Positions 1-64,000 of a stretch of DNA of 64,000 nucleotides are shown here, one piece after another. Each line of letters starts with the position of its first letter. Position 1 is the first letter of the stretch. Source of the DNA: Candidatus Xenobia bacterium (GTDB lineage Bacteria; Vulcanimicrobiota; Xenobia; Xenobiales; QWHO01); NCBI GenBank assembly GCA_045863235.1, contig BTUM01000019.1, forward strand, positions 18,691 through 82,690, in the 5' to 3' direction. The notes under the pieces were generated by a model. That model had not been told where the DNA came from, did not search any database, and saw nothing but the letters and a program-made list of their open reading frames with translations. Both the position numbers and the translations under genes were made by a program.

Positions 1-37
1 CCGCTGAGAAGAAAATTCTTCCTTCTCGTCAGCCCGA

Positions 38-2089
38 TTATTCGGCCGCCGCGGCAGCCGCCTTGGCCTGAGCGATGACGCCCTCGGCCACCGTGGGCGG
101 GGCCTCCTCGTAGTGGCTGAACTTCATGTTGAATTCGCCGCGACCCTGAGTCATGGAGCGCAGGTCGATCGAGTAGCGCAGCATCTCCGATGCCGGAACG
201 TTGGCCTTGACCATCTGCAACCCGCGACCGATGGGCTCCATGCCGAGAATACGCCCCCGCTTGGAGTTCAAATCGCCCATGATGTCGCCCATGAAGCTCT
301 CAGGAATGATGACCTCCACCTCCGTGATGGGCTCGAGCAACACGGGGTTCGCTTTGAGAGCCCCTTCCTTGAACGCCTTGGCGCCCGCGATCTGGAAGGC
401 CATGTCGGAGGAGTCGACGTCGTGGTAGCTCCCGTCATACAGGGTGACGCTCATATCCACCACCGGATAACCAGCCAGGAAGCCGTCCTTCATGGCATTC
501 TGGACGCCCTTGTCGACCGATGGGCGGAAGTTCCCCGGAATCACGCCGCCGACGATCTTGTCGATGAATTCGTAACCCTCGCCGCGAGCTTTGGGAGCGA
601 GCTCGAGCCAGACATCAGCGAACTGGCCACGTCCGCCGGTCTGCTTCTTGTGGCGGCCCTGAATCTTGACCGTGCCACGGATGGTCTCCTTGTAGGAGAC
701 CTTGGGATGCTCGAGCTCGACGTCTACGCCCGCCCGCTTGAGGCGGTTGACGCAGATGTCGATCTGCACATCACCCACGCCCTTGAGCAGCGTCTGACGA
801 ATCGAGTCGTCGCGCTCGACCTGCAGGGTGGGGTCCTCGGCCAGGATGTCGGCCAGCTTGCTGGAGAGCTTGTCCTCGTCTGCCTTGGACTTGGGATGGA
901 TGGCCTGCACGAAGTACGGCTTGGCGAACTTGATGGACGGAATGACAACCTTCTTGTCCTTGGTACAGAGAGTGTCGCCGGTCCGGGTTCCTTCCAACTT
1001 GGCTACCAGGCAGATGTCCCCGGCCGCAGCCTCTTCCAGGGGCTCCTGCTTCTTGCCGCGCAGAGTGAAGATGTTGGCCACCTTCTCGGAGCGCTCTTTG
1101 GTGGAGTTGTAGTATTCCCCGTTGGGCTTCAAGGTTCCCGAGAAAACTTTCATGTAGCTCAGCTTGCCCAGATACTGATCGGAGGTGGTCTTGAAGACCA
1201 GACCCGAGAAGGGCCCGGCGGGGTCGATCTTGGGGTCGGATTTACCTTCCAGCGGGTTGGGAACGTAGCGCAGGATGGCGTTCAGCAAAGGAGCCACGCC
1301 TCGAATATGGATAGCCGAGCCGCACAGCACGGGGACGATCTGGCCCGACTGGATGCGGCGCAACAGGCCGTCGCGCATCTCCTCGTCGCTCAGCTCCATG
1401 GTCTCGAGGTACTTTTCCATCAGCTCTTCCGTGGCCTCGGCCGCTTCCTCGGCCAGCTTTTCACGGTAGGTCTGGATGCGCTCATTCATATCGCCCGGGA
1501 TGGGAATCTCCTGAGGCTTGCCCTTGTCGTCGAACTTGTAGGCCTTCTGAGTGACCAGGTTGACCACCCCGGAGAAAGTGTCGGCGGTACCGATGGGCAG
1601 CTCGATGGGGACCAGACGGCTGCCCGAAAGTTTCTCGCTGCAGTCATCCAGGCAGCGGTAGAAGTCGGCGTTCTCCTTGTCCATCTTGTTGAAGAACATG
1701 ATGCGCGGCATTCCAAGCAGCTCGGCCTGGCCCCACACTTTCTCCAGGCCAACCTCGACCCCGGCCACGGCAGAGGCCAGCAGCACCAGGCCTTCGACCA
1801 CTCGCAGCGAGGCGGTGATCTCATACTGGAAGTCAAAAAAGCCCGGCAGGTCGAGCACGTTGATCTTATGGCCCTCCCACTCGACCGGCGCCAGGGCGGC
1901 GTAGATGGTCATCCGCCGGCTGACTTCCTCGGGATCGAAGTCGAGCAGGCTGTTGCCATCATCCACTTTGTGAAAGCGATCAGCCCCACCCGTGAGGTAA
2001 AGGATGGAGTCGGCCAGCGTGGTCTTTCCCGAGGCCTGGTGACCATAGAGTCCTACGTTGCGAATCTGTTCTGTGGAATACTTCTTCAC
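38..2089 (-). CDS. Elongation factor G family GTPase paralog (divergent, likely non-canonical)
   Basis: 683 aa. G1 motif is GHQASGKTT and switch I is RRMTIY. The G3 motif reads VLDLPGFFDF where canonical EF-G has IDTPGHVDF. Domains II-V follow. GTG start at 2087-2089 preceded by GAGGGAGGG. Confidence 0.8.
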   Translation of the reverse strand: MKKYSTEQIRNVGLYGHQASGKTTLADSILYLTGGADRFHKVDDGNSLLDFDPEEVSRRMTIYAALAPVEWEGHKINVLDLPGFFDFQYEITASLRVVEGLVLLASAVAGVEVGLEKVWGQAELLGMPRIMFFNKMDKENADFYRCLDDCSEKLSGSRLVPIELPIGTADTFSGVVNLVTQKAYKFDDKGKPQEIPIPGDMNERIQTYREKLAEEAAEATEELMEKYLETMELSDEEMRDGLLRRIQSGQIVPVLCGSAIHIRGVAPLLNAILRYVPNPLEGKSDPKIDPAGPFSGLVFKTTSDQYLGKLSYMKVFSGTLKPNGEYYNSTKERSEKVANIFTLRGKKQEPLEEAAAGDICLVAKLEGTRTGDTLCTKDKKVVIPSIKFAKPYFVQAIHPKSKADEDKLSSKLADILAEDPTLQVERDDSIRQTLLKGVGDVQIDICVNRLKRAGVDVELEHPKVSYKETIRGTVKIQGRHKKQTGGRGQFADVWLELAPKARGEGYEFIDKIVGGVIPGNFRPSVDKGVQNAMKDGFLAGYPVVDMSVTLYDGSYHDVDSSDMAFQIAGAKAFKEGALKANPVLLEPITEVEVIIPESFMGDIMGDLNSKRGRILGMEPIGRGLQMVKANVPASEMLRYSIDLRSMTQGRGEFNMKFSHYEEAPPTVAEGVIAQAKAAAAAAE

Positions 2090-2259
2090 TCTGAGTCCCT
2101 CCCTCAGCTAGGCAAGTGCGTGTGAGAACGTTGGAGCGCGAAAAATCCGCGTCACCTGGCCCGCAAGCCAGTTCTGGCGCCGCTGAGCCACCGACAATTC
2201 CAGCGCACGGCGAAGAATTCCTTCACATCAGCCGTGCGGGGAGAAACTTTGTGCGACCT

Positions 2260-2643
2260 TCAATCGAGCAGGGCCACGACCTCGATCTCGAGGCGAGCTC
2301 CCCGCGGCAGGCCGGCCACAGCCACCGTGGAGCGAGCCGGGGGCGGAACCGGCAGGTACTCTCCGTAGACCCGGTTGACCTCCGCGAAATCGTCCATCGT
2401 GACAAGGAAGATCACGGTCTTGACCACGCCCTCCAGAGAGCTTCCAGCCGCACCCAACACGGCCTTCAGATTCTCCATCACACGACGGGTCTGAGCCTCG
2501 AGGTCGCCCTCCACGAGCTGGCCGGTGGCCGGGTCGAGGGGGATCTGACCCGAACAGAACAGCAGGTTGCCGGCTCGCACGGCCTGCGAGTAAGGGCCAA
2601 TGGCGGCCGGAGCGTGGGGGGTGGAAACGGCGCTGCGGTTCAT
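2260..2643 (-). CDS. RidA/YjgF/TdcF family reactive-intermediate deaminase
   Basis: 127 aa. Carries the ...GPYSQAV..G.LLFCSGQIP... motifs and a C-terminal ...ARSTVAVAGLPRGARLEIE... segment typical of RidA. Confidence 0.85.
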   Translation of the reverse strand: MNRSAVSTPHAPAAIGPYSQAVRAGNLLFCSGQIPLDPATGQLVEGDLEAQTRRVMENLKAVLGAAGSSLEGVVKTVIFLVTMDDFAEVNRVYGEYLPVPPPARSTVAVAGLPRGARLEIEVVALLD

Positions 2644-3455
2644 GATGAGATCATTCCTCCGATCGGTTTTCGTTGGAGGCTCGCCAGGCGGCGGGCCTCC
2701 AACAGGGTGGGCAGGTCATCCACATTGAACGCGCTTTCGGCAAAGGGGGTCTCGATGCCGGCGCAGGCCACTCCACCCAGCACTCGTTTGCCCGCTTGCT
2801 CGGCCCGCCGAATGGTCAACCGGCCGAACAAAAACGCGAGCACCGGGCCCAGGCCCAGGATACGGGCCAGAGCCAGGGGATTCTTGCGCTGGCGCGTCAC
2901 GGCCACCAGGGCCGTTTGGACACGCTCGAGCACGCAAGGGCGGATCAGAAAGAGCCCCGTGCCGCAGAAGGTTCCCTCGGCCAGTCGGGCCCAGGTGTGG
3001 TGGAGCCCCGGATAGGCGCGCTCGGAATGCTCACGGCGCAAGAAACCATACCAAACGTCCACCTCGGGGCGACGGCGACAGCGATCCACAAAATCCGTCA
3101 CCGCTTCCGGCGTGAGAAAGGCCAGGTCGCCAGTCACCGAAAGCACGGGCTGCTCGGGATCGCGGGCCTGGCGCAAGCCGTTGGCGAAGGATTCGAGGAT
3201 GCTGGCCCCGGCCTGCACCACCGCGTCGGCCGCCCCGAACCAGGCCGGGTCAAGCTCCCCGGCCGGGACGGGACTGACCAGCACCACCCGGTCGACCCGC
3301 ACCGAGGCCTTGAGCGCCTGCAGGGGGCGCGCGGCCATGGGAGCCTCGCCGATTCTCACCAGGCCCTTGCCCGCCGGTTCGACCTCGCCCGGGGGCAGGT
3401 GGCCGAATCGACCGCCTGCCAACACCTGAGCGTCCACTCGAGCAGGAAAGCTCAT
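2640..3455 (-). CDS. MobA-like nucleotidyltransferase (NTP_transf_3 family)
   Basis: 271 aa. N-terminal VLAGGRFGHL...GKGLV glycine-rich NTP-binding loop and an internal TGDLAFLTPEAV motif. Overlaps ispE and ridA by 4 nt each. Confidence 0.55.
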   Translation of the reverse strand: MSFPARVDAQVLAGGRFGHLPPGEVEPAGKGLVRIGEAPMAARPLQALKASVRVDRVVLVSPVPAGELDPAWFGAADAVVQAGASILESFANGLRQARDPEQPVLSVTGDLAFLTPEAVTDFVDRCRRRPEVDVWYGFLRREHSERAYPGLHHTWARLAEGTFCGTGLFLIRPCVLERVQTALVAVTRQRKNPLALARILGLGPVLAFLFGRLTIRRAEQAGKRVLGGVACAGIETPFAESAFNVDDLPTLLEARRLASLQRKPIGGMISS

Positions 3456-4312
3456 CGCGGGCCCCGGAATCGAGTGCAGGTCACGCGCCCCAGACCGGCC
3501 AGTCGGGCGGCCACGGCCGCTCCCCCGGAGGTGAGCAGGCCAAAGAGGCAGGAACCGCTGCCCGAGAGCAGCACTCCCTGGCAGCCGGCTTCAAGCATCG
3601 ACTGGCGCAGCTCGGCCAGCCGAGGTTCGAGACGGGTTGCTGGAGGCTCGAGATCGTTGGCCAGGCCGGCCACCAGAGCGGCCAGGTCTCGCTGCTCCAA
3701 CGCCCTGACCACCCGCTCGGCGGCTCCCGGGGCGACCCGGACGGGCTGCTCGTCCCAGGCGCGATAAACTGGTCCGGTGGCCAGAGCGAAGGGCGGCTGC
3801 AGGACCACCACTTCGCAGGCAGGAGGAGCGGGCACCGCCTGCAGCAGGTCCCCCCGGCCCTGACCGCGGGCAGCTCCGCCCCGAATGCCAAAGGCCACGT
3901 CCGCCCCCAGCTCGGCCCCGATGCGCTCGAGCTCAGCGGGGGAATGGCCCAGGGAGAGCAGTTCGTTGGCTCCCACCAGGACGGCAGCAGCATCGGCGCT
4001 TCCACCTCCCAGGCCGGCGCCTGCCGGGATGCGCTTGATCAGGCGCACACTCAGCTCGACCCCCAGTCGATTCAGGGCTCGAACGGCCAGATTCTCCTCG
4101 GGGGGGCCCAGCGAGAGGCCGCCCTCCACCTCGTTGACAACCTCGAGACCCGAGCCAGAGGACAGTTCAACCTCGTCGTACCAATCCAGCCAGGCGAACA
4201 CGGTATCCAACCTGTGATAGCCACCCGGTAACAAACCGAGCACCTCCAGGGCCAGGTTCACCTTGGCCGGCGCCTCGACGGTCAACACGGCCAGGCTACT
4301 CGCCCTCTTCAT
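3452..4312 (-). CDS. ispE: 4-diphosphocytidyl-2-C-methyl-D-erythritol kinase
   Basis: APAKVNLALEVLG N-terminal motif and the GHMP kinase loop PAGAGLGGGSADAAAVL. Start taken at the internal Met (MKRASSL), not the ORF's first M at 4342. Confidence 0.85.
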   Translation of the reverse strand: MKRASSLAVLTVEAPAKVNLALEVLGLLPGGYHRLDTVFAWLDWYDEVELSSGSGLEVVNEVEGGLSLGPPEENLAVRALNRLGVELSVRLIKRIPAGAGLGGGSADAAAVLVGANELLSLGHSPAELERIGAELGADVAFGIRGGAARGQGRGDLLQAVPAPPACEVVVLQPPFALATGPVYRAWDEQPVRVAPGAAERVVRALEQRDLAALVAGLANDLEPPATRLEPRLAELRQSMLEAGCQGVLLSGSGSCLFGLLTSGGAAVAARLAGLGRVTCTRFRGPR

Positions 4313-6275
4313 CCTCGGACTTCGGAGAGGGGGTGATCTCATAGACCAGCGGTGTGTTGGCGACCTGAGAGACTTCGCGGGCCACCGCCAGCACCTGGGC
4401 GTAGTCTTGCACGGGGATCCATGGCTTTTTCACCACCAGCCGACTGTAAAACCAGGCTTCCCGACCCTCCTGGCGCGAGGTGAGCAGGAACGAGACATAG
4501 TCATTGTCCACCTGCACCGAGCCCGGCATGGACAGGATCTTGCTTCCCTCGGGCAACATCAGGTGCACCTGGCTGTCATCGCGGAAGGGATGGTCGAACT
4601 GCAGCGGATGCTCGCGGTCAGCCGGACTGTTCGCCAGAGAGGCGATGCGCTGATCGAGTTGGATGGGGATGCTCACCTGGCGTTTGTTGCCCTCGACCGC
4701 TACGTAATCCGGCACGATCAGCGTCATTCCCAGCGGAAAGCCCGGCCCGGCCGGCTCCTTGTCCGGGAAGTAACGCTCGTGAACCTGGGCCAGAGGGGAA
4801 TAGCTCTGGGCGATGGCTGCGAAGAGCGAGCGCAGAATGGTATCCCGCCGACCCCGGTCGGAGCTCGCCAGGGCGCGCACGGCTTCCCGCAGGAAGGTGG
4901 CCGACTCCCCATACTGCTGCTTGGAGATGGCCAGCTCGGCGCTGCCCTGCTCGTCCACTCTGGCCTCGATCTTCGTCTCGTCGCGATTCACGTCGAAGGC
5001 ATCAACGCTGGCATCGGCCAGACGAGGGCCCTCGGGACCCAGAAAGAGGGCCGCCCGCCCCTGGAAGCCGCCCGGAGGCCCCGAAATCAGCTGACCCGGG
5101 TGGGCCGGGTCGAACCAGAAGGGCTTGCCGCCAACATCGGGCAGATAGAGCAGCACGCGACCCACAGAAGTCGGCTGAGGGAGCAATCGGGCCACCTCTT
5201 CGGTTGGCTCGGTAAAGGCCAGCACAGGCTGGGTTCGGAACCCGGCGAACTCGAGCATGGCCGAGACCAGGATCGAGGTGTCCATGTAAGACAGGACCGG
5301 CTCGTCGATCAAATCACTGACCTTGTTGGGCAGGAACTGCTCGTAAGACAGGTCGACCTGCTTCTTGGAGGCCACGACCCAGTCGAGAATGGCCTGAACC
5401 CGAGCCGTGGGCGTGGCGGCAGTGGGGAGCAAACCCGAGGTGATCATCCCCAGTCGGGGTCCACCCGCCGAGTTCTCCCGCCAACTGGAATAAAACCAAT
5501 CGCCCAGCTCGTTCCAGGATTTGAAGCTGGACAAGTCCACCCGCCTGAGCAAGGATTCCGCCTCGGGCATGGCCGGCTCGGTGCGCAGAGCGGCCTGATC
5601 GCTCACCTGCCAGCGCAACACCTGGCTTTGATCGGCCACGGAGCGGGCCGGCCGCGAGGGCACCAGGCCCGGGGCGGCCCAGTGCACGTCGGTCCCCAGC
5701 GGGCTCTTCACGGTGAAAATCGAGACCAGCAGCGGCTCGGGGTTCTGAACATAGGAGGTGGCCCACCAGGCGTTGCGATAGTGGGGCTTGCGGGTTGTCG
5801 TCAGCTTGTATTCCAACACCGACCCGGGCGCCAGCTTGGGGAACTCGAACTCGAAACGGCGATAATCGCCGTAAACTTTGGATTTAGGCAGCAGAGGTGC
5901 GTCCACCACCGAATCGGGCTCGAGATCGTGCACCACCTGGTCGGGCCCGATGACCCGGGCCTCGTGCAAGGTGACCTCGCCATATCCCTGGCGGTAGACT
6001 CGGACCAGCGTCTGATGCGGCTCAATCCCCTCGCTGGTAAGAATCTTCACGATGTCATATTCGCTGTAGGCCGTGGAAGCGTCGCTCTTGAGCTCGAATC
6101 CGATATCATCGTAGAGAATGATGGCCGCCGCGTCGGGGAACTGCTGAGGGCCCGGAGAATTGACGAAGCGGCTGTCCTTGCGAAGCAGCGTACGCCCGGG
6201 CTGGCCCTGAACCGAGCCGCAAAGACCAACCGAAAAGAGCAGTGCCCCCACTAACCAGACTCGTCCTCTAAGCAT
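4296..6275 (-). CDS. Secreted DUF3857 + transglutaminase-like domain protein
   Basis: 659 aa. Signal peptide MLRGRVWLVGALLFSVGLCGSVQG. N-terminal DUF3857-like region, a transglutaminase-like core and a C-terminal acidic tail. Confidence 0.6.
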   Translation of the reverse strand: MLRGRVWLVGALLFSVGLCGSVQGQPGRTLLRKDSRFVNSPGPQQFPDAAAIILYDDIGFELKSDASTAYSEYDIVKILTSEGIEPHQTLVRVYRQGYGEVTLHEARVIGPDQVVHDLEPDSVVDAPLLPKSKVYGDYRRFEFEFPKLAPGSVLEYKLTTTRKPHYRNAWWATSYVQNPEPLLVSIFTVKSPLGTDVHWAAPGLVPSRPARSVADQSQVLRWQVSDQAALRTEPAMPEAESLLRRVDLSSFKSWNELGDWFYSSWRENSAGGPRLGMITSGLLPTAATPTARVQAILDWVVASKKQVDLSYEQFLPNKVSDLIDEPVLSYMDTSILVSAMLEFAGFRTQPVLAFTEPTEEVARLLPQPTSVGRVLLYLPDVGGKPFWFDPAHPGQLISGPPGGFQGRAALFLGPEGPRLADASVDAFDVNRDETKIEARVDEQGSAELAISKQQYGESATFLREAVRALASSDRGRRDTILRSLFAAIAQSYSPLAQVHERYFPDKEPAGPGFPLGMTLIVPDYVAVEGNKRQVSIPIQLDQRIASLANSPADREHPLQFDHPFRDDSQVHLMLPEGSKILSMPGSVQVDNDYVSFLLTSRQEGREAWFYSRLVVKKPWIPVQDYAQVLAVAREVSQVANTPLVYEITPSPKSEDEEGE

Positions 6276-6319
6276 TCTTGAAAACCGTTCCTCTGCGCCG
6301 GTCGGCGGCCCTGTGTTGC

Positions 6320-7279
6320 TCAGCCGGGGCCCGCGTAATGACAGGCGACCTGATGTCCGCTGGCCTTCTCCACCAGGGCCGGAATCTCTTCTTTACAGAC
6401 CGCGCTGGCCAGCGGGCACCGCCCGACGTAGGGGCACCCGCGACCGGAGCTGCTCCCGGTCAGCAGTTGCATCGGCTCCCCCGAACGCCGGCCGGGGTCG
6501 GGGAGCGGCGCAGCCGCCATCAAGGCCCGGGTGTAGGGATGGAGAGGGGCCGTGCAGACCGCCTCGGCAGGGCCCTGCTCGACCAGCCGCCCGCGATAGA
6601 GGACGGCTACGCGCTGGCTCACCATGCGCACGACGGCCAGATCGTGGGCGATGAACAGCATGGAGAGACGACGCTCCTCCTTGAGGTCAAGCAGCAGGTT
6701 GAGCACCTGGGCCTGCACCGAAACGTCCAGGGCCGAGACTGGCTCGTCGGCCACGATCAACTCGGGCTCCACGGCCAGGGCCCGGGCGATCCCGATGCGC
6801 TGGCGCTGTCCTCCCGAGAACTGATGGGGGTAGCGCTGAGCGTGCTCAGGCCGCAGGCCGACTCGCTCGAGCAGCGCCCGAACCCGGTCGGGAATCTCGG
6901 CCCGCGGAGCCAGTCCGTGCAGCAAGAAGGGCTCGGCCAGAATGGTCTGAATCGAATGGCGGGGATTCAAGCTGCTGAAGGGGTCCTGGAAGATGAACTG
7001 GGCCTTGCGACGGAAGGAGAGCAGGTCGCGCCGGGCCAACAGGTCTTCGCCCTGAAAGTAGAGCTCGCCCGAGGTCGGCTCCAACAGTCGCAGAGCCATC
7101 CGGGCCGTGGTGCTCTTGCCCGATCCCGACTCGCCCACCAGGGCCAGCGTCTCGCCCGGCTCGACCACGAAGCTCACTTGATCGACAGCCCGAACCGGTG
7201 AGCCCCCCCCTCCGAACATCCCGCCCCCGGAGGCAAATGTTCGGGTAAGCCCACGTGCTTCCATCAAGGGACCGCTCAT
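6320..7279 (-). CDS. Oligopeptide/dipeptide-type ABC transporter ATP-binding protein (OppF/DppF-like)
   Basis: Walker [10 protein letters not shown], signature LSGGQRQR, Walker B LIVADEP, and a C-terminal oligopeptide/Cys-containing tail GCPYVGRCP. ATGA start/stop overlap with the upstream ATPase gene. Confidence 0.85.
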   Translation of the reverse strand: MSGPLMEARGLTRTFASGGGMFGGGGSPVRAVDQVSFVVEPGETLALVGESGSGKSTTARMALRLLEPTSGELYFQGEDLLARRDLLSFRRKAQFIFQDPFSSLNPRHSIQTILAEPFLLHGLAPRAEIPDRVRALLERVGLRPEHAQRYPHQFSGGQRQRIGIARALAVEPELIVADEPVSALDVSVQAQVLNLLLDLKEERRLSMLFIAHDLAVVRMVSQRVAVLYRGRLVEQGPAEAVCTAPLHPYTRALMAAAPLPDPGRRSGEPMQLLTGSSSGRGCPYVGRCPLASAVCKEEIPALVEKASGHQVACHYAGPG

Positions 7280-8253
7280 GCCACCTGGTCCGCGAAGAAG
7301 CAAGCGCTGAAATGGCCTGCCTCCAACTCGGCCAGGGCCGGCCGTTGGCTATGGCAGCGGTCTTGAGCCATGGAACAGCGGGGAGCGAAGGGACAGCCGG
7401 CGGGCAGAGCGCGCAGGTCGGGAGGCTGGCCCGGAATGGTTGGCAGACGGCCGGGAGCGCGGTCGAGACGAGGGACAGACGCGATCAGGCCAGCCGTGTA
7501 GGGGTGCCGGGGCTGGCTGAAGAGACGGCCCGTGGCAGCACGCTCGACAACCTGGCCGGCATACATGACGGCCGTCTCGTCCGACTCCTGGGCCACCACT
7601 CCCATGTCGTGAGTGATCAGCAGCACGGCCGAGTCCGACTGACGTCGGATTTCGCGCAACAGGGCCAGAATCTGAGCCTGAATGGTGACGTCCAGGGCCG
7701 TCGTCGGCTCGTCCGCGATCAACACCGCCGGGTCGCAGGCCAGCGCCATGGCGATCACGACCCGTTGCCGCATTCCACCCGAGAACTGGTGAGGATAGTC
7801 GTCCACCCGGAGGGCCGGCTCGGGAATCTGGACCCTGGCCAGCAGCTCGATGGCAGCCTGGCGCAGAGCGGTGCCGCGCAGACCCCGATGCACCGCGAGT
7901 GGCTCGGCCACCTGACGCCCCACCGTCAGCACCGGGTTGAGGGCCGTCAGGGGGTCCTGGAAGATCATCCCCAACCGGTTGCCACGCAGCCGGCGCAACT
8001 CCGACGGGGGGAGCTCGCGAAGATTGCGGCCCTCGAACTCGATGACGCCATCCTCCACCTTCCCGGGGGGAGCGATCAGCCCGAGGATAGACATCGCGCA
8101 AACACTCTTGCCCGATCCCGACTCGCCCACCACCGCTAGCGTTCGACCGGGATAGAGCTCAAAACTGACTCCGTCGACCGCGGTCAGCATCCCCTGCTCG
8201 GTAGCAAACCGCGTGGTCAGGCCCCGCAGGGCCAGCACTGGAGTCTGGCTCAC
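7276..8253 (-). CDS. Oligopeptide/dipeptide-type ABC transporter ATP-binding protein (OppD/DppD-like)
   Basis: Walker A GESGSGKS, signature FSGGMRQR, Walker [13 protein letters not shown]-terminal CPFAPRC. Start set at GTG 8251-8253 ([12 protein letters not shown]), preceded by AGGAGGG. The longer 432-aa ORF N-terminus overlaps the Zn-ribbon gene and is rejected. Confidence 0.8.
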
Positions 8254-8588
8254 TTCCCTCCTGTGACGCTCTTGATGATCTTGTTGACCGGCTTCTTGAC
8301 CGAGTCGGGCACGTGGGGCCAGGCGAAGTAGCCGCCCACCAGCAAGAGGATCAAGATCACCGTCTTGATCAGGGCCGCTCGCTGGCGCTCGGCTGCCAGG
8401 GCCGCCTCGTCGGCCCGCAGCTTGGCCATCTTCTCGGCCGAGGTAATGCTGTTCTGATGGCACTGATCGCTGCAGAACTTCCCCTCGGGCGTGGTGTAGG
8501 TGCACTCCTCGCAGATCGGCTTGAGGCACGATTTGCACTTGGTATCGGTCGGCCGCTCCTGGTGCTTGAGACAATGTGATTGTGCCAT
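8250..8588 (-). CDS. Zinc-ribbon (B-box / zf-HC2-like) single-pass membrane protein
   Basis: 112 aa. Cys/His cluster HCLKH..CKSCLKPICEEC...CSDQCH, then a coiled-coil stretch, then a TM helix ILILLLVGGYFAW and a short tail. TGA stop overlaps the GTG start of the downstream ATPase. Confidence 0.6.
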   Translation of the reverse strand: MAQSHCLKHQERPTDTKCKSCLKPICEECTYTTPEGKFCSDQCHQNSITSAEKMAKLRADEAALAAERQRAALIKTVILILLLVGGYFAWPHVPDSVKKPVNKIIKSVTGGK

Positions 8589-8591
8589 GCT

Positions 8592-10523
8592 TTACTCCAC
8601 CATCGTGATCGAAGTCGCGCCGGGGCCCAACGGGATCCGGCGGTCCACCGTCTCGCGGGTGGCGCTGACGACGACCACCTCGCCCTGCTCGGTAACGGCC
8701 CAGATCTCGTCTCCCTGCAGGGTGGCGGCCGTCAGCTTGCCCCCTACGGTGACCGCTTTTGACAGGCTCAGCTCGACCGGGGAGAGGGGACCGAGAGTGC
8801 CGCTCTCGTTGACCACCCAGATCTTCTGGCCGTCAGGAGGAACGAGAATGGCGAACGGGCGCGTTCCACCCGTGTCGCGGCCCGTCCTGAGCGCCTCGGC
8901 GCAATTTGGCAGGCGGTAGCTCTGAACGTGACCATCCACGGGCAGAGCCACCAGCAGATTGGACTTGTTGGCCGAGAGCGCCAGCGCTCCGGCACCGGCC
9001 AGGGGAACCTTGAGCAATTCCTTGACCACCGGATAAGGCTCCACGCAGACCAGCTCGTTCCCCGTGAGGCTGGAGAGGTAGAGCTTCCGGCCGCTGAGGT
9101 CCGTGCCGCCCTCGAGAGAAGGAGAGGCACCCGGATCGGGCACGGGAGCATCCAGAGCCATCCCCTGGGCGTCCCTGCCCAGGGCCACCAGGCCAACCAT
9201 GGCGTCCTTGCGCTTGAGCGGGCCGTCCTTTTGCTCGGGCAGAGCTTTAGGATCGAGCGAGACGATGGACACCTGGCCCATCTCGGAGTTCAACAGATAG
9301 AGCAGTTGGCCCGAGGGGTCCATGAGCAAGCGCCGGCAACCCGGGTCGATCTTCAATTCGCCCACGATGCGGTTGCTGCGCGTGTTGATCAGCTTGAGGA
9401 AGCCATTCTCTGTGGAGGCAAAGAGCTTCTTCCCGTCCGGGCTGGAGACCACGGCAAGAAACTTGTCCTGCTCGAGAGGGATACGGGTCAAGACGGTCTT
9501 GTCGGCCCGATTGACCACATAAATGGCGTTACCGCAAGCCACGTAGGCGGCAGCTCCTTGCCTGGCAAGGATGGGGGGGTTGAGCAACTGGTTGGAATAC
9601 CATAGCAAGGCGAGCAGGCCCACCACTTCCAGGGCCACCAGGTAGACCGGCTGCTTGAGAAAGGCCCACAATAGATTCTGCCAGGCGCGCGTATAGCTGT
9701 AGCTCCAGCGGGCGAAACGGGCCAGACCAAAGTTGATTCTGCGGACCTCCACCTTCTCTTGCACGGGAGGGTGGAGCACGTCGTTAAGGTTCTTTTTGAG
9801 CTCTTCGAAGGAGAAATAGAGCCCCTTGTCCTCGGCCGACAGACAACGGTTGATGACCTTGGCGAGCTCGGGGCTGACCGGGTCGGACTGCGAGCAACCA
9901 AAGGGACCGGGCTCCTTGCGGGCCAGAAAGAAAAACACTGTCTCCCCGAACTTGCGGATGTCACTTGCGATGACCGAGGCCTGAGCGGAGAACTCGGGCG
10001 CGTCCTCGTCGCCCAGGAAGCGGTCGAGACCGTAGTTGATCAGCTTGAGCTTGCCTTCCGAGTCGACCATGATGTTGGACGGATCGAGGGCGTCGAAGAT
10101 GAACGGTTTGGGGCGATTGTGCAGGTAGTGCAGCGCGTCGCACAGAGCGATGCCCCACTCGAGCACCTGGGGCTCGGGCTGGCCCTTCACGCTCATCTCG
10201 AGCAGGGTCTTCATGGTGATGCCATCGACCCGCTCGAGCACCACATACTGACGGCGCCCTTCGGAGAAATGGTCGAACATCTTGGTCAGGCCTGGATGAT
10301 CGAACTCGCGCAACACCTCCATGGCCTCTTGCAGCTGCCGGGTGCGCTCGGTCACCTGCTCCTCGCTCAAGGAGGGGTGCGGGATCATCTCTTTGAGAGC
10401 GAATTTCTGATCGTCGGAGGTGCGCTTGGCCACATAGACGCCCCCCTTCTCGCCGAAGGTAAGGGTCTTGACGACCACGTAGCGGCCTTCCGCGAGCTCC
10501 TGGCCAGGGAGTAGCTCTTTCAT
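8592..10523 (-). CDS. Ser/Thr protein kinase-like pseudokinase fused to TM segment and C-terminal beta-propeller
   Basis: 643 aa. Kinase fold with Gly loop and FALKE lysine. Catalytic loop reads FDALDPSNIMV where HRDLKPxN is expected. The DFG motif is replaced by NYG. A TM segment (LVALEVVGLLALLWY) is followed by YVTN/PQQ-like propeller repeats. Confidence 0.75.
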   Translation of the reverse strand: MKELLPGQELAEGRYVVVKTLTFGEKGGVYVAKRTSDDQKFALKEMIPHPSLSEEQVTERTRQLQEAMEVLREFDHPGLTKMFDHFSEGRRQYVVLERVDGITMKTLLEMSVKGQPEPQVLEWGIALCDALHYLHNRPKPFIFDALDPSNIMVDSEGKLKLINYGLDRFLGDEDAPEFSAQASVIASDIRKFGETVFFFLARKEPGPFGCSQSDPVSPELAKVINRCLSAEDKGLYFSFEELKKNLNDVLHPPVQEKVEVRRINFGLARFARWSYSYTRAWQNLLWAFLKQPVYLVALEVVGLLALLWYSNQLLNPPILARQGAAAYVACGNAIYVVNRADKTVLTRIPLEQDKFLAVVSSPDGKKLFASTENGFLKLINTRSNRIVGELKIDPGCRRLLMDPSGQLLYLLNSEMGQVSIVSLDPKALPEQKDGPLKRKDAMVGLVALGRDAQGMALDAPVPDPGASPSLEGGTDLSGRKLYLSSLTGNELVCVEPYPVVKELLKVPLAGAGALALSANKSNLLVALPVDGHVQSYRLPNCAEALRTGRDTGGTRPFAILVPPDGQKIWVVNESGTLGPLSPVELSLSKAVTVGGKLTAATLQGDEIWAVTEQGEVVVVSATRETVDRRIPLGPGATSITMVE

Positions 10524-10656
10524 ACCAGGGGAATGTTCTCAATCTCTCATGCCGGATCCTGCCCGTCAAAATGGCTTAAAAACTCGCATAACGGCCCCAG
10601 CTCTTGAATCGGGCTCAAAGCGGGAAACTCCGCCGAGGGTCCGAACTCCGCCCGCC

Positions 10657-11589
10657 ATGGCGAGCTTTCTGCTCAAGGAGCTGGCCCGGCGGGTGGAGGG
10701 GTCCGTGCTGGGCGATGGCGAGTTGACCATCACCTCGGTGAGCGGCCTGGAGGGCGTGCAGCCGGGCGGGCTGACTTTCATCGAGGAAGCCGGCCGGCTC
10801 GCGGAGGCCGAAACCAGCGGAGCGGTCGCCGTCATCGCCCCTCCGGATGTAGAGTCGAGCCACCTCGCCGTGCTGCGCACACCCCGACCGCGCGTCGCAT
10901 TCGCGCGCCTGTTGGCGCTCTTTCACCCCCGCCCGCCGGTGCACCCGCTCATCCATCCAACCGCCTTCATCCACCCGCAGGCGCGGGTGGCCGCCACCGC
11001 CCACATCGGTCCCTTCTGCTCAGTAGGAGCCGGGTCGGAGGTGGGCGAGGGTGTCGAACTGGTGGCCCGTGTCACCCTGGAAGAGGAAGTCATCCTGGAG
11101 AGGGGGGTCTGGCTGCAAGCCGGGGTGGTCGTCAAGCGGGGCGCGCGGCTTGGCCCGGAATGCTCTCTGTTACCCCACTCGGTGGTGGGTCCGAGGAGCG
11201 TTCTGGGCCCCCGAGTCGAGACGGGCGCTCGGGTCGTCATTGGAGCCGAGGTCAGCATCGGAGAAGGCAGCAAGCTGGATAACCTGGTCCTGGTAGGAGC
11301 TGGCTCGAAGTTGGGCCGCCACGTGCTGATGGTGGGACACAGTATGGTGCTGACCGGCTGCGAACTGGGCGACTACAGTGTCGTGGCCGCCCAGTCGGTG
11401 GTTCTGCCGGGCGTGAAGCTGGGGGCCCAGGTGCAACTCGCGGCTCGCTCCTTTGCCGATCAAGACCTTCCCAAAGCGGGCACCTACTCGGGCGACCCGG
11501 CCCAACCTCATCGTCAGGAGATGGTCTTCAAGGCCCTTCAGGGGAAGGCTGCCGAGCTCTGGCAGGGCTTAAAAAGGGTCCGCAGGTAA
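10657..11589 (+). CDS. lpxD: UDP-3-O-acylglucosamine N-acyltransferase
   Basis: Left-handed beta-helix hexapeptide repeats with the LpxD N-terminal domain (LKELARRVEGSVLGDGELTITSVSGLE..). Start taken at MASFLLKE. Confidence 0.8.
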   Translation: MASFLLKELARRVEGSVLGDGELTITSVSGLEGVQPGGLTFIEEAGRLAEAETSGAVAVIAPPDVESSHLAVLRTPRPRVAFARLLALFHPRPPVHPLIHPTAFIHPQARVAATAHIGPFCSVGAGSEVGEGVELVARVTLEEEVILERGVWLQAGVVVKRGARLGPECSLLPHSVVGPRSVLGPRVETGARVVIGAEVSIGEGSKLDNLVLVGAGSKLGRHVLMVGHSMVLTGCELGDYSVVAAQSVVLPGVKLGAQVQLAARSFADQDLPKAGTYSGDPAQPHRQEMVFKALQGKAAELWQGLKRVRR

Positions 11590-12313
11590 GGGCCAGCAGG
11601 ATCCAACCCAGAATCCCCGAGAGCGGATCGCCTGACAGGCCCCAGAACCAGGAGCTGTCCAACCGTCCCGGCGGGTCGACGATCTGGATGAAAACCCAGG
11701 TGGTGTGGACCCCGATGGCCATCCAGAGTGAGCCGGTTCGTTCGACCAGAAGAGCCAGGAAGATTCCGGCCAGCACCAGAGACACTCCGAAGGCCAGTTT
11801 CCACTCGGTTGTTCCAGGGCGAAACAGATGGAGAACCGCAAAGAAGAGGTTCACGCCCAGATAGGCGGCCGGTCGCCCCCACTCCTCGCGGGCCACCTGG
11901 AACAGGTAGCCGCGGAACACGACCTCCTCGGCGATGGCCATGAGCGGTGCCGCGATCAGCGCCGCCAGAAGGGGGGGATCGGGGGGCGGGGTCCAGCGAC
12001 CGAAGAGGGTTAAGATCAACCGCGAACCAACGATCATCCCCGTGCCCAGCAAGATTCCGGTGGTGAACAGGCGCACCCAGCCCGGGCGCATTGCCAGGCT
12101 GGCCGAGCCCGGCCGCGGACCCCAGCGCCGCCAGCTGTAGGAGGTGCTGAAGAGCAGCCAACAGTAAAGGGCGATCAGATAGCCGTCTTTCCAGGCGCGT
12201 GGCCCGTGGCGACTGAGCAAAATGGTGGGCTCGCCCAGAATCAGTCCCGGGATGAGCCAGGCCGCCACCCAGCCAACGGCCAGCAGACCCAGGAAAGCGC
12301 CGATCCGTTTCAA
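11528..12313 (-). CDS. CPBP (CAAX) family intramembrane metalloprotease
   Basis: Multiple TM helices, the EEVVFRGYLF motif and a downstream FxxxH motif. Its 3' end overlaps lpxD convergently. Confidence 0.75.
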   Translation of the reverse strand: MKRIGAFLGLLAVGWVAAWLIPGLILGEPTILLSRHGPRAWKDGYLIALYCWLLFSTSYSWRRWGPRPGSASLAMRPGWVRLFTTGILLGTGMIVGSRLILTLFGRWTPPPDPPLLAALIAAPLMAIAEEVVFRGYLFQVAREEWGRPAAYLGVNLFFAVLHLFRPGTTEWKLAFGVSLVLAGIFLALLVERTGSLWMAIGVHTTWVFIQIVDPPGRLDSSWFWGLSGDPLSGILGWILLALTCGPFLSPARARQPSPEGP

Positions 12314-13467
12314 GGAGGTGGTTGGCCGTGGGCCAGCGATTCTATCCAGGCCGCCATCCGGGCCGCGCCCCCCGGCGGACCCATGCGCTCACGTCCCACC
12401 GCGCCGCGCCGGTGACGCTCCTCAGGGTCGCGCAGCAGCCTGGACAGAGCGGCGACGATGACTTCGGGACGGTCCTCCACCACCTCCACAGCCTCCCCCA
12501 AGAGGCCCTTCTGGCGGAAACGATACCAGCTCATCCTCTTCTCGCCGCCGGGCCCGTAGGCAAGTACCGGCAACCCCTTGCCGGCGGCCTGCTCGTTTGC
12601 CGTTCCGGCCTGGCCCAGCACGAGCTGGCAGTGAGCCAGCACATCTCCCAGGACTCGCCGCACCAATAGCACGGAGGGCAGACCCTCCCGGCACAGCTCG
12701 CCCACCATGCCACGCTCGGTCGGAGAAGCATTCAGCTGCCACCCGGGGGGAACCAGCCGCTCCAATTGAAGACTATCAGCCACGACCACCACGGCCCGCG
12801 CCCGGTCGCCCCCCTGCCAGAGGAGCCCGTAGACGTCGAGCATCCGGGCCAGTTCGGCGTACGCCTCCACCCGGCTGCCCGGGAAGAGAGCTATCCAGGG
12901 CAAGTTGCCGTTGAGGGGCAGATCGATGCCGGTGGGCTCAAGAGCGTCCATCATCGGGTTTCCCACCCAGGCCGCTCGAATGCCCGCTCGACGCAGGTCG
13001 GCCGCGGTCGGCTCGTCGCGGGTCAGCACCCGATCGGCCAGTTGCCGCATAGCCAGTCGCTCGAACCAGGAGTAACGATGGTGGACGACCGACTTGGCGG
13101 TGCCGATGAAGAGGAGTGGTCGCAACCCTGCAAAGGCGTTGAGCAGGGCAAAGACATCTCCCACCACCACGAAGAGCTGGTACTGGCGCCGCACCTGGCG
13201 CAAGAAGCGAAACTGGCGCAAAAGCAGGGTGAGCAGACCACTGCGGAGATCGCGGGTGATGTGACTGAGCGGAGAATCGTTGACCAGCCCCCCGCTGGGC
13301 ATCGGAGCCTGGCGCGGTCCAACCAGCGGTAGCACGCCCTGATAAGCGGCTCCCTGACCCACCGTGGGCATGGCCTCAGCCTCGACCCGATTCAGACGCG
13401 ATCCGATCAAGCTGGCGATCGCATCCTCGCCGGCGCCGTTGGAGATGAACAGCACCCGGGGGCGCAT
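12310..13467 (-). CDS. Lipid-A-disaccharide synthase-related glycosyltransferase (LpxB-like paralog)
   Basis: 385 aa GT-B-like protein with an N-terminal VLFISNGAGEDAIA motif resembling the LpxB-related family. Distinct from the canonical lpxB at 16639-17802. Confidence 0.55.
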   Translation of the reverse strand: MRPRVLFISNGAGEDAIASLIGSRLNRVEAEAMPTVGQGAAYQGVLPLVGPRQAPMPSGGLVNDSPLSHITRDLRSGLLTLLLRQFRFLRQVRRQYQLFVVVGDVFALLNAFAGLRPLLFIGTAKSVVHHRYSWFERLAMRQLADRVLTRDEPTAADLRRAGIRAAWVGNPMMDALEPTGIDLPLNGNLPWIALFPGSRVEAYAELARMLDVYGLLWQGGDRARAVVVVADSLQLERLVPPGWQLNASPTERGMVGELCREGLPSVLLVRRVLGDVLAHCQLVLGQAGTANEQAAGKGLPVLAYGPGGEKRMSWYRFRQKGLLGEAVEVVEDRPEVIVAALSRLLRDPEERHRRGAVGRERMGPPGGAARMAAWIESLAHGQPPP

Positions 13468-14247
13468 TCAGGCCACCAGGGCTGGGGAGTGTAACCGATA
13501 CTCCAGTTGCCCTGACCCCAGACGCAACTCGGCCAAATAACGGCTGTGGCTCCCGGCCTGCACGATGGGTACTCCCCCCACCCGATGAGGCTCTTCCAGC
13601 ACGGTGTGGCTGTGGGCGCCTAAAATCAGGTCGACTCGGGGCAGTCGGGGCGCGATCCGGCAGTCCACCTCAAATCCCAGATGGGAAAGGAGCAAGACCA
13701 GGTCGCAACGCGGGCGCATCTCCTCCACCAACTGGGGCAGACAATCCTCGGGCTGAAAGAATCGTAGCCCGAAAAGGCGTTCCCACAGCGAGCCATGGGG
13801 ATACTGCACCACCGTGGCCCCGATCAGCCCCACTTTCAAATCCTCGACCTGAAACTCCAGCACCGATTGCCACAGATCGTGATGGGCGTTTCGCAGGTCG
13901 ATCAGGTTGGCGGCCAGCAAAGGAAAACGACGCTGGTCTCGACGCCAGCCCATCACCCGGCGCAGGTAATGGAGTTCGCGATTGCCCATGGCCATGGCGG
14001 CGAAGCCCAGCTCGCGCATCTGATCGAGGACCGGCTCATGACGCCGGTACACAGTGTTGGAGCCGCAGAGGGCATCGCCCCCATCCAGCAGCAGGGTGCG
14101 GGCGTCGCGCGGCTGGCGAGCCAGCAGGTCCAGACTGGCCGTCCGGCCATGCATGTCGTTGGTGTAGAGCAGCCTCAGGTCGGCCACATCAACCCCGGGA
14201 GAGCTTTCCGAGCACCAGGGGGAGTGAGGATCCGAGCAACCAGCCAA
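13468..14247 (-). CDS. Calcineurin-like metallophosphoesterase
   Basis: Metal-binding motifs LLYTNDMHGR, DGGD and GNRE. A possible GTG start at 14185-14187 overlaps the stop of the upstream gene. Confidence 0.7.
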   Translation of the reverse strand: MAGCSDPHSPWCSESSPGVDVADLRLLYTNDMHGRTASLDLLARQPRDARTLLLDGGDALCGSNTVYRRHEPVLDQMRELGFAAMAMGNRELHYLRRVMGWRRDQRRFPLLAANLIDLRNAHHDLWQSVLEFQVEDLKVGLIGATVVQYPHGSLWERLFGLRFFQPEDCLPQLVEEMRPRCDLVLLLSHLGFEVDCRIAPRLPRVDLILGAHSHTVLEEPHRVGGVPIVQAGSHSRYLAELRLGSGQLEYRLHSPALVA

Positions 14248-14767
14248 CGGCCGCGCCCAGAAACGACCCCGTAACTTGATACAGAGCCCAGCAACCGAGC
14301 GCCCCGCCGGCCCAATTCATGACGAAAGCCAGAGGGGAGAGAAAGATGGAGAAGCCCAGCGCCCCCCCCAGAAGTCCTCCCCCCAACCCCGACAGGGCGC
14401 CCGCTCCCAGGTTCAGCAGGCGACTCCCCAATACTGCCCCCTCCCAGGAGGCCAGGGCAAGCCCGGTCAGGGCGGGGGGAGCAGGCGGATTGAGATTGGC
14501 GCCGGTCAAGAAGGCAGCGAGAAACCCGCACAGACCGAATCCCACGATGGAAAGCAAGCGCTGGCCGGGGGTGATGCCGGGAGATCCGGCGGGCTGGTCC
14601 TGAACGCCTCCAATAGGGGCGTCCTCCTGCTCCTGGCCATCCTGTGCCAGTTGGGCTTCGAGCTCCTTGCGCTTGCGTTTCTTCTTGCTCACAGCACTGT
14701 CCCTGTCAAGCGCAGCTTCCAGAGCAGGATGCTCCAGGCCACGGTCAACCAGGCGAAGGTCGACCAC
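14189..14767 (-). CDS. Hypothetical Gly/Ala/Leu-rich membrane protein
   Basis: ORF with a charged N-terminus (KKKRKRKELEAQ) and then several hydrophobic glycine-rich segments. No recognisable family. Confidence 0.35.
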   Translation of the reverse strand: MVDLRLVDRGLEHPALEAALDRDSAVSKKKRKRKELEAQLAQDGQEQEDAPIGGVQDQPAGSPGITPGQRLLSIVGFGLCGFLAAFLTGANLNPPAPPALTGLALASWEGAVLGSRLLNLGAGALSGLGGGLLGGALGFSIFLSPLAFVMNWAGGALGCWALYQVTGSFLGAAVGWLLGSSLPLVLGKLSRG

Positions 14768-15273
14768 TCAAAACGTAGAGCCGTCTTGAGGCAGAAGGTG
14801 CCTTCCCCGCCGGACCAGCCGGTCAGGCGAGGCAGCAGGGCCGGCACGCTCCGGCAATACTGCTCATAGGTCTCGCCAAACTGCTTGCGCAAGAAGCCCT
14901 CTTCCAGCGGGATGATGGTCGTGTAGATGCCCGTGTGAATGCCAACCGCCGCCAGGAAGACCCAGGGACCCACCGAGCCCATGCCGGCTGTGGCCGCCAG
15001 GGCCACCCCGGCCCCGTTGAGCAGGTTGCCCAGATAGAGGGGATTGCGTAGATAGGAGTACGGCCCGGCGGTGATCAACCGGGGCGCGTCGAGGTACTGC
15101 CGGCGAGTGGGAAGCCCGGTGTAGCCCAGGGCCCACAGCCGGAGAAGCTCGCCCATGAAAGCCAGGCAGGCGCCCAGCATCAGGCCGGTCGGGCTGGGGC
15201 GGCTGTAGTAGAGCACCAGCACGCCGGTGACTCCGGCCAGGGCTCCTCTCCAACGAAACACAAATTCACGCAT
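14689..15273 (-). CDS. ICMT/PEMT-family membrane methyltransferase
   Basis: TM helices plus the C-terminal GPYSYLRNPLYLGNLL motif typical of isoprenylcysteine carboxyl methyltransferase-like enzymes. Start taken at the internal MREFVF. Confidence 0.7.
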   Translation of the reverse strand: MREFVFRWRGALAGVTGVLVLYYSRPSPTGLMLGACLAFMGELLRLWALGYTGLPTRRQYLDAPRLITAGPYSYLRNPLYLGNLLNGAGVALAATAGMGSVGPWVFLAAVGIHTGIYTTIIPLEEGFLRKQFGETYEQYCRSVPALLPRLTGWSGGEGTFCLKTALRFEWSTFAWLTVAWSILLWKLRLTGTVL

Positions 15274-16504
15274 ACTGCTTTGCCAGGGGCAGACCGAGGG
15301 TCTCGAGAATTTGGTCCGCCAGCCTTTCCCCCGCACCCGGAGCTCCCATCAGAACGCGCAACTCGCGGGAGAGCTGCGCGCGACGCTCGGAATCTCGAGC
15401 CAACTCCTCCAGAACGCTTATCAACGGCTCCAGAGAATCCTGCAAGAGCACCTCGGGAACCAGCTTGCGCCCGGCCCTGAGGTTCGGTTGCGCCACACCG
15501 TGGGGAAACCTCAAATACTCCCTCAGCCGGAGCTGTTCCTTCCAGGCTCCGAGAGGCATCAGGTCGAGCAGCCCCCCCAGGCCTCCGCGCGGGAGCGGAG
15601 CGCGAGTCGATAGAACCAGCACCATCGGGCATCCTGCGCAGGCGAGCTCAGCCGTATTCGTGCCCGGGATGGTCAGGGCCAGATCGAGCGCTCCCATCGA
15701 CTGGTGGGGCCTGCCCTGGGTCAGTGCGATCTCCAGGCCGGCGCGAGTTCTCAGGCTCTTCAGACCGAACTGGCCCGAGCTGCGCTCCAGTCCCAGGTCG
15801 ATGGGGTGGTCCAGTGCCTGTTGGGCGGCCGCCAGGCTGACGAAGGGCGAAAGAACCAGCAAGAACTGGAACTCCGGGTGGCTGCTGGTGAGCTTCTCAG
15901 CAACGCGCAAAAAGAGCGGCAGAGCGGCCCGCAGATGGACTGCGCGCGAGCCCGGGAAAAGTCCCAGCACGGGCCGGTCCATTGCCAGGCCCAGCGCCTG
16001 GCGCGCACCCTCCCGACTCTCGGGCAGGGACACACCGTCCACCATCAGGTTGCCCACGCAAACGATGCGCTGAGGGGCTACCCCGCGCGCGACCAGGGGG
16101 GCGACCAGCTCCGGACTGGGCACGGCCACACGCTGGAAAGCGCGGGCCTGACGGCTTGGGCGCACCGAGTAGGCCAGACCGGGCACGCCCCAGAGGTGGG
16201 CCAGACGGCCGGCCTGCCACAACTCTCCGCCCAGGAAGACGACAATGGCCTGCCTGGAAGGCCGGAAACCAGACATCCCCAGCAACAGGCGCAGAGTCTC
16301 TCGGGGAGCCAGGACGCTGGTCAAGCCAGGCAACTGGCCAGCATACTCCATTTCGCGACCGCTGGCATAAGGACAGGGAACCAGGGCCACGTGCAGACGA
16401 AGATCGCTCTGGCGAGCCAGCAGGGCCTGGCTGGTGACGCGCACCCACGAGGAGAGCTCGCCCGGCGAATTCGAGGTCATGATGATGTCGGGCATCGCGA
16501 GCAA
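15266..16504 (-). CDS. Lipid-A-disaccharide synthase-related glycosyltransferase (second LpxB-like paralog)
   Basis: 412 aa GT-B-like protein. N-terminus IIMTSNSPGELSSWV is analogous to the 12310-13467 paralog. Confidence 0.5.
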   Translation of the reverse strand: MLAMPDIIMTSNSPGELSSWVRVTSQALLARQSDLRLHVALVPCPYASGREMEYAGQLPGLTSVLAPRETLRLLLGMSGFRPSRQAIVVFLGGELWQAGRLAHLWGVPGLAYSVRPSRQARAFQRVAVPSPELVAPLVARGVAPQRIVCVGNLMVDGVSLPESREGARQALGLAMDRPVLGLFPGSRAVHLRAALPLFLRVAEKLTSSHPEFQFLLVLSPFVSLAAAQQALDHPIDLGLERSSGQFGLKSLRTRAGLEIALTQGRPHQSMGALDLALTIPGTNTAELACAGCPMVLVLSTRAPLPRGGLGGLLDLMPLGAWKEQLRLREYLRFPHGVAQPNLRAGRKLVPEVLLQDSLEPLISVLEELARDSERRAQLSRELRVLMGAPGAGERLADQILETLGLPLAKQYA

Positions 16505-16638
16505 TGTAGTGCATTTGCGGCCGCTTGTCGACCAGGCCCCAGCAGCTCCTCGCGGAATTCTGCATCACTCCGCCAGCAGTCCGGCTATCTTCGGAGGTGC
16601 TAGGGCATTGGCGCGGCGCCCCTACAGTGCTGAGCAGG

Positions 16639-17802
16639 TCAACGCGCGGGACTGTATCGACTCTGCAGGAGCCCTTCGACGTGGTCAGCCACCCGGCCGA
16701 TCACTCCTGGCTCACCCACCGAGGCCCGGGCCCGATCCAGGCACTCCAGCATGCGCTCGCGCTCCGGTCCCTCCTCAAAGAGCCGGATGGCCTCACGGAC
16801 CAGGTTCTCGGGGGTGGCCGTGGTCTGCAAGAACTCCGGCATCACGTCCTCGTCGAGCACCAGGTTGACCAGGCCGAAACGGTCCACCCGCATCAGCTTG
16901 AGGCGGCGCAGCAACCGATAGAGGGCCCAGTCGAAAGAGCTGCCTTTATAGAAAACCACGTGGGGAATGCGCAGGAGAGCCGCCTCCAGGCTGGCCGTTC
17001 CGCTGGTAATCAGGGCCACGCGCGAAGCGGCCAGAGCCTCCCTCGCCTGGCCCTGCAAGACGTGAAGATAGGGCGGCGTGGTGCCCAATTGCCGGGCCAG
17101 AAACGGCGCCAGCCGGGGGGTGGCGCAGGGGATCAGGAACTTCACGTCCGGATAGCGCTGACGCAACAGAGCGGCCGCCTCGAGCAATACCGGAGTCAGA
17201 TAGCGCAGTTCCTGGATGCGGCTCCCGGGTAGCAACGCGACATAGCGGCCGGGCTTCAGTCCCAGGGCCTGCTGGGCCTGTTCCAGCGGTCGGGGGGGAC
17301 CGATGATATCCACCAGCGGATGGCCGAAAAAGCCAACCTCCAGACCGTTCTTGCGGTACTGCTCGGCATTGAAGCGAAAGGCCGTCACCACGCTGGTAAC
17401 CCGCTGGTGGATCTGGTGAAGTCTCTTTGAGCTGCGGGTCCACTGAGAAGGCGGGAAGTAATACATCGTCCTGATCCCGTGCCGCTGTGCAAACCCCGCC
17501 AACCGGTAGTGGGCGGCCGGACTGTCGATCACGATCAGCAGGTCAGGGCGCACCTCGAGCAGCAGTTTGCGCATCTTCCGGTAGGCAAGCAGCAAGGTGG
17601 GGATCAGCCCGATGGCGGCGCTCGGACCGATCACGCCCCAACCGGTGCTGTCGATGAAAACCTCGACTCCGGCCGCCCTCATGGAGTGTCCTCCCGCACC
17701 GAGAATGCGCATCTGGGGGTGACGACGCTTCAATTCGGCGGCCAGAGCGGCGGCCTGCAGATCGCCCGAAGGCTCGGCCGTGCTGATGACCAGCGTGCTC
17801 AC
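16639..17802 (-). CDS. lpxB: Lipid-A-disaccharide synthase
   Basis: N-terminal ISTAEPSGDLQAA motif (the LpxB AGExSGD box), GT19 fold, about 387 aa. Confidence 0.85.
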   Translation of the reverse strand: MSTLVISTAEPSGDLQAAALAAELKRRHPQMRILGAGGHSMRAAGVEVFIDSTGWGVIGPSAAIGLIPTLLLAYRKMRKLLLEVRPDLLIVIDSPAAHYRLAGFAQRHGIRTMYYFPPSQWTRSSKRLHQIHQRVTSVVTAFRFNAEQYRKNGLEVGFFGHPLVDIIGPPRPLEQAQQALGLKPGRYVALLPGSRIQELRYLTPVLLEAAALLRQRYPDVKFLIPCATPRLAPFLARQLGTTPPYLHVLQGQAREALAASRVALITSGTASLEAALLRIPHVVFYKGSSFDWALYRLLRRLKLMRVDRFGLVNLVLDEDVMPEFLQTTATPENLVREAIRLFEEGPERERMLECLDRARASVGEPGVIGRVADHVEGLLQSRYSPAR

Positions 17803-17930
17803 GGGCTTGAGGAGAAGGTGAGAGTGACCATCCCGCGCCTTGACCCGGGCTGAATTTGCACGCGCGCGACTGGGGACAATCTGTTGAACGACGCCGCGCC
17901 AATTCCTGAAGGGGTCAACGCACGGCGCCT

Positions 17931-18755
17931 TTAGACCCCGGCGGCTTCGGCCGCCAGAGTGCGGCCGTTGATGCCCTGACCCTCGCGGCGAATGCAGACG
18001 CCCTGTCGGGAGGGGTTCTCGAGGAATCGGATCAGGTGCCCGGTTTCGTTATTGGAAGGAATGGTACGGCGCATGGCATCGACGGCCTGGGACAAATTGA
18101 GGCCCGAACGCAGCATCAACTGGTAGCACCGTTTGAGGTCGTGGCGCACCTCGCGGGGGATCCCTCGTCGCTGCATACCGCGGATGTTCATCCCGTAAAT
18201 GCGGGCCGGTTGCCCGTCTACCAGAGAGAAGGGGGGCACGTCCTGGATGACCTTGGCCAGGCCGCCCACCATGGCCAGTCGGCCGATGCGAACGAACTGG
18301 TGGAAGCCACTCATTCCCCCGAGCACGGCCTGATCTTCCACGTCCACGTGGCCGGCCAGTCCAACCGAGTTGGCGATGACGATCTGGTTGCCCAGCGTGC
18401 AGTTATGAGCCACGTGCGTATAGGCCATAATCAGGTTGTCGTCGCCGATGGAGGTGACGCCCTCGGGCTCATAGGCGCGATGAATGGTGACATACTCACG
18501 GATGATGTTGCGGTCGCCCAGGCGAGTATACGCACGGTCGCCACTGTAGCGAAGGTCTTGAGGAGCCACCCCGATGACCGCACCGGGCCAGATCTCGTTC
18601 TCCTGGCCGATCTCGGTCCACTCCCCGATCACGACCGAGGAGTGGATGCGGGTGCCACGACCGACCTTCACGTTGGCGGATACAATGGAGAACGGACCCA
18701 CCTCGACGTCTTCGCCAAGTTGGGCCCCCGGATCGACAATTGCCGAGGGATGCAC
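17931..18755 (-). CDS. lpxA: Acyl-ACP--UDP-N-acetylglucosamine O-acyltransferase
   Basis: MHPSAIVDPGAQLGEDVEVGPFSIV hexapeptide beta-helix and the LpxA C-terminal helical domain. Confidence 0.9.
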   Translation of the reverse strand: MHPSAIVDPGAQLGEDVEVGPFSIVSANVKVGRGTRIHSSVVIGEWTEIGQENEIWPGAVIGVAPQDLRYSGDRAYTRLGDRNIIREYVTIHRAYEPEGVTSIGDDNLIMAYTHVAHNCTLGNQIVIANSVGLAGHVDVEDQAVLGGMSGFHQFVRIGRLAMVGGLAKVIQDVPPFSLVDGQPARIYGMNIRGMQRRGIPREVRHDLKRCYQLMLRSGLNLSQAVDAMRRTIPSNNETGHLIRFLENPSRQGVCIRREGQGINGRTLAAEAAGV

Positions 18756-18783
18756 TCTAGTCAGAGCAGCGCCACTCCTCTCG

Positions 18784-19812
18784 CTAACCCGCTAACGCGA
18801 TCAAATCTTTCGGCAGCGGAGCCTTGGACTTGACGATTTTCATTCGGGCCAGAACCTGCATTGCAAGCTCAAGTGCTCGTTTGCCATCCTCGCCGGTCAC
18901 CAGCGGGGTTTTGTGGGTGGCCACGCAGTCGGCAAAGTGACTCAATTCGAGGCGAAGCGGCTCTTTCTTCTCAAGCTGGACAAACTCGGGAGCCATCGGA
19001 TAACCGTTGGAGGGTGGGCGCAGAATGGACAAATTCTGGTTGATGAAGTCGAGGCAGAGTGTCCGGCCCGAGTCTTCGGTGACCTTCAGTTGACGCAACC
19101 GCTCTCCGCTTACCCGGCTGGCCATCAGGCTGGCGGCGGTTCCGTTCTTGAAGAGCAGATGCACCTGGGCGATGTCCTCGAAGTCGGAGTAGACGGACAC
19201 GCCCACCGCATTGATCTCCACCACGGGCGAATTGACCAGGTTGATGAGGATATCCAGGTCGTGGATCATGAGGTCCCAGACAACCCCCACGTCGAGGTTC
19301 CGGTTGGTCGGGTAGGAGAGTCGGTGCGACTCGAGGTGAATGGGCCGACCCAGGACTTCGCGCAGTTTGCCCACCGCAGGATTGAAGCGCTCCAGGTGGC
19401 CCACCTGAAGCACCAGGTTGCGCTTCTTGGCGTAGTCCACCAGGCGCTTGGCCTGAATCAGATCCACGGTGATGGGTTTCTCCACCAGAACGTGAATGTC
19501 GCGAGCCAGAAACTCCATGGCCAGCTCGTAATGAAAGATGGTGGGGGCAACGATGTTCACGGCTTCGACCCGCTCGAACAGGTCGCGGTAGCTGTTGAAG
19601 AACTGGGTATGAAACCGGTCCGAGCAGATGCGACCGCGGGCCTCGTTGACATCGACGACGCCGACCAGCTCGGTCTGGGGAAGCTCGGAATAGACCCGGG
19701 CATGGTGCACGCCCATGTTCCCGATGCCCACCACTCCCACTTTGACCGGTTCCAAGACTTTGCGCCTCCTTCGTCCTGAGGCCCCGCTCCTCAACGGCGA
19801 ATCCCTTGCCAC
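18784..19812 (-). CDS. Gfo/Idh/MocA family NAD(P)-dependent oxidoreductase
   Basis: Rossmann VKVGVVGIGNMG near the N-terminus, the Gfo/Idh/MocA EKP motif (VLVEKPI) and a C-terminal alpha/beta domain. The true start may be an internal GTG. Confidence 0.8.
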   Translation of the reverse strand: MARDSPLRSGASGRRRRKVLEPVKVGVVGIGNMGVHHARVYSELPQTELVGVVDVNEARGRICSDRFHTQFFNSYRDLFERVEAVNIVAPTIFHYELAMEFLARDIHVLVEKPITVDLIQAKRLVDYAKKRNLVLQVGHLERFNPAVGKLREVLGRPIHLESHRLSYPTNRNLDVGVVWDLMIHDLDILINLVNSPVVEINAVGVSVYSDFEDIAQVHLLFKNGTAASLMASRVSGERLRQLKVTEDSGRTLCLDFINQNLSILRPPSNGYPMAPEFVQLEKKEPLRLELSHFADCVATHKTPLVTGEDGKRALELAMQVLARMKIVKSKAPLPKDLIALAG

Positions 19813-19894
19813 TCGCGGGAGTGCCCCGCAAGATCTGCTGGTCGAGTATTTCCCAAAACTTCGCCGGATGCCAGGGAGATCCTGTTAAAATCCT

Positions 19895-20374
19895 TCACGA
19901 TTTTGTGACCGTTCCGCCATCCAGGGCGCCTGGAGAAAGCCCTGCTCCGACACTCACGGGCACGGTCTGGGAATTTGAATGCGCTTCCAGAGTAAAATCG
20001 CCCTGCATGGCCGTCTTCTCTTCAACCAGCGCCTGACACCGCAGCCGATAGCGCTCTCCTTCCCGTTCAAGCAACTCGACCTGCAGGTCGAGTCGGTCGC
20101 CCGGAACGACCTGGCGCCGGAATTTCAGGCGCTCGATGCGCACCACTCGAAAGCCACGGCCCAGGAAGATCCAGGCCAATTGCAGCAGGCTCTCGATTTG
20201 CAGCACCCCGGGCATAACCGGAAAGTGCGGAAAATGGCCCCGAAAGTACGGCTCATTGATGGTGACGTTCTTGTAGCCGGTAGCGCGTTTCTCGTCAAGC
20301 TCCAGAACCCGATCCAAGAGCAGGCATGGGTAACGGTGGGGCAACCTCTTCCTGATTTCGCTCATCTCCAACAT
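19895..20374 (-). CDS. fabZ: 3-hydroxyacyl-ACP dehydratase
   Basis: LPHRYPCLLLDRV..EPYFRGHFPHFPVMPGVL hot-dog fold motifs. Confidence 0.9.
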   Translation of the reverse strand: MLEMSEIRKRLPHRYPCLLLDRVLELDEKRATGYKNVTINEPYFRGHFPHFPVMPGVLQIESLLQLAWIFLGRGFRVVRIERLKFRRQVVPGDRLDLQVELLEREGERYRLRCQALVEEKTAMQGDFTLEAHSNSQTVPVSVGAGLSPGALDGGTVTKS

Positions 20375-21200
20375 CGGTCGGGTCCTCCTTCAGTACTTTG
20401 CCCACCAACTCGACATGCAAGCGGTGGCCGGCCTTGACCGCCACCACCCGGGCCATCAGATCGCATCCAAGCAGTGCCAGATCCCCCACCAGGTCAAGAC
20501 ACTTGTGACGCACGGGCTCGTCGGGAAAACGAAGCTCTGAGGTGTAGCCGTCGGAACGGATCACCAGAGCGTTGGACAGATCTCCCCCCCTGGCCAGACC
20601 CCTCTCGAGCAGGGCCTCGACCTCCTCCATGAAGCCATAGGTGCGAGCCGCAGCCAATCCTGAGAGGAAGCTCTCCGGGGTAGGCGTGTGATGAACCTGC
20701 TGGTAGGTGATCATCGGATGCTGATAATGCAGCGAATACTCCAGCCGCGCCTCGGCCGCAGGCAGAGCCAGCACCAGGGCGTTCTCGTCGCCCACCCAGA
20801 GAGGTCGCGTCAGCACGTGCCGGCAGGCGGGCCGCTCCTGGCCAACGACGCCGACGGCCAGAAAGGCCTCCGCGAACGGCAGAGCAGAGCCGTCCAGAAT
20901 GGGCACCTCAGGGCCCTCGATCAAGATGCGGAGGTTGTCGAGTCGAAGACCCGCGCAGGCGGCCAGCAAATGCTCGACGGTGCTGACCGAAACCCCCCCG
21001 GCCGAGAGCACGGTGCAGCGCTCGACTGAGCTCACCCGGGCGTGCAAGGCGGGGATCTCCTGACCGTGACGAACGAACACCCGACCGGAGTCGACGGGAG
21101 CCGGCAGTACTTCAACCCGGGCCAACTGGCCCAGGTGAATGCCCACCCCCTCGAAGCGCACCGGGGCAGCCAGTGTTTGCTGGGGCCTGCTCACTTCCAT
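20295..21200 (-). CDS. lpxC: UDP-3-O-acyl-N-acetylglucosamine deacetylase
   Basis: QQTLAAPVRFEGVGIHLGQ N-terminus and HxxEH-type zinc motifs (VEHLLAACAG). Start taken at the internal MEVSRPQQTL. The 3' end overlaps the fabZ start by about 70-80 nt in a different frame. Confidence 0.85.
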   Translation of the reverse strand: MEVSRPQQTLAAPVRFEGVGIHLGQLARVEVLPAPVDSGRVFVRHGQEIPALHARVSSVERCTVLSAGGVSVSTVEHLLAACAGLRLDNLRILIEGPEVPILDGSALPFAEAFLAVGVVGQERPACRHVLTRPLWVGDENALVLALPAAEARLEYSLHYQHPMITYQQVHHTPTPESFLSGLAAARTYGFMEEVEALLERGLARGGDLSNALVIRSDGYTSELRFPDEPVRHKCLDLVGDLALLGCDLMARVVAVKAGHRLHVELVGKVLKEDPTDVGDERNQEEVAPPLPMPALGSGSGA

Positions 21201-22999
21201 TCGGTCCCTCCCGGAACTTGCAGAGGACCGGAGGTAGTCGGCTCGCCCTGCCCCGTCACGTCGTGCCATTGCAGTTCGGCCGGGTAACTCGAGGAGGCCT
21301 CGGGGAAGGTCAGCAGACGCACGACCTTCTTTTCGCCCGGCCCCAGGTCGAAGTGGCGAACCAGGCTTGGCGGAGCGCCTTGCGGCTTGCGAAAGGGGGT
21401 TTCATAAACCTTGCCGTCGATGAGAAACGAGCCGGCGGCGGGTCCGTTCAGAGGCAGAAAATAGAGACCCACCCGGACCGGGAAGGGGCGCGGATTGATC
21501 AGTGTCGTCTCCAGCCGATAAAACACCCCGAAATTGCCGGTGTTGGGCAACCCGGTTTCGAAGTCGATCAGCCAGGGATCTTCTCCGAAGCGCACCCCGA
21601 CCGGGGCTCCCCCGGTGCGAAACTCGAGCTCTTCTTCGAAATATGGCTGGGCAAAGACGCCGTGGGGGTGAATCTTGAAAGGGTTGAAGGGGGCGCCCAG
21701 GTGGGGCAACTTCTTACCGTCGTTGAAGCTGGGGGCCAGCTCGGTGCGCACTTCGACCTCCAGCGACTCGCCTTCCAGAATGCGGAGGTTGGCAAAGCCG
21801 GTCACCAGAGCCTGGGTGCCAACCTCATGGGCAGCCAGCTCCAGCTTCGTCCGCGGCGGCATGGTGAGCACGTAACCAGCGCCGTCCCCCTCTTGCTCGA
21901 GAAATCGCGTGGCCGAGGTGTGCCCTACCAGAACCTCGTTCCGACTCGGACCAGCGTACAGCGTGTTGACCAGCACCTTGACTGCCTGGTCGTTGGGGTT
22001 CTCCAGATTGACCCACAGGTTGCGCTTGCCTTTGGAGATGTTTTTATGGCTGTACATCAGCCGGCTGGGCTCTTTCTGGCTGAACTTGTATTGCAGCAGG
22101 ACCCCATCCACGTCAACGAGTTCGGGGCGATTGGAGACCAACAGCAAGTTGGCCTCGACCGGCTCGACGTCCAGGCTGCTGACCACAACGGGCAGGCTCC
22201 TGGCGACAGGATAATAATCCTCGCTGCCTTCGATCTTGATAGGCACGGTCAGTCGCATCATCTGGCCGCGCGGGACGGAAGGGAGCTCGCTCAAATCCCC
22301 CCCCACGCTCATCACACAGCCCGGACGCACCCGGGCCTGCACATAGGCTTCCCGCAAGACCCCTTCGGCCACCACCGCGCCCGGGGCTGGATTGCCCACC
22401 ACCTGGACGTTGACCACCTCGGGCAAGGTTCCGGCCCAGTCCTTGACGTGGACGAAGAGATAGGCCTGACCCTGGCCTCGACGCACCTTCAAGCGGGTCT
22501 TGCCCACCCGCGATCCGGTCAGGGTCAAGAGCCCGGTCTCATCGACCGCAGCCTGGACCACCCCGTTGGCGTCCTCCACCTCGATGGGCCCTTCGGCCAG
22601 GCCGGTCACCTCGATCGTGCGCGCCTCGCCAACGGGCATAACCACTCGCCCGGGAGAAAGTCGCACCAACCCATCGGCGACCAGCTCGTGCAGGTTGTTG
22701 GCCCAGCGCAGAGCCAGCTTGAGGGGGTCGCTCTGGTTGGCCGCGGCCATGCTCCTGGTGACCTCGACGATCAGCACCCCGCCCCAGAGAATGGTGGCGC
22801 CATTCTTACTCTTGACGACCTTGATGCCTTCGGGGTCGGCCCCTCGCTCGAGTTGCGCTTCGATGCGCCGGGACACGGCTTCGGCCTGCTCGGCGCTTTC
22901 CAGTCGCATCACGACTCGATCGCCCAGAGTGACTTCCTGGGCCAGACCAGGCAAAGCCAGGGCCAGGAAAAAGACCATAACCAGGACCCGAACGCTCAC
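21191..22999 (-). CDS. Secreted hypothetical protein (602 aa) embedded in lipid A cluster
   Basis: Signal peptide MSVRVLVMVFFLALALPGLAQE. No recognisable enzymatic motifs. Beta-rich composition. Confidence 0.55.
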   Translation of the reverse strand: MSVRVLVMVFFLALALPGLAQEVTLGDRVVMRLESAEQAEAVSRRIEAQLERGADPEGIKVVKSKNGATILWGGVLIVEVTRSMAAANQSDPLKLALRWANNLHELVADGLVRLSPGRVVMPVGEARTIEVTGLAEGPIEVEDANGVVQAAVDETGLLTLTGSRVGKTRLKVRRGQGQAYLFVHVKDWAGTLPEVVNVQVVGNPAPGAVVAEGVLREAYVQARVRPGCVMSVGGDLSELPSVPRGQMMRLTVPIKIEGSEDYYPVARSLPVVVSSLDVEPVEANLLLVSNRPELVDVDGVLLQYKFSQKEPSRLMYSHKNISKGKRNLWVNLENPNDQAVKVLVNTLYAGPSRNEVLVGHTSATRFLEQEGDGAGYVLTMPPRTKLELAAHEVGTQALVTGFANLRILEGESLEVEVRTELAPSFNDGKKLPHLGAPFNPFKIHPHGVFAQPYFEEELEFRTGGAPVGVRFGEDPWLIDFETGLPNTGNFGVFYRLETTLINPRPFPVRVGLYFLPLNGPAAGSFLIDGKVYETPFRKPQGAPPSLVRHFDLGPGEKKVVRLLTFPEASSSYPAELQWHDVTGQGEPTTSGPLQVPGGTEWK

Positions 23000-23919
23000 T
23001 GGCGATCTCCCAGCAGGCGCTCGAGCTCCTTGAGCGCCTGCGGCAGCCGGTGAAGAGCGGCATACACCTCGACCGCTTCCTTCCTGTCACGCCCCGGGTA
23101 CCCGGCCAGAACCGCGCCCGGAGGCACCTTCTTACGCATCGAGCCGCAACGCGGCAAAAGCTCGACCCCGTCACCAAGCTCTACATGGCCGAGAGTTCCG
23201 CTCTGCCAGCCCAGACGGCAATCCTGCCCGATGTGGGCCGAACCGGGCAGGCCAACCTGCTCGCCGATGACGGTCCGGTCGCCAACCTGGACGTTGTGAC
23301 CGATCTGAGTCAGGCTGCCAATCCTCACCTCGCGGCCGATCCGGGTGGTCGTGGTGGTGGCCCGGTCGATGCACACACCGGACTCGATGACCGAGTCGTC
23401 GCCGACCTCCACCAGACCCACCTGAGGAATCTTGAGGTGCTGGCCCTGGTCCACCACGTAGCCGTAACCGTCGCTGCCCAGAATGGCACCCGAGGCCACT
23501 CGAACCCTGCGACCCAGGCGCACTCCTTGCATCAGCACGGCCCCCGGCTCGAGCAAGCACTCCTCGCCGACCTCAACGCCGGCGGCGACGAAACAGCACG
23601 GCCCGACCAGCACGCGGTCACCCAGGCGAGCACCGGGCTCGACCACGGCCCCGGCTCCGACGGTAACCCCCTCGCCCAACCAGGCCTCGGCCGACACGGC
23701 TGCTCCCGGCACCAGGGTGAGACAGTCTCTGAGACGCTGGTAAAGCTGCTCGTCGCCCTGGAGCTCGACCCCCACGGTAGCGTCCCCACCTGTGCTGCCA
23801 GGAGGACCCAGCCCCCCCGGGCGGGCTCCCAGGCAGCTGATGCGCAGTTCGGGCTGGTCGGTAGTAGCGCCGAATTCTCGGGCCAGATCGACCAGACGCC
23901 AGGGTGGACCGTTTAGCAA
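22996..23919 (-). CDS. lpxD: UDP-3-O-acylglucosamine N-acyltransferase paralog
   Basis: Hexapeptide beta-helix with the LpxD C-terminal helix. This is the second LpxD-family gene in the window. Confidence 0.8.
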   Translation of the reverse strand: MLNGPPWRLVDLAREFGATTDQPELRISCLGARPGGLGPPGSTGGDATVGVELQGDEQLYQRLRDCLTLVPGAAVSAEAWLGEGVTVGAGAVVEPGARLGDRVLVGPCCFVAAGVEVGEECLLEPGAVLMQGVRLGRRVRVASGAILGSDGYGYVVDQGQHLKIPQVGLVEVGDDSVIESGVCIDRATTTTTRIGREVRIGSLTQIGHNVQVGDRTVIGEQVGLPGSAHIGQDCRLGWQSGTLGHVELGDGVELLPRCGSMRKKVPPGAVLAGYPGRDRKEAVEVYAALHRLPQALKELERLLGDRQ

Positions 23920-23946
23920 AGGCGATATCCTCGCACGGATGGTCAG

Positions 23947-24390
23947 CTACTTCTGGTTCAGCTTGATGAGGATGTCGGTGGTCACATTCTCACCGCTCGT
24001 GTACTGCACGGCGGGCAGATGCATGGTATCGATCACGACCACGTCCAGCCCCCGCTCGCGGGCCACCTGCTCGGAAGCCTGGGTGATGCGCCGGTAGGCG
24101 TCTTCGTAAAACTTGCTCGAGCGAGCCTGCCACGACTTGGAGGCCCGCTGGATGCGGTCGTTGAGGTCCTTCAGCTTCCGCTTGTCAAACTCTTCCCTGG
24201 ATTGGGGAATGCTGGAGAGAAAGCTCCCCGTCTCCGCTGCCCAACTCAAGTTCATGTCACGAAACTCGGGCATCTCGCTGACCACACGCTCGGTATTGAC
24301 GACGCCGACCTTCAGCTTGCGCGGCTCGCCCTGACCGCAACCGACGACCAGCAACACCAGGCTCAAGAGGACGGCTCTGGTCATGCTCAT
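23947..24390 (-). CDS. OmpH/Skp family periplasmic chaperone (lipoprotein-type signal)
   Basis: 147 aa. Signal with LLVVGCG lipobox. OmpH-like N- and C-terminal motifs (KVGVVNTERV ... LDVVVIDTMHL). Confidence 0.75.
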   Translation of the reverse strand: MSMTRAVLLSLVLLVVGCGQGEPRKLKVGVVNTERVVSEMPEFRDMNLSWAAETGSFLSSIPQSREEFDKRKLKDLNDRIQRASKSWQARSSKFYEDAYRRITQASEQVARERGLDVVVIDTMHLPAVQYTSGENVTTDILIKLNQK

Positions 24391-24875
24391 TTCTTCTTCT
24401 CGGGCGCCTTCGGCGGAGTTTGCTGGAGTTTGAGCTCCAGGTCCTGGGTGATGCTCACCGCGCCATACTCCACGGTGGGATAGCCAGGCGTGTCCACCAA
24501 CACGAGGTCGATGCCCTTATCCTTGCTGACCGCCTCGGCCGCCTCGCTGATGTGCGCGAAACGGGTCTTGAGGAACTCCTGAGTCTTGGTGAACCACTTC
24601 TTGTCCAGCTCGGCATTCATCTGGCGGAACTTGCTCAGATCGGTCTGGCTAAGATTGCTCGGGCCTCCGGCCTCGCGAATGCGGGCGTTGATCTTCTTCT
24701 GCAACTCGACCCGGGCCTTGGCATAGTCGCTGGCCATCTTCTGATAATCCGGGTCGCTCTGCACCAGCGAAACGGTGTTCACAGTTCCGGTCGTCAATTT
24801 GCCCGTGGGGCTGCAACCGACCAGAGCCAACAGCCCCAGCGCCACCCCCAACAATGCCGTGCGTTTCATAAACAT
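24387..24875 (-). CDS. OmpH/Skp family periplasmic chaperone (lipoprotein-type signal)
   Basis: 162 aa. Signal LLALVGCS. Motifs TGTVNTVSLV ... IDLVLVDTPGYP and a Lys-rich tail. Confidence 0.75.
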   Translation of the reverse strand: MFMKRTALLGVALGLLALVGCSPTGKLTTGTVNTVSLVQSDPDYQKMASDYAKARVELQKKINARIREAGGPSNLSQTDLSKFRQMNAELDKKWFTKTQEFLKTRFAHISEAAEAVSKDKGIDLVLVDTPGYPTVEYGAVSITQDLELKLQQTPPKAPEKKK

Positions 24876-24879
24876 CCTC

Positions 24880-26304
24880 CTAGGGCGATTCGGGCCTGGC
24901 CTTGGTCTTGATAGCGACCATCGCGTAGTCAGTCAGATCGACACAGCCACGATTCTCAACGTAGGTGCCGATCACAATGTCGATCTTCTGCTTCTTGGCC
25001 ACTTCGCCGATGTCGCCCTTGAGGTCCGCCACCATCTTGTCGAAAAGCTCGTTACGCTGTGTCTGGAGCTTGTCACGCTGCTCCTCGAGCACCTTGATCT
25101 TCTCCCTGGTGGCTGCCGAGAGTCCCTCTCGGGCATTGGCCTGCACGGCCTTCTTCAGCTCTTCTTGCTGCTTCTCAATGCGGGCCTTCAGCTCTTCCGA
25201 CTTTGTCTTGAGCCGGGCCACGGCCACACCCTGCTCGGCTTCCATCTTCTGGCGAGCGGCAGCCGCTTCGGCCTCCATCTTGGAGCGCAGCTCATCTTGC
25301 TTCTTGGCGATCATCGCCTTGATCTCCGGTGTCAAGGTGGGCTGCTTGGGGCGAGGGGCCGGGGGAGGGGCCCCCGCGCTGGCAGGCAGAGCCCCGATCT
25401 GGCCCTCGACCTCGCGATTGACTTTGTCGATGGCGGCTTTGGTTTCGGCCGCCTGGCGGGCCTCGGAATCGGCCCGGAAGGTCTTGAAGCTGCCCTCGAG
25501 CTCGGCACGCTTGGCGTCCTTGAGCCGCTCTTCCTCGTCCGAGATGGCCTCGAGCTGGGCCTGCAGGTCGGCCTGCTCGGCCTCGTCCTTGGCCACCTGA
25601 ACTTTCAGCTGAAGGTTCAGCTTCTCTTGCTGATGGGTCTTCATGATCTCGTCTTCGTACGCGGCGATCTCCGAGTCGATGCGGGCTCGCTCGGCCTCGC
25701 GCTGCTCGCGGTGCACTTTCTCGACCTCGAGCTTGATGGCTTGAACCTTGCGCTCGCGCAGGAGCAAGAGGTTCTTGCGCTGCTCGCCGAGAGGCGCCGG
25801 CATGTTGACTGGCTCGGCCGGCGCGGCCGCTTCAGGAGCGTTCTTCTTGATGTAGGCTTCGAGCTCTTTCTGCATCTCGGCCGAGCCCTTGGCTGCCTCA
25901 GCATCGAGCCGGGCCTTCATCTGATCGGAGAGCCCTGCCATCTCGGCCGCGATGGCCGCCTGCTCGGCCTCCATCTCGGACTGCGCTCTCATGAGCTCTT
26001 TCTTGTACTTCTCCTGGGCGGCTCTCAGAATGTCATCGCGGTCCTGCATAGGCGCGAACTCGATCTCTTGCTTGAGCCCGGCCAGTTGCTCGTCGAGTTG
26101 GGTCAAGCGCTCGTAGTCAGGATGAGCCTTGAGCAGGTTGGAATAGTCCACCACGCCCAGCGTGCCGCCCAGGGCCTCACGGACCGCAGCCTGCTGATCT
26201 TGAGCCCCCACCGGAGTCGCCAGAAAGGCGCCCGAGGCCAGGACCGAAACCAGCGCCAATCCACTCCCCCAGCGCAACCATGCGGATCGCAAAGTGTTGT
26301 GCAT
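24880..26304 (-). CDS. Extended coiled-coil OmpH/Skp-like protein
   Basis: 474 aa. Signal peptide. OmpH-like N-terminus (LGVVDYSNLLKAHPDY) and C-terminus (IDIVIGTYVENRG). The roughly 350-aa middle is Glu/Ala/Lys/Gln-rich coiled coil. Confidence 0.6.
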   Translation of the reverse strand: MHNTLRSAWLRWGSGLALVSVLASGAFLATPVGAQDQQAAVREALGGTLGVVDYSNLLKAHPDYERLTQLDEQLAGLKQEIEFAPMQDRDDILRAAQEKYKKELMRAQSEMEAEQAAIAAEMAGLSDQMKARLDAEAAKGSAEMQKELEAYIKKNAPEAAAPAEPVNMPAPLGEQRKNLLLLRERKVQAIKLEVEKVHREQREAERARIDSEIAAYEDEIMKTHQQEKLNLQLKVQVAKDEAEQADLQAQLEAISDEEERLKDAKRAELEGSFKTFRADSEARQAAETKAAIDKVNREVEGQIGALPASAGAPPPAPRPKQPTLTPEIKAMIAKKQDELRSKMEAEAAAARQKMEAEQGVAVARLKTKSEELKARIEKQQEELKKAVQANAREGLSAATREKIKVLEEQRDKLQTQRNELFDKMVADLKGDIGEVAKKQKIDIVIGTYVENRGCVDLTDYAMVAIKTKARPESP

Positions 26305-26317
26305 GACCTTGCCCTCC

Positions 26318-27250
26318 TTACGGACTGCCGGGAGCTTTGGTGTTGGCGGCCGGAGTGCCCTTGCTGCCAGTCTTCTTCAGGAAGGTATCCACCACTTCGT
26401 TGGTGAGGTTTCGCCCTCCATACATGACGTGCACTTTGTCGAGCACCAACGAAACGTTGTTGGCCTCCGCCGCCTCGGACACCGACTGATTGACGGCTTG
26501 CACGAGGGGGGCAACCTCGGATTCCTGGCGAGCTTCCATGCGCATCATCAGCTCCTTCTGGAGATTCTCCACCTCTTGCTGACTGCGACCCTGGGCTTTC
26601 TTACGGAACTCCTCGCCCAGCTCATTCTTGAGGGCGGCGAGCTTGAGGTCCACCTCCTGGAAGGCCTTCAGGTTGCGCACGACATCCTGGTCGAAGTAGG
26701 CGATTGGCGAGTCCTTGGTATCATCCTCGGCCGGCAGCTTGAGCTCGGCCTTGGAGGTGAATTGAGACTTGACTTCCTCGGTGATGTCCTCGACCCCATA
26801 GACCACGATGCGCTTATCCAGCACGACCTTGTAATTCTTGTTGCGAGCCACGATGGCGATGGCCGCCTCGGCCCGGGTCTGCAACGGCTGGAGGGTCTTG
26901 TTTCGCTCCTGCTGCAGCTCCAACTCGAACTCGGAGGCCTTTTCACGCACCTTGCGGGCACCCTCCTCGTTACGCGGTTGGGTGGCGGCAAACTCCTCCA
27001 GCTTTTTGGTGTATTCGGAGTTTTTCTTGTCCAGGTGCTCGCGCGCCTTGGTGAAGTCCTCGAGCTGGTAGATGGCGTCCGAGTCGAGCGAGGCTACCTT
27101 CTTGACGGGCGAGCCGACACCGCCGCTCCTGAGCACGAACCAACCGGCGGCGATGGCCACCAGCAGCAGGACGAAGCCTGCGATCAAAGGGATCTTATTG
27201 GAGCCTCCGCCGGACGAGGGGGATGTCATCGTGGTTTCTCCGTCTTGCAT
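26318..27250 (-). CDS. Membrane-anchored tandem double OmpH/Skp-domain protein
   Basis: 310 aa. N-terminal TM anchor (IPLIAGFVLLLVAIAAGWFVL). Two successive OmpH-like units, each ending in a YKVVLDKRIVVYG / VSLVLDKVHVMYG motif. Confidence 0.6.
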   Translation of the reverse strand: MQDGETTMTSPSSGGGSNKIPLIAGFVLLLVAIAAGWFVLRSGGVGSPVKKVASLDSDAIYQLEDFTKAREHLDKKNSEYTKKLEEFAATQPRNEEGARKVREKASEFELELQQERNKTLQPLQTRAEAAIAIVARNKNYKVVLDKRIVVYGVEDITEEVKSQFTSKAELKLPAEDDTKDSPIAYFDQDVVRNLKAFQEVDLKLAALKNELGEEFRKKAQGRSQQEVENLQKELMMRMEARQESEVAPLVQAVNQSVSEAAEANNVSLVLDKVHVMYGGRNLTNEVVDTFLKKTGSKGTPAANTKAPGSP

Positions 27251-27452
27251 GCGAAATGGACCTCCTCAAGAGCCGGGGGCTTTCGCGCCGCCGCCCGCCA
27301 GAACGATGTCTCACACGCGGGTGAGCTTTGGGTTATCGGTAGTCTATCCGTTTCCGCTCGGCTGTCAACAGTCCGACCAGGAACAATCAGGCAACCGTTA
27401 CAGCAACGGACGCAGAAGGACTTGAAAAAGTTCCCAACTCAGCTGGGGTTTT

Positions 27453-30005
27453 TCAGAACGACTGGCCGATGCCCAGACTGGCCCGACCGCCGTCTTCTCC
27501 GAAGGCGTAGTCGATGCGGATGACGCCCAGCCCGAGGCTGGGGAACACGATGCGAAGACCGGCTCCGACGTCAGCTTTGAGGGCGCCCGAGGTGACCCCC
27601 GGAGTCCAGGCATTGCCGGCGTCAGCAAACACAGCCCCACGCAAGAACTTGATGCGGCCGATTCCGAAGCGATACTCGGCGTTCAGCACCACGAAGCGGG
27701 TTCCGAAGAAGGCGTTCTCACGATAGCCACGCAACGTGTCCGTGCCACCCGCGAAGAAGAACTCCGAAACCGGGGCGTTCCCGTTCAGCATTCCGGCCCA
27801 GGCCCGCATGGCCAGGGTCGAGTTGCTACCGAACGGAATGTAGGAGCGGCCCTCGGCGACCAGCTTCGTGTAGCTGAAATCCCCACCCAGACCGGCAAAG
27901 GCGACCGAGCCGTTGGCAAAGTTGCCCACGGTCGGATTGAAAACATCGTCGCGCGTGTCGTAGAGGGCCGAGACGGCCAGGCTGTTCAGATCGCCATTTC
28001 CAATGCCCACGGGCACGAACAGCGATTCTGGATCCTGGGTAATCTCGATGGTCTCGCGGCGGAAGGTCAAGAAGCCGCGGAAGTCGTCGGTAAAGGGATG
28101 TCCGTAGGTGATCGTGCCGCCATAGCGGCGATCATCATACAGGGCGAACTGATCGGGATTCCCGCCGATGACCGGCTGGCGTAGCCCGGAAACTTCGTTG
28201 AGGAACAAGGAGATGCCGATGGAGTCCTGGTTGTCGTTGATGGCCGGATCGAAGTAGCTCAGGCCCAGAGCGCTGATGTTGGCACCGCGCTGCCACTGGA
28301 CGCTGACCGACTTGCCCTGGCCGAAGAGGTTGCGGTCGGAGAAAGAGATGGCACCGGTGATGCCCGGTCGCACCGCGCCCGAGCCGCCACCGGCATAACC
28401 CACGCCGATGGTGGCCAGGCCCGTCTTCTGCTCTTCCACCGCCAGAACGAGCACCACCTTGCCCGGCTCGGTGCCAGGCTCGGGCTCGATATTGACTTTC
28501 TTGAAGTAACCGAGGTTGTTGAGACGCTCGAGGTCCTTTTGAATCTTGCGCCGCTGCAAGACCTCACCGGGCTTGGTGCGCAGATTCCTGGTGATGGTGT
28601 CGGTTTCGGTCTTGGTGTTGCCCTCGACCCGAATCTCTTCCACCACAGCCTCGAGCACCTTGAGGGTCACCGCGCCCTGATCGGGATCAAGCCGCGGACG
28701 GATGGTATCCAGAATGTAGTCGTTCTTTTCGTACAACTCGGCAACGCGAGCACTGTCTTCTTTGATGGTCTTCTGGTTGAAGAGCTCGCCGACTCGGGTC
28801 TGAACCAACGAGCGAACCTCTTGCTCCGGAAAAACGGTCACACCCTCGATGCTCACGGATTGAACCAGCATGCCATCCTTGATAGTGAGGGCGAGGGTTC
28901 CCTCGCCCCACTTCAAGTCGACCACGTGAGTCGGGGTAAGCAGGTAGCCGAGGTCCTCGTTATAGTACTTATTGATGTTCTGAATGTCGGCGTGCAGAGT
29001 GCGAGTATTCAGAATCTTGCCAGCCCTGGTCTCCATCAACTCGACGATCTTTTCGGTGGGAACCACCTGGTTACCACTGATCACCACCTGGTTGACCATC
29101 GGATTCTCGAGCACCCGGAAGATCAGTCGCACTCCTCCGGGAGCGCCACGCGTATCCAGGCGCACGTCGGTGAAGTAACCCAGATCGAAGATAGCCTGCA
29201 TGTCACGACGCAGCCGCGGCTCGAGCACCGGATCACCGATGCGGGTCGAGACCACCTGCAACACCTCTTCCGTGGGAACCTGAGCGTTGCCCTCGATCTC
29301 GATATTGACCACGCGGGGCGCGGCGGACTCGGGTGGCTGCTCCTCTCCCCCGGGGGTCGGGGTCTCCTCCGAGCCCGGAGCCACGGCGGCCGAATCCACT
29401 GGCAGAATGTCGCGACCGAGCGGAGCCTGAGCGTAACGGGCCGACGAGACGATCATCTCGCGATTGGCCCCCAGGGTAAAAATGACCGAAACCGTGTCGC
29501 CCGCCTTCAATCCTTCGGCCAACTGGCTGTCGGGCGAAACCAGGAAGATCATGTCCCTCTCGCTGCCATCGGCAGCCTTGCCGCGCACACTGAGTTTTTC
29601 GTCTTCGAGCAACAGGACCTGACCGCTGAAACGATAGGTGCCCTCGGGCAGACTGTCGGCAGCGGGGCTCTCCGCGGGAGGCGTTCCTTCGCCGGCCGGC
29701 GCAGCACCCTCACCTTCAGTCGGCTGAGGCGGAGCCGCGCCATCGCCCTCTGGCGGCTGAGGGGGCGCCCCGCCGGGCTGGGGAGGAACGGCGCCCTCAC
29801 CCTCCGCAGGCTGGGGAACCGGGGCCTCAGGCGAGGCCCCCTCCTCCCCGTCGGCCGCGGGCTGAGCCGGAACCGCCTCTTCTTCGGCGGCTACCACCCC
29901 GGACTCGGACGCTCCGCCACCCGGCAACTCCTGAGCCAACACCCCCACGGGCAAGCTCATAAAGAGCATGGCAACCACCAGGGCGAGGCTAATTTTCTTC
30001 TTCAT
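27453..30005 (-). CDS. bamA: Outer membrane protein assembly factor BamA (Omp85) with N-terminal Pro/Glu-rich extension
   Basis: 850 aa. Signal peptide, about 200 aa of low-complexity PPQP/EGEGA repeats, POTRA domains, and a 16-strand barrel ending ...IDYAFGEDGGRASLGIGQSF. Confidence 0.9.
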   Translation of the reverse strand: MKKKISLALVVAMLFMSLPVGVLAQELPGGGASESGVVAAEEEAVPAQPAADGEEGASPEAPVPQPAEGEGAVPPQPGGAPPQPPEGDGAAPPQPTEGEGAAPAGEGTPPAESPAADSLPEGTYRFSGQVLLLEDEKLSVRGKAADGSERDMIFLVSPDSQLAEGLKAGDTVSVIFTLGANREMIVSSARYAQAPLGRDILPVDSAAVAPGSEETPTPGGEEQPPESAAPRVVNIEIEGNAQVPTEEVLQVVSTRIGDPVLEPRLRRDMQAIFDLGYFTDVRLDTRGAPGGVRLIFRVLENPMVNQVVISGNQVVPTEKIVELMETRAGKILNTRTLHADIQNINKYYNEDLGYLLTPTHVVDLKWGEGTLALTIKDGMLVQSVSIEGVTVFPEQEVRSLVQTRVGELFNQKTIKEDSARVAELYEKNDYILDTIRPRLDPDQGAVTLKVLEAVVEEIRVEGNTKTETDTITRNLRTKPGEVLQRRKIQKDLERLNNLGYFKKVNIEPEPGTEPGKVVLVLAVEEQKTGLATIGVGYAGGGSGAVRPGITGAISFSDRNLFGQGKSVSVQWQRGANISALGLSYFDPAINDNQDSIGISLFLNEVSGLRQPVIGGNPDQFALYDDRRYGGTITYGHPFTDDFRGFLTFRRETIEITQDPESLFVPVGIGNGDLNSLAVSALYDTRDDVFNPTVGNFANGSVAFAGLGGDFSYTKLVAEGRSYIPFGSNSTLAMRAWAGMLNGNAPVSEFFFAGGTDTLRGYRENAFFGTRFVVLNAEYRFGIGRIKFLRGAVFADAGNAWTPGVTSGALKADVGAGLRIVFPSLGLGVIRIDYAFGEDGGRASLGIGQSF

Positions 30006-30266
30006 TGGTCAACTCCAGAGATCGGCGGAAAAGCCCGTCACTTCGCAAAAGTCGGCGGCCCTTTCGACGACCGAGAAAGGTGTCCTGCCCTTCAACAGGC
30101 TTGAAACCTTTCACAGTTGGCTCATTGTATGCATGGCTCGGTCCGGGCGCAACCCCAATTTTCTGTTCGCCCTCTCGGCTGACATTGAATTTCTTTCCAC
30201 ATCAAAAGAGAACTCCCTCCTGATGGGAAAACTCGGACACGAACCGGCGGAGGGGGTGGCCGGATC

Positions 30267-31373
30267 TTGTGCGAAAGGGCTCCAATGAGGCGGTTTGGAG
30301 CCCTTCTTCTGGTGCTGACCTGGGTCGCGCAGGCCCAAGAGCCGCCCGGCTCGGTGCGTTGGAGCTACAAGCTGCCCTTCCCGGTGCGCAGCCTGGCCGT
30401 GAGCGAGCAGGGCGTGGCCCTGGTCGGCTCGGACTTTGGCAATTACCTGCACGCAGTGGACGTATTACCTGGAACCTTTCTCTGGAAGAGAGACCTGGCC
30501 GGCTCCATCTGGAGCCCGGCAGTCGTCACTCAGGAAGCGGCCTATCTGGTCCCCAACGCGGCGGCCCTGATTGCGCTTCGTATCGAAACCGGGGACGTAC
30601 TGTTCTGGTTGGGACCCCGCTTCCCATCAGGGGACCGTCCGCCCTGGCAGAACAAAGCCCCTCCCGCCGTGGGCCCTAACCGGATCTGGCTGGTCTCCCT
30701 CAACGGCACGCTCTGCAAGCTTGACGCCACCGGGAAACCGCTGGGACAGACAGAGCTGCAAGGCCTGAACCAGACGGACCAGTTTTGGAGTCGCCCGGCC
30801 CTGGCAGGCGACTCGCTGTTCATCGGCTCCATCCGTGGTCGCCTTCACCGGGTGGCCAGCGAGACCTTGCGACGCAAGGAGACGATTGAGCTGGGAGAGG
30901 ATATCCGAGCCGATGTAATCGCTCGCGACGACCGGCTCTATGTTTCTACCGTCAACGGCTCACTGTATGCCTTTCGAGCCGACCCGGAGCGCACCGTGCA
31001 ACTCTGGAAACTTTCTCTACGCAGCCGAGCTCCTGGCGGCAGCACCGGGCGTTCACCCGTCATTCCACTGGTAATGGAGGACCGCTTGCTGGTTGCCAGC
31101 CGCACCGCCGCCTATTGCCTGGACCGGCGAACCGGCGGCATCCTCTGGAGAAGGGAGGTCGAATCCGGAATCGCCGCCCCCCTGACCCTGGTCAAAGACC
31201 GGGTGCAACTGGTCACCGGTCAGGGAGAACTGGTCTCATTGGCACTCGCCACCGGACAGATGCTGGGAGGAGTCCCCCTGCGTGGCATCCCCACGGCCGG
31301 CCCTCTGGCCTGGGGAGAAGTCGTGCTGGTAGGTTTCTCGGATGGGATGCTCCAGGCGGTAAGCCCGCCCTGA
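30267..31373 (+). CDS. PQQ-like beta-propeller repeat protein (BamB-like)
   Basis: Signal peptide with AQA cleavage site. Repeated W..(D/N)G.L.A.D..TG..LW motifs. Confidence 0.7.
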   Translation: MCERAPMRRFGALLLVLTWVAQAQEPPGSVRWSYKLPFPVRSLAVSEQGVALVGSDFGNYLHAVDVLPGTFLWKRDLAGSIWSPAVVTQEAAYLVPNAAALIALRIETGDVLFWLGPRFPSGDRPPWQNKAPPAVGPNRIWLVSLNGTLCKLDATGKPLGQTELQGLNQTDQFWSRPALAGDSLFIGSIRGRLHRVASETLRRKETIELGEDIRADVIARDDRLYVSTVNGSLYAFRADPERTVQLWKLSLRSRAPGGSTGRSPVIPLVMEDRLLVASRTAAYCLDRRTGGILWRREVESGIAAPLTLVKDRVQLVTGQGELVSLALATGQMLGGVPLRGIPTAGPLAWGEVVLVGFSDGMLQAVSPP

Positions 31374-31381
31374 AAGCGCTT

Positions 31382-32755
31382 TTACATCACTGCTAGCAGG
31401 CGATAGAGCTCGGTGGCCGCCCGGATCCCCCCGAAGAAGTGACGCAACTCGAACTTCTCGTCGGGCGAGTGAATGCCGTCATCGGGGTTGCCCAGGCCCA
31501 ACAGCAGGGTATCCACCCCCAGCACACGACGAAAGTCGGAGACAATGGGAATCGCGCCTCCGTGCCGACTGAAGAGCGGTTCCACCCCAAAACCGGCTCG
31601 GACCGCCTGACGAGCGGCCTCGAAGAGCGACTCATGCCGACCTTCGCGGCGCAAGAGGTAGGGATGCCCGGTGTCGCCCGGCACGAACTCGAGCTCGGCC
31701 CAGGCCGGACACTGCCCGACGAACCACTTGCGCAGGCACTCCATGAGATGGGCCGGCTCCTGGTCGGCCACCAGCCGGGCACTGAACTTGGCACTGGCAG
31801 TCGCGGGCACGATGGTCTTGCTGCCCTCGCCCTGGTAGCCCCCGGTGATGCCATTGCACTCCAGGGTGGGACGAAACCAGCGCCGCTCATTGGTGGTAAA
31901 GCCGTGCTCCCCATGCATGTGGGCCCCCAGCCAGCTCTGGTAGGCGTCCTCATCAAAGGGAAGATTGAAGAGCGACTCGCGCTCCCATTCCTCGGCCTCC
32001 AGAACGCCATCGTAGAAACCCGGGACGGTCACGCGATTGCGGTCGTCGTGCAGAGCGGCGACCATGGCTGCCAGCGTATGAATGGCGTTGGGCAGAGTCC
32101 CTCCGTAGACGCCCGAATGCACATCTCGGTGGGCCACCCGCAGGTGCACCTCGAACACCACAATCCCGCGCAGACTGTAGTGAATCGTAGGAATCCCCTT
32201 GATGGATGTGCTGGTGTCGGACACCACCGCCAACTCGGGAGAGAGCTCTCCCTTCAGTCGCTCGAGCAACTCAACCAGATGCGGGCTGCCAATCTCCTCC
32301 TCCCCTTCGATCAGGAAGGTCAGGTTGACCGGCAATCCGCCCGTCGTCTTCAACAGCGTCTCGACAGCACAAACGTGCGCAAAGAACTGGCCCTTGTTGT
32401 CACAGGCTCCCCTGGCGTAGATCCGATCGCTCTCGACCCGGGGTTGAAAAGGAGGGGAGGTCCACAGCTCGAGCTCATCGGCAGGCTGCACGTCGTAGTG
32501 CCCATACACGAGCACTCGCGGCCTGCCCTCCACGACCGGGCCGTGAGCCACCACGGCCGGATGCCCGGGGGTCTCCTCCAGGCGAGCATTCAGGCCCAGG
32601 CCTCGCAAGCGCTGCTCCACCCAGCGAGCACAGCGCAGCAAATCGGCTTTGCGCTCGGACTGAGTGGAAACGGAAGGGATGGCCAGGAGCTCCTTGAGGC
32701 CTTCCAAGAACGACTCTCGATGCTGGTCGAGGTAAGCAGAAATGGCGTCGGACAT
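31382..32755 (-). CDS. M20 family dipeptidase/peptidase
   Basis: ELLAIPSVS, HYDVQP and GACDNKG motifs plus a dimerisation domain. 457 aa. Confidence 0.85.
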   Translation of the reverse strand: MSDAISAYLDQHRESFLEGLKELLAIPSVSTQSERKADLLRCARWVEQRLRGLGLNARLEETPGHPAVVAHGPVVEGRPRVLVYGHYDVQPADELELWTSPPFQPRVESDRIYARGACDNKGQFFAHVCAVETLLKTTGGLPVNLTFLIEGEEEIGSPHLVELLERLKGELSPELAVVSDTSTSIKGIPTIHYSLRGIVVFEVHLRVAHRDVHSGVYGGTLPNAIHTLAAMVAALHDDRNRVTVPGFYDGVLEAEEWERESLFNLPFDEDAYQSWLGAHMHGEHGFTTNERRWFRPTLECNGITGGYQGEGSKTIVPATASAKFSARLVADQEPAHLMECLRKWFVGQCPAWAELEFVPGDTGHPYLLRREGRHESLFEAARQAVRAGFGVEPLFSRHGGAIPIVSDFRRVLGVDTLLLGLGNPDDGIHSPDEKFELRHFFGGIRAATELYRLLAVM

Positions 32756-32968
32756 AACGTGTTGGGACGTTACGCGCTGAAGGTCTTCCGTTCCTTCGGG
32801 GAGCGCCTCTCGGCGCCACTTTCAGCACTCCACCTGGTTTCGGGCCGTTCTTCCGGAGACCGTTCCGGTCCATCGGATCAGTTTGTTAAAATTTCTCGCA
32901 AAATTGGCAGGATCCGGGGATGGTTTCGCAGTAATGTGGCGACGCTGAAAATATCGGGAGGGTGAACC

Positions 32969-33472
32969 GTGGTCCAAGTTACACAGACTGACCGCTACCC
33001 CGGTCGCAAGATCTGGTTCGGAGCCCTGGATGATACCGTGGATGGCTTGAAACTCCACGGACGGGTGAAAATGAAGCCGACGCTTCTGCGCACCGCTCCC
33101 GACTATTGGACTCGCGTGGAAGCCGAAGAGATCCTCTATCTCGACGGACGCGGCGACGTGATTCACTGGGCTACCGTTCGAGGGCTCCTGCCCGATCTGG
33201 ACAGCCGCAGTTTCGAGGATGCCCTCGACCGGGCCACCCGCATCGGAGTCTTCGTTCGCATCTCGAGCCAGTGCGCGGTGGCCCCAAGCCGCATTCAGGG
33301 CCTGCTGCGGGTTCCCGAAGGCCAGTACCAGGTGGAGATGGAGTCTCCCTTTGGAGAAACGGTCATGCTGCCGCTCGACCGGGCCCGCATTCCGGAATTG
33401 GAAGAGTGCCTGGAGGTGCTCTCCGCCGGCAGTTGCCTGCTCTTTGCCGATCCCGAGGACTTCGAGGACTAA
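32969..33472 (+). CDS. Hypothetical protein (167 aa)
   Basis: GTG start preceded by GGGAGG with 7-nt spacing and an AT-rich promoter-like stretch upstream. Co-directional with fabI. No family recognised. Confidence 0.5.
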   Translation: MVQVTQTDRYPGRKIWFGALDDTVDGLKLHGRVKMKPTLLRTAPDYWTRVEAEEILYLDGRGDVIHWATVRGLLPDLDSRSFEDALDRATRIGVFVRISSQCAVAPSRIQGLLRVPEGQYQVEMESPFGETVMLPLDRARIPELEECLEVLSAGSCLLFADPEDFED

Positions 33473-33520
33473 TCCCCCCTCCCCCGAAGGAACGTGCCCA
33501 TCTCTCTGGAGGACGTTCCC

Positions 33521-34288
33521 ATGATGCTCTTGGAAAATAAGCGGGGTCTCGTTTTTGGCGTGGCCAACAACATGTCGATCGCCTGGGCCATCGCGCAAGA
33601 AGCCCACCGTCAGGGTGCTGAACTCGGTTTTACCTACCTCAACGAAGCGCTCGAGAAACGCATGCGCCCCCTGGCCGAGAGCCTGGAAGCGAGCCTGATC
33701 CTTCCCTGCGATGCCAACAAGGACGAAGACCTCGACGCGGTGTTTGCGGAGGCGGGCCGCAAATGGGGCAAGCTCGACTTCGTCTTGCACGCCATCGCTT
33801 TCGCCCAGCGCGAGGACCTCGACGGGCGTTTCGTGGATACCTCGCGTGAGGGGTTCCGCATAGCCCTGGACACTTCCGCCTATTCACTGGTCGCCATGGC
33901 CCGCCGAGCCGCTCCCCTGATGACCGAGGGAGGCAGCCTGCTTACTCTGACTTATTACGGGTCCCAGAAGGTGGTGGCCAACTACAATGTGATGGGGGTA
34001 GCCAAGGCCGCCCTGGAAGCCAGCGTTCGCTATCTGGCGGCCGATCTCGGGCCTCAGGGCATCCGTGTCAACGCTGTCTCGGCCGGAGCCATCAAGACTC
34101 TTTCCGCCAAGGGAATCCGCAACTTCAACGAGATGCTGAAGGTTTCAGCCGAGCGCAGCCCCCTGGGCCGTAATGTCGCTGTGGACGAAGTGGGCAAGGC
34201 TGGCACCTTCCTGCTCTCCGACTATGCCAGCGGCATCACGGGCGATATCCTGTATGTCGATGCCGGGTGGCACGTCCTGGGGATGTAG
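33521..34288 (+). CDS. fabI: Enoyl-[acyl-carrier-protein] reductase (NADH)
   Basis: GVANNMSIAW..., the SDR fold, and the Y..K catalytic region characteristic of FabI. Confidence 0.9.
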   Translation: MMLLENKRGLVFGVANNMSIAWAIAQEAHRQGAELGFTYLNEALEKRMRPLAESLEASLILPCDANKDEDLDAVFAEAGRKWGKLDFVLHAIAFAQREDLDGRFVDTSREGFRIALDTSAYSLVAMARRAAPLMTEGGSLLTLTYYGSQKVVANYNVMGVAKAALEASVRYLAADLGPQGIRVNAVSAGAIKTLSAKGIRNFNEMLKVSAERSPLGRNVAVDEVGKAGTFLLSDYASGITGDILYVDAGWHVLGM

Positions 34289-34293
34289 ACTCC

Positions 34294-34959
34294 ATGGAGC
34301 CGACTCCGCCGCCGCCCGAGAACGAGCCACCTCGCAGACAGGACCCGCGTACCACGGCAGTTCCGATGCGCGAGTTCAAGCGCACCAAGCGCTCCACTAC
34401 CCTGGCTGACCTGTGGATCCCCCTGGTAGCCCTCGGACTGGCGGCCACCATTTTCTACCTGCAATTCCAGCGCAAACTGATCGCTGACGTGCTGGCGGTG
34501 AACGATACCAGGTCCAAATTGACCCTGCAACTCAACCTCGAACGTCTGCCGCTCGAGCCCGGCGAGTCCGGAAAAATGCGGGTCTTCCACGTCGGGGGCG
34601 AGTCGCTGGAGGTGCTCAGCGGGGGAGGCACCACGGAGTCCATCTATCTGCCCAACACCAGTCCCGCCTGGGTGATCTACAATGTGGGAGGTGTAGCCAA
34701 CCTCTTGCTGGTGGACTACACCTGGGCCTATCGAGCCGATGGTGAGCGCAACACGGCTGGCCCCCAGTTCAAGGTGGTGGCCAACCTGAAGGCAAACAAG
34801 CTGTTTACCTGCGGGGCAGCCGAGGTGCTCGGCCCCGACGAGAAGCTGCCCCAACGCTATCAGGGCAAGCGCCCGCTGCTCAAGGTCGAGCGCGTCCCCA
34901 CCTCGGCCCTGGAGTTTCCCGAAACCTATCTGCGCGAGCAGTTGGAGAAGATCCGATGA
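34294..34959 (+). CDS. Hypothetical membrane-anchored protein
   Basis: Pro-rich N-terminus and a single TM helix (LWIPLVALGLAATIFYL). No recognisable family. Tightly packed between fabI and pta. Confidence 0.45.
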   Translation: MEPTPPPPENEPPRRQDPRTTAVPMREFKRTKRSTTLADLWIPLVALGLAATIFYLQFQRKLIADVLAVNDTRSKLTLQLNLERLPLEPGESGKMRVFHVGGESLEVLSGGGTTESIYLPNTSPAWVIYNVGGVANLLLVDYTWAYRADGERNTAGPQFKVVANLKANKLFTCGAAEVLGPDEKLPQRYQGKRPLLKVERVPTSALEFPETYLREQLEKIR

Positions 34960-35897
34960 GCTTTCTGGACCAATGTCGCGATCGGGTGCGCGGACAGGGG
35001 CTGCGCATCGTCTATCCGGAGGGAACCGAAGAGAGGGCCCGCCGAGCAGCCTCCCAACTCGCCGCCGAGGGCCTGGCCCGGCCCATCCTGCTGGGCTCTC
35101 CCGAGCCATTGGCGGGGGTGGAGCTGCGCACACCCGATGGAGAGTTCGCGTCGACCTACTATGAGTTGCGCCGCCATAAAGGAATCACTCTTGAACAGGC
35201 GACCGAGCGAGCGCGCTTGCCCCATTACTACGCGGCCCTCATGGTTCTGAGCGGCCAGGCCGACGGAATGGTGTCCGGGCTCAACTCGGCCACCAAGCCG
35301 TTCCTGCCGGCTTTCGAAGTGATCAAGCTGGCCCCCGGCTACCGACGCGCCTCCTCGGTCTTCCTCATGGTCTGGCCTGAGAAGACCTGGTTCTATGCCG
35401 ATTGCTCCGTCAACATCGCCCCCGACCCGGCCACTCTGGCCGACATCGCCCGGGCGACGGCCGCCACCGCCCGAGCCTTCGGGGTAGAGCCCCGAGTGGC
35501 TTTTCTCTCCTTCTCGACGCGCGACAGCGCCGAGCACCCTCTGGTCGACCACGTCAAGGAGGCGGTGCGCCTCTGCCGGGAGGCTGAGCCGAGCCTGGCC
35601 GCGGACGGCGAGATGCAGTTCGACGCCGCCATCCTGCCCGAGGTAGCCGCTCGCAAGTGCCCCGGCAGCCCGGTAGCTGGCCGGGCTAACGTGTTCATCT
35701 TTCCCGACCTGGACGCCGGCAACCTCGGCTACAAGATCACCGAGCGCCTGGGCGGAGCCGCGGCGGTCGGCCCCATCTTGCAGGGTCTGCGCCGGCCGGT
35801 CAACGACGTCTCGCGCGGCTGCTCGGTGCAGGATCTGGTGGACGTCGGAGTCATCACCGCGATCCAGGCTCTGGCTCTGAAGGAGTCGATGGTATGA
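34956..35897 (+). CDS. pta: Phosphate acetyl/butyryl-transferase (short Pta/EutD-type)
   Basis: RIVYPEG..., the SGL.S motif, and a C-terminal GxxxNDVSRG phosphotransacylase signature. Confidence 0.85.
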   Translation: MSFLDQCRDRVRGQGLRIVYPEGTEERARRAASQLAAEGLARPILLGSPEPLAGVELRTPDGEFASTYYELRRHKGITLEQATERARLPHYYAALMVLSGQADGMVSGLNSATKPFLPAFEVIKLAPGYRRASSVFLMVWPEKTWFYADCSVNIAPDPATLADIARATAATARAFGVEPRVAFLSFSTRDSAEHPLVDHVKEAVRLCREAEPSLAADGEMQFDAAILPEVAARKCPGSPVAGRANVFIFPDLDAGNLGYKITERLGGAAAVGPILQGLRRPVNDVSRGCSVQDLVDVGVITAIQALALKESMV

Positions 35898-36343
35898 AAC
35901 ACCTGCTGCTCTGTCTCCTGTTGATGAGCGCGGCCTGGGCCGGACCCACCTACGAGTTGGTGGGCGCCACGGCCACGCCCACAGCCACGGCCGAGGTCTG
36001 GCGAGCTGAAGTCGAGGGCAAGTTGGTGGTCGTCCTCAAGATCAAAGAGGCTGGCAAGGAGGGTGAGGTCAACTTTGCCATCGAGCCCGCCCAACTGCCT
36101 GCTTTTGAGAAACATTGCGAGACTTTGCTCCAAGAGCGCACCTCTCTCAAGTCAGGTGCCGTCCAGGTCGTGTCCACGATGAAGTCAGGAGCCAACTGGA
36201 TCGACTTTGCCCGCGTTCGGGTGGGCAACTCGAGTCCGTGGCGTGTCCTCGTGGTTCACGAAGGCAAACAGGAACGAAGTTTCGTGCTGGACAAAACGAG
36301 CTGGTCCAGCCTCAAGAAGCTGACCAGGAAAGCCAGTCCGTAA
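35894..36343 (+). CDS. Secreted hypothetical protein (149 aa)
   Basis: Signal peptide MKHLLLCLLLMSAAWA. No family recognised. Confidence 0.45.
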   Translation: MKHLLLCLLLMSAAWAGPTYELVGATATPTATAEVWRAEVEGKLVVVLKIKEAGKEGEVNFAIEPAQLPAFEKHCETLLQERTSLKSGAVQVVSTMKSGANWIDFARVRVGNSSPWRVLVVHEGKQERSFVLDKTSWSSLKKLTRKASP

Positions 36344-36857
36344 CCGGGAGCCGCTGCGGAAACGAGCGGTGCAACAGGGCGATCACCCCGATTGGAGTCA
36401 TGCGGTGATAGACCCGGTTGACGGGCAGAATCCGCACGTTGGGTCCGCGCTTGCAGTGGTCCATGCAGCCCACCGGCTCGATGACGATCTGATCACCCTG
36501 AGGATGGCGTGAGAGAGCGTCCTGAAGGGCTGCTTTCAGCTCGCGAGCTCCACCCTGACAACAGTTCTTGTGCATGCAGATCTGGATCTTGCCGATCCGC
36601 CCGGTCTCAGGGACGTTCAAAGCTCCTTCGACCAGTGGGATGATCAGACGGGCAACCAGTTGCCCTGCTGTCTCGTCGACAAAGATGCGGACTCGCCGCC
36701 CTTTGGTCAACCCGGGCTCAAAACTCTGGTGCAGGCCCGGGGGGAGTTGAATGCGTTCCACGACGGTCATGGTCTTGAGCCAGAAACTGGCTGGCTCTTC
36801 CTCGTTCAAAGCGGGACAGAAGCCGAGGATGCTTCCTTCTAGGATCGTTTGTGACAT
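36312..36857 (-). CDS. Thioredoxin-like [2Fe-2S] ferredoxin domain protein
   Basis: Cys motif CMHKNCC ... CMDHCKRGPNV of NuoE/Trx-like 2Fe-2S ferredoxins. Carries an N-terminal extension. The true start may be internal. Confidence 0.55.
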   Translation of the reverse strand: MSQTILEGSILGFCPALNEEEPASFWLKTMTVVERIQLPPGLHQSFEPGLTKGRRVRIFVDETAGQLVARLIIPLVEGALNVPETGRIGKIQICMHKNCCQGGARELKAALQDALSRHPQGDQIVIEPVGCMDHCKRGPNVRILPVNRVYHRMTPIGVIALLHRSFPQRLPVTDWLSWSAS

Positions 36858-36948
36858 CAGTTGGGTTAGGTTAGAAAATCCTTCTCCTTAGGTTCACCTA
36901 AATTCCTACCACAGAGGTCGTGTTCTGTCCAGAGGCGAAGGCCGACCG

Positions 36949-37674
36949 GTGATCGATATCGAGCGCGCAAGCAAGTCCTATCAAGGACGCGAGGCGCTGC
37001 ATCCTATCTCCCTCACGGTCCCGGCCGAGCGGAGCCTGGCCTTGATCGGGCCCAGTGGCTGCGGCAAGAGCACCCTGATGCGACTGGTGGTAGGGCTGAT
37101 CCGCCCCGACAGTGGGCAGATCAGCGTGGACGGCATCCCCATGACTCCGAGCACAGCCCGGGAGTTACGTCTGCGGATGGGCTACGTGATTCAGGACGGG
37201 GGGCTCTTTCCCCATCTCACCGTGGCTCACAACGTCACCCTGATGGCCCGCCAGTTACGCTGGGAGAAGGCGCGGATTCAGGAGCGACTGAGCCATCTGG
37301 CAGAACTTGTGCAGCTGCCCCCCGACCTGCTCGGACGCTACCCCGCCCAGTTGAGCGGCGGCCAACGCCAGCGGGTGGGCATCATGCGAGCCCTGATGCT
37401 CGATCCGAAGGTGATTTTGCTGGACGAGCCGATGGGGGCTCTCGACCCCATCGTGCGCAGCCATCTGCAAGAGGACCTCAAGCGCATCTTCCGGGACCTC
37501 AAGAAGACCGTTTTGATGGTGACACACGACATGGGCGAGGCCGCTTACCTGGGCGACGAGATCGCCCTGATGCGCGACGGTGCGATCGTCCAAAAAGGCC
37601 CCCTGGACGACCTGCGCCAGCGTCCCGCTGACGCCTTCGTCAGCGACTTCCTCAAGGCCCAGAGGGTGCAGTGA
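36949..37674 (+). CDS. Osmoprotectant-type ABC transporter ATP-binding protein (OpuCA/ProV-like, short form)
   Basis: Walker A GPSGCGKST, signature LSGGQRQR, Walker B LLDEPMGALD. Confidence 0.85.
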   Translation: MIDIERASKSYQGREALHPISLTVPAERSLALIGPSGCGKSTLMRLVVGLIRPDSGQISVDGIPMTPSTARELRLRMGYVIQDGGLFPHLTVAHNVTLMARQLRWEKARIQERLSHLAELVQLPPDLLGRYPAQLSGGQRQRVGIMRALMLDPKVILLDEPMGALDPIVRSHLQEDLKRIFRDLKKTVLMVTHDMGEAAYLGDEIALMRDGAIVQKGPLDDLRQRPADAFVSDFLKAQRVQ

Positions 37675-39161
37675 GACACTGGCTCTTGTTGTTGATCGCC
37701 CTGCTCAGCTTGCCCGTCTGGGCCGACCCGCCCGTCAAGATCAGGATCGGCTCGAAGGCATTCCCAGAGTCCTGGATCCTGGGCGACGCGCTGACCATCC
37801 TGGCCCGCGAAGCCGGTGCCGACGTGGTGCACCAGGACAATATGGGAGCCACCCAGATCGTTTACGAAGCTCTGCGCCAGGGCAAGATCGACGTCTATCC
37901 AGAGTATACCGGCACGATCTCGGAGGTCTTCCTCAAGGATCTGCCCCACCCGACCACCGGGGTCATGCTCGACGCTTTGGCCCGGGACCGCATCGGGATG
38001 AGCTATCCGCTGGGTTTCAACGATTCTTACGGAATCGCCGTGCGACGCGAAGTCCATGACAAGCTGGGAGTGGTGACCCTCAGCGATCTGGCCCGTCACC
38101 CCGAGCTGATCCTCGGCCTTACGCCCGAATTCGTAGGTCGCAAGGATGGCTGGGCCCCCCTTCAGGCAGCCTACGACCTCAGACCTCAGCAACTCAAGCA
38201 GATGCAGCACGAGCTGGGCTACCAGGCACTCTCAGCTGGCAAGCTGGACGCGGTGGACGTCTACACCACCGACGCCCAGATCGCTCGCCTCAACCTGGTG
38301 GTATTGCAGGACGACAAGCAGTTTTTTCCACGTTACGATGCGGTGCTACTCTACCGCGCCGACCTGCCTCGCAGGGCCCCGGACGCCTGGGGGGCCATGC
38401 TGCGCCTGATGGGGCAGATCAACGAAGAGCAGATGATCGCCGCCAACGCCCGAGTGGTGCTGGAGAACCAGACGTCGCAAGAGTCTGCCCGCATCCTGCT
38501 CAAGGAGTGCCTGGGGCAGGAGAGCGCGCCCCTGATCGCCGTGCGGGGCTGGGACTGGAGCTCCATCGGGACCAATACCCTGCAGCACCTCTACCTGGTC
38601 GCCGCCAGCCTGCTGGTGGCCATCGCCATCGGGATCCCCCTGGGAGTGCTGGCCTCTCGCTCACCGCTGCTGGCTTCCATGACCCTGACGGGTACCGGGC
38701 TGCTGCAAACCATCCCGTCGCTGGCCCTGCTCGCGTTCCTGGTACCGATCATGGGCGTGGGCCTGTGGGCCGCCCTGACAGCTCTGTTTCTTTACAGCTT
38801 GCTCCCCATCGTCCGCAACACCTATACCGGCCTGACGACCATCCCGGGAAATCTGGCCGAAGCCGCCGAGGCCATCGGGCTGACACCCCTGTCCCAGTTG
38901 CTGGTCGTCCGACTGCCCATGGCCTCTCCCTCCATCCTGGCAGGCATCAAAACCAGCGCCGTGATCAACGTGGGCACGGCGACCCTGGCCGCCCTGGTGG
39001 GAGCCGGGGGCCTGGGTCAACCGATCCTGCAGGGCATCGCCCTGATCGATACGCCGATGATCCTGCAAGGGGCCATTCCGGCCGCTCTGCTCGCCCTGGC
39101 GGTTCAGGGCGGCTTCGACCTGCTGGAACGATTCGTCGTGCCGCGGGGTTTACGGCTTTGA
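37671..39161 (+). CDS. Fused substrate-binding / permease protein of glycine betaine-choline type ABC transporter
   Basis: Signal peptide, then an OpuBC/ProX-like binding domain of about 290 aa, then a 6-TM ABC permease domain with an EAA-like loop (EAAEAIGLTP). Confidence 0.8.
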   Translation: MRHWLLLLIALLSLPVWADPPVKIRIGSKAFPESWILGDALTILAREAGADVVHQDNMGATQIVYEALRQGKIDVYPEYTGTISEVFLKDLPHPTTGVMLDALARDRIGMSYPLGFNDSYGIAVRREVHDKLGVVTLSDLARHPELILGLTPEFVGRKDGWAPLQAAYDLRPQQLKQMQHELGYQALSAGKLDAVDVYTTDAQIARLNLVVLQDDKQFFPRYDAVLLYRADLPRRAPDAWGAMLRLMGQINEEQMIAANARVVLENQTSQESARILLKECLGQESAPLIAVRGWDWSSIGTNTLQHLYLVAASLLVAIAIGIPLGVLASRSPLLASMTLTGTGLLQTIPSLALLAFLVPIMGVGLWAALTALFLYSLLPIVRNTYTGLTTIPGNLAEAAEAIGLTPLSQLLVVRLPMASPSILAGIKTSAVINVGTATLAALVGAGGLGQPILQGIALIDTPMILQGAIPAALLALAVQGGFDLLERFVVPRGLRL

Positions 39162-39165
39162 TTCC

Positions 39166-39221
39166 CTAGCAGAGTGATGCAAGAGTTCCTCGAAAGGGCT
39201 TTTGCATCAGCCTGCTACGCG
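39166..39221. repeat. Conserved convergent-junction hairpin element, copy A (putative bidirectional terminator / REP-like)
   Basis: 16-bp inverted arms (tagcagagtgatgcaa / ttgcatcagcctgcta) around an 18-nt loop. Shares about 30 of 35 bp with the 60.1-kb copy. Ends at the TAG stop of the minus-strand gene. Confidence 0.6.
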
Positions 39222-39934
39222 TAAGCGGTCGACTTGGCCGCGTTGTAAGTAGCCCAGTGGCTACCCTGGCCGTTGGCGATGGCCCAGGCGCACACCAGAG
39301 CCTGCTGGCGCCAGTCCATCCAGTTGAGCTCACCCAGGCCTTCCCAGGCCTTCGGGTTGGCGGCCTTCGCCTTGGGAGCCATGCTCTTGAAAGTCGGCTC
39401 GATGAACTGGAACATCCCCTTGGAGGGGGTTCCCTTCTTGGCGTTGGAGTCCCAGTTGTTGACCGCGTCAGCCTTGAAGTTAGACTCGCGGCGCGCGATC
39501 TCTTTGAGGACTTTGGGATCGGCCCCGTAAGCCGCGGCGGCACTCTGAATGAAACTGTCGATCTCGCCCTGGTCCTTGGGCTGGGCTGAGGCGTTGGCGC
39601 TGCTGGCCCCCGAGCTGCCAGTGCTGGCCCCCGAGCTACCGCTGCTGCTGCTGCTGCTGCCGGTGCTGCCCCCCGACGACCCCACCGGAGAGTTGCCACC
39701 AGCGCTGGCCAAACCCTTAGCCAGCTGGGCCATCTGCTGATTGGACTGGCCCACCATTAATTGAGCCAGCAATTGGAGCATGCTCGATTGCATAGCCATC
39801 ATCTCATAGTTGAAGCCGAGCAGGCTGCTGCCTCCCAGGGCTCGCGCGCTGGCCAGGCCAAGGTTGCCTAATGCGCCGGTCCCGGGAAGGCCAAGGTTCT
39901 GAGTCAGGGGACTAAGTGCGGAAATTGCGTCCAT
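39215..39934 (-). CDS. Lytic transglycosylase (SLT) domain protein with Ser/Gly-rich linker
   Basis: C-terminal ESNFKADAV..SNAKKGTPSKGMFQF SLT motif, which matches the ES..A.S.GA.GLMQ pattern. A central poly-Ser/Gly tract is encoded by a (GCT)n run. Confidence 0.65.
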   Translation of the reverse strand: MDAISALSPLTQNLGLPGTGALGNLGLASARALGGSSLLGFNYEMMAMQSSMLQLLAQLMVGQSNQQMAQLAKGLASAGGNSPVGSSGGSTGSSSSSSGSSGASTGSSGASSANASAQPKDQGEIDSFIQSAAAAYGADPKVLKEIARRESNFKADAVNNWDSNAKKGTPSKGMFQFIEPTFKSMAPKAKAANPKAWEGLGELNWMDWRQQALVCAWAIANGQGSHWATYNAAKSTAYA

Positions 39935-40029
39935 CGTTCATCCTCCTGCTCTCAGATTAGCCAGTGGGCGACAGAAGGAGCAGTCAGCAAAAATGAACTT
40001 CGTGTAACAGCTGTGTCCTGGGAGTGAAC

Positions 40030-42096
40030 TTATTGCTTGGGTCCCAGCTCAACCAGCAGCGCTTGCGCCCCATACAGCCTGTCCAGTGCCTCCAGCACGG
40101 CCTTGGAATGGACGGCGATGTGGCGCGCCTGCTGGTCGGTATAAACGAAGTTGCGCACCAACCCGTAGCGGTTCCGGTCAAAGTTGATCCCCACCAGCTG
40201 GCCGGCCCGGTTGATGACCGGACTGCCCGAATTGCCCCCGATGGTGTCAGCCGTGGAAACGAAGTCGAAGGGGGTTTGCAGGTTCAAGCGAGCCTTGCCC
40301 TCCAGCCAGCGGACTGGCAGTTGGAAGGGAGCCGCGTTATGATGTTCGGCAGCCAGTTGGAAGGCCTCGCCGAAGGTCGTGAACCAGGGAACCTCCTTGC
40401 CTCCAACCTGATAGCCCCCCACGCGACCGTAAGCCAACCGCAAGGAAAAGGTGGCGTCGGGGGCCATGGTGGGACCATCGAGGGTGAACATCCCCCGGGC
40501 GATCTGGGCGTAGGCACGCCGCTCAGGCTCTTCGACCTCGCTCTCCATGCGCTTGCGCAGGGCGCGGGAACGCCCATCCACGGCCAGTGCCAGCTGGATC
40601 ATGGCATCCTTCTCCCGGGCCAGGGAATCCGCGTCCAGACCGGCCAATCGCTTGCGCTCGGCCACTTCGAAAAGACGCGTCCCGGCAACCAGCTCGGCCG
40701 CCCGAAGCTCGGGCGAGAGAGGACCCAGAGCCTGGCGTAGAGTGGGCTCCTCGCCGCCCAGCACCTCGGCCGCGAAAGTCAGCGAGTCGGCCAACCGGAC
40801 CCTCTCCAGGTCGGGCTCGATCGGTGCCGGTGAAAACAGGGTCAATTCGAGTGACTCCAGCGCCGTGTCCCGGTATTCGCGCAACCGCTGGTCGCTGGGT
40901 AGCGGACGCTCGGCAGCCAGACGCACCAGATGACGTGCGATGGCAAACAGCTCCGAGTCGAAGGCGTTGGCCTGCTCGAAGAGGGAATGCTCGCGCTCGA
41001 AGGAGGTCAAAGCCTTCTGGCTGCGCGCAATCTCCTGAAAGGCCAGATTGGCCTCCGGCAGCTGGCGCTGGAAGCGCTCTTGCAGGCTCTTCTGAGCCGC
41101 CCGTTTGGCGGCCATGATGTTGTCGTTCAGGAGGCCCTGGAACTGGCCGGCGTAGGCTTTGCGAGCATTGGCGACGCTGTAGAGCTCTCCCTGAGCCTGG
41201 CGAGCCTGCTCGGGACCAAGCTGGGCATACTGAAGCAGGTTGGCCTCGGCATGACGGACCCGGGCCAGCCGGTAAGGCAGCGTCAGGTCGCGCAGGTGCT
41301 CGAGTCGCTCGACGGTATCCAGGCGGTTGGTGCGGCCGGGATTACCGACCACGAAGACCAGCTCGCCGGCCTGGGGCCCGGCCGGGTTGAAGGGTAGAAA
41401 ATCGGGCGTAACAGCCGGCTTGCCGTTCTCGTAGACGCGAAAGAAGCACACGTCGAAGTTGTAGCGCGGATACTCGAAATTGTGGGCATCTCCCCCGAAG
41501 AAAGCGATGGCTTGCTCCGGAGCCATCACCAGCCGCACATCGGTGTACTTCTTGAAGCGGTAAAGGTGATAAGCGCCGCCCTGATAGAGGGTGATGATGT
41601 CGCTGCGCAGGCCGGTCCGGTCGGCCGACTCCTTCTCAATTGCGGCCATGGCTGCGCTGCGCGCCCCGGCCGCCTGGTCGGGGGGTATGCCTGGCTTGAC
41701 GGCGGCCTCCACGCGCTCGGTCACGTCCTCGATCTCCAGCAAAACGTTGAGCTCGAGGTCGGCGCAGGGCAACTCTTCGGCCCGCGTCCGGGCCAGATAA
41801 CCCTGCTGCACCAGGTCTCGCTGGGGGGTGCTGAGCTTCTGGAGAGCATCGGCCCCGATGTGATGATTTGTGACCACCAGGCCCTCGGGACTCACGAACG
41901 AGCCCGAGCCTCCGTTGTTGAAGCGAACCGCCGCCCGCATCACCCGCTGCAGCCAGGCATCGGTCAGCTCGAAACCATAGTCGCGCTTGATCCGCTCTTT
42001 AGGAGGAGCGTTCAGCAGCCACATGCCCTCGTCGGCCTGGCCAGGGGCCGTTAGTGCCAGAGTCAGGCTCAGCAGAGCGCCCAGCAAGACCTTCAT
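40030..42096 (-). CDS. S46 family dipeptidyl-peptidase (DPP7/DPP11-like)
   Basis: Signal peptide followed by DEGMWLLN, VTNHHIGA (His), and serine-protease D/S motifs. 688 aa. Confidence 0.85.
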   Translation of the reverse strand: MKVLLGALLSLTLALTAPGQADEGMWLLNAPPKERIKRDYGFELTDAWLQRVMRAAVRFNNGGSGSFVSPEGLVVTNHHIGADALQKLSTPQRDLVQQGYLARTRAEELPCADLELNVLLEIEDVTERVEAAVKPGIPPDQAAGARSAAMAAIEKESADRTGLRSDIITLYQGGAYHLYRFKKYTDVRLVMAPEQAIAFFGGDAHNFEYPRYNFDVCFFRVYENGKPAVTPDFLPFNPAGPQAGELVFVVGNPGRTNRLDTVERLEHLRDLTLPYRLARVRHAEANLLQYAQLGPEQARQAQGELYSVANARKAYAGQFQGLLNDNIMAAKRAAQKSLQERFQRQLPEANLAFQEIARSQKALTSFEREHSLFEQANAFDSELFAIARHLVRLAAERPLPSDQRLREYRDTALESLELTLFSPAPIEPDLERVRLADSLTFAAEVLGGEEPTLRQALGPLSPELRAAELVAGTRLFEVAERKRLAGLDADSLAREKDAMIQLALAVDGRSRALRKRMESEVEEPERRAYAQIARGMFTLDGPTMAPDATFSLRLAYGRVGGYQVGGKEVPWFTTFGEAFQLAAEHHNAAPFQLPVRWLEGKARLNLQTPFDFVSTADTIGGNSGSPVINRAGQLVGINFDRNRYGLVRNFVYTDQQARHIAVHSKAVLEALDRLYGAQALLVELGPKQ

Positions 42097-43001
42097 CGCA
42101 AGCTATCCTTTCGGGTGAGTCGGGCGACTCCGGGAGCGGGCCGCTCGGTCAGCACTTCACGGCGGAACCGAAACAGCTCGGCCGGGCGACCGCGCGTTCG
42201 AGTGCTGGCACCGGTCCCCTCGACCAACCCGGCATTCTCCACCAGACGCCGAAAGTTCTGCTTGTGCAGCCGCACTCCCGCCAGAGCCTCCACGGCGCTC
42301 TGAAGCTGGAAGAGGGTGAAGACCTCCGGCAAGAGCTCGAAGATCACCGGACGATATTTGATCTTGCCCCGGATCCGCCCCAACGCGGTTGCCAGCATGC
42401 GGCGATGATCGACGGCCATAGCCTGACCAAGCCGCTGCATCGGCTCGGCTGCCTCGGCCACCAACCGGGCCTCGTACAGGAGCTCGTATCGCTCCAGGAC
42501 GCGCTCCTCGTCCCAGGCCGCCCCGCTCAAACCGAAAGCGATCAGGGCTCGCTCGCGACGAGCGGGCTGGCCATGCGACCACTCCCGCATCGAAAGCTCG
42601 ATCTCCTGGAGGATCTGCGGCCGACCCTGGCGCCAGTCTTCCCAGGGCAGGAAGCCGTAGACCGCGGCCCAGTGAGCCGAGAAGGCCGGGGCCACGGCCA
42701 TCTCTCGCACCAGCGCCAGATACGCTACCGCCAGCGAGCGCTCACCCGTTTCCCGCTCGCGCGGATCGCGAAAGCGGTCGGCGAAGGTATAAAGTTGCTC
42801 GACGTAGCCCACCTCTAAACCCGCCCGGGCAAGTACCCAGCGACGCAGAGCGCGTTCCAGGGTTGTGTCGCCGGTCGGGTCAAGAGAGCCGAAAGGAAGC
42901 GCTTCGACCGATTCCAGGTCGCGCACGGTCAGCACACGCGGCTGCTCGCCAGTCACCGCCAGGATCACGGCCGTCAGACCTACGTCGATACGATCGGTCA
43001 C
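42093..43001 (-). CDS. NrtR-like Nudix-related transcriptional regulator
   Basis: N-terminal Nudix fold and a C-terminal winged-helix region (KQNFRRLVENAGLVE..RGRPAELFRF) typical of NrtR. Confidence 0.65.
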   Translation of the reverse strand: MTDRIDVGLTAVILAVTGEQPRVLTVRDLESVEALPFGSLDPTGDTTLERALRRWVLARAGLEVGYVEQLYTFADRFRDPRERETGERSLAVAYLALVREMAVAPAFSAHWAAVYGFLPWEDWRQGRPQILQEIELSMREWSHGQPARRERALIAFGLSGAAWDEERVLERYELLYEARLVAEAAEPMQRLGQAMAVDHRRMLATALGRIRGKIKYRPVIFELLPEVFTLFQLQSAVEALAGVRLHKQNFRRLVENAGLVEGTGASTRTRGRPAELFRFRREVLTERPAPGVARLTRKDSLR

Positions 43002-43007
43002 GATGGA

Positions 43008-43757
43008 TCAGGGAGCTGACTCGATCGGCACCGTCTCAATGTCTACCCGGTTGGTCTTCTCATCATACTGCACTTTGACGGTATATTCGTGGTTACCGGG
43101 CTTGAGGGGTACCGTGACCTCGACCTTGTTCAGCCGGCTGCCGGTCGTCAGGCGCTGAATCTTGCCGTTGTTGTTGATCACCATCGTGTTAAGAAAGTCA
43201 GGGCCGACGCCGGTGTAGAGATACGGTTCCCCCCAGGCGGCTCCATGAGTTCCCTCGTAACGATCGGGCCGGATGCGGAGCTGCAACAACTGCATTTTGG
43301 CGACGGACACTCGAACCAGTTCGGGAGTCTCACCAGAGCGGATGGTGTCGCTGGTATACAGGCAGCTACCGTCCGCCCAGACTTCGAAGACCGCCGCCCT
43401 GCCCTCGGGCGTGCCGGTGACGTAACCAACTCTGGCCTCGAAGGCGTCAAACTTGCCATCGAGCTTGTAGGTCATAACGGAATCGTGAGCCCCTCCGAGA
43501 CCCTGGATGGAACCAGCCACGCTCTCGTCGCCCTTTCCCATCTTCACGCGGTTATAATCCCAGACCGCATTCTCGAAGGCCTCGCGGGGCATGTGCACGA
43601 CCGGTGTCTTAGAAAGCTCGGCCCGAGCTGAACCGGCGCCCAGCGCCAGGACCAGGGCCAGGCCGAGCAAGAAGTGCTTGAGCATAAAGAACCCTCCCAG
43701 TTGAAGAACCGCCGGTCTCGAAGTTAGCGACGACAGGAGCGGTCTAAAAATTCTCAA
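43008..43757 (-). CDS. Secreted NPCBM-like beta-sandwich domain protein
   Basis: Signal peptide (probable start at the internal MLKHFLLGLALVLALGAGSARA). Central region resembles NPCBM carbohydrate-binding modules. Confidence 0.45.
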   Translation of the reverse strand: MRIFRPLLSSLTSRPAVLQLGGFFMLKHFLLGLALVLALGAGSARAELSKTPVVHMPREAFENAVWDYNRVKMGKGDESVAGSIQGLGGAHDSVMTYKLDGKFDAFEARVGYVTGTPEGRAAVFEVWADGSCLYTSDTIRSGETPELVRVSVAKMQLLQLRIRPDRYEGTHGAAWGEPYLYTGVGPDFLNTMVINNNGKIQRLTTGSRLNKVEVTVPLKPGNHEYTVKVQYDEKTNRVDIETVPIESAP

Positions 43758-43928
43758 CCGGTCGAACCTGTCACGCGGCCACTCGGCCGGCGCCCCGAGG
43801 TCAAAACTGTTGAGCGTTAAGTGATGAAGGCTCTGCCCATCCTTCGGGCGCCTCCAAACAAATCCAGCGGTGCAGGCTTCTGCAAGACCTCATCACTTCA
43901 CTTCAGTTCTTGGACTTGAGAGCGATTC

Positions 43929-45263
43929 CTATCGCTTCTTGGAGCGAGTCTGCCACTGCATGACCTCGCGCCCCTGCCGCCTCAGCTGCTCGTAACCCTC
44001 GGTGTCGCTACGGCGCCACACCCGGGAAAGATCATCGAGCAACCGCGCCAGGAAGGTGCGGTCGACCTGGGGAGTGTCGCTGCCCCCCGATTGGCGCCAC
44101 AGGGTCGTACGGGGTCCCTCTCCAGTCTGCTCGGAGTAAACGCCGTTGCGCCCTCGCTCGATGGAAGCCTCCACCCGCTCGTCGCGCTCGGGGGCGAGGC
44201 GCAGAAAGGCCGGCAGCGAGCGGTCCGGCTGCCTGGCGAGAAGATACAGCCCCATGCGAGCCCGAGTGGCCAGACCGTCCTCCCCCAGCGCCAGCGCCAG
44301 ACCCAGACCCGAGAGGTAGTGCTGGCGGGCGGCCGTACTCAACTCGGGTCCCAGCGAGCGGGATGTCTCGGCCTGGTGCAGATGGTAGCGAGCCAGGCCC
44401 AGACCGTAATCGTGCTCTCGCTTTAGCCGCAGGGCCCGCTCGAGAAAGGCCGAGGCTTCGTCGAACAGAGCGCTGCGTGTCTCGATGCTGGGCCCGTCGA
44501 ACTCGTCCAACTCGCTTTCTTGGGCCCTCCGCAGGGCCATCCAGCCCAATCGGTAGAGAATATCCGATTCTTGCTTACGGTTGTTCATTCGCCGGTAGCC
44601 CTCGGAGGCATAGCGATACCATTCGCGAGCCTGCTCGTTGGCGTGCCGGGTCTCGTAGGAATTGGCCAGCTGCAAGGTGACATGCGTCTCCAGCTCGAGG
44701 TGGCCGCGTCCCCCTTCATCGAGGGCTTTCTGGCAGGTTCGAATGGAGTCGGCCACCCGTCCCAGGTCGTAGAGCACGCTGGCCGTGTTGAACAGGGCGG
44801 CGGCTCGATTGTAAGAATGCTCCAGCCTTTCGTAGCGGGAGGCAGCATTGCGAAACAGACGCAAAGCCTCGGTCTTCTTGCCCTGCCGATCGAGCAGGAT
44901 TCCCAGTTCCATGCAGAGTTCGGCGGCGCGCAGGGGCTTGAGACGACTGCGGCGATACTGCTCGAACAGCCTGCGCATCGCCAGAATGGCTTCTTCCTGA
45001 AGCCCCTCGGCTTCCAACCAACGAATGCGCTTTCGCTCCAACCGATAGAGCAGCTCGGCCTGCTCGGAGACGACTTCCTCAGCCAGCATCAGCCAGCGCC
45101 GAGCGGCCGTACGGTGGCCCTGGGCCATCAGCACGTCCACGTGGGCCAGCGCCTGCTCCAAGAGCTGCGTCTTCGCCTCGGGGGTGAGGTCTTGTGCGAT
45201 TTCCCGGCGGCGCTCCGCCTCCATCGGGATCAGGTCCCGCCACTGAAGGTCGTCCCTCGTCAT
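43929..45263 (-). CDS. TPR repeat protein
   Basis: 444 aa. Multiple 34-residue helical repeats with W/L/G/Y/A/F/A/P periodicity. Confidence 0.65.
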   Translation of the reverse strand: MTRDDLQWRDLIPMEAERRREIAQDLTPEAKTQLLEQALAHVDVLMAQGHRTAARRWLMLAEEVVSEQAELLYRLERKRIRWLEAEGLQEEAILAMRRLFEQYRRSRLKPLRAAELCMELGILLDRQGKKTEALRLFRNAASRYERLEHSYNRAAALFNTASVLYDLGRVADSIRTCQKALDEGGRGHLELETHVTLQLANSYETRHANEQAREWYRYASEGYRRMNNRKQESDILYRLGWMALRRAQESELDEFDGPSIETRSALFDEASAFLERALRLKREHDYGLGLARYHLHQAETSRSLGPELSTAARQHYLSGLGLALALGEDGLATRARMGLYLLARQPDRSLPAFLRLAPERDERVEASIERGRNGVYSEQTGEGPRTTLWRQSGGSDTPQVDRTFLARLLDDLSRVWRRSDTEGYEQLRRQGREVMQWQTRSKKR

Positions 45264-45416
45264 ACCTTCCCCTCGGGAGAGCTTTCACGGGGCAGGTGGC
45301 CCTGACCCGCTCTCCATTATAGCACAGGTGTCATCCGGCAGGAGAAGCACCGGTTGAAAAGAACTCGTGGCAGATTTTTTCGCCCTTTTCGTGTATGCCT
45401 CAAGGAGAATGATACG

Positions 45417-46712
45417 TTGAAAACCTGGAATGTCCTCATCCAGCTGGCTTTGATCGCAGCCTTTTGCGCTCTCTGCTTCTGGTGGCTCTACGATGCACCC
45501 AACCACCGGCTGCGCCTGAAGCTCGGTCTGGACCTGCGCTCGGGCTCGCACATCGCCGTGCAGCTCATCCCCACGCCCGATGACCAGGGGAATATCATTC
45601 CCATCAACGAGCTGGTGCGCCAACAGACCATCCAGGTGTTCGAACGACGGCTCAATCCCGATGGCACGCTGGAGATCTTGATCACCCCCGAGGGCGTCGA
45701 CCGCCTGATCATCGAGATTCCCGAGATGACCGACAGCCAGAAGGCTGAGCAAATGGTCCAAAAGGTGGCCAAGCTCGAGTTCAGGCGCCGGGTGCCCAAC
45801 ATCGCCAAGGGCATCGTGGAGTGGAAAACCGTCATGGACGGCAAGTACATCAAGCGAGCCATGCCCGAGAGCAACATGGGCGGGGGCTGGGTGGTGGCCT
45901 TCGAGCTGACCGACAAGGGAGCCGACATCTTCGGCAACATCACCGCCGAGATGGTGGGCCAGCCGCTGGGCATCTTCTTCGACGGCCAACCGGTGGGCCC
46001 GGGGGCCACCGAGGCCGAGAAGCTCGAGCGCCAGCCCATCGTGCAGGAAGCCATCCGGGGGGGTCGCGGCCAGATCAGCGGCAGCTTCTCCGTGGAGCAG
46101 GCCCAGGAGCTGGCAACCTACCTCAACTCGGGCACGCTGCCTGTAAACGTCAAAGTACTCAGCTCCTTCACGGTCAGCCCTACCCTGGGCAAGGAATCGC
46201 TGGACTCGAGCGTCATGGCTTTCGGCGGCGGTCTGGGCATCATCGTGCTCTACATGATCTTGTATTATCGCTTGCCAGGCATCTGCGCCAGTATCGCGCT
46301 GGTGGCCTACGCGCTCATCGTGCTTGCCTCCATGAACATACCCGGCATGGAGTTCGTTCTCACGCTGCCCGGCATCGCAGGCTTCATCCTGTCCATCGGC
46401 ATCGCGGTGGATGCCAACGTGCTGCAGTTCGAGCGCCTCAAGGAGGAGCTGTGGCACGACAAGTCGGTGGGAACGGCCACCGACGTCGGCTTTGCCAGGG
46501 CCTGGTCGTCCATCCTGGACGGCCACGTCACCACCTTCATCGGCGCCTTCATCCTGTATGCCTTTGGTACCGCGACGGTCAAAGGCTTTGGAGCCACACT
46601 GATGATCGGAACGGTATGGAGCCTGATCACCGCCGTCTACATCACCCGCATGCTTCTCGAGTTCTTCATTTACGTCGCCAACGTCAAGAATCGCTGGCTT
46701 TACGGAGCCTAG
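45417..46712 (+). CDS. secD: Protein translocase subunit SecD
   Basis: N-terminal TM, periplasmic domain, and a C-terminal 5-TM SecD/SecF core (GLGIIVLYMILYYRLPG...). TTG start at 45417 preceded by AAGGAG. Confidence 0.85.
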   Translation: MKTWNVLIQLALIAAFCALCFWWLYDAPNHRLRLKLGLDLRSGSHIAVQLIPTPDDQGNIIPINELVRQQTIQVFERRLNPDGTLEILITPEGVDRLIIEIPEMTDSQKAEQMVQKVAKLEFRRRVPNIAKGIVEWKTVMDGKYIKRAMPESNMGGGWVVAFELTDKGADIFGNITAEMVGQPLGIFFDGQPVGPGATEAEKLERQPIVQEAIRGGRGQISGSFSVEQAQELATYLNSGTLPVNVKVLSSFTVSPTLGKESLDSSVMAFGGGLGIIVLYMILYYRLPGICASIALVAYALIVLASMNIPGMEFVLTLPGIAGFILSIGIAVDANVLQFERLKEELWHDKSVGTATDVGFARAWSSILDGHVTTFIGAFILYAFGTATVKGFGATLMIGTVWSLITAVYITRMLLEFFIYVANVKNRWLYGA

Positions 46713-46722
46713 GAGCTAAGTC

Positions 46723-47910
46723 ATGGATACCACCAAGATGATCGAAGTCGCCCTTTGGGCGATCATTCTGACGGCCATCGTCACCTGGGGCCAGTCGTTC
46801 CGCAAGAAGACGCGCGACCTGATGGGGAATCGACGCTACTTCTACTATGTCAGCGCCACTCTGGTAGTGGTCGGGCTGGGAGGAATCCTCATCCGGGGCG
46901 TGCAGCTCGGACTTGACTTCACCGGGGGCACGCTGGTCGAGCTCTCCTCGCCCCAGATGCTCACCGTCAACCAGGTGCGCGAAGCGATGGCTGACCCCCG
47001 GGTTGACGGCCAGAGCCCGGGCAGCGTGCCCATCGCCGACCTCCAGGTGCAGGTATCGGCCAGTCTCATCCCGGGCCTGGGCAAGGACGGCCAGCCAGCC
47101 CAGAAGATCATCTTGCGCATGAAGCGCCAGGGCAACGAAGAGCCAGCCCTGAGCGCAGATCAGACCCAGATGGTGGTCACCGTTCTGGGCGAGAAGCTCC
47201 AGACGACCTTGTTGCGCGAGGAGCGCATCGGGTCTACCATCACCGGCGAGCTGCAGATGAACGCCATCATGGCCCTCGTGATCACGCTCGGGCTCCAGCT
47301 CATCTACATTTATTTCCGGTTCGGGGGCCAGATGCGTTTCGGCCTGGCCGCCGACATCGCCCTGGTCCATGATGTGGTAATCATGCTGGGCATCTACGCC
47401 CTGGCCGGACGTCAGGTTGACTCGCCCTTCATCGCCGCTTTGCTGACCGTAACCGGCTATTCGGTGATGGATTCTGTGGTCATCTTCGACCGCATTCGCG
47501 AGAATCTCCGCATCACCAAGAACGCCACCTTTGACGAAGTGGTCAACCTTTCGGTGAACCAGACCATGACTCGCTCCATCAACACCACGCTGACGCCCAT
47601 CCTGACCCTGCTGGCCATCTACTTCTTCGGGGGCTCCACCCTGCAGAACTTCGCCTTCGCGCTGCTGGTGGGGATCTTCGCAGGCGCCTATTCGTCCATC
47701 TGCCTGGCCTCGCCCCTGCTGATCGAGATCGACCACTACGCCACCCGCAAGGAGAAGGAGCGGCTGGCGATGCGGCGCGAGCTGGCCGAGCAGAAGGCGG
47801 GCGAGCGCAAAAAGCGTGAGGTCACAGTGCGGCCCGAGGAGCTGGATCCCGTCGAGCAAGCCATGCAGGGTGCGGCCAGCGGCAAAAGACGGGGGCGACG
47901 TCGCCGCTGA
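46723..47910 (+). CDS. secF: Protein translocase subunit SecF
   Basis: GLDFTGGT motif and 6 TM helices. The C-terminal basic tail is unusual. Confidence 0.85.
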   Translation: MDTTKMIEVALWAIILTAIVTWGQSFRKKTRDLMGNRRYFYYVSATLVVVGLGGILIRGVQLGLDFTGGTLVELSSPQMLTVNQVREAMADPRVDGQSPGSVPIADLQVQVSASLIPGLGKDGQPAQKIILRMKRQGNEEPALSADQTQMVVTVLGEKLQTTLLREERIGSTITGELQMNAIMALVITLGLQLIYIYFRFGGQMRFGLAADIALVHDVVIMLGIYALAGRQVDSPFIAALLTVTGYSVMDSVVIFDRIRENLRITKNATFDEVVNLSVNQTMTRSINTTLTPILTLLAIYFFGGSTLQNFAFALLVGIFAGAYSSICLASPLLIEIDHYATRKEKERLAMRRELAEQKAGERKKREVTVRPEELDPVEQAMQGAASGKRRGRRRR

Positions 47911-47912
47911 GC

Positions 47913-49049
47913 TTGATCCCCGAGCGCGTCCCTCATCCGGTCGATCGAATGAAGATCCTGGCCAGGATGATCCACATCACCTCGCATCTGAGCGACCTGG
48001 AATCCCTGCAGGAAATCCTGATGGACCACTTGCTGGAGCTGGTGGGAGCAGAGCGGGGCTTCCTGATGCTGGTCGACCCCGAAAGCGGCGCGCTGGAATT
48101 CTGCACGGCTCGCAACTTCTCTAAGGAAAGCCTGTTCGAGTCTGAGTTTCAGGTAAGCCGTAGCATCATTTTCGAGACCTTCCGCAGCCGAGAGGCCGTG
48201 CTGACCTCCAATGCCCAGGATGATGAGCGTTTCCAGAGCGCGATCAGTGTCCAGGAGCTCGGCTTGCGGGCGGTCATGTGCGTACCGGTGGTCGTGCAAG
48301 ACGAGGCCATCGGAGTGCTCTACGTCGACAACCGCTTGCGGCTGGGAGCCTTCGAGACAGAGGACCTCGAATTCATGAAGACCTTTGCCGATCAAGCCGG
48401 GGCCAGCATCCACCGAACCCGCCTGACCCGGGAACGAAACCGACTGGCCCAGCTGTTCAGTCGCTATGTCAGCCCCGAGGTGGTTGGCGAGTTACTGGCC
48501 CGCCCGCACGACGCGCTCAGCGCCCAGCGGCGCCGGGTCACGGTGATGTTCGTGGATCTGCGCGGCTTCTCGGCCCTCTCCGAGCAGCTTCCCCCGGCCG
48601 AGCTCCTGGACATGCTCAATGAATACTACGAGGGCATGCTCGAGGTACTGTTCGCTCACCGGGGCACCATTCTGTCCTTCCTGGGCGACGGCTTGCTGGC
48701 CGTCTTCGGGGCTCCGTTGGCCATGGAGCAACAGGAGTTGAGGGCCATTCAGTGCGCCAGGAATCTGATTCAATGGGGAGAAACCAGACAGGGGCTGAAG
48801 TTTGGGGTGGGTATGGCCACCGGCGAGGCGGTCGTAGGGGATCTGGGGGGCTCTCAGAGAAGAGACTACACGGTCGTGGGCGACCCGGTGAACACCGCCG
48901 CCCGACTCGAAAAACTCACCAAGAGCAAGGGGGTTGCGGTGCTGGTGGATGAGGAGACCTACCGCTCCAGCGGCCTGACGGGAGGAACCAACCTGGGGGC
49001 AGAGCTTCTGGCTGGCAAGTCCAATCCGGTCTCCCTCTGGGCCGTGTGA
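47913..49049 (+). CDS. GAF domain-containing class III adenylate/guanylate cyclase
   Basis: N-terminal GAF domain. CHD domain with RRVTVMFVDLRGFSAL..GDGLLAVFGAP... Starts 3 nt after the secF stop. Confidence 0.8.
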   Translation: MIPERVPHPVDRMKILARMIHITSHLSDLESLQEILMDHLLELVGAERGFLMLVDPESGALEFCTARNFSKESLFESEFQVSRSIIFETFRSREAVLTSNAQDDERFQSAISVQELGLRAVMCVPVVVQDEAIGVLYVDNRLRLGAFETEDLEFMKTFADQAGASIHRTRLTRERNRLAQLFSRYVSPEVVGELLARPHDALSAQRRRVTVMFVDLRGFSALSEQLPPAELLDMLNEYYEGMLEVLFAHRGTILSFLGDGLLAVFGAPLAMEQQELRAIQCARNLIQWGETRQGLKFGVGMATGEAVVGDLGGSQRRDYTVVGDPVNTAARLEKLTKSKGVAVLVDEETYRSSGLTGGTNLGAELLAGKSNPVSLWAV

Positions 49050-50338
49050 AACGCGGCCTGGTCGTGCTGGCTTTGACCGCTCTGCAGGCCTGTGGCCCTC
49101 CTCCCCCGGACCCGGCCCTGCACATGGCTCCCGACACCCCTCTGAGCGAATCGGCCTACGTCGCCTCCGATCGGGGCGGCCAGCTCTGGTTCCGACTCTA
49201 CCGGCGAGGTGACCCCTCGGACGAGCCCTTTCGCCCCAGCGGCGTGAGCGCCCCTGGCCGCATCCGAATTCCAGAAGGACACCTGGTAGATCTGGAGGTG
49301 CGCGGTCGCATCGGTCCCTTCCAGCTGTTCCGCGCCACCCAGGGCCGCGTCCAACCAGAGTCACACGTTTCCCTGGTCAGTGTGGTGGAGCTCGATTGGA
49401 ATCGCATCCTGGCCCTGGGACTGGTCAGCCTGGCCGGCCTCTCGGGAGCGCTCTGGCTGATCCTCGCCAGCCGCCTGCGCCACCGGGAGAATCAGGCACT
49501 GGAGCTCGAGGTCGAGCGCAACCAGGCTGAAGAACGGGCTCGGCGGGCCGAGTCGCGCACCGGTGGTGATCCCATTCGGCTGGGGCCGTACCGCATCCTG
49601 GAACGGCTCGGCCAGGGCGGGCACGCGGTGGTCTACCTGGTCGAAGACGAGTATGGCGACCGCTTCGCACTGAAAATTCCCAGCCAGCCCTCCCAGCGCT
49701 TCCAGCGAGAATGCGAAATCTTGCGGGAGCTGCGCCACCCGGGCATTGTGCGCTTGCACAGCTTCTCGGTCGCAAGCCAGGACGAACCGGCCTACATGGT
49801 GCTCGAACCGGTCGAAGGGGAGAGCCTGCTCGAGCGACTCGAGCGGCCCATGGCCCCTGAGGAAGCGGTGCGCATCGCGCGCGAGCTGCTGCAGGCGCTC
49901 GAATATGCTCATCAGGCCGGGGTCGTTCATCGCGACGTCTCGGCCGGCAACGTGCTCTTGACCGCTCAGGGAGTGCGCCTGCTCGACTTCGGGCTGGCCC
50001 GCCAGGATCTGCAGGTCACCCTGACGGCCCCCGACCAGACCCTGGGAACCCCTGCCTACGCCGCCCCGGAGCAGATCGACAGCCACACCGTCGACGCCCG
50101 GGCCGACCTTTTTGCGGTGGGCGTGTTGCTCTATCAGATGCTGACCGGGCGGCTACCCTGGCAAGAGCGCGACGCCGTCAAGCTGTTCCTGGCCAAGAGC
50201 AGCACGCCGCCGCCTCCTCCCAACCAGCTCAACCCGATGATTTCACGGTCGTTGAGCGAGCTCGTCATGGACCTGTTGCGGGCTGACCCCGCGGATCGAC
50301 CCGAATCGGCCGGGGCCGTGCTGAGGCGGCTGAGCTGA
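49046..50338 (+). CDS. Membrane Ser/Thr protein kinase with N-terminal extracytoplasmic domain
   Basis: Signal-like N-terminus, an extracytoplasmic region of about 100 aa, and a TM helix. Cytoplasmic Hanks kinase with FALKIP, HRDVSAGN, DFGLAR and APE motifs. 4-nt overlap with the cyclase gene. Confidence 0.8.
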   Translation: MKRGLVVLALTALQACGPPPPDPALHMAPDTPLSESAYVASDRGGQLWFRLYRRGDPSDEPFRPSGVSAPGRIRIPEGHLVDLEVRGRIGPFQLFRATQGRVQPESHVSLVSVVELDWNRILALGLVSLAGLSGALWLILASRLRHRENQALELEVERNQAEERARRAESRTGGDPIRLGPYRILERLGQGGHAVVYLVEDEYGDRFALKIPSQPSQRFQRECEILRELRHPGIVRLHSFSVASQDEPAYMVLEPVEGESLLERLERPMAPEEAVRIARELLQALEYAHQAGVVHRDVSAGNVLLTAQGVRLLDFGLARQDLQVTLTAPDQTLGTPAYAAPEQIDSHTVDARADLFAVGVLLYQMLTGRLPWQERDAVKLFLAKSSTPPPPPNQLNPMISRSLSELVMDLLRADPADRPESAGAVLRRLS

Positions 50339-51555
50339 TGGCAACTTTCCGCTACCGGGCTTCGGGCGCAGGGGGAGCGTTGAAGGAGGGGGTGCTGGAG
50401 GCAACCAGCAAACAGGATGCTTCCCGCTCCCTGCTGCAACGGGGCCTGATGGTCCTCGAGCTGAAAGAGGAGCGTGCTGCCGCTCCTCGCCAGCTGGTGG
50501 CCCCACCGGTCCCCCGGGCGATCGTCGCCCCGCCCCCTCGACTGACCCGGCTCTCGGCCATGGAAGCCGCGGTGCTGTTTCGCCAGCTGGCGGTCATGTT
50601 CCAGGCCGGCCTCTCGCTCTTTCGGGCAGTCACCTGCCTGGCCCAGCAGGCTGAGCGGCCCCGCCGGCGCCAGGCACTGGAGCTGCTGGCCGCCCGCCTG
50701 GCCGAGGGCTCCTCGCTGAGCCAGGCCATGGAGCTCTCCGGGCTCTTTTCGCAACTTGAGATCGGGGTGATGAAGGCGGGGGAGGAGTCGGGTATGCTCA
50801 GCGTCCTGCTCGAGCGACTGGCCCGGCTTCAAGAGCTGGAGTTGGCCTTTCAGCAACAGGTGAAGGCCCGCCTCAGCTACCCGGTTGGCGTGGCCGCAGC
50901 CATGGTGGTGGCCGCCTCGCTACTGACCATCTTGATGGGCCGAGTCGTCGCCTCCATGGGGAGCCTGGCCGAGGCCAGCCCCTTTCTGAGGTTGATCCAA
51001 CAACCCTGGCTGCCGGCCCTCATGCTGCTCGTCCCGCTAGCTCTGGGCTGGTTGGCCTGGTGGGGTTGGAGGGGCTCCTCCACCCGGGCCAGCATGGAGC
51101 GCGTCTTGCTGAGGTTTGCCGTGGTCGGGCCCCTGCTGCGCCGGGCCGAGTCAGCCCGCATCTGCCGTATTCTGGCCGTGCTGGCTTCCAGCGGACTGCG
51201 GGTGGATCGCAGTCTGAGCCTGGCCGCCGGCACGACCGGGAGCCCCCTGGCACGCGAGGCCCTCGAGGTCGCTCGCCGCCATCTGGTGGCGGGTGAAGGG
51301 CTGGCCGCCGCTCTGGCGGCAAGCGGCTATTTTCCGCGCGAGGTGATCCAGATGACCGCGGCCGGCGAGAGTTCCGGGCGGCTGGGGCCGATGCTCTCCA
51401 AAGTGGCCGAATATGCCGACCTTCAGGTTACCCAGTTCCTGGAGGCTGCGGTTACGGCCCTGGAGCCGCTGCTACTGAGCGTGCTCGGCTTTCTGGTCGG
51501 ACTTACCATGCTGGCCATCTTCGGGCCCCTTTACGGAGCTCTGGGCAGACTTTGA
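50338..51555 (+). CDS. Type II secretion system F (GspF/PilC/TadB-like) platform family membrane protein
   Basis: Two T2SS-F repeats (..AVLFRQLAVMFQAGLSL.. and ..CRILAVLASSGLRV..) with flanking TM helices. TGATG stop/start overlap with the kinase gene. Confidence 0.75.
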   Translation: MATFRYRASGAGGALKEGVLEATSKQDASRSLLQRGLMVLELKEERAAAPRQLVAPPVPRAIVAPPPRLTRLSAMEAAVLFRQLAVMFQAGLSLFRAVTCLAQQAERPRRRQALELLAARLAEGSSLSQAMELSGLFSQLEIGVMKAGEESGMLSVLLERLARLQELELAFQQQVKARLSYPVGVAAAMVVAASLLTILMGRVVASMGSLAEASPFLRLIQQPWLPALMLLVPLALGWLAWWGWRGSSTRASMERVLLRFAVVGPLLRRAESARICRILAVLASSGLRVDRSLSLAAGTTGSPLAREALEVARRHLVAGEGLAAALAASGYFPREVIQMTAAGESSGRLGPMLSKVAEYADLQVTQFLEAAVTALEPLLLSVLGFLVGLTMLAIFGPLYGALGRL

Positions 51556-52089
51556 CAGGCTCTGCTTGAGGCGAGCCGGCATGGGGTCGATGGGGTCGAG
51601 CTTCATCGCCGCATCGAACTGCTCGATCGCCTTCTCAGGCTGCTCCAGACGCACGTACACCAACCCCAGCGTGGTCCGAAACTGACTGATTCCAGGGTGG
51701 ACCCGACAGGCTTCCTGGAGCACCTCGATCGCCCTGTCGGGCTGCTTGCTCAGAAGGTAGCAGTGGGCCAGCAGGTCCCAGGCGGCCAGATAGTCGGGGC
51801 ACAGGTGGATGACCTGCTCCAGATGCTCGATCGCTTCCGGGAGGTGCCGATGATGCACCTCGTCCTCGGCCTGGGCATACAGGCTACGCGCCCGGTCAAA
51901 ATCGCGCCACTGGGCCTGCGCCCGGAGACTCATCGCCAGCGCGATCGGCAGGAGAAGGCAAAAGATCCCGATACTCAGGGCGCGTCGCCGCGACCCGGCT
52001 GGTGCTACTCGCATTCTGACAAGATTCGCCGCACCCGAGCCCCGGCCTCTCATGGAATGAGCCTTCCGTGCTGAAGCCTTCCGGGACAA
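51472..52089 (-). CDS. TPR repeat protein (membrane-anchored)
   Basis: TM helix followed by TPR-like repeats. Its 5' end overlaps the 3' end of the convergent GspF-like gene, so the true start is probably internal. Confidence 0.5.
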   Translation of the reverse strand: MSRKASARKAHSMRGRGSGAANLVRMRVAPAGSRRRALSIGIFCLLLPIALAMSLRAQAQWRDFDRARSLYAQAEDEVHHRHLPEAIEHLEQVIHLCPDYLAAWDLLAHCYLLSKQPDRAIEVLQEACRVHPGISQFRTTLGLVYVRLEQPEKAIEQFDAAMKLDPIDPMPARLKQSLSKSAQSSVKGPEDGQHGKSDQKAEHAQ

Positions 52090-52105
52090 CCCTCAGCACT
52101 TCACT

Positions 52106-52867
52106 TCAACGGCCGGCCCTGGCGCGCAGATCGACTCGCACCATGGGGACTTCGATCTCGCCCTCGTGGTCGCCCAGGAGCTGGTCGGTGAAGCTTTCCA
52201 GCTCGAGCTCGGTGAGCCGCTCCACATAGGGGCGCCAGCCCGCCTCAAACCAGCTTTTGAAGGCCTGGCGCGAGGCCAGGCGCCCGGTCCGAGAGATCAG
52301 CTCCAGCCGCTCCACTTTCAGATCGGTCAGAGCCCGCTGGAAGGGTTCGAGCCCCAGAAAGGTCCAGGGCATCTCGAAACCGGCGAACGCCTCGCGCCAG
52401 GCCGGCGAGCTTCGCAAAGTCTCCACCCGGTCCAGCCAGAAAGCCATGTTCCCCTGGCCGCCCAGTTGGACCCGGAGCAGTCCGCCCGGATTGAGCAGGC
52501 GACCCATGCGGGCCACGGCCGCGGGAGGATCGCTCAGCCAGTGCAGGCAAGCAAACGAGCAGACCAGATCGAAGCCCGGTGTGAACTCGAGCGAAGCCGC
52601 GTCGGCCACTTCAAAGCTCAAACCAGGTCGAGCGTAATTGCGAGTGGCAAAGTCCACCATTTCGGGGGCCAGATCCACACCCACCACCCGGGCGCCAGGA
52701 CAGCGTGCGGCGAGTTCCGCGGTCACCCGTCCACTTCCACAGCCAACATCCAGAATCGAGCCCACGGCCGTCAGGTCGAGTTGCTCGAGCACCTCCTGCG
52801 CAAGACCGAACTGGACCTGGCTGTGCTGGTCATAACTGGCCGGATTCCACACTGTGGGCCTCATCAC
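52106..52867 (-). CDS. Class I SAM-dependent methyltransferase (trans-aconitate methyltransferase-like)
   Basis: NPASYDQHSQVQ and the ILDVGCGSG motif I. Confidence 0.8.
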   Translation of the reverse strand: MMRPTVWNPASYDQHSQVQFGLAQEVLEQLDLTAVGSILDVGCGSGRVTAELAARCPGARVVGVDLAPEMVDFATRNYARPGLSFEVADAASLEFTPGFDLVCSFACLHWLSDPPAAVARMGRLLNPGGLLRVQLGGQGNMAFWLDRVETLRSSPAWREAFAGFEMPWTFLGLEPFQRALTDLKVERLELISRTGRLASRQAFKSWFEAGWRPYVERLTELELESFTDQLLGDHEGEIEVPMVRVDLRARAGR

Positions 52868-52886
52868 CGAGGTCCCCGAGAAGGGG

Positions 52887-53945
52887 TCACGGAGTCCAGT
52901 CGTCTTGCTTCTTCACCGACTGGCAGAAGGCTGCCAGCAAACGCACGCAATTGTCGAGGTCGTCAAGCTCGAGCATCTCGCAAGGATTGTGCATGTAGCG
53001 CAAGGGGATAGAGAGCAGTCCGGCTGCGACTCCTGCCCTGGAAAGCTGAATGACGTTGGCGTCGGTTCCGGTACCCCGAGGATTGGCCTCGACCTGATAG
53101 GGAATCTTGCCCGCCTCGGCCACCTCGACCAGACGCTGGAAAACGTGAGGATTGACGTTGGGGCCCCGAGCGATGACCGGGCCCTTTCCCATCTGGATGT
53201 CTCCGTGGCGCTTCTTGTCCGAGTCAGGCAGGTCGGTGGCATGGCAGACATCAATGGCGATTCCGATGGTGGGATTGATCCCGTAGGCGGCCGTCTGGGC
53301 CCCGCGTAACCCGATTTCTTCCTGCACCGCCGAGACTCCGTGCACCGATGCCGCCAGCTTCTTGCCCTTGAGCGAGCGCAAAGTCTCGGCCACGACATAG
53401 AGACCGCAGCGGTTGTCGAAGGCTTTGGAAGCAGCTCGACCATTGCGCAACAAGGTGAGACTGGCATCCATCGTAACCGGGTCGCCCAACTTGACCAGCT
53501 CGCGTGCCTCGTCACCGGAAGTGGCCCCGATGTCCACCCACATCTTGTGCAACTCGGACTTCTTCTTGCGCTCTTCCTCGTCCATGAGGTGGATGGCGCG
53601 CTTACCGAAAACGCCGGGTATGGAGCCCGAGGCGGTGTGCACCAGCGCCCGCTGAGCCACGATCACCTCGGCGTCCCAGCCCCCCGAGGCCACCACGAAG
53701 AGGTAGCCCTTGTCGTCGATGTACTTGACCAGAAAGCCGATCTCATCGGAGTGACCGTCGAGCATGATGCGGGGATTGCCCTTGGGGTTGGCGACAGCGA
53801 TCACCGAGCCCATCAGGTCGGTGCGCATCTCCCCCACCTGGCCCTCCAGGCGAGCACGAAAAACTTTCTGAACAGCCTGCTCATAGCCGGGCGTGCCGTG
53901 CGACTCAACGAGCTGTTGAAGGAACTCCAGGGCGCCCTTCTTCAT
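52887..53945 (-). CDS. M42 family metallopeptidase (FrvX/glutamyl aminopeptidase-like)
   Basis: GTPGYE ... MLDGHSDEIGF ... motifs. 352 aa. Confidence 0.85.
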   Translation of the reverse strand: MKKGALEFLQQLVESHGTPGYEQAVQKVFRARLEGQVGEMRTDLMGSVIAVANPKGNPRIMLDGHSDEIGFLVKYIDDKGYLFVVASGGWDAEVIVAQRALVHTASGSIPGVFGKRAIHLMDEEERKKKSELHKMWVDIGATSGDEARELVKLGDPVTMDASLTLLRNGRAASKAFDNRCGLYVVAETLRSLKGKKLAASVHGVSAVQEEIGLRGAQTAAYGINPTIGIAIDVCHATDLPDSDKKRHGDIQMGKGPVIARGPNVNPHVFQRLVEVAEAGKIPYQVEANPRGTGTDANVIQLSRAGVAAGLLSIPLRYMHNPCEMLELDDLDNCVRLLAAFCQSVKKQDDWTP

Positions 53946-56407
53946 CGCTGGATGGTCAAGAACAGCTCGCTCATCTCAGCCGAGGGCGAGATGTTCAACT
54001 CGTTCTTCATGATCTGGGCGCAGCTTTGATACTGGCGGGCGGCCTGCTCGGGCTTGCCCTGCTCCACGAAAGCCCGCATCAGGCAAAGGTGCGCTTCCTG
54101 GTGACAGTTGTCGATCTTGAGCAGGCGCTGGGCGTAATCGTTGCTGACCTCGTAGCGCTCTTTCTCGAAGAAGTAGGTCATCAGGCTCTCGAGCACCTCG
54201 GTATACTTCATCTCCAGCTCTTCGCGGAGCAAGATGGACCAATCAGCGTAGTAGCCTTCCATGAACTCACCCTGATAGAGGCCTTCAGCCTTCTGGAAGG
54301 CGATGATGGACTCGTCATCGCGCCCCTCGCGCTCGCGGGCCTGACCAAGCTCGTACTGTCGCTCGAACTCGGCCACGTCGAAGAACCAGGAACGGTCCAC
54401 ATTGAATCGATAGAAGCCTTTGCGGGCAAGCACCACGCGGTCGGACTCCCCGGTGAAGACTGCTTCCAACGCCTTGCGCATGTGCGAAAGAGCGGCGTAA
54501 AGAGATTGGCGGGCCTTCTCGGGCGGGTGATCGGGCCAGAACAGGTCCATGATCTTCTCGTCTGGGATGTCTCGGCCCGAATGCACCGCCAAATAAGCGA
54601 ACAGGTACTTCGACTTGCGGGTCTTCCAGAGCTTGTCGCCCACCTCCTGGCCGCCCGCGAAGACGCGGAACTTGCCAAAACCATACAGCGAAAGGGGCGG
54701 AGCCTGCACCGCACCGGCCACACCTTCCTTGGGGGACAAAAGCTCCATCACCCGCTCGCGAGTGTTCGCCTGGACGTCGGCCAGGAATGGCTGGACAGCA
54801 TCAAAGCCCAGTGATTGCAGCATGCGGTCGACCGCTGGCGACTCCTGGGCGGCAAATTCGAGCAGCAGCGGAATGGCCAGGTGACGCTGCTGACGCAGCG
54901 ACTGCTGGAGCCCGTACTTCTCGACGGTCTCGGCAGCCAGGTCGACCTGCGCCCTGGCCTCAGCGGCCTGATTGTTCTTGTGCAGCACCTTGCCACGATA
55001 AAGAGCGGTGGAGGCCAGCTCAGGCTGGTGCTCCCACACGGTGAAGATCTCGCGAGCCCTGTCGAGGTCTTCCAGAGCCGGCGCAACTTCTCCCTGTACG
55101 CCCCGGACCAGGCCTCGGACAGCCTGGGCCTTGCCGGTGCGCAGCTGGCTCTGACCGATGGCGGCCTCCACGGCCTGATCGGCGTAGCCGCGCGCGTCGT
55201 CCACGCGACCGCGGTGCAGGTGAGAAAGCGCCAGGCCGACCAGCGCCTCGGAGCGCAAACCGCCCGCCGCCTCCGGCAGCAGCTCCAAAGCGCCCGAATA
55301 GGCTTTCCCCGATATTTCAAGGTCGCCAGCCGACAGGTAGGTGCCTGCCAGGCCCAGCATCAGCTCCACCTGCCGCTCCTTGGAGAGGGCCTCCTCGCGA
55401 ACTTCCTCGTCGTCCTCGGCCGTTTCGTCGGTGGCCTCTTCGTCGGCAGCCAGCATCTTGAGGAACTGATTGACCAGGTCCGGGTCGAAGTGGGTGCCAG
55501 CCTCCTTCTCCAGGATCTGGCGAGCGTCGTGGTGGCTCAAAGGCTCGCGGTGAGGGCGCGCGCTGATCATGGCATCGTAAGCCTCAGCCACGCAAAGAAT
55601 GCGCGATTCCAGAGGAATTTGGGTACCCTTCAGGCCCTGCGGGTGTCCCGAGCCATCGAACCATTCATGGTGGTGCAGCACGATCCGGAACACTTCTCGC
55701 AGACTCCCCAGACTGCTGAACAAAGTCTGGGATTGCTGGCTGGAGGCCTCCTGCAGTTGCTGCTTTTCGCCCTCGTCGAGCATCTCTTCGGTCTTGTCCA
55801 GGAAGGCTTTTTTCTGGCCGATGGTGCCCACGTCATGCAAGAAGGCAGCCAACTCGAGCACCTCGAGCCGGTTGCGGGAAAGCCCGGCCGCCTTGCCGAT
55901 CTTCAGAGAGCTCTCGGCCACGCGGCGCGAGTGACCGCTGAAGTGCTCGTCGCGCTCCTCCACGCCCTCGGCCAGCAGTTTGACGATGGCCGCAAAATCG
56001 CGCCACTGCTGCTCGAGACCCTGAGAGAAACTCTTCTGCAGCCGATAGGACTCCAGGCTGCGCTTGACGCTCTGCACGAACTGCTTGTCGTCAAAGGGCT
56101 TCATCAAATAGTCGTCCACGCCCATCTTGATGGCGCGAATGGGCACGTCGGGACTGGCGTAGCCGGTGATCACGATGGAGCGGGTATCGGGCTGGTCGCG
56201 TTTGAGGTTGGAGATCGTCTCCAGACCGTCCATTTCGGCCATGCGGACGTCACACACCACCAGGTCGAAGGATGTCTCCTTCGCCTTCTGAATGGCGTCC
56301 AGCCCCGAAGACGCGGTGGTTACATCGTAACCCTCGTCCGTAAGCAGAATCTCCAAGGCTGCAAGCATCAAGGGGTCGTCTTCGACCACCAGGATCTTCT
56401 CCGGCAC
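53942..56407 (-). CDS. Multidomain response regulator: REC + HD-GYP + TPR + C-terminal SARP (OmpR-type wHTH + BTAD)
   Basis: REC domain with phospho-acceptor (VCDVRMAEMDG). HD-GYP domain (HHHEWFDGSGHPQGL). TPR region. C-terminal FGKFRVFAGGQEV...KSKYLFAYLAVH...RVVLARKGFYRFN winged helix, then a BTAD helical domain. Confidence 0.75.
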   Translation of the reverse strand: MPEKILVVEDDPLMLAALEILLTDEGYDVTTASSGLDAIQKAKETSFDLVVCDVRMAEMDGLETISNLKRDQPDTRSIVITGYASPDVPIRAIKMGVDDYLMKPFDDKQFVQSVKRSLESYRLQKSFSQGLEQQWRDFAAIVKLLAEGVEERDEHFSGHSRRVAESSLKIGKAAGLSRNRLEVLELAAFLHDVGTIGQKKAFLDKTEEMLDEGEKQQLQEASSQQSQTLFSSLGSLREVFRIVLHHHEWFDGSGHPQGLKGTQIPLESRILCVAEAYDAMISARPHREPLSHHDARQILEKEAGTHFDPDLVNQFLKMLAADEEATDETAEDDEEVREEALSKERQVELMLGLAGTYLSAGDLEISGKAYSGALELLPEAAGGLRSEALVGLALSHLHRGRVDDARGYADQAVEAAIGQSQLRTGKAQAVRGLVRGVQGEVAPALEDLDRAREIFTVWEHQPELASTALYRGKVLHKNNQAAEARAQVDLAAETVEKYGLQQSLRQQRHLAIPLLLEFAAQESPAVDRMLQSLGFDAVQPFLADVQANTRERVMELLSPKEGVAGAVQAPPLSLYGFGKFRVFAGGQEVGDKLWKTRKSKYLFAYLAVHSGRDIPDEKIMDLFWPDHPPEKARQSLYAALSHMRKALEAVFTGESDRVVLARKGFYRFNVDRSWFFDVAEFERQYELGQAREREGRDDESIIAFQKAEGLYQGEFMEGYYADWSILLREELEMKYTEVLESLMTYFFEKERYEVSNDYAQRLLKIDNCHQEAHLCLMRAFVEQGKPEQAARQYQSCAQIMKNELNISPSAEMSELFLTIQR

Positions 56408-56564
56408 GGTGCCTCCCCAGTCACTGGTAAGTCGGTCCGACCGGCGACCGGACCGAGCATCCTACTGATCCCGAGTTGAAATTCTTTGGCAATTCCCCTT
56501 CTCAAGGCGAAGTCCTCCCTGCCCGGCGGGCTCCCGACAGGGGGCCCAGGGGAGGGAAGGATAT

Positions 56565-57752
56565 TCAACCAACCTGAGCGGGCTCGCGTCGAACCTCATC
56601 CTCATAAGCTTGAATCCCGGTGAGATGGCGCCCCAGAATCAACTGCTGAATCTGGCTGGTTCCCTCGTAGAGGCTGGCCACCCGGGCGTCGCGCCAGAGC
56701 CGCTCCGGGGCAAACTCGTTGGAATAGCCGTAGCCACCGTGGATCTGGATGGCTTTGTCGGCGGCCCGCTTGGCCACTTCGCTGGCATAGTACTTGCACA
56801 CCGAGACCTCGATGGTGCTCTTGCGGCCCTCGTTCTTGGCCATTCCGGCCTGGTAGACCAGCAACCGGGCGGCTTGCGTCTCGACATAGAGGTCGGCCAG
56901 CATCTCCTGCACCAATTGGAAGCCCGCGATCGGTTTGCCGAAGGCTTCCCGCTCCTTGGAGTATGCGACGCTGCAATCCAGGGCGTGCTGAGCGATGCCG
57001 ACGCAGCCGCTGGCTACGCCGTAGCGCCCATTATCCAGAGCGCTCATGGCGATCTTGAAGCCCTGCCCCACCTCGCCCAGTCGGGCTGAATCAGGCACCC
57101 GCACGTTCTCGAGGAACAGCTCGCCCGTGTCGGAGGCCTTCAAACCCAGTTTCCCTTTCATCTTCTGAGTCTGGAAGCCGGGCGACTTCGTCTCCACCAG
57201 GAAAGCCACCATCCCGCGATGCTTGGAGCCCGGCTCGGTCTGGGCGAAGATCAGGGCCAGATCAGCCCAGGTACCGTTGGAGATCCAGACCTTCTGGCCG
57301 TTCAAGATCCAGTCCGATCCCTGGCGCACGGCCCGGGTGGCCAGGTTGCCCGCATCCGAGCCCGCTCCAGGCTCGGTCAGGCCAAAGCAGCCGATCCACT
57401 CGGCCGAGCACAGGCGGGGCAGGTAGGTTTTCTTCTGCTCCTCGGTGCCCCAGGCCAGAATCGTCAGCTCCACCAGCGACATCTGCACCGACAGCGTGGT
57501 GCGCACCGAGGAGTCGGCGTAGCCGATCTCTTCGAAGACCATTGCCTCGCTGATATAGTCCAGGCCGGCCCCGCCGTACTGCTCGGGCACCGGAACACCC
57601 AGAAAGCCGAGCTTGCCCATCTCGTTGAGCAGCTCCCGGGGATAGGCCTCCTCGATGTCCCAGCGGCGGGCGTGAGGCAAGATCTTATCCCGCGCGAAGC
57701 TACGCGCGGCATCGCGGATCATTTTTTGTTCGGAAGTCGGGTTGAAGTCCAT
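56565..57752 (-). CDS. Acyl-CoA dehydrogenase (glutaryl-CoA dehydrogenase-like)
   Basis: ACAD N/M/C domains, GLTEPGAGSD, the catalytic Glu region and YEGT. Confidence 0.85.
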   Translation of the reverse strand: MDFNPTSEQKMIRDAARSFARDKILPHARRWDIEEAYPRELLNEMGKLGFLGVPVPEQYGGAGLDYISEAMVFEEIGYADSSVRTTLSVQMSLVELTILAWGTEEQKKTYLPRLCSAEWIGCFGLTEPGAGSDAGNLATRAVRQGSDWILNGQKVWISNGTWADLALIFAQTEPGSKHRGMVAFLVETKSPGFQTQKMKGKLGLKASDTGELFLENVRVPDSARLGEVGQGFKIAMSALDNGRYGVASGCVGIAQHALDCSVAYSKEREAFGKPIAGFQLVQEMLADLYVETQAARLLVYQAGMAKNEGRKSTIEVSVCKYYASEVAKRAADKAIQIHGGYGYSNEFAPERLWRDARVASLYEGTSQIQQLILGRHLTGIQAYEDEVRREPAQVG

Positions 57753-57801
57753 GGTGGCGCGGCCATTCTGGCAGGCCGGTGAGCCCTCCTGCCGAAGGCA
57801 G

Positions 57802-58539
57802 GTCGCCGTGCGTCTGACCGAGCTGACTTACACCCGCTTCGAGGCACTCGACCGCTCACGCTGCGTGGCCCTCCTGCCGGTGGGAGCCATCGAGGCCCAC
57901 GGCCCGCACCTGCCCCTTGGCACCGATGGGGTGATCGCCGAGGCCATGGCCGGGCGGGCGACCGAGTTGCTGGCCCACGAGGGATATACGGCGCTCATAC
58001 TTCCCACGATGGACTTCACAGTGGCCGGGTTTGCCCGGAACTTTGCCGGCACATTCAGCTTCCGGCCCGAGACCGTGCGCCTGCTTTTGCAGGATCTGAC
58101 GGCCGAGCTCTCGCGTTGGGGTCTGGCCGCGCTGGGAGTGGCCAATGCCCACCTTGACCCACTTCACCTGAAGTGCCTGCAGCAGGGCTTGGCGGATGCC
58201 CCCCTCCCGGTGGCCTTCCCAGACCTGACCCGTAAACGTCACGCCACCCGCCTGAGCGAGGAGTTCCAGAGCGGGGCATGCCATGCCGGCCAGTACGAGG
58301 GCTCTATCGTGCTTGCTGCCCGACCCGAGCTGGTCGAGCTGGCCACGGCCCGAGCCTTGCCCGACAATCCGCGCTCGCTGGTGGACGCCATCCGCGCCGG
58401 AATCTCCAGCTTCGAGGAAGCGGGAGGCCCACAGGCCTACTTTGGCTCCCCTCGCGGCATCAACGCCCCGGAGGGTCACGAGAGCATCGCCACGCTGGCG
58501 AGCATCCTGGCCGAGGAGCTGCTGGCTCTGCTGCGATGA
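57802..58539 (+). CDS. Creatininase family amidohydrolase
   Basis: LTELTY..ALLPVGAIEAHGPHLPLGTD motif. Start set at an internal GTG because the ATG ORF start would overlap the divergent ACAD start. Confidence 0.7.
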   Translation, partial: VAVRLTELTYTRFEALDRSRCVALLPVGAIEAHGPHLPLGTDGVIAEAMAGRATELLAHEGYTALILPTMDFTVAGFARNFAGTFSFRPETVRLLLQDLTAELSRWGLAALGVANAHLDPLHLKCLQQGLADAPLPVAFPDLTRKRHATRLSEEFQSGACHAGQYEGSIVLAARPELVELATARALPDNPRSLVDAIRAGISSFEEAGGPQAYFGSPRGINAPEGHESIATLASILAEELLALLR

Positions 58540-58582
58540 AGCGCCTGAAAGGAAGACCGGGGAAGGGCCTGAAGTGTTCCTC

Positions 58583-58954
58583 ATGAGACTCTTGACGCTG
58601 ACCTTCTGCCTGCTGCTGACGGCCGCCGTGCTGGCCGAAGGCTTCACCACCAGGGTTCGCTTCCAGGCGGGAACCAGCGGCGCCAAGCTGCAGGGGGCCG
58701 TGGCCCGCGGTGAGGAGAACACCTACATTCTTGGCGCGACCGGTGGACAGACGATGGCGGTGAAGATCAGCTCGGTCGAAGGCAACGCCGTCTTCCACAT
58801 CATCGGCTCATCGGGCAAGCCGCTGGCCGGCGCCGAGCCAGGCAAGGATGCCACCCAGTGGCAGGGCCAGTTGCAGCGCGACGGCGACTATCGCGTGGTG
58901 GTCGGGGCCACCCGGGGCGGGGCCGAGTACACGCTGCAGATCAGCATCAAGTAG
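58583..58954 (+). CDS. Small secreted hypothetical protein (123 aa)
   Basis: Signal peptide MRLLTLTFCLLLTAAVLA. Beta-rich. No family recognised. Confidence 0.45.
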   Translation: MRLLTLTFCLLLTAAVLAEGFTTRVRFQAGTSGAKLQGAVARGEENTYILGATGGQTMAVKISSVEGNAVFHIIGSSGKPLAGAEPGKDATQWQGQLQRDGDYRVVVGATRGGAEYTLQISIK

Positions 58955-58956
58955 GC

Positions 58957-60045
58957 TTGGGCGTTCCCCGCCTGATCGGGGTCGATGCCCTGCGGGGCGT
59001 TGCCGCCCTCATGGTGTTGCTCTATCACGGCTGGTTCGGTCCGCTGATCAACCAGGTCAGCCCGGAAGCATTCTGGCTGGCCTATCCCAGCTGGCAGGGC
59101 TTCACCGGGGTGCACCTGTTCTTGCTCCTCTCCGGGTTCTGCATTCACGCGCGGGCGGCCAGCGCCGGCCGCGCTCGCCCCTTCCTCGTCTTCTGGCGAC
59201 GTCGGCTGACCCGGCTCTATCCCCCTTACCTGGCCGCCGTCGGTCTGAGCTTTCTGGTGCTGAGCGGGCCGGGCCAGAGAGAGCTCTGGATCGCCCTGGC
59301 GATCCACGCCACCTTTCTCCTCCCCTTCTTCCCCGTGACGCTCTGGAACTCGGGGAATATCGTGTTCTGGACCCTGGCCCTGGAAGAGCAGCTCTATCTC
59401 CTCTACTCCCCATTTCTCTGGCTGCGCAAGCGATTGTCGCTGACGAGGGTCGTCGCCGTGGTGCTGGGGGCGACCCTGCTCTACCGAGCCGCAGCCGTCT
59501 ACTGGATGCAAGCCCGCACGCCGATGTGGTCGACCCCGGTCGAGTTTCTGGGCGCTCTGCCCGCTCAGGGAGGAGCAGCCTGGCTGACGCTGGGCCCGGC
59601 CCGCTGGTTCGAGTGGGTGCTGGGGGCGGCCCTGGCCGAGCGCTACTTTCAGGGTAAGCTCTACTTCTCGAGAAAGGCCGGTCTGCTGAGCCTGCTGGCC
59701 CTGGCCGCTGCCCTGGCCGGTCAGTGGTCTCAGCCCGGCTGGGTGCTCACCGACCCCTGCTGGGGGCTCTTCTACCTGGGGGTCTGCGCCTGGACCTTGA
59801 CCCGGGAGCCCGAGCGACTGAGCGCACGGCCCTTGTGGAAGGCGGCCAGTCAGGTTGGGCTCTACAGCTACAGTCTCTATCTGGTGCACGTGCCGGTGCT
59901 GGATTTGCTCCAGCCCGTACTCGGGACGCTCGTTCCGCAGGCTCTGGCGCTGCCGCTTAGTTGCCTGCTGGTACTGCCCTGCGCCTACCTGTTCTACCTG
60001 CTCTTCGAACGACCCGCCCTGGAATGGAGCCGCCGGCTTCGCTGA
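58957..60045 (+). CDS. Acyltransferase 3 (OafA/YrhL-like) family membrane O-acyltransferase
   Basis: IGVDALRGVAALMV, multiple TM helices, LLSGFCIHA, RRRLTRLYP. TTG start chosen immediately after the upstream stop. Confidence 0.75.
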   Translation: MGVPRLIGVDALRGVAALMVLLYHGWFGPLINQVSPEAFWLAYPSWQGFTGVHLFLLLSGFCIHARAASAGRARPFLVFWRRRLTRLYPPYLAAVGLSFLVLSGPGQRELWIALAIHATFLLPFFPVTLWNSGNIVFWTLALEEQLYLLYSPFLWLRKRLSLTRVVAVVLGATLLYRAAAVYWMQARTPMWSTPVEFLGALPAQGGAAWLTLGPARWFEWVLGAALAERYFQGKLYFSRKAGLLSLLALAAALAGQWSQPGWVLTDPCWGLFYLGVCAWTLTREPERLSARPLWKAASQVGLYSYSLYLVHVPVLDLLQPVLGTLVPQALALPLSCLLVLPCAYLFYLLFERPALEWSRRLR

Positions 60046-60077
60046 GCGGCCGGACTTCTCAGACCCTGGGAGCAGCG

Positions 60078-60145
60078 CAGCCTGCTACTCAATCTGTTGA
60101 GCGCAGGACCTCTTCGAGGACTTTTGCATCACTCTGCTAGGCGGC
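60078..60145. repeat. Conserved convergent-junction element, copy B
   Basis: cctcttcgaggacttttgcatcactctgctaggcgg matches copy A (cctcgaaagggcttttgcatcagcctgctacgcg). It likewise contains the TAG stop of the minus-strand gene, and a small GC hairpin plus TTTT reads into it from the plus-strand gene. Confidence 0.6.
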
Positions 60146-60469
60146 AGGCGGGTTCTCGAGCCGTTCGAGCCGGCGATGAATGGCCTCGATCTCGCTTTCT
60201 CGGCGGGCCGATTCAGCCGCGATGAGCCCCCGCAGAAAGTCGGTCATCTCAAAGGAGCGCTGCTGATAGCTCTGCAGACCCCTGGCCAACTCCTGGTGGG
60301 AACGTTCCATTCTGAGCATCAGCTCACGAAGCAGGTCTCGGTGGTCTGTCAGAGCACCCATGACCAGACTAAAATCTTGAGCCTGGGCCTGACGGAGCTC
60401 TTCGATACGCTGATCCATCAACTCCAACCGGTATTCCATGGAAGCAACCTCCTGAAAGCATTCTACCAA
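60137..60469 (-). CDS. Hypothetical coiled-coil protein (110 aa)
   Basis: Heptad-rich sequence. No family recognised. Its stop codon lies inside the conserved repeat element. Confidence 0.4.
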   Translation of the reverse strand: MVECFQEVASMEYRLELMDQRIEELRQAQAQDFSLVMGALTDHRDLLRELMLRMERSHQELARGLQSYQQRSFEMTDFLRGLIAAESARRESEIEAIHRRLERLENPPAA

Positions 60470-60609
60470 CCACCACCAGGAGAGGAAAGAACTTCCTCTG
60501 ACATTGTTGCCAGCTGTTACCGAGCCTTGAACTCAACTTTGCCGCACCGTGAACGAAAGATGAACACTCCTGAAGGAACCCGACCTTCAAACGCTAAAGG
60601 CGCAGGCCC

Positions 60610-61005
60610 ATGCTCACCCCTGTCAACCCGGACACCCTGGCCAAACCGCGCGGCTACTCCAACGGCCTGCTGGCCCCGGCAGGCTCGCGCCTGCTGTTCA
60701 TCGCCGGCCAGGTCGGCTGGGACGCGCTGGGCCGCTTCGTCAGCACTGACTTTGCCGAGCAGTTCGACAAGGCGCTCGAGAACGTGCTCGAGGTCGTCAA
60801 GGCGGCAGGGGGAGGGCCCGAGAACCTGGCACGCCTGACCCTCTACGTGCTCGACAAGGCCGAGTACAATGCGGCCACCAAACGGGTGGGCGAGTTCTAC
60901 CGCGCCCGCATGGGGCGCCACTACCCCACCATGGCCCTGCTCGAGGTCAAAGGCCTGCTCGAGTCCGAGGCCCGGGTGGAGATCGAAGGGACCGCCGTGC
61001 TGTGA
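60610..61005 (+). CDS. RidA/YjgF family protein (second copy)
   Basis: YSNGLLAP..LLFIAGQVG ... and the C-terminal EVEV motif. Confidence 0.8.
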   Translation: MLTPVNPDTLAKPRGYSNGLLAPAGSRLLFIAGQVGWDALGRFVSTDFAEQFDKALENVLEVVKAAGGGPENLARLTLYVLDKAEYNAATKRVGEFYRARMGRHYPTMALLEVKGLLESEARVEIEGTAVL

Positions 61006-61793
61006 TCGCCCCCCAACACTTCCTCTATCAGCTCGAGGAGGGCGTTGCCACCCTCACCCTGAACCGACCCGACCGGCTCAACGCGCTGACTTTCGATGTC
61101 TACCGCGAGCTCAAGGAGGTCTTTCTGGCCCTGGATACCGAGCCGGGCGTGCGAGCCATCGTTCTTACCGGCGCGGGGCGCGCCTTCTGCTCGGGCGGGG
61201 ACGTGGAGGACATCATCGGAGCCCTGTTCGCGCGTGACTTCGAAGGCTTGCTCGACTTCACCCGGGCAACCGGTGACCTGATCCTGGCCATGATCGAGTG
61301 CCGCCGTCCCATCGTGGGCGCCCTGAACGGCACCGTAGCCGGGGCTGGAGCGGTGATGGCCACGGCCTGCGACTTCCGGGTGGCCTCCGAAACCGCCAAG
61401 ATCGCCTTCCTGTTCACCAAGGTCGGTCTTTCGGGCGCCGACATGGGAGCCACCTGGCTGCTCCCCCGTCTGGTCGGGCTGGGCCGGGCCAACGCCATGC
61501 TGATGACGGGAGACTTCACCAGCGCCCAGGAGGCCCTGGCCATCGGGCTCTACCACCAGGTGGTCAAGCCCGAGGAAACCCTGGCCGCGGCCACCGCTCT
61601 GGCTCGCAAGCTGGCGGCCGGACCGGCCTTCGGCCTGGAGATCACCAAGAAACTGCTCTACCGCGAAGCCCACATGGACCTGCGCTCGGCCATGGCCGCC
61701 GAGACCGAGATCCAGGCCGCCTGTATGCTGCACCCCGACTTCCGCGAGGCCTACGAAGCCTTTACCTCCAAACGGAGCCCCGCCTTCCGGTGA
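61002..61793 (+). CDS. Enoyl-CoA hydratase/isomerase (crotonase) family protein
   Basis: LTLNRPDRLNAL...AFCSGGD oxyanion-hole motifs. Confidence 0.85.
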   Translation: MIAPQHFLYQLEEGVATLTLNRPDRLNALTFDVYRELKEVFLALDTEPGVRAIVLTGAGRAFCSGGDVEDIIGALFARDFEGLLDFTRATGDLILAMIECRRPIVGALNGTVAGAGAVMATACDFRVASETAKIAFLFTKVGLSGADMGATWLLPRLVGLGRANAMLMTGDFTSAQEALAIGLYHQVVKPEETLAAATALARKLAAGPAFGLEITKKLLYREAHMDLRSAMAAETEIQAACMLHPDFREAYEAFTSKRSPAFR

Positions 61794-62947
61794 TCGACAC
61801 CGGCGCCGTCGAGGTCTTCCTCACCGCCGAGCACCGCCAGGCGGCCGACCGCCTGGGCGCTTTCTGCCGGCAAGAGTTGGACCAGGTGGCCCCCGAAACC
61901 GACGCCCAGGCCCGCGAAACGGCCCGCCTGGTGCTGGGCAAGCTGGGCCAGGGCTGGCTGGCCACCGCCGTGCCGGCCCGATTTGCCCGGGCCGAGATGC
62001 CTCAGGACGCGCGCGGGCTCTGCCTGGTGCGCGAGAACCTTGGCTACAGCTCGCCGCTGGCTGACGCCGTATTCGCCCTGCAGGGGCTGGGCTCGACCCC
62101 CTTGGCACTGGCCGGAACCCCGGCCCAGCAGGAGCGCTGGCTTCCGGCCGTGGCCCGAGGCGAGGCCATGGCCGCCTTCGCCATGACCGAGCCCGAGGCC
62201 GGGTCGGACGTTGCTTCCATGCGCACCAGCGCCCGTCCCGAGGGAGACTCCTGGCTGCTCGAGGGCCACAAGACCTTCATCTCCAACGCCGGCATCGCCG
62301 ACTTCTACGTGGTCTTCGCCCAGACCGACCCCGCCCTGGGCAGCCGGGGTATCGGCGCCTTCCTGGTCGAAAAGAACAATCCCGGTCTTCTATTCCTGGG
62401 GCCGCAGGTGATGAGCGCCCCGCACCCGCTGGGAAGTATCGGCTTTGAAGCCTGTCGGGCCGAGCTGATCGCCCGCGAGGGCTTCAAGCTTGGCATGCGC
62501 ACCCTGGACGCCCTGCGCGTCTCGGTGGCCGCCGCCGCCTGTGGAATGGCCGCCCGGGCTCTGCACGAGGCCCGTCGGCACGCCCTCAAGCGCCAGCAGT
62601 TCGGCAAGCCCCTGGCCGAGTTCCAGCTGATCCAGCAGAAGCTGGCCCAGATGGCCATCGGCCTGGACGCCTCCCGCCTGCTCACCTATCGGGCCGCCTG
62701 GCTCAAGGACCAGGGGCGCGAGCGGCTGACCAGCGAGGTGGCCATGGCCAAGGCTTTTGCCACCGAGACGGCCCAGCAGGTCATCGACGCCGCCATGCAG
62801 GTGTGCGGAGGGGTGGCCATGCTCAGCGACCATCCCGTGGAACGGCTCTATCGAGCCGTGCGGAGCCTGCGGATCTACGAGGGAACGACCGAGATCCAAC
62901 ACCTCATTCTGGCCCGGGAGCTGTGTAAAGATGTGGACCCCGCCTGA
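61790..62947 (+). CDS. Acyl-CoA dehydrogenase
   Basis: AMTEPEAGSD, ACAD fold and the IYEGTTEIQ C-terminal motif. GTG start in a GTGA overlap with the crotonase stop. Confidence 0.8.
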   Translation: MIDTGAVEVFLTAEHRQAADRLGAFCRQELDQVAPETDAQARETARLVLGKLGQGWLATAVPARFARAEMPQDARGLCLVRENLGYSSPLADAVFALQGLGSTPLALAGTPAQQERWLPAVARGEAMAAFAMTEPEAGSDVASMRTSARPEGDSWLLEGHKTFISNAGIADFYVVFAQTDPALGSRGIGAFLVEKNNPGLLFLGPQVMSAPHPLGSIGFEACRAELIAREGFKLGMRTLDALRVSVAAAACGMAARALHEARRHALKRQQFGKPLAEFQLIQQKLAQMAIGLDASRLLTYRAAWLKDQGRERLTSEVAMAKAFATETAQQVIDAAMQVCGGVAMLSDHPVERLYRAVRSLRIYEGTTEIQHLILARELCKDVDPA

Positions 62948-64000
62948 GCGCATCAAGCACGAGAAGCCCGAAGGCGGCTGGCCGGACGCCCGGACGGCCG
63001 CCTCAGCCCGGCTGTTTTCTCCCGTCCAGGTCGGCCCGATCCAGCTCGAGCAGCGAACCTGGGTGCCGGCCATGGTTCCCTGGCGCGCCACCGAGGAAGG
63101 CTTCGTCACCCCCGACGTGGTCGACTGGTACGCTCGCTTCGCGGCTGGGCGGCCAGGGGCCCTGGTGGTGGAAGCCACCGGCGTGCGCGACATTCCCAGC
63201 GGACCGCTTCTACGCATAGGCCACGACCGCTTCCTGGAGGGCCTCAAAGAGCTGGTCCAGGCAGTGCGCGAAGCGAGCCAGGGTCACACCAGGCTCTTCA
63301 TCCAGCTGATCGACTTTCTGTCCATCCGTCGCCGACCTGAGCCCGCCAAGTTTTTCGCCCGCTTCCTGGAGTTGACCGAGCGCCACCGCTCCCACTTCCC
63401 CGGTCTGAGCGACGAGGCCATCCGCGAGCATCTCGCCGCTCTTCCCGATCCTGAGCTCGACCGCTATCTCGACGAGCGCGAGTTGGAGTCGCTGCGCTTT
63501 GGCTGGCGCGAGCGCATCAGCGACCTGGACAAGCCCCACATCCTGGAGCTACCCCGGGTGCTGCCCGACATCTTCGCCCAGGCCGCCCGGCGGGCGCGGG
63601 AGGCCGGCTGTGACGGCATCGAGTTGCACTACGCCCACGCCTACACCATGGCCAGCTTCCTGTCAGGGCGAAACGATCGCCCGGATGGCTACGGCCAGAC
63701 CCGCCAGGGCCGCATCCGCCTCCCCCTGGAAGTCTACCGGGCGGTGCGCCAGGCGGTGGGCTCCGACTTCGTGGTGGGCTGCCGCTATCTGGCTCACGAA
63801 GGCATCGAGGGCGGCTATGCGCTCGAGGATGCCGCCTTCTACGGCCAGGAGCTGGCCCGGGCCGGCATGGACTTTCTCTCGCTCTCGCGGGGGGGGAAGT
63901 TCGAGGACGCCAAGCAGCCCCCTGTGGGCTGGTCGGTCTACCCCTACACCGGACCGAGCGGCTACGAGTGCATGCCCACTGTGCTCTCCGACCAGAAAGG
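62931..64000 (+). CDS. Old Yellow Enzyme family NADH:flavin oxidoreductase (5' partial, runs off window)
   Basis: Open frame from ATG 62931 to the window end with no stop. N-terminal LFSPVQVGPIQLEQRTWVPAM resembles the OYE FMN-binding start. It is absent from the ORF track only because it has no stop. Confidence 0.65.
   Translation, partial: MWTPPERIKHEKPEGGWPDARTAASARLFSPVQVGPIQLEQRTWVPAMVPWRATEEGFVTPDVVDWYARFAAGRPGALVVEATGVRDIPSGPLLRIGHDRFLEGLKELVQAVREASQGHTRLFIQLIDFLSIRRRPEPAKFFARFLELTERHRSHFPGLSDEAIREHLAALPDPELDRYLDERELESLRFGWRERISDLDKPHILELPRVLPDIFAQAARRAREAGCDGIELHYAHAYTMASFLSGRNDRPDGYGQTRQGRIRLPLEVYRAVRQAVGSDFVVGCRYLAHEGIEGGYALEDAAFYGQELARAGMDFLSLSRGGKFEDAKQPPVGWSVYPYTGPSGYECMPTVLSDQK

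Follow-up and report, generated by a model that had tools for sequence, protein, structure and literature searches.

The gene at 38..2089 of the window (the whole 64-kb stretch of DNA analysed here) codes for an elongation factor G of the EFG II, or EF-G2, subfamily (Margus 2011; Atkinson 2015), a family already described. Three residues on which canonical translational GTPases depend for hydrolysis activated by the ribosome are missing from the G domain of the protein: Phe stands in place of the switch II His, Ala in place of the cation-binding Asp of the P-loop and Gln in place of the hydrophobic-gate Ile of the P-loop. It is probably an accessory paralog that binds the ribosome in its GTP form and either translocates or holds a ribosomal state, with slow or absent hydrolysis. 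The loss of the His is not peculiar to this gene and is a trait of the family as a whole.

The listing of open reading frames in the window gives an unbroken frame of 683 codons on the minus strand, starting at GTG and ending at TAA (Table 1). The GTG start is backed by the N-termini of homologs (MKKY.., VKSF.., LKKY..). The DLPGFFDF motif recurs in three independent relatives, namely MAG KLAP168 and two Logan assemblies; the protein encoded by a fourth assembly, L001 (DRR491769), is identical to the query. In the two Logan relatives, the Phe codons show synonymous differences (TTT versus TTC). Ratios of dN/dS against relatives are 0.03-0.11 for the whole gene and 0.03-0.14 for the G domain; the gene is under strong purifying selection. 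A sequencing error or frameshift at the GFF codons, named in an earlier note on this DNA as what would overturn its reading, was looked for and not borne out. Together, the intact frame, the synonymous Phe codons and the low dN/dS rule out both an error and a decaying pseudogene, leaving such explanations a negligible probability. An artefact is countered further by the presence of Phe or Tyr at this site in all 120 nearest homologs.

Several criteria agree on the placement in EFG II. The type I signature that distinguishes this subfamily from EFG I consists of Gly16, Leu25, Ser61, Thr291, Gly333 and Lys/Arg352 (1WDT numbering; PMC3150367), and five of its six positions are found in the query (G16, L25, T301, G345 and K364). 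The sixth, position 61, holds Thr; the same residue is found there in 1WDT and in 39 of the 120 homologs. In a tree built by neighbour joining only (57 sequences, 687 columns), canonical proteins with AHIDAGKTT and DTPGH are split from all sequences without the His in 100/100 bootstraps, the query and 1WDT falling on the non-His side. The best NCBIfam model for the query is NF009381 (868 bits, cut-off 583); TIGR00484 scores 707 (cut-off 659.4). The same model is best for 1WDT, the EF-G-2 of Thermus thermophilus (808 for NF009381, 489 for TIGR00484), and the order is reversed for a canonical Dictyoglomus EF-G (1149 for TIGR00484, 870 for NF009381). The query lies above the TIGR00484 cut-off, yet its best model is not TIGR00484, the one expected to score best for a canonical EF-G. 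EFG II proteins are also recognized by retained G1, G3 (DxPG), G4 and G5 motifs, a relaxed RGITI and a Gly instead of Asp at the cation site. In the query, GxxxxGKT, DxPG, NKMD and GSA are kept and G2 is relaxed to RRMTI; the cation site is occupied by Ala, the residue being Gly in 90/120 homologs. Scores fall below the cut-offs of the Bacteroidota EF-G2 model NF058620 (535 versus 1000) and of NF009377, ‘EF-G-like protein EF-G2’ (593 versus 890). Other translational GTPases, namely Tet(M)/Tet(O) (tet_protect, 308 versus 775), RF3 (prfC, 163 versus 473), LepA (lepA, 123 versus 534) and BipA/TypA (TypA, 177 versus 757), are likewise excluded by NCBIfam cut-offs. Signature, tree and best model thereby uphold the earlier proposal of an EF-G2-like paralog, and the profile scores answer its suggestion of a comparison with RF3, LepA, TetM and BipA. 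The placement matters for annotation: since the protein passes TIGR00484, pipelines name it ‘elongation factor G’ and it can be mistaken for fusA, the proper label being EF-G2/EFG II.

Inspection of the motifs and domains agrees with what had been read from the letters, i.e. the replacement of the G3 His by Phe, a divergent P-loop and the retention of domains II-V. An HMMER alignment sets F84 opposite His87 of T. thermophilus EF-G (DTPGHVDF) and GHQASGKTT opposite AHIDAGKTT. The His is absent from the switch II site in all 120 closest homologs, of which 68 have Phe and 52 Tyr. Among 150 representatives at 50% clustering, it occurs only in seven canonical and two odd sequences, so that 141 of the 143 non-canonical representatives do without it. 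In the P-loop, G21, K22 and T23 are kept and three positions depart from the canonical motif (Ala to Gly16, Ile to Gln18 and Asp to Ala19). Across the 120 homologs, the Gly, Lys and Thr are invariant, the Ile position is Gly in 79 and Gln in 28, and the Asp position is Gly in 90, Asp in 20 and Ala in four. All residues that bind Mg-GTP are retained (GxxxxGKT, the switch I Thr, the Asp and Gly of DxxG, NKMD and SA). Pfam finds all five EF-G domains, and with this architecture the parts of domain IV that enter the decoding centre, its tip loops, are preserved. The GTP-binding residues are invariant, and so are, in the 120 homologs, the loop residues Q483, G485, G486, G488, Q489, H556, V558, D559, S560 and S561. 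The translation also contains the acidic G′ helix, KLAEEAAEATEELMEKYLE, a region of contact with L7/L12 that is described as conserved in EFG II (Margus 2011, PMC3150367). The AF2 model of the protein (pLDDT 91.6, pTM 0.84) gives its best TM-scores, 0.85-0.92, against ribosome-bound EF-G, and 0.86 against ribosome-bound Bacteroides thetaiotaomicron EF-G2 (8dmf).

Table 1. Features of the EFG II gene and of its upstream region (positions in the window)
Feature	Position	Strand	Basis
Complete gene, EFG II / EF-G2-type elongation factor G paralog	38..2089	(-)	ORF, NCBIfam, Pfam, dN/dS
G domain including G′ insertion, residues 7-278	1256..2071	(-)	Pfam PF00009; AF2 pLDDT about 90 or higher
G1 / P-loop GHQASGKTT, residues 16-24	2018..2044	(-)	Direct sequence reading
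Switch I Thr61, Mg2+-coordinating Thr of RGITI (RRMTI in the query)	1907..1909	(-)	Column table: Ser 81, Thr 39 in 120 homologs
G3 / switch II DLPGFFDF, residues 80-87	1829..1852	(-)	Sequence and alignment
Phe84 codon, in place of the catalytic His	1838..1840	(-)	Alignment
G4 NKMD, guanine-specificity motif, intact, residues 134-137	1679..1690	(-)	Sequence and homolog columns
Domain II, residues 293-376, with EFG II signature residues T301, G345, K364	962..1213	(-)	Pfam and signature positions
Domain III, residues 388-460	710..928	(-)	Pfam PF14492
Domain IV, residues 462-581	347..706	(-)	Pfam PF03764
Domain IV tip loop QTGGRGQ, residues 483-489	623..643	(-)	Sequence
Domain IV tip loop HDVDSS, residues 556-561	407..424	(-)	Sequence
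Domain V, residues 583-669	83..343	(-)	Pfam PF00679
Putative ribosome-binding site CTGAGGGAGGGACTCAG	2091..2107	(-)	Sequence; kept in related loci L002, L082, L084
Conserved upstream block TGAAGGAATTC ... GGAATT ... GGCTCAGCGGCGCCAGAAC	2160..2225	(-)	Conserved in the window, L002, L082, L084

On these features, the protein would most likely be an alternative translocase or a ribosome factor that binds GTP but, when stimulated by the ribosome, hydrolyses it slowly or not at all. As an accessory paralog of the translocase EF-G, the protein would be expected to coexist with a canonical fusA in the same genome. Its GTP form would bind the ribosome at the EF-G site, and the binding energy might drive tRNA-mRNA translocation or hold a ribosomal state. 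Both the hydrolysis of GTP and the release of Pi would be slow, if they occur at all, so that turnover would be slow and the GTP cost low. The translocase part of the proposal is suggested by analogy with the Bacteroides and Thermus members and by the conservation of domain IV. The B. thetaiotaomicron EF-G2 is reported to translocate without GTP hydrolysis (Han 2023, as cited in PMC12775393 and PMC12172202); its translocation is described as slow and the factor as induced by carbon limitation or starvation. By analogy with this protein and with the Mycobacterium smegmatis EF-G2, the query would most likely serve translation in starvation or stress rather than in fast growth.

The loss of the His by itself is no proof of lost hydrolysis, because the T. 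thermophilus EF-G-2, with a Tyr in the motif DAPGYGDF, is reported to hydrolyse GTP, both intrinsically and in a ribosome-dependent manner, and to be active in translocation (PMC3150367; bioRxiv 10.64898/2026.05.25.727771). The strong impairment of the GTPase predicted in the earlier note is thus not safely implied, and its view of such proteins as functionally uncharacterised is outdated, given that proteins of this family from Thermus, Mycobacterium and Bacteroides have been investigated and gave GTPase results that conflict. A query that is still a competent ribosome-dependent GTPase, i.e. a second and somewhat slower EF-G like the Thermus protein, would draw on another catalytic group, e.g. 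Gln18 at the hydrophobic-gate position, or on a water positioned by rRNA or the backbone. The complete set of nucleotide-binding motifs and the acidic G′ helix are compatible with this reading, as is the H91A mutant of Escherichia coli EF-G, in which one study reports hydrolysis reduced only ∼7-fold and Pi release ∼90-fold (PMC4532990). However, with neither a hydroxyl nor an imidazole, Phe is no substitute even for the Tyr found in the Thermus protein, and the cation-binding Asp is lost too. Moreover, the H88Y mutation is reported nearly to abolish the GTPase activity of M. smegmatis EF-G1, and GTPase activity is lacking in the B. thetaiotaomicron EF-G2 and, when ribosome-dependent, in the M. 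smegmatis EF-G2, which has Tyr for His. Retained GTPase competence is therefore considered unlikely.

The role of Gln18 deserves separate mention. The whole of the nearest clade keeps this residue. Among the top 120 homologs, Gln at this position in combination with the switch II aromatic residues occurs with Phe only (27/27); however, the association is confounded by clade, and among representatives three have Phe and three Tyr. Within the P-loop, Gln18 takes the place of the hydrophobic-gate Ile/Val, adjacent to the γ-phosphate; the catalytic Gln40 in the GGQSAGKS P-loop of dynamin has the same position. It is tempting to imagine that in the Phe-type clade (Xenobia, Eremiobacterota and Armatimonadota-labelled MAGs) the conserved Gln18 positions the water, an improbable idea that, if true, would mean that a translational GTPase has re-invented its catalytic site inside the P-loop.

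The preferred reading, an alternative translocase or state-holding factor, must also be weighed against that of a stress-specific regulator that does not translocate. Such a protein would sit at the factor site of 70S or 50S particles, where it would either modulate translation or shield ribosomes, as proposed for the M. smegmatis EF-G2. That protein, which appears not to be a translocase, binds non-ratcheted 70S and 50S particles. In the bound state its G domain is shifted off the sarcin-ricin loop and the loops of domain IV are displaced relative to the tRNA; the protein has no recycling activity and is called a stress factor. The query shows the same loss of the His, but is far less degenerate: the P-loop His, NKMD, GSA and the RxxTI switch I are kept, all of them altered in the mycobacterial protein. 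The invariant tip loops and a dN/dS of about 0.06 further argue for a function in the decoding centre such as translocation. A purely regulatory role appears quite unlikely.

The gene is located outside a str-operon context, in line with the earlier proposal: its upstream neighbours encode RidA, an NTP transferase, IspE and a DUF3857 protein, its downstream neighbour encodes a lipoprotein, and rpsL, rpsG and tuf are not adjacent. No canonical fusA was found within the 64-kb window. Two long open reading frames were considered as candidates and rejected, one of 688 codons (40030..42096) that encodes an S46 peptidase and one of 602 codons (21191..22999) with no Pfam match. The absence of a canonical fusA from the window, together with the score above the TIGR00484 cut-off (707 versus 659), would fit a protein that is the sole EF-G of its organism, in which case the lineage would translate with a His-less translocase. 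This is very improbable: in 590 genomes EFG II always occurs with another EFG (Margus 2011, PMC3150367), the str-operon context is missing, and 64 kb are a small fraction of the genome. Clustering of the open reading frames from 81 loci identified no partner gene conserved across phyla; it showed only lineage-specific housekeeping synteny, in Bacillota, and nothing in common with the window.

Upstream of the gene, 7 nt separate the GTG from a Shine-Dalgarno core, GAGGGAGGG (2097..2105), that close relatives share. A possible 5-bp hairpin, ending 1 nt before the start codon, would hold this core in its loop. The expectation in the earlier note that a strong ribosome-binding site means a well-expressed gene does not follow, as high expression is not demonstrated by the strength of a Shine-Dalgarno sequence. 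Further upstream, the block at 2160..2225 is conserved despite a coding dS of 0.3-0.9 and a different upstream gene in L082; it is possibly a promoter, operator or leader of the gene. A search of positions 1..2700 found no sigma-70-like promoter site, Rfam gave no match anywhere in the 64 kb, and RNAalifold predicts only weak structure for the leader (-12.45 kcal/mol, covariation -0.5).

Overall, the protein adds one more ordinary member to a known family and brings nothing categorically new to translation biology. A modest scientific interest lies in the conflicting biochemistry of EFG II, in which the Thermus member is GTPase-active and those of Mycobacterium and Bacteroides are not. At the His site, about half of the nearest relatives have Phe instead of Tyr, and a literature search found no biochemistry on a Phe-type member. 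A well-conserved and little-degenerated protein of this type would provide a clean test of the role of the Tyr hydroxyl in residual GTPase activity, and could show if hydrolysis-free translocation is general to EFG II.

Judged by sequence identity, the query stands closer to canonical EF-G than do the EF-G2 proteins studied (44% identity to T. thermophilus EF-G, 38% to T. thermophilus EF-G-2 and 33% to B. thetaiotaomicron EF-G2). With canonical EF-G (fusA, EFG I) it shares the five domains, the tip loops, NKMD and the G′ insertion; it differs in having GHQASGKTT and DLPGF where canonical proteins have AHIDAGKTT and DTPGH, and in lying on the other side of the tree from a gene normally found in the str operon. 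The mycobacterial EF-G2 (FusA2 of M. smegmatis and M. tuberculosis; 9K0Z/9K10) is likewise an accessory paralog with an aromatic residue for the switch II His (Tyr98) and has minimal ribosome-dependent GTPase activity. It is, however, much more degenerate (P-loop GPSGG, switch I QQRSV, G4 TKLD and G5 VCSS) and aligns to the query in two stretches with only 423 bits. The B. thetaiotaomicron EF-G2 (7UVP/8DMF, NF058620) is also an EF-G paralog encoded outside the str operon, put in EFG II by the literature and structurally similar to the query (TM-score 0.86), but the identity is low, and the score below the NF058620 cut-off shows that the query does not belong to that Bacteroidota group. Its lack of GTPase activity is reportedly attributed to a 26-residue insertion; the query has 683 residues, against 718. 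The T. thermophilus EF-G-2 (1WDT/2DY1) shares with the query the best NCBIfam model, the non-His side of the tree, the G16...L25 signature residues, the missing His and the fold (TM-score 0.80). It differs in having Tyr where the query has Phe, TKLD instead of NKMD, a shorter G′ region and 665 rather than 683 residues, and its reported GTPase activity may not carry over to the Phe variant.

The EF-G paralog has a full EF-G architecture, with Pfam matches to the G domain and to domains II, III, IV and V; the retention of domains II–V, as the earlier note had it, is borne out. In the HMMER alignment to T. thermophilus EF-G, GHQASGKTT falls on AHIDAGKTT and Phe84 lies exactly opposite His87 of DTPGHVDF. 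Together with the raw bases, this upholds the earlier reading of a His to Phe replacement and a divergent P-loop. Therefore, three residues are lost from the protein: His of switch II, the P-loop Asp that serves as monovalent-cation ligand in translational GTPases (Atkinson 2015), and the hydrophobic-gate Ile of the P-loop, where the protein has Gln. The AlphaFold2 model (59 sequences) is confident (pLDDT 91.6, pTM 0.84) and superposes best on ribosome-bound EF-G (7n2v, TM 0.92; 4v90, 0.88; B. theta EF-G2 8dmf, 0.86). At Leu81 (codon at window 1850..1852), DLPG is shared with the three closest relatives, and DTPG occurs in 106 of 120 homologs and in canonical EF-G. At the same position of T. 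thermophilus EF-G, T84A is known to confer resistance to fusidic acid (title of PDB 2BM0). A 670-aa ORF antisense to the whole gene (window 113..2125, plus strand) is a shadow ORF and not a gene, as are many other long overlapping ORFs in this GC-rich window.

An independent Logan assembly (L001, DRR491769) encodes an identical protein; KLAP168 (L002, a Candidatus Eremiobacteraeota MAG) has a relative at 98% identity, and Logan assemblies L082 and L084 have relatives at 90% and 84%. All four carry DLPGFFDF; TTC in L082 and L084 stands where the window reads TTT, a synonymous change showing that Phe is maintained. A frameshift or sequencing error at the GFF codons, considered earlier, is thus excluded, and an artefact of any kind has a slight probability. 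Over the whole gene, dN/dS (Nei-Gojobori) is 0.03-0.11; the G domain has 0.03-0.14, and the lowest values, 0.02-0.07, fall in domains IV and V. Judged by sequence, the gene is functional and its G domain is not decaying.

EFG II has six defining residues that set it apart from EFG I, the canonical EF-G (Margus et al. 2011, PMC3150367). The protein carries five of them (G16, L25, T301, G345 and K364), with Thr at the sixth position, likewise in T. thermophilus EF-G-2 (PDB 1WDT, sequence confirmed with GHAGSGKTTL and DAPGYGDF). In NCBIfam, the protein scores best against NF009381, a subfamily of "elongation factor G" (868 bits versus 707 for canonical TIGR00484), as does 1WDT (808 versus 489); a canonical Dictyoglomus EF-G shows the opposite order (TIGR00484 1149, NF009381 870). 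Against the NCBIfam models for Bacteroidota EF-G2, Tet, RF3, LepA and TypA, the protein scores far under every cut-off. In a tree of 57 sequences, built by NJ only, canonical AHIDAGKTT/DTPGH proteins split from all others in 100/100 bootstraps, with the protein and 1WDT both on the non-canonical side. Collectively, model order, signature residues and NJ split indicate an EFG II / EF-G2-type paralog, in agreement with the EF-G2-like type first proposed. Its clade within EFG II is marked by GHQ[GA][AS]GKT and DxPGF, with members labelled Eremiobacterota, Candidatus Xenobia or Armatimonadota. The gene is a further member of a subfamily known since 2011, of which three members have been studied, so that "functionally uncharacterised" does not hold. 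The main practical consequence is annotation, because the protein passes the EF-G equivalog cut-off and public records call it "elongation factor G".

The residue after DxPG is Phe in 68 and Tyr in 52 of the 120 closest homologs, and His in none. HMMER was also run exhaustively against 1.84 billion cluster representatives; among the best 150, the counts are Y 66, F 34, D 11, L 6, A 5, N 5, S 5 and others, and His is confined to seven fully canonical EF-Gs and two odd sequences. By these counts, His loss is a family trait, not peculiar to this protein. Odd EFG II-like representatives are P0146, P0267 and P0178; two odd representatives have non-canonical P-loops (GQRGCGKTT and GQDGAGKTS), yet His after D.PG or D.SG, and one lacks the Walker A lysine (GSGTTT). 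Invariant or nearly so in the 120 homologs are P-loop G, K and T, switch I Thr/Ser, switch II D, P and G, N and K of NKxD, S/A of G5 and the domain IV tip loops (Q483, G485, G486, G488, Q489, H556, V558, D559, S560 and S561). The loss is limited to the ribosome-activated catalytic apparatus, namely to His, the Asp that binds the cation, and the gate Ile.

In mycobacterial EF-G2, His to Tyr is explicitly described, and H88Y nearly abolishes EF-G1 GTPase activity. T. thermophilus EF-G-2 lacks His, yet is reported to have intrinsic and ribosome-dependent GTPase activity. The strongly impaired GTPase predicted earlier is therefore not readable from His alone; retention of GTPase by another route is unlikely here. 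Gln18, conserved in the clade, stands where the P-loop otherwise has the gate Ile/Val, immediately next to the gamma-phosphate. Dynamin (GGQSAGKS) has its catalytic Gln40 at this position. In the top 120 homologs, Gln18 co-occurs with Phe only (27/27), a count confounded by shared ancestry; among diverse representatives, Gln accompanies F and Y equally (3 and 3). A dynamin-like catalytic role for Gln18 is very improbable.

Neither canonical fusA nor str-operon genes occur within the 64-kb window; that the paralog is the sole EF-G is given little probability. The gene ends a co-directional run (oligopeptide ABC ATPases, DUF3857, IspE, NTP transferase, RidA, EFG II), most of which recurs, whole or partial, in Xenobia, Eremiobacterota and Armatimonadota-labelled MAGs whose EF-G2 is as little as 53% identical. 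Locus L088 lacks RidA, L086 has RidA alone in common, and variable insertions separate RidA from EF-G2 (aldehyde dehydrogenase in L082, a 200-aa ORF in L084). Bacillota members of EFG II do not share the block, and no dedicated partner gene is evident among the compared loci. In longer contigs, EF-G2 is followed by a predicted lipoprotein that has a signal peptide with Cys lipobox and a Gly/Thr/Asn-rich linker and matches no Pfam family; it evolves fast (~59-64% identity in close relatives versus 84-90% for EF-G2, ~30% to L086). A similar protein is present in L088 as two near-identical copies in tandem. A perfect inverted repeat of 5 bp, CTGAG/CTCAG (window 2091..2107, minus strand), holds the Shine-Dalgarno GGAGGG in its 7-nt loop; the repeat ends 1 nt before GTG and is kept in L002 and L082, partly in L084 (one wobble pair, one mismatch). 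An upstream block is kept although coding dS is 0.3-0.9 among the window, L002, L082 and L084 and the upstream gene differs in L082. This block, a candidate promoter, operator or leader that would regulate expression, shows neither a sigma-70 consensus nor an Rfam match; across the whole 64 kb, no Rfam family attains its gathering score.

Features of the EF-G2-type gene, its surroundings and related loci
Feature	Position	Strand	Remarks
EF-G2-type ORF	2089 to 38	minus	unbroken, GTG start, 683 aa
P-loop GHQASGKTT	residues 16-24	minus	translation checked against raw bases
Switch II DLPGFFDF	residues 80-87	minus	translation checked against raw bases
Shine-Dalgarno-like GAGGGAGGG	2097..2105	minus	7 nt from GTG; conserved in close relatives
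Upstream block TGAAGGAATTC...GGAATT...GGCTCAGCGGCGCCAGAAC	2160..2225	minus	~65 nt; window, L002, L082, L084
DUF3857, IspE, MobA-like NTP transferase, RidA, then EF-G2	2260..6275	minus	order recurs, whole or partial, in L082, L084, L086, L087, L088
Predicted lipoprotein after EF-G2	L001 5362..6750		just past window position 1, downstream of EF-G2; 462-474 aa across relatives
Predicted lipoprotein in relatives	L082 8177..9565; L084 7489..8883; L086 8225..9649
Ser/Thr kinase	8592..10523
BamA/Omp85 homolog	27453..30005
S46 peptidase	40030..42096
Response regulator with HD and BTAD domains	53942..56407

By its residues, the protein is built for GTP binding and an EF-G shape, with the decoding-centre probe intact and the canonical hydrolysis-activating residues absent. 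In the literature, no experiment was found on any Phe-type EFG II member. M. smegmatis EF-G2 is apparently a stress factor without translocation; a non-translocating regulator is a rather unlikely reading of the present protein. It is probably a hydrolysis-poor alternative translocase. As such, it would bind the ribosome as a GTP-form factor and promote translocation or hold a ribosomal state; it would hydrolyse GTP slowly or not at all and be released slowly. This putative mechanism matches several published findings. B. thetaiotaomicron EF-G2 carries out translocation without hydrolysing GTP and builds up when carbon is limiting. With EF-G His mutants and with non-hydrolysable analogues, translocation still proceeds, but factor release is greatly slowed.

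Follow-up and report, generated by a model that had tools for sequence, protein, structure and literature searches.

An eight-gene block beside an outer-membrane gene cluster

The 64-kb stretch of DNA analysed here (the window) derives from the class Xenobia of the Eremiobacterota, and eight of its ORFs, all on the minus strand, lie in one block across positions 2260-10523. The initial annotation had described these genes as tightly coupled, and we verified both the coordinates and the junctions; independent gene predictions in public records of identical contigs give the same picture (643 aa for PK, 112 aa for ZnR and 325 aa for OppD, with its 4-nt overlap). The domain labels it assigned are borne out by profile matches for all eight genes, the B-box match of the zinc-ribbon protein being sub-threshold, and the combination of genes is indeed unusual. 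The features are as follows, with module numbers referring to the units of inheritance described below.

10524-10656, no strand: divergent PK/lpxD intergenic region, presumed to hold the operon promoter
8592-10523, minus: pseudokinase-TM-beta-propeller (PK) membrane protein, 643 aa, module 4
8250-8588, minus: B-box-like zinc-ribbon (ZnR) membrane protein, 112 aa, module 4
7276-8253, minus: OppD-like ABC ATPase, orphan, 325 aa, module 3
6320-7279, minus: OppF-like ABC ATPase, orphan, 319 aa, module 3
4296-6275, minus: DUF3857/transglutaminase-fold/DUF3858-like protein, Sec-exported, 659 aa, module 2
3452-4342, minus: IspE, CDP-ME kinase of the MEP pathway, module 1
2640-3455, minus: TTHA0179-family cytidylyltransferase-like nucleotidyltransferase (NTase), 271 aa, module 1
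2260-2643, minus: RidA, Rid-family enamine/imine deaminase, facultative operon tail

From PK to RidA, the successive junctions measure +3, -4, -4, +44, -47, -4 and -4 nt, with the overlap between the DUF3857 and ispE genes shrinking from -47 to -17 nt if IspE starts at Met11. Refined start sites place OppD at GTG 8253, in a GTGA overlap with the ZnR stop and preceded by a GGAGGG Shine-Dalgarno sequence, and OppF at ATG 7279, in an ATGA overlap with OppD; the NTase and RidA genes are likewise joined by an ATGA overlap. Beyond RidA, 170 nt separate the block from a gene encoding an EF-G paralogue. At the other end, the gap between PK and the divergent lpxD is 133 nt in the public calls, in which LpxD has 310 aa and starts at Met37 (window position 10657), but only 25 nt if LpxD starts at 10549. 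A consensus search returned no sigma-70-like site in the region or in the PK/lpxD gap, Rfam gave no matches in the region, and terminator-like sites there showed no excess (6 versus 5.0 +/- 2.6 in shuffled sequences), none of them falling within an intergenic gap.

Of the 36 remaining same-strand neighbour pairs in the window, 23 (64%) are likewise no more than 44 nt apart. Such close packing is usual in this genome, a caveat on chance; the eight genes form the longest tight run in the window, the next runs comprising 6, 5 and 5 genes. A single transcription unit is plausible, and it is from spacing alone that we infer co-transcription. The block adjoins an outer-membrane cluster that includes bamA, three skp genes, lpxD, lpxC, fabZ, lpxA, lpxB and others, in a phylum that is diderm with LPS (PMC9758169). 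Because it abuts this lipid A/BamA/Skp cluster, some envelope context for the block is suggested.

Synteny across related loci

Across a sample of about 100 related loci, the block resolves into four separately inherited modules around IspE and its constant NTase partner. All eight genes occur together (configuration A; L001/L005, L004, L015, L082-L084) only in the window's own clade, where PK identity is at least 73%. Configuration B (L002/L009, L003, L006, L007, L010, L085/86) has the order PK-ZnR-smallTM-DUF3857-IspE-NTase without OppDF, and configuration C (L079, L080, L089, L091) has lpxD(-) followed by OppD-OppF-DUF3857-IspE-NTase-RidA without PK or ZnR. L106/L110 resemble configuration C, yet with an OppA-like SBP gene upstream of OppD and with RidA missing. 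Across the remainder of the phylum (L077, L078, L081 and roughly 47 metagenome loci) IspE-NTase stands without the other modules, as PK does in L013 and L014. Between configurations A and B the flanking genes differ and the core is retained.

These comparisons show that the oldest unit is ispE with its overlapping TTHA0179-family NTase, held together throughout the Eremiobacterota. In the class Xenobia, the cysteine-free, Sec-exported DUF3857 protein was added immediately upstream of ispE; in several deep lineages, orphan OppDF lie ahead of DUF3857 and beside lpxD; in other lineages the PK-ZnR pair joins or replaces the OppDF ATPases; and RidA is an optional tail. The initial annotation had suggested an envelope module and had made conservation of its gene order a point to check. 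Parts of that order are kept far beyond close relatives, but the full set is confined to the window's clade; the envelope proposal gains some context from the adjoining cluster, but the block is not conserved as a single eight-gene unit and its modules recombine.

Properties of the encoded proteins

IspE scores 174.4 bits against TIGR00154 (cutoff 138.7) and shares 33% identity with E. coli IspE, the equivalents of Lys10 (APAKVNL) and Asp141 (GADV) aligning; partner kinases from four other lineages pass the same profile at 155.6-174.2 bits. These matches mark it as a bona fide housekeeping kinase of the MEP pathway. Its gene lies directly upstream of the NTase gene in 57/57 loci across the phylum, with overlaps of 4 or 13 nt between the two gene calls in 8/8 annotated loci, and NTase identity across the conserved loci falls to 35-47%. 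The NTase matches NTP_transf_3 at 36.7 bits and the IspD profile TIGR00453 at 16 bits (cutoff 181.3). Its best PDB sequence match is 2DPW (E = 3.8e-21), followed by IspD 2xwl (E = 6e-4), and its AF2 model (pLDDT 95) matches the 2DPW fold with TM 0.74/0.86 and then IspD, KdsB, TarI and GlmU at TM ~0.55. RidA (TIGR00004, 167.6 bits against a cutoff of 106.25) adjoins the NTase in configurations A and C, lies 3-9 kb away or is absent in configuration B and is absent from Eremiobacteria-type loci; together with the downstream EF-G paralogue, it is a syntenic passenger.

The DUF3857 protein (DUF3857 profile, 75.4 bits) yields an AF2 model with pLDDT 81, for which the PDB holds a single strong fold match, 3KD4 (BDI_1141; TM 0.61/0.76 over 606 columns). 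A transglutaminase label, as first assigned, holds at the level of fold but not of enzyme: the single cysteine (C19) lies inside the signal peptide, and the mature protein is cysteine-free and therefore non-catalytic rather than a thiol enzyme. An active transglutaminase or cysteine protease is accordingly ruled out, and no cysteine is conserved among seven orthologues. Domain content and topology suggest a periplasmic binding or scaffold protein. In all Xenobia-type loci, and in no others, its gene immediately precedes ispE; outside Xenobia, DUF3857 genes show no linkage to OppDF or ispE.

In the PK protein, the Pkinase profile matches residues 15-174 only (65.9 bits), followed by one TM segment (a hydrophobic stretch read at about 286-310) and propeller-type matches at 327-428. 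Alignment to PKA and Aurora shows Ala147 in place of the HRD catalytic Asp, Asp149 in place of the catalytic-loop Lys and Asn163 in place of the DFG Asp; among the 22 family members Asn163, Lys44 and Glu66 are invariant and Asp146 is not conserved. Full-length homologues in the protein collection number only 21, those named being Ca. Xenobium. ZnR, encoded directly after PK in all configuration A and B loci, combines a zf-B_box match below the gathering score (E = 0.0015) with one TM segment. The pattern C6-x2-H9-x8-C-x2-C-x4-C-x2-C-x9/10-C-x3-C is kept in eight orthologues, as are the TM segment and an AWPxLP motif. Judged from domains and topology, the pair may serve as a transmembrane sensor or scaffold without catalytic activity.

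The OppD-like protein matches ABC_tran (101 bits) and oligo_HPY (76 bits), and the OppF-like protein matches the same domains at 111.5 and 55 bits. Their best NCBIfam matches fall under the cutoffs, at 366.9 bits for OppD (575) and 346 bits for a dipeptide ABC ATPase (408). Walker A (GESGSGKS), signature (FSGGMRQR), Walker [10 protein letters not shown] and H-loop (ITHD) motifs can be read in OppD. Orthologues of OppD are 46-54% identical in the PK-less loci L079, L089, L091 and L106, and those of OppF 51-56% identical in configuration C, where the OppF and DUF3857 genes share 4 nt. The initial annotation had reported no ABC permease or binding protein in the block, and this extends to the full window: a Pfam search of all 57 ORFs found no Opp permease or binding-protein gene, and tblastn with E. 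coli OppA/B/C gave no matches. The sole BPD_transp_1 domain belongs to an OpuA-type fused protein (37671-39161) with its own ATPase. Nor do relatives place a permease just outside the block, OppB/OppC being absent within +/-10 kb in 17/17 related loci that carry OppDF. Peptidases of the S46, M42 and M20 families are also encoded in the window.

Competing readings of the block

One could read the whole block as an undescribed envelope-sensing or -modification machine, with PK as sensor, ZnR as adaptor, OppDF as motor, DUF3857 as periplasmic effector and IspE/NTase supplying precursor. Such a machine would suit the tight junctions, the three exported or membrane products, the divergence from lpxD beside the lipid A/BamA/Skp cluster in configurations A and C, and the missing permeases near OppDF in 17 loci. 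We consider it unlikely, given that PK/ZnR are missing from configuration C and OppDF from configuration B, that PK occurs alone in two loci, and that DUF3857, OppDF and PK are all missing across the rest of the phylum; moreover, IspE is an ordinary MEP kinase, the DUF3857 protein lacks a catalytic cysteine, and RidA and the EF-G paralogue, plainly unrelated in function, are equally syntenic. That last point, with the 64% of other neighbour pairs that are as tightly packed, would equally suit an arrangement without functional meaning, in which gene order is simply inherited by descent in a compact genome. This is the least probable of the explanations considered: the core persists where its flanks are rearranged, it outlasts divergence to 25-35% (DUF3857) and 35-47% (NTase) identity, and 57/57 IspE-NTase adjacency with conserved start/stop overlaps would be hard to retain without selection.

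Two further readings concern parts of the block. OppDF might serve no Opp permease and instead form a non-canonical ABC system with DUF3857, plus the single-pass PK/ZnR where present, mechanically like FtsEX- or LolCDE-type mechanotransmission. OppB/OppC matches number 0 in 1.13 Mb (window and related loci) against OppD/F matches in 17 loci, and the OppDF-DUF3857 pairing is long-lived: the OppDF-DUF3857-lpxD neighbourhood is kept while DUF3857 identity drops to 25-35%. The 4-nt overlap in configuration C points the same way. We nevertheless regard a non-canonical system as very improbable, since the configuration C operon lacks any membrane protein, configuration B keeps DUF3857 without any ATPase, and OppD/F still carry the C-terminal oligo_HPY domain that characterises Opp/Dpp importers; we also know of no ABC ATPase that functions without an ABC transmembrane domain. 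The OppA-like protein beside OppD in L106 counts against it too and, together with the peptidases of the window, suggests a role for OppDF in real peptide uptake. The second reading, which is compatible with a mosaic, treats the core as two consecutive MEP steps, the NTase replacing IspD in the Eremiobacterota or being a very divergent IspD, and feeding CDP-ME to IspE. The invariant adjacency and overlaps favour it, as do the IspD, KdsB and TarI cytidylyltransferase folds next after 2DPW, the second-ranking PDB match and the Eremiobacteria-type N-terminal NTP-binding half, which scores IspD/CTP_transf_3 at 27.9-34.2 bits (GA 27). Yet TIGR00453 scores span 16-35 bits with only profile positions ~2-119 aligning, the TM-score to IspD is modest, and a MobA-like G/S-D-L-P motif stands in for the 'HDAAR'-type signature of IspD. 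The closest structure, TTHA0179, comes from Thermus thermophilus, which also has a canonical IspD, so the TTHA0179 family is not IspD by descent. We hold this reading as a tentative one, less likely than not.

On balance we lean towards one polycistronic unit, a mosaic, co-expressed 'supra-operon' at the edge of an outer-membrane biogenesis supercluster. The persistent OppDF-DUF3857-lpxD neighbourhood and the configuration C overlap speak against a pure mosaic, since they exceed what passenger status needs and hint at a functional tie. One promoter in the lpxD-PK divergent gap would drive all eight genes, the 4-nt overlaps would couple translation of adjacent genes, and the products would work in different places. 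IspE would provide the CDP-ME 2-phosphate needed to supply isoprenoids and lipid carriers, and the NTase, cytidylyltransferase-like in its NTP-binding half, may contribute to the same activation step or to a related one; OppD/OppF, with catalytic motifs intact, would be a shared, constitutively expressed ATPase pair powering Opp-type permeases encoded elsewhere, and RidA would detoxify enamines. Envelope sensing or modification by the block's products is speculation. A precedent exists in E. coli K-12, where lolB shares 1 nt with ispE and prs comes next; the supra-operon proposed here resembles lolB-ispE-prs in that essential isoprenoid supply would be co-expressed with envelope proteins, no single biochemical pathway uniting them.

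A tightly packed gene block beside an outer-membrane biogenesis cluster

The eight minus-strand genes at 2260-10523 were recovered as the initial annotation had described them, in that every open reading frame is present, with high third-position GC, and every label is backed by Pfam and NCBIfam.

Genes of the block, from 10523 down to 2260
8592-10523, minus strand: pseudokinase-TM-propeller protein (PK), 643 aa; protein-kinase fold in the first ~174 residues, then one hydrophobic segment and propeller-type matches
8250-8588, minus strand: zinc-ribbon membrane protein (ZnR), 112 aa; B-box-like zinc finger and one TM segment
from 8253, minus strand: OppD-like ATPase; ABC_tran and the Opp/Dpp-specific oligo_HPY (Pfam)
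from 7279, minus strand: OppF-like ATPase; ABC_tran and oligo_HPY (Pfam)
minus strand: DUF3857 protein, 659 aa; DUF3857 (Pfam)
minus strand: IspE
2640-3455, minus strand: nucleotidyltransferase (NTase); MobA-like NTP transferase (Pfam)
minus strand: RidA

Successive junctions measure +3, -4, -4, +44, -47 (or -17), -4 and -4 nt, and the OppD-like gene begins at a GTG that overlaps the stop codon before it (GTGA) and lies downstream of a GGAGGG ribosome-binding site. Public gene calls on contigs encoding an identical pseudokinase give the same gene models and place the start of the divergent lpxD gene 133 nt upstream. A scan of the block for promoters, terminators and RNA families returned no sigma-70-like site, no Rfam family and nothing above chance, and terminator-like sites were not enriched (6 versus 5.0 +/- 2.6 in shuffled sequence). 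Co-directional genes, short gaps or overlaps and the lack of an internal terminator are what a single operon predicts, although this is a weak criterion because tight spacing is the norm of this genome: among the window's other pairs of same-strand neighbours, 64% lie as close together. The eight-gene run is the longest tight run in the window. An EF-G paralogue of 683 aa with all EF-G domains (38-2089, minus strand) lies beyond the 170-nt gap that follows RidA, and most Xenobia-type loci keep it on this downstream side (52-62% identity), at times beyond 3-9 kb of inserted genes.

On its other side, the block adjoins a classical outer-membrane biogenesis supercluster, from which LpxD is transcribed divergently to the block. 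The minus strand of this supercluster encodes a CPBP protease, an unknown gene, a metallophosphoesterase that is possibly LpxH/LpxG-like, a PEMT-like protein, two LpxB-type genes, LpxA, a Gfo/Idh/MocA oxidoreductase, FabZ and LpxC, followed further on by a second hexapeptide transferase, three Skp/OmpH genes, BamA and a BamB-like gene. Its content is unusual (10549-31373), with two LpxD-like hexapeptide genes, one of them divergent, and two stretches of ~1.5 kb each (21270-22995 and 24876-26317) hold only open reading frames without any Pfam match. Only one member of the phylum has been cultured, a diderm whose outer membrane carries LPS (PMC9758169). Elsewhere in the window, a tight plus-strand run at 45354-51555, in which several junctions overlap or span no more than 10 nt, encodes SecD and SecF, a GAF-adenylate/guanylate cyclase, a Ser/Thr kinase of canonical type (Pkinase E = 1.5e-46) and a protein of T2SS-F type. 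An 821-aa protein encoded at 53942-56407 on the minus strand unites a response-regulator receiver with HD_5 (HD-GYP-type) and BTAD domains and TPR repeats.

Arrangements of the block genes in related loci

We anchored related loci on the pseudokinase, using a genome collection and look-ups, and on the NTase, using look-ups and a metagenome scan, and then located all block genes by tblastn. Full-length homologues of PK are scarce (21 in the protein collection), and the named ones belong to Candidatus Xenobium, Eremiobacterota (Vulcanimicrobiota) or UBP9 genomes. Among the loci L013, L014, L008, L009 and L015, Xenobia-type pseudokinase contigs bear the submitter labels Armatimonadetes, Bacillota or Burkholderiales, which are probably binning or labelling errors; L014 (GC 42%) may represent a genuinely distant lineage. 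In L013 and L014 the pseudokinase occurs without other block genes. The remaining loci fall into several arrangements.

Arrangements in related loci
A: lpxD (minus strand), then PK-ZnR-OppD-OppF-DUF3857-IspE-NTase-RidA (and EF-G); the window's order, limited to the clade of the window (73-96% PK identity)
B: PK-ZnR-small TM protein-DUF3857-IspE-NTase; Candidatus Xenobium and relatives, 43-44% PK identity
C: lpxD-like gene (minus strand), then OppD-OppF-DUF3857-IspE-NTase-RidA; loci L079, L080, L089 and L091, with PK and the zinc-ribbon gene absent
Deeper lineage (L106/L110, GC 49%): SBP_bac_5-OppD-OppF-DUF3857-IspE-NTase, then EF-G, the whole after gap-pgk

The full eight-gene set is thus limited to loci at PK identity of at least 73%, and other lineages hold subsets of it; the expectation of an order conserved as a unit fell with this result. 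PK is always paired with the zinc-ribbon membrane protein in arrangements A and B. In arrangement B, OppD/OppF are absent, RidA is missing or 3-9 kb away, and the genes upstream of PK are clade-specific and not found in the window; one locus (L011) resembles this arrangement with no detectable zinc-ribbon gene. In lineages without OppD/OppF, a conserved 68-73-aa single-TM protein with the motif LANKQGAT..DI stands between ZnR (or PK) and DUF3857 (L002 12389-12604; L003 12409-12615; L011 12195-12416; L085 6874-7086), and it has no counterpart in the window. The OppD/OppF genes of arrangement C are orthologous to the window pair (46-56% identity versus 41% for the OppD-OppF cross-match), and OppF and DUF3857 overlap by 4 nt in L079 and L080. 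After the first three loci, OppD/OppF appeared to be a recent insertion in the window's clade, a view ruled out by loci that lack PK and carry an orthologous OppDF-DUF3857-IspE-NTase string (L079, L080, L089, L091 and L106). In the four arrangement C loci this string ends in RidA.

IspE lies directly upstream of NTase in 57/57 loci with sufficient upstream sequence, the two genes overlapping by 4 or 13 nt in 8/8 annotated examples, and this pair is the sole remnant of the block where NTase identity is 35-43%; the named loci of that kind are labelled Vulcanimicrobiaceae, Elarobacter or Eremiobacterota. Outside Xenobia, DUF3857 genes have neighbours unrelated to the block. From these differing arrangements we therefore conclude that the block consists of nested modules of different age and is not one conserved eight-gene unit.

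Predicted functions of the block proteins

IspE exceeds the TIGR00154 equivalog cutoff (174.4 versus 138.7 bits), as does the partner kinase of NTase in every lineage tested (L077 164.8, L081 158.8, L079 155.6 and L002 174.2 bits). It shares 33% identity with E. coli IspE by BLASTP, with APAKVNL aligned to SPAKLNL, GADVAF to GADVPV, and PAGAGLGGGSADAA to PMGGGLGGGSSNAA; equivalents of Lys10 and Asp141, which we take to be the catalytic residues, and the GHMP phosphate-binding loop are present in this alignment. By these sequence measures it is an ordinary MEP-pathway kinase.

The NTase has a confident predicted model (pLDDT 95) and matches the MobA-like NTP transferase fold (PF12804, 36.7 bits versus a gathering threshold of 27). 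By both sequence and fold its closest relative is Thermus TTHA0179 (2DPW; 32% identity, E = 3.8e-21, TM 0.74/0.86), a solved structure without an assigned function, with which it shares a GT-A-type NTP-binding half that bears LAGG...K and a D-x-P metal motif; IspD, KdsB, TarI and GlmU follow at TM ~0.55. Family-invariant motifs are LAGG, Lys30, Asp110, HTWA, GTFCGxG, ARKNP and NVD. A full-length IspD match was sought for the window NTase and not obtained (TIGR00453, 16 versus 181.3 bits; no PF01128 match), and Eremiobacteria-type NTases reach 27.9-34.2 bits on PF01128 solely over profile positions ~12-119 of 221 and 35.1 bits on TIGR00453 against the 181.3 cutoff. We therefore rejected a plain IspD or KdsB, as the full-length models of these enzymes do not fit; the NTP-binding half alone scores against IspD or CTP_transf_3 models, and the IspD and KdsB models leave the C-terminal, substrate-side half unmatched. 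Literature on TTHA0179 and its neighbours, DUF3857, Eremiobacterota isoprenoid or MEP metabolism, and ispE-purR-yabJ yielded nothing usable on function. RidA passes TIGR00004 (167.6 versus 106.25 bits); a second Rid-family (Ribonuc_L-PSP) gene at 60610-61005 on the plus strand is 29% identical to it and lies beside acyl-CoA dehydrogenase genes.

The DUF3857 protein matches PF12969 at 75.4 bits against a gathering threshold of 24.6 (92.5 bits for the L106 orthologue), and its orthologues all carry a signal peptide. The only full-length fold match of its model (pLDDT 81) is 3KD4, BDI_1141 of Parabacteroides distasonis, a 'putative protease' whose three-part DUF3857/transglutaminase-like/DUF3858 fold it shares over ~600 residues (TM 0.61/0.76, 11% sequence identity). 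It differs from 3KD4 in lacking the Cys-His-Asp triad, the mature protein being cysteine-free: no Cys occurs past the signal peptide and none is conserved in 7 orthologues, which excludes an active transglutaminase or cysteine protease, and Pfam gives no match to Transglut_core (PF01841). Sequence and model together predict an exported, non-catalytic protein of transglutaminase fold.

PK scores 65.9 bits on the Pfam Pkinase model (threshold 31.7) and resembles receptor Ser/Thr kinases that carry an extracellular beta-propeller, such as PknD of M. tuberculosis, in having a cytoplasmic kinase fold, one TM segment and an extracytoplasmic propeller, although it reaches 24.7 bits on the PknD model versus 839. 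Alignment to PKA and Aurora places Ala147, Asp149 and Asn163 at the HRD Asp, catalytic-loop Lys/Asn and DFG Asp positions, respectively, so that it does not read as an active Hanks-type kinase; across the 22 family members Asn163 is invariant and the catalytic Asp is replaced by Ala or Val. We call it a pseudokinase because, in contrast to PknD, both of these aspartates are replaced, and it may still bind nucleotide because the beta3 Lys44 and alphaC Glu66 are invariant in the family. ZnR keeps eight Cys/His ligands at B-box-like spacing, its TM segment and an AWPxLP motif; we rejected a ZAS-type anti-sigma factor, as the ligands are B-box-like and the annotated neighbourhoods contain no sigma-factor gene.

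OppD and OppF retain intact Walker A, signature, Walker B and H-loop motifs as read from their translations, and both carry the ABC_tran and oligo_HPY domains of an Opp/Dpp importer, although both fall below the NCBIfam equivalog cutoffs. Their adjacency and overlap recall E. coli oppABCDF, from which the block differs in that OppB/OppC are missing both from the window and from the surrounding 10 kb in 17 related loci. Pfam, run on all 57 plausible open reading frames of the window, found no OppB/OppC-type permease pair and no SBP_bac_5, the sole BPD_transp_1 belonging to an OpuA-type fused binding-protein/permease with its own ATPase (37671-39161). By tblastn with E. coli OppA, OppB and OppC as queries, OppB and OppC gave zero matches in the window and 101 related loci totalling 1.13 Mb, a set in which OppD/OppF were found in 17 loci. 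The initial claim that no permease or binding protein accompanies the ATPases therefore holds across the 64 kb, and, OppB and OppC being absent from the window and the related loci, none of those loci keeps them just outside the block. An OppA-like gene occurs in L106 only (SBP_bac_5, 3467-5113), directly upstream of OppD-OppF-DUF3857-IspE-NTase, and a permease gene looked for beside that string in L106/L110 was not found. The window also encodes S46 (dipeptidyl-peptidase type), M42 and M20 peptidases (40030-42096, 52887-53945 and 31382-32755, respectively), which suggest a peptide-based metabolism that fits a genuine peptide-uptake role for OppD/OppF. Together with the OppA-like neighbour in L106 and the retained oligo_HPY, they support a reading in which OppD/OppF would energise Opp-type permeases encoded elsewhere.

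Interpretation and comparison with known operons

The most economical reading is that the block is a co-expressed supra-operon, a lineage-specific form of a known theme in which a housekeeping isoprenoid gene sits inside an envelope operon, here with several uncharacterised families. An ancient ispE-NTase pair would have gained an upstream exported protein in Xenobia, and the resulting ispE-NTase-DUF3857 unit would then have gained the orphan ATPase pair, the pseudokinase/zinc-ribbon pair or both, often with RidA downstream; for the DUF3857 protein and the pseudokinase pair, we infer roles from topology alone. Neutral inheritance alone seems very unlikely because the core persists through rearrangement of its flanks and deep divergence. 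Next to lpxD, OppDF and DUF3857 have long stayed together, in an association that includes translational coupling, and this pairing and the perfectly conserved IspE-NTase pairing exceed what passive co-location needs; we therefore kept three rivals.

That the NTase is an analogue of IspD is possible, if doubtful, and compatible with the supra-operon reading: a TTHA0179-family enzyme locked to ispE in 57/57 loci might be the missing enzyme, or an alternative one, of the MEP pathway, although its match to IspD is confined to the NTP-binding half. Were it correct, pathway annotation in Eremiobacterota would change and a drug-target pathway would gain a new enzyme class. An integrated envelope-sensing or envelope-modification module, as initially proposed, finds partial support but is unlikely; the eight-gene block itself stands, but the single conserved unit does not survive the subsets found in other lineages. 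We consider it very unlikely that OppDF form part of a non-canonical ABC system, for which their long retention without permease genes might speak, against the importer-type domains that they keep. We give similarly little credence to a joint version in which the NTase founds a new cytidylyltransferase class (replacing IspD phylum-wide or making a new CDP-activated precursor), with DUF3857, OppD/OppF and PK/ZnR as its dedicated export, energising and sensing partners in Xenobia, the whole forming an envelope-lipid pathway not described before and tied to the lipid A cluster. Under the supra-operon reading, synteny resolves what looks like an exotic eight-gene 'machine' into modules that can be reused around a housekeeping gene, and it isolates three concrete oddities, open to testing, in a diderm phylum that has hardly been studied. 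Besides the NTase, these are the OppD/OppF pair, long retained next to lpxD and a catalytically dead protein of transglutaminase fold but with no permease genes, and the lineage-restricted pair of pseudokinase-propeller and zinc-ribbon membrane protein.

Precedent for the supra-operon reading comes from E. coli, in which lolB and ispE overlap by 1 nt and are followed by prs, so that, as in the block, translation of ispE is coupled to that of an exported protein encoded upstream, and a housekeeping gene of nucleotide metabolism comes next. There, lolB encodes an outer-membrane lipoprotein receptor of outer-membrane biogenesis, although LolB and DUF3857 are unrelated, prs stands where the block has NTase and RidA, neither ATPases nor a pseudokinase are present, and the operon, unlike the block, does not lie beside an lpx cluster. 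In Bacillus, a member of the Firmicutes, ispE lies just upstream of purR-yabJ-spoVG-glmU. The Firmicutes region purR-yabJ(ridA)-spoVG-glmU-prs, documented in staphylococci as the purR-yabJ-spoVG-glmU neighbourhood (PMC8949118), likewise places RidA and a nucleotidyltransferase gene in one housekeeping neighbourhood, although the order differs, purR and spoVG are absent from the block, and GlmU has an acetyltransferase LbH domain, whereas the NTase of the block is a single-domain protein of the TTHA0179 type.

Follow-up and report, generated by a model that had tools for sequence, protein, structure and literature searches.

Background

A kinase fold that lacks at least one of the VAIK lysine, the HRD aspartate and the DFG aspartate is regarded, by its sequence, as a pseudokinase. 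The cataloguing of such proteins in bacteria is recent and based on RefSeq and UniProt; seven families have been named (ActPs1, ActPs2, ActPs3, GLW, DLHK, DYD and CP1), with hosts among Actinobacteria and Proteobacteria and with PQQ_2 (in Actinobacteria), COG3899, helicase and other domains as partners. In all seven the VAIK Lys is substituted. The share of pseudokinases in some bacterial kinomes reaches 67%, so the view in the original prediction that bacterial pseudokinase receptors are rare does not hold, whereas its statement that they are poorly described is fair as far as experiments are concerned: these are very few (EssB/YukC, MviN and SidJ/SelO-type enzymes).

Several of the described systems are close to the locus considered here. 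In eukaryotes, nucleotide-binding but catalytically inactive pseudokinases such as STRADalpha, MLKL and the receptor pseudokinases HER3 and plant BIR2 work as allosteric switches or scaffolds; they have a beta3 Lys but lack the acidic residue of HRD, of DFG or of both. In PknD-type kinases, a TM helix links the kinase domain to a propeller, the PknD sensor being a 6-bladed NHL propeller. The PQQ_2 domain (PF13360) is a beta-propeller repeat. A Hanks-fold pseudokinase with a C-terminal PQQ-type domain is known from Actinobacteria as ActPs1 (O'Boyle et al. 2025, PMC12599244; 10.1101/2025.01.12.632604), and the combination of a dead kinase and a propeller is therefore already on record; all three triad residues of ActPs1 are substituted, and ~ 60% of its members have no G-helix (PMC12599244). 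In MviN/Rv3910 (ActPs3; PDB 3UQC), a membrane-tethered pseudokinase domain with a short activation loop, which is a non-catalytic regulatory scaffold, is carried by a 14-TM flippase with an extracytoplasmic domain; its beta3 Lys is lost (VALT), and F724 and W789 occupy the ATP pocket. Finally, EssB/YukC, encoded in Firmicutes T7SSb loci, is a bitopic protein with an N-terminal cytoplasmic pseudokinase in which the activation loop is attenuated, the Gly loop is degraded and all three motifs are degraded (LDMR / YTFVLAPD / TRG); its role is that of a scaffold or in dimerisation.

Here, we describe a protein from a Candidatus Xenobia (Eremiobacterota/Vulcanimicrobiota) MAG that is probably a bitopic inner-membrane, receptor-like pseudokinase, serving as a non-catalytic transmembrane receptor or scaffold.

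Architecture of the protein

The window (the whole 64-kb stretch of DNA analysed) contains on the minus strand an ORF with an ATG start and a TAA stop (8592-10523, exactly as predicted originally), the product of which, 643 aa long, is GenBank GMU53495.1, annotated as 'hypothetical protein' of a Candidatus Xenobia bacterium. Twenty-one full-length orthologue clusters (34-95% identity) were found among 5.8 billion proteins, which shows that it is no chance ORF. The protein is bitopic, with a kinase fold (residues ~ 8-252), a TM helix (~ 291-314) and a 7-bladed propeller (~ 322-643). The AF2 model of the full protein has a mean pLDDT of 83.3.

The Hanks-type kinase-fold domain, predicted to be cytoplasmic, occupies residues 8-252 (9768..10502, minus strand; pLDDT mostly 80-90). 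Residues 15-174 match Pfam Pkinase PF00069 with an E value of 4.8e-18 (65.9 bits, cutoff 31.7), and the match spans only profile positions 1-152 of 263, ending at the DFG site. In Foldseek searches, the model was similar to S. aureus Stk1 and M. tuberculosis PknB, PknI and PknA (prob 1.00, TMt 0.65-0.75), while the Rv3910/MviN pseudokinase was found at rank 41 (TMt 0.68). The kinase-like fold originally proposed is thus confirmed by both approaches.

The protein has one hydrophobic segment, with peak hydropathy at 287-311, and the distribution of K/R residues (seven before and two after it) indicates that the N-terminus is inside. After a disordered linker (255-276) comes a juxtamembrane amphipathic helix, YTRAWQNLLWAFLK (residues 277-290; 9654..9695, minus strand), identified from the family alignment and the AF2 model, in which W281 and W286 are nearly invariant. 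It is followed by the single TM helix, QPVYLVALEVVGLLALLWYSNQLL (residues 291-314; 9582..9653, minus strand), supported by the family alignment, the model and hydropathy; Q291, P292 and the intramembrane E299 are invariant in it, and the Glu is also present in the remoter members L013, L015 and L016.

The extracytoplasmic part (residues 322-643; 8595..9560, minus strand) is a predicted 7-bladed YVTN-like beta-propeller. It matches the YVTN protein 1l0q over three repeats (phmmer E 5.6e-12), the YVTN-repeat model TIGR02276 below its cutoff (14.5 vs 27.85 bits) and, partially, TIGR03866 and hydrazine-synthase-beta models; no Pfam match to PQQ_2 was found in the propeller. The AF2 model of this part comprises ~ 27 strands (pLDDT ~ 90) and superposes on the 7-bladed propellers 7bid (TMt 0.85) and 8era_C (TMt 0.79) in Foldseek, with a Pro/Ala/Ser-rich insert at ~ 460-478 modelled at low confidence. 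The predicted succession of a TM helix and propeller blades is therefore borne out.

Loss of catalytic motifs and apparent retention of the nucleotide pocket

The register of the kinase motifs was taken from two independent phmmer alignments, with yeast PKA (1fot) and Aurora B (5k3y), which agree with each other. The query segment 'fdaldpsn' is placed over 'yrdlkpen', and 'inygl' over 'tdfgf'. In the degenerate catalytic loop, RPKPFIFDALDPSNIM (residues 137-152; 10068..10115, minus strand), HRD is represented by FDA (143-145), with F143 in place of His, D144 in place of Arg and A145 in place of the catalytic Asp. The catalytic-loop Lys is replaced by D147 (D, E or N across the family), and the catalytic-loop Asn, N150, survives in P0015 and in the clade of the query, with His in the other 15 members. 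At the DFG site lies NYGLDRF (residues 163-169; 10017..10037, minus strand), in which NYG (163-165) stands for DFG and N163 replaces the Mg-binding Asp; of its residues, N163, G165, D167, R168 and F169 do not vary among the 22 family sequences. Two of the three residues of the Lys/HRD-Asp/DFG-Asp triad are thus absent, and the protein falls under the sequence definition of a pseudokinase. All three substitutions named in the original prediction (Ala for the catalytic Asp, Asp for the catalytic-loop Lys and NYG for DFG) are recovered in one register by the alignments, and in none of these (HMM, pairwise or family) does a catalytic or DFG Asp fall at another position. We infer from these motifs that the domain is catalytically dead.

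The VAIK-like Lys was correctly recognised as well: it is K44 in the beta3 strand FALKE (residues 41-45; 10389..10403, minus strand), and its alphaC partner is E66 (within 10314-10340, minus strand). Both are invariant in 22 of 22 sequences. The Gly loop, originally described as kept, is so only in part: T22 takes the place of the first Gly of GxGxxG, the second, G24, is variable among family members, and just G27 and G28 are invariant. The aligned adenine-pocket positions (gatekeeper L/M96, hinge E97-x-V99, A/L42 and the invariant M152) are free of bulky aromatic substitutions such as those of MviN. Judged by the alignments, the hinge, adenine-pocket and Lys-Glu residues look canonical, and this, together with the invariance of K44, E66 and G27/G28, makes ATP binding plausible.

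The activation segment is short (residues 170-188; 9960..10016, minus strand; pLDDT low at 171-180), and both APE and the P+1 loop are missing. From N163 to D188 of alphaF there are 25 residues, and 24-25 in all family members, versus 40 residues over this stretch in the canonical kinase of the window and a minimum of 36 among 85 active kinases; we used the minimum, as the median of 55 is a regex estimate that is probably inflated by late matches. About 11-15 residues have been lost. The canonical kinase of the window matches Pfam Pkinase over profile positions 1-254 of 263 (159 bits).

Conservation and distribution of the family

All 22 family sequences have A or V at the catalytic position and N in place of the DFG Asp. 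The same losses are seen in L013, L014, L015 and L016 (28-42% identity, with 28-33% for the remoter relatives) and in many more representatives from an exhaustive profile search (P0127, P0129-P0131, P0139, P0142, P0144, P0187 and P0195); the loss of catalytic residues is fixed in the family. Between distant orthologues, the kinase-like domain is 50-56% identical and the propeller 31-38%, and invariant columns make up 23% and 15.5% of the two kinase lobes versus 3.6% of the propeller. Such conservation, higher than that of the propeller, indicates that the dead domain is under purifying selection. Moreover, new invariant motifs, RPxPFxF and N[YF]G[LI]DRF, are found in it.

The family hosts are Xenobia/Eremiobacterota/UBP9 MAGs and MAGs labelled Armatimonadota or Bacillota; it is a conserved feature of Candidatus Xenobia, and members also occur in remoter uncultured lineages. 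Its nearest active relatives, P0022-P0029, are WD40/PQQ/TolB-propeller kinases with 32-40% identity from the N-lobe to the DFG site, and since these are the closest relatives outside the family, an active receptor kinase was its likely ancestor. Among the 150 best-scoring hits of the profile (50%-identity representatives) are dozens of proteins with the kinase - TM - propeller layout, nearly all without the canonical triad; 892 representatives were obtained at E<=1e-30, a count that includes long multi-propeller proteins. In the databases, the family proteins are labelled 'serine/threonine-protein kinase' or 'hypothetical protein'.

Gene neighbourhood

Directly downstream on the same strand (8250..8588) lies the gene of a 112-aa protein with an N-terminal zinc finger (7 conserved Cys and 1 conserved His), a helix, one TM segment and an AWPxxP motif. 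The gene begins 3 nt beyond the stop codon of the pseudokinase ORF and is preceded by GGAG at a distance of 7 nt; it is found directly 3' of the pseudokinase gene, with a 3-nt spacer, in all loci of 43-96% identity. The two genes appear to be translationally coupled, and the small protein is a candidate for a co-transcribed partner. Among the 5.8 billion proteins, the zinc-finger protein forms 24 clusters and the pseudokinase 21, and their phyletic range is equally narrow. The designation 'B-box-like' rests on the Cys/His pattern, as the Pfam B-box match is sub-threshold (19.1 vs 24.1 bits). Matches of the zinc-finger protein to known structures (designed helical repeats and butyrophilin TM regions) were insignificant and were discarded. 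The gene is absent beside the remoter members L003, L013, L015 and L016, and the putative partnership is thus confined to the core Xenobia clade; since remoter members without the gene keep the TM Glu, the partner of this residue is not necessarily the zinc-finger protein.

Another conserved member of the downstream cluster encodes a 659-aa DUF3857-domain protein with a hydrophobic, signal-peptide-like N-terminal leader (4296..6275, minus strand), present in the loci with the zinc-finger gene and in L013. Two OppD/OppF-type ABC ATPase genes (6320..8244, minus strand; about 7276-8244 and 6320-7303) separate the zinc-finger gene from the DUF3857 gene in the query clade only. The conserved gene order runs on into housekeeping-type genes (GHMP kinase and NTP transferase), and part of the synteny may therefore reflect lineage inertia and not a functional operon. 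In general, the flanks carry envelope, transport and housekeeping-type genes; no active kinase, PP2C phosphatase or FHA partner was found in them, nor any T7SS genes. The sole other kinase of the 64-kb window lies ~ 39 kb away, and linkage thus gives no evidence of a kinase partnership. The ORF at 12310-13467, which resembled LpxB by eye, has no Pfam match.

Comparison with described systems

Set against the published definitions of the seven named families, the Xenobia family belongs to none: the VAIK Lys is substituted in each, whereas K44 is invariant here. Furthermore, DLHK keeps the HRD Asp, which is lost in the Xenobia family, and the taxonomic and domain range of the named families differs from that seen here (Xenobia-type hosts and a YVTN-like propeller). 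The layout is like that of ActPs1, although in the Xenobia protein K44 and E66 are kept, the C-lobe helices are present in the AF2 model, the propeller is YVTN-like and the hosts are Xenobia/Eremiobacterota and not Actinobacteria. With MviN, it shares the membrane-tethered pseudokinase, the short activation loop and the extracytoplasmic domain, but it is bitopic, keeps the Lys-Glu pair and has no FHA or PknB partner genes nearby. EssB is likewise bitopic with an N-terminal cytoplasmic pseudokinase, a reduced activation loop and a degraded Gly loop; unlike the Xenobia protein, it has no propeller, does not keep the Lys and is encoded among T7SSb genes.

PknD-type kinases and P0022-P0029 share with the Xenobia protein both the layout and the topology. 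However, P0022-P0029 have canonical [FY]RD[LV]KPxN and DFG motifs and full-length activation segments, whereas these catalytic motifs are lost here, and the propeller, 7-bladed and YVTN-like, is unlike that of PknD. The eukaryotic pseudokinases of the STRADalpha/MLKL/HER3/BIR2 type belong to unrelated lineages with other partners, and nucleotide binding by the Xenobia protein is a candidate property only. By analogy, its functional logic seems to resemble that of EssB/YukC, MviN and eukaryotic receptor pseudokinases rather than that of PknB or PknD.

Alternative explanations

The domain could instead be an atypical active Ser/Thr kinase of a WNK-like kind, in which a relocated acidic residue (D167 or D144) would restore phosphotransfer, with N163 and N150/H150 acting as ligands of the metal. 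Kinases without the canonical residues, such as WNK, are sometimes active. CASK is also active despite missing canonical residues. The invariance of K44, E66, G27 and G28, the canonical hinge and adenine pocket, the invariant D167-R168-F169 in 22 sequences and the position of D144 next to the catalytic site would agree with such activity. However, the Asp at 167 gives way to Ser in L013, L014 and P0122 and to G, N, H, T or Q in wider relatives, and orthologues have N, H, E or G instead of D144; three catalytic residues, namely the catalytic Asp, the loop Lys and the DFG Asp, are lost together, in most members along with the Asn; and the activation segment with the P+1 substrate platform is deleted, Pfam coverage ending at DFG. 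We therefore consider an active kinase unlikely. It is highly improbable that the fold has been repurposed for AMPylation (SelO), glutamylation (SidJ) or other nucleotide-dependent chemistry: such cases are documented for bacterial kinase-fold proteins, and the Lys-Glu pair and the adenine pocket are retained, but SelO and SidJ keep an acidic metal ligand at the DFG site (DYG/DFG and DLG), where an invariant Asn is found here, and no acidic or His/Asn active-site cluster is universal across the wider family. Moreover, neither SelO nor SidJ is among the best 60 of 1,183 PDB matches (E<=1), in which the matches of the kinase domain are all to canonical protein kinases.

The propeller could also be the functional part, as a periplasmic binding or enzymatic module, with the kinase-like domain as a decaying cytoplasmic anchor that goes back to an active receptor-kinase ancestor. 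Although the nearest relatives outside the family, P0022-P0029, are active propeller-fused kinases, which makes such an ancestry likely, it is the kinase-like domain that is better conserved, with four to six times more invariant columns than the propeller, and the maintenance of RPxPFxF and N[YF]G[LI]DRF as new invariant motifs is the opposite of decay, which makes this explanation very unlikely. As regards anti-phage defence, the PADLOC mad6 (1.4e-28) and PD-T4-6 models match residues ~ 9-175, and NCBIfam MAD6 gives 8.8e-12, which could point to a PD-T4-6 or MADS-type kinase. These are, however, generic matches from the kinase N-lobe to the DFG site, far below threshold (44.3 bits for NF047741 vs a cutoff of 460); both operon partners are without PADLOC matches, the flanks contain no defence or mobile genes, and the gene has a stable chromosomal position across the class. 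Consequently, a role as a defence-system component was rejected, and its probability is close to nil. The lanthionine synthetases LanL/LanKC were dismissed too, as the similarity covers the kinase domain only (53-65 bits vs cutoffs of 575-650).

Proposed mechanism and significance

If the protein is a non-catalytic receptor or scaffold, as we regard as probable, its pseudokinase domain would, judging by the motifs, phosphorylate no target. The propeller may bind a ligand of the envelope or periplasm, perhaps the DUF3857 protein encoded at the same locus; the ligand would change TM packing or oligomerisation and thereby reposition the pseudokinase domain, which would act as a conformational switch or docking platform. 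Cation-independent nucleotide binding possibly stabilises the domain, given the canonical look of its adenine pocket, hinge and Lys-Glu pair. The best candidate for a direct partner is the B-box-like zinc-finger/TM protein. More tentatively, the protein might belong to a large unnamed superfamily of kinase-like - TM - propeller receptors of uncultured phyla, in which the Xenobia branch, with the zinc-finger partner and possibly DUF3857, performs phosphorylation-independent envelope signalling; we view this broader reading as conceivable but doubtful.

No published description of the family was found in the literature searched, a scope that did not extend to Kwon et al. 2019. The pattern of degradation is unlike those described for the seven named families: the Lys-Glu pair is kept, the HRD-Asp and DFG-Asp are lost and the activation segment is deleted. 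The receptor-like architecture, the candidate dedicated partner gene and the Eremiobacterota/Xenobia hosts, which have no cultured genetically tractable members, are further distinctions. Kinase labels on such proteins would inflate the predicted phospho-signalling capacity of these genomes. The protein offers a compact model of how a periplasmic signal may pass through a dead kinase domain without phosphorylation, and it allows us to ask whether, as in eukaryotic pseudokinases, nucleotide binding that has been retained can provide a structural switch in bacteria. Should the superfamily and zinc-finger-partner reading prove true, it would represent a signalling logic so far undescribed in bacteria.

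A membrane protein with a kinase-like fold and degenerate catalytic motifs

The minus-strand ORF at 10523 to 8592 (ATG start, TAA stop) encodes a protein of 643 aa, which is identical to GenBank record GMU53495.1 ('hypothetical protein AMXMBFR33_26410 [Candidatus Xenobia bacterium]') and carries the JGI name 'serine/threonine-protein kinase'. Pfam Pkinase matched residues 15-174 (E 4.8e-18; 65.9 bits, gathering score 31.7), the match ending at profile position 152 of 263, right after the DFG position. With yeast PKA (1fot) and with Aurora B (5k3y), phmmer independently recovered the same register, and 'kpfifdaldpsnimvdsegklklinygl' is placed over 'kdiiyrdlkpenilldkngHikitdfgf'. It follows from this register that H/Y-R-D is replaced by F143-D144-A145, the catalytic-loop Lys by D147 and DFG by N163-Y-G, as the original prediction had stated; the catalytic-loop Asn is retained (N150). 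The beta3 Lys is K44, within FALKE (41-45), and the alphaC Glu is E66. The Gly-rich loop, which had been described as kept, is only partly intact: G27 and G28 are invariant, but the first Gly is T22 and G24 is variable.

A single hydrophobic segment (hydropathy peak over residues 287-311) is flanked by seven K/R on its N-terminal side and two on its C-terminal side, indicating an N-in, C-out topology. For the C-terminal half, phmmer gave a match to the YVTN propeller of 1l0q, a Methanosarcina S-layer protein (E 5.6e-12), and NCBIfam propeller families matched it partially. Modelling with AlphaFold2 from the family alignment (mean pLDDT 83.3) gave a bilobal domain at residues ~8-250, which a disordered linker (255-277) and a juxtamembrane helix (277-290) connect to a long TM helix (293-314); ~27 beta-strands then cover 325-642 (pLDDT ~90). 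Foldseek matches in the PDB fell into two groups, the first being S. aureus Stk1/PknB (9ymt, 4eqm) and M. tuberculosis PknB, PknI and PknA (TMt 0.65-0.75), together with the Rv3910/MviN pseudokinase (3uqc), and the second being 7-bladed propellers, including 7bid (TMt 0.85), mLST8 (8era_C, TMt 0.79) and NirN. The matches to Hanks kinases make the domain kinase-like in structure, and the predicted architecture of a membrane-anchored kinase fold joined to a propeller is thus borne out by ORF, profile, topology and model.

Fixation of the losses and selection on the kinase-like domain

When 5.8 billion proteins were searched by word index, 21 orthologue clusters of full length emerged (642-669 aa, 34-95% identity). 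Below them the score falls steeply from 396 to 106 bits, and the first proteins past this drop are ordinary active kinases with a fused WD40, PQQ or TolB propeller. In the resulting 22-sequence alignment, K44, E45 and E66 are invariant, confirming that the VAIK-like Lys has been kept. The catalytic-Asp position is Ala in the closest orthologues (the query clade) and in the homologue P0015, Val in all others and never Asp, and the catalytic-loop Lys position is Asp, Glu or Asn. The catalytic-loop Asn, kept by the query clade and by P0015, is His in the other 15 members, while the DFG Asp is always Asn, inside an invariant N-[YF]-G-[LI]-D-R-F motif. A new RPxPFxF motif likewise has three invariant residues, R137, P138 and F143. 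Among remoter genomic relatives located by pattern scan, loci L013 and L014 (32-42% identity) carry FDA and N[FY]G, L015 (33%) LHA and NYG, and L016 (28%) FDV and NYG. The segment from N163 to the alphaF D188 spans 24-25 residues in every family member, compared with 40 in the canonical kinase of the window and no fewer than 36 across a set of 85 active kinases, which indicates deletion of the P+1/APE substrate platform. The loss of four catalytic elements and of the activation segment is fixed in the family, and the Lys-Glu pair is retained; these fixed losses support the prediction of a catalytically dead scaffold.

Is the domain decaying, or is it maintained for another function? Distant orthologues share 50-56% identity with the query in the kinase-like domain versus 31-38% in the propeller, and the share of invariant columns is 23% in one kinase lobe and 15.5% in the other, versus 3.6% in the propeller. 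The intramembrane E299 is invariant in the family and is present in L013, L015 and L016. The better conservation of the kinase-like domain indicates, at the level of sequence comparison, purifying selection for a non-catalytic function. A relic anchor, that is, a decaying kinase-like domain, is contradicted by this pattern and is quite improbable. A kinase that is atypical yet active, relying on D167 or D144, is somewhat easier to entertain, but still unlikely, since both residues vary in relatives. A repurposed nucleotide-transferase is more improbable than either, given the lack of a conserved acidic metal ligand and of SelO/SidJ similarity among the best PDB matches. A role as a defence kinase is hardly credible: the matches are generic and sub-threshold, and the partner genes lack matches to defence models. 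It is highly likely that the protein is not a conventional kinase, and we regard it as probably a non-catalytic transmembrane receptor or scaffold.

Gene neighbourhood and a candidate zinc-finger partner

The pseudokinase gene, divergent from an LpxD-like acyltransferase gene (10549-11589, +), heads a co-directional minus-strand string that continues with a 112-aa ORF (8250-8588), two OppD/OppF-type ABC ATPases, a DUF3857 protein with a signal-peptide-like N-terminus (4296-6275), a GHMP kinase and an NTP transferase. The 112-aa ORF begins 3 nt past the pseudokinase stop (GTGGAGTAAAGCATG) and has a GGAG 7 nt before its start; its product has seven Cys and one His conserved in a B-box-like pattern (Pfam zf-B_box match sub-threshold), followed by a helix, one TM segment and an AWPxxP motif. 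Its gene lies directly 3' of the pseudokinase in all loci of 43-96% identity (L001, L002, L004, L006-L012 and L017), e.g., at ~9960-10312 in L001 and 10032-10415 in L004; some gene calls (L001) cut off the N-terminal zinc finger. Its homologues form 24 clusters in the 5.8-billion-protein set, all of 112-136 aa, unnamed and without a Pfam domain, and their phyletic range is as narrow as that of the pseudokinase.

A DUF3857 gene lies further along in these loci, and also in L013, and the slot between it and the zinc-finger gene is variable. In L001, L002 and L008-L013 it holds a ~70-aa membrane ORF with an LLT[IV]LANKQGAT motif (L001 10409-10615; L013 8195-8413); in the query clade this ORF is absent and the two ABC ATPase genes, with no adjoining permease or binding-protein gene, fill the slot instead. 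The remoter members L003, L015 and L016 have other neighbours. Conserved order continues into housekeeping-type genes, so that only the abutting zinc-finger gene is strong evidence of a functional pair, and its product is a candidate dedicated partner.

The canonical kinase of the window (49046-50338, +; Pfam Pkinase 159 bits, profile positions 1-254 of 263) overlaps by its start the stop of a GAF-adenylate/guanylate cyclase gene (47913-49049, +) and is directly followed by a T2SSF (GspF/PilC-like) gene (50338-51555, +). A distance of ~39 kb separates it from the pseudokinase, and nothing in the window points to a partnership. A conserved 385-aa ORF without a Pfam match (12310-13467, minus; orthologue in L004 at 5055-6215) sits between metallophosphoesterase and CPBP/Rce1-like protease genes, near lipid-A genes (LpxD-like in the window; two LpxB further upstream in L004). 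Long plus-strand ORFs opposite the DUF3857, EF-G and pseudokinase genes (4263-6254, 113-2125, 8928-9605 and 9759-10514) are the stop-poor frames that are usual at a genomic GC content of ~64% rather than genes; the 670-aa ORF opposite EF-G has no Pfam match.

Hosts and wider family

Genome matches came from Eremiobacterota, Vulcanimicrobiota, UBP9 and Xenobia MAGs, Candidatus Xenobia being a class of Vulcanimicrobiota (= Eremiobacterota). Several 'Burkholderiales bacterium' MAGs (L010, L011, L017; P0269) carry genes 44-96% identical to the query with the same neighbours, which suggests mis-binning or taxonomic mislabelling; these bins are probably mislabelled.

Of 1.84 billion cluster representatives searched exhaustively with an HMM, 892 scored at E<=1e-30. 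The best 150 include many proteins of 580-740 aa that combine a kinase-like domain with a TM helix and a propeller, and the canonical triad, read off by the family HMM, is absent from almost all of these; an N[YF]GLD signature is common to P0127, P0129-P0131, P0139, P0142, P0144, P0187 and P0195. These shared motif states make the query family one branch of a wider receptor-like pseudokinase set, for which we found no name in the sources searched. A separate group, likewise joining a kinase-like domain to a propeller in proteins of 700-1175 aa (P0158, P0163, P0172, P0174, P0176, P0182, P0193, P0194, P0198, P0199, P0216 and P0222), has FTLGD for HRD and [NSG]YDLQRF for DFG and, judging from these motifs, appears to be another uncharacterised pseudokinase lineage. 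P0232, P0240 and P0253 (~1000-1100 aa) have a pseudokinase-like domain at the N-terminus (FRA..., catalytic Asp absent) and a canonical kinase domain at the C-terminus ([YF]RD...DFG), a tandem layout that recalls eukaryotic JAKs.

Comparison with known pseudokinases and proposed mechanism

The 2025 Atlas and a review of bacterial STKs name seven bacterial pseudokinase families (ActPs1-3, GLW, DLHK, DYD and CP1), in all of which the VAIK Lys is substituted. In the query family this Lys is invariant and the HRD and DFG Asp are lost instead, so that by the published definitions it fits none of the seven. ActPs1 already couples a pseudokinase to a PQQ-type domain (PMC12599244; 10.1101/2025.01.12.632604); thus, the architecture is not unprecedented, although ActPs1 differs in motifs, G-helix status and hosts. 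The closest functional analogies are MviN (ActPs3) and EssB/YukC, membrane-tethered scaffolds with shortened activation loops. The term 'beta-propeller' is absent from both the Atlas and the review. Nor are bacterial pseudokinases rare, as had been supposed: they make up to 67% of some kinomes according to the review.

In the non-catalytic receptor or scaffold that we infer, the propeller would bind a periplasmic or envelope ligand, possibly DUF3857; rearrangement of the TM/juxtamembrane region, or oligomerisation via the polar TM residue, would reposition the pseudokinase domain, which may dock cytoplasmic partners, most plausibly the zinc-finger domain of the co-encoded protein. We are less confident of these specific partners than of the overall reading. 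The pocket positions look canonical (hinge E97-x-V99, gatekeeper L/M96, A/L42, invariant M152), with no bulky aromatic substitution at these aligned positions, whereas the ATP pocket of MviN is blocked by aromatic residues. Cation-independent nucleotide binding, acting as a structural switch, is therefore plausible.

The literature searched, with Kwon et al. 2019 outside the search, contained no earlier description of the query family, whose members are conserved, lineage-restricted, receptor-like pseudokinases. The family overturns no expectation and is of value to specialists in pseudokinases and bacterial signalling.
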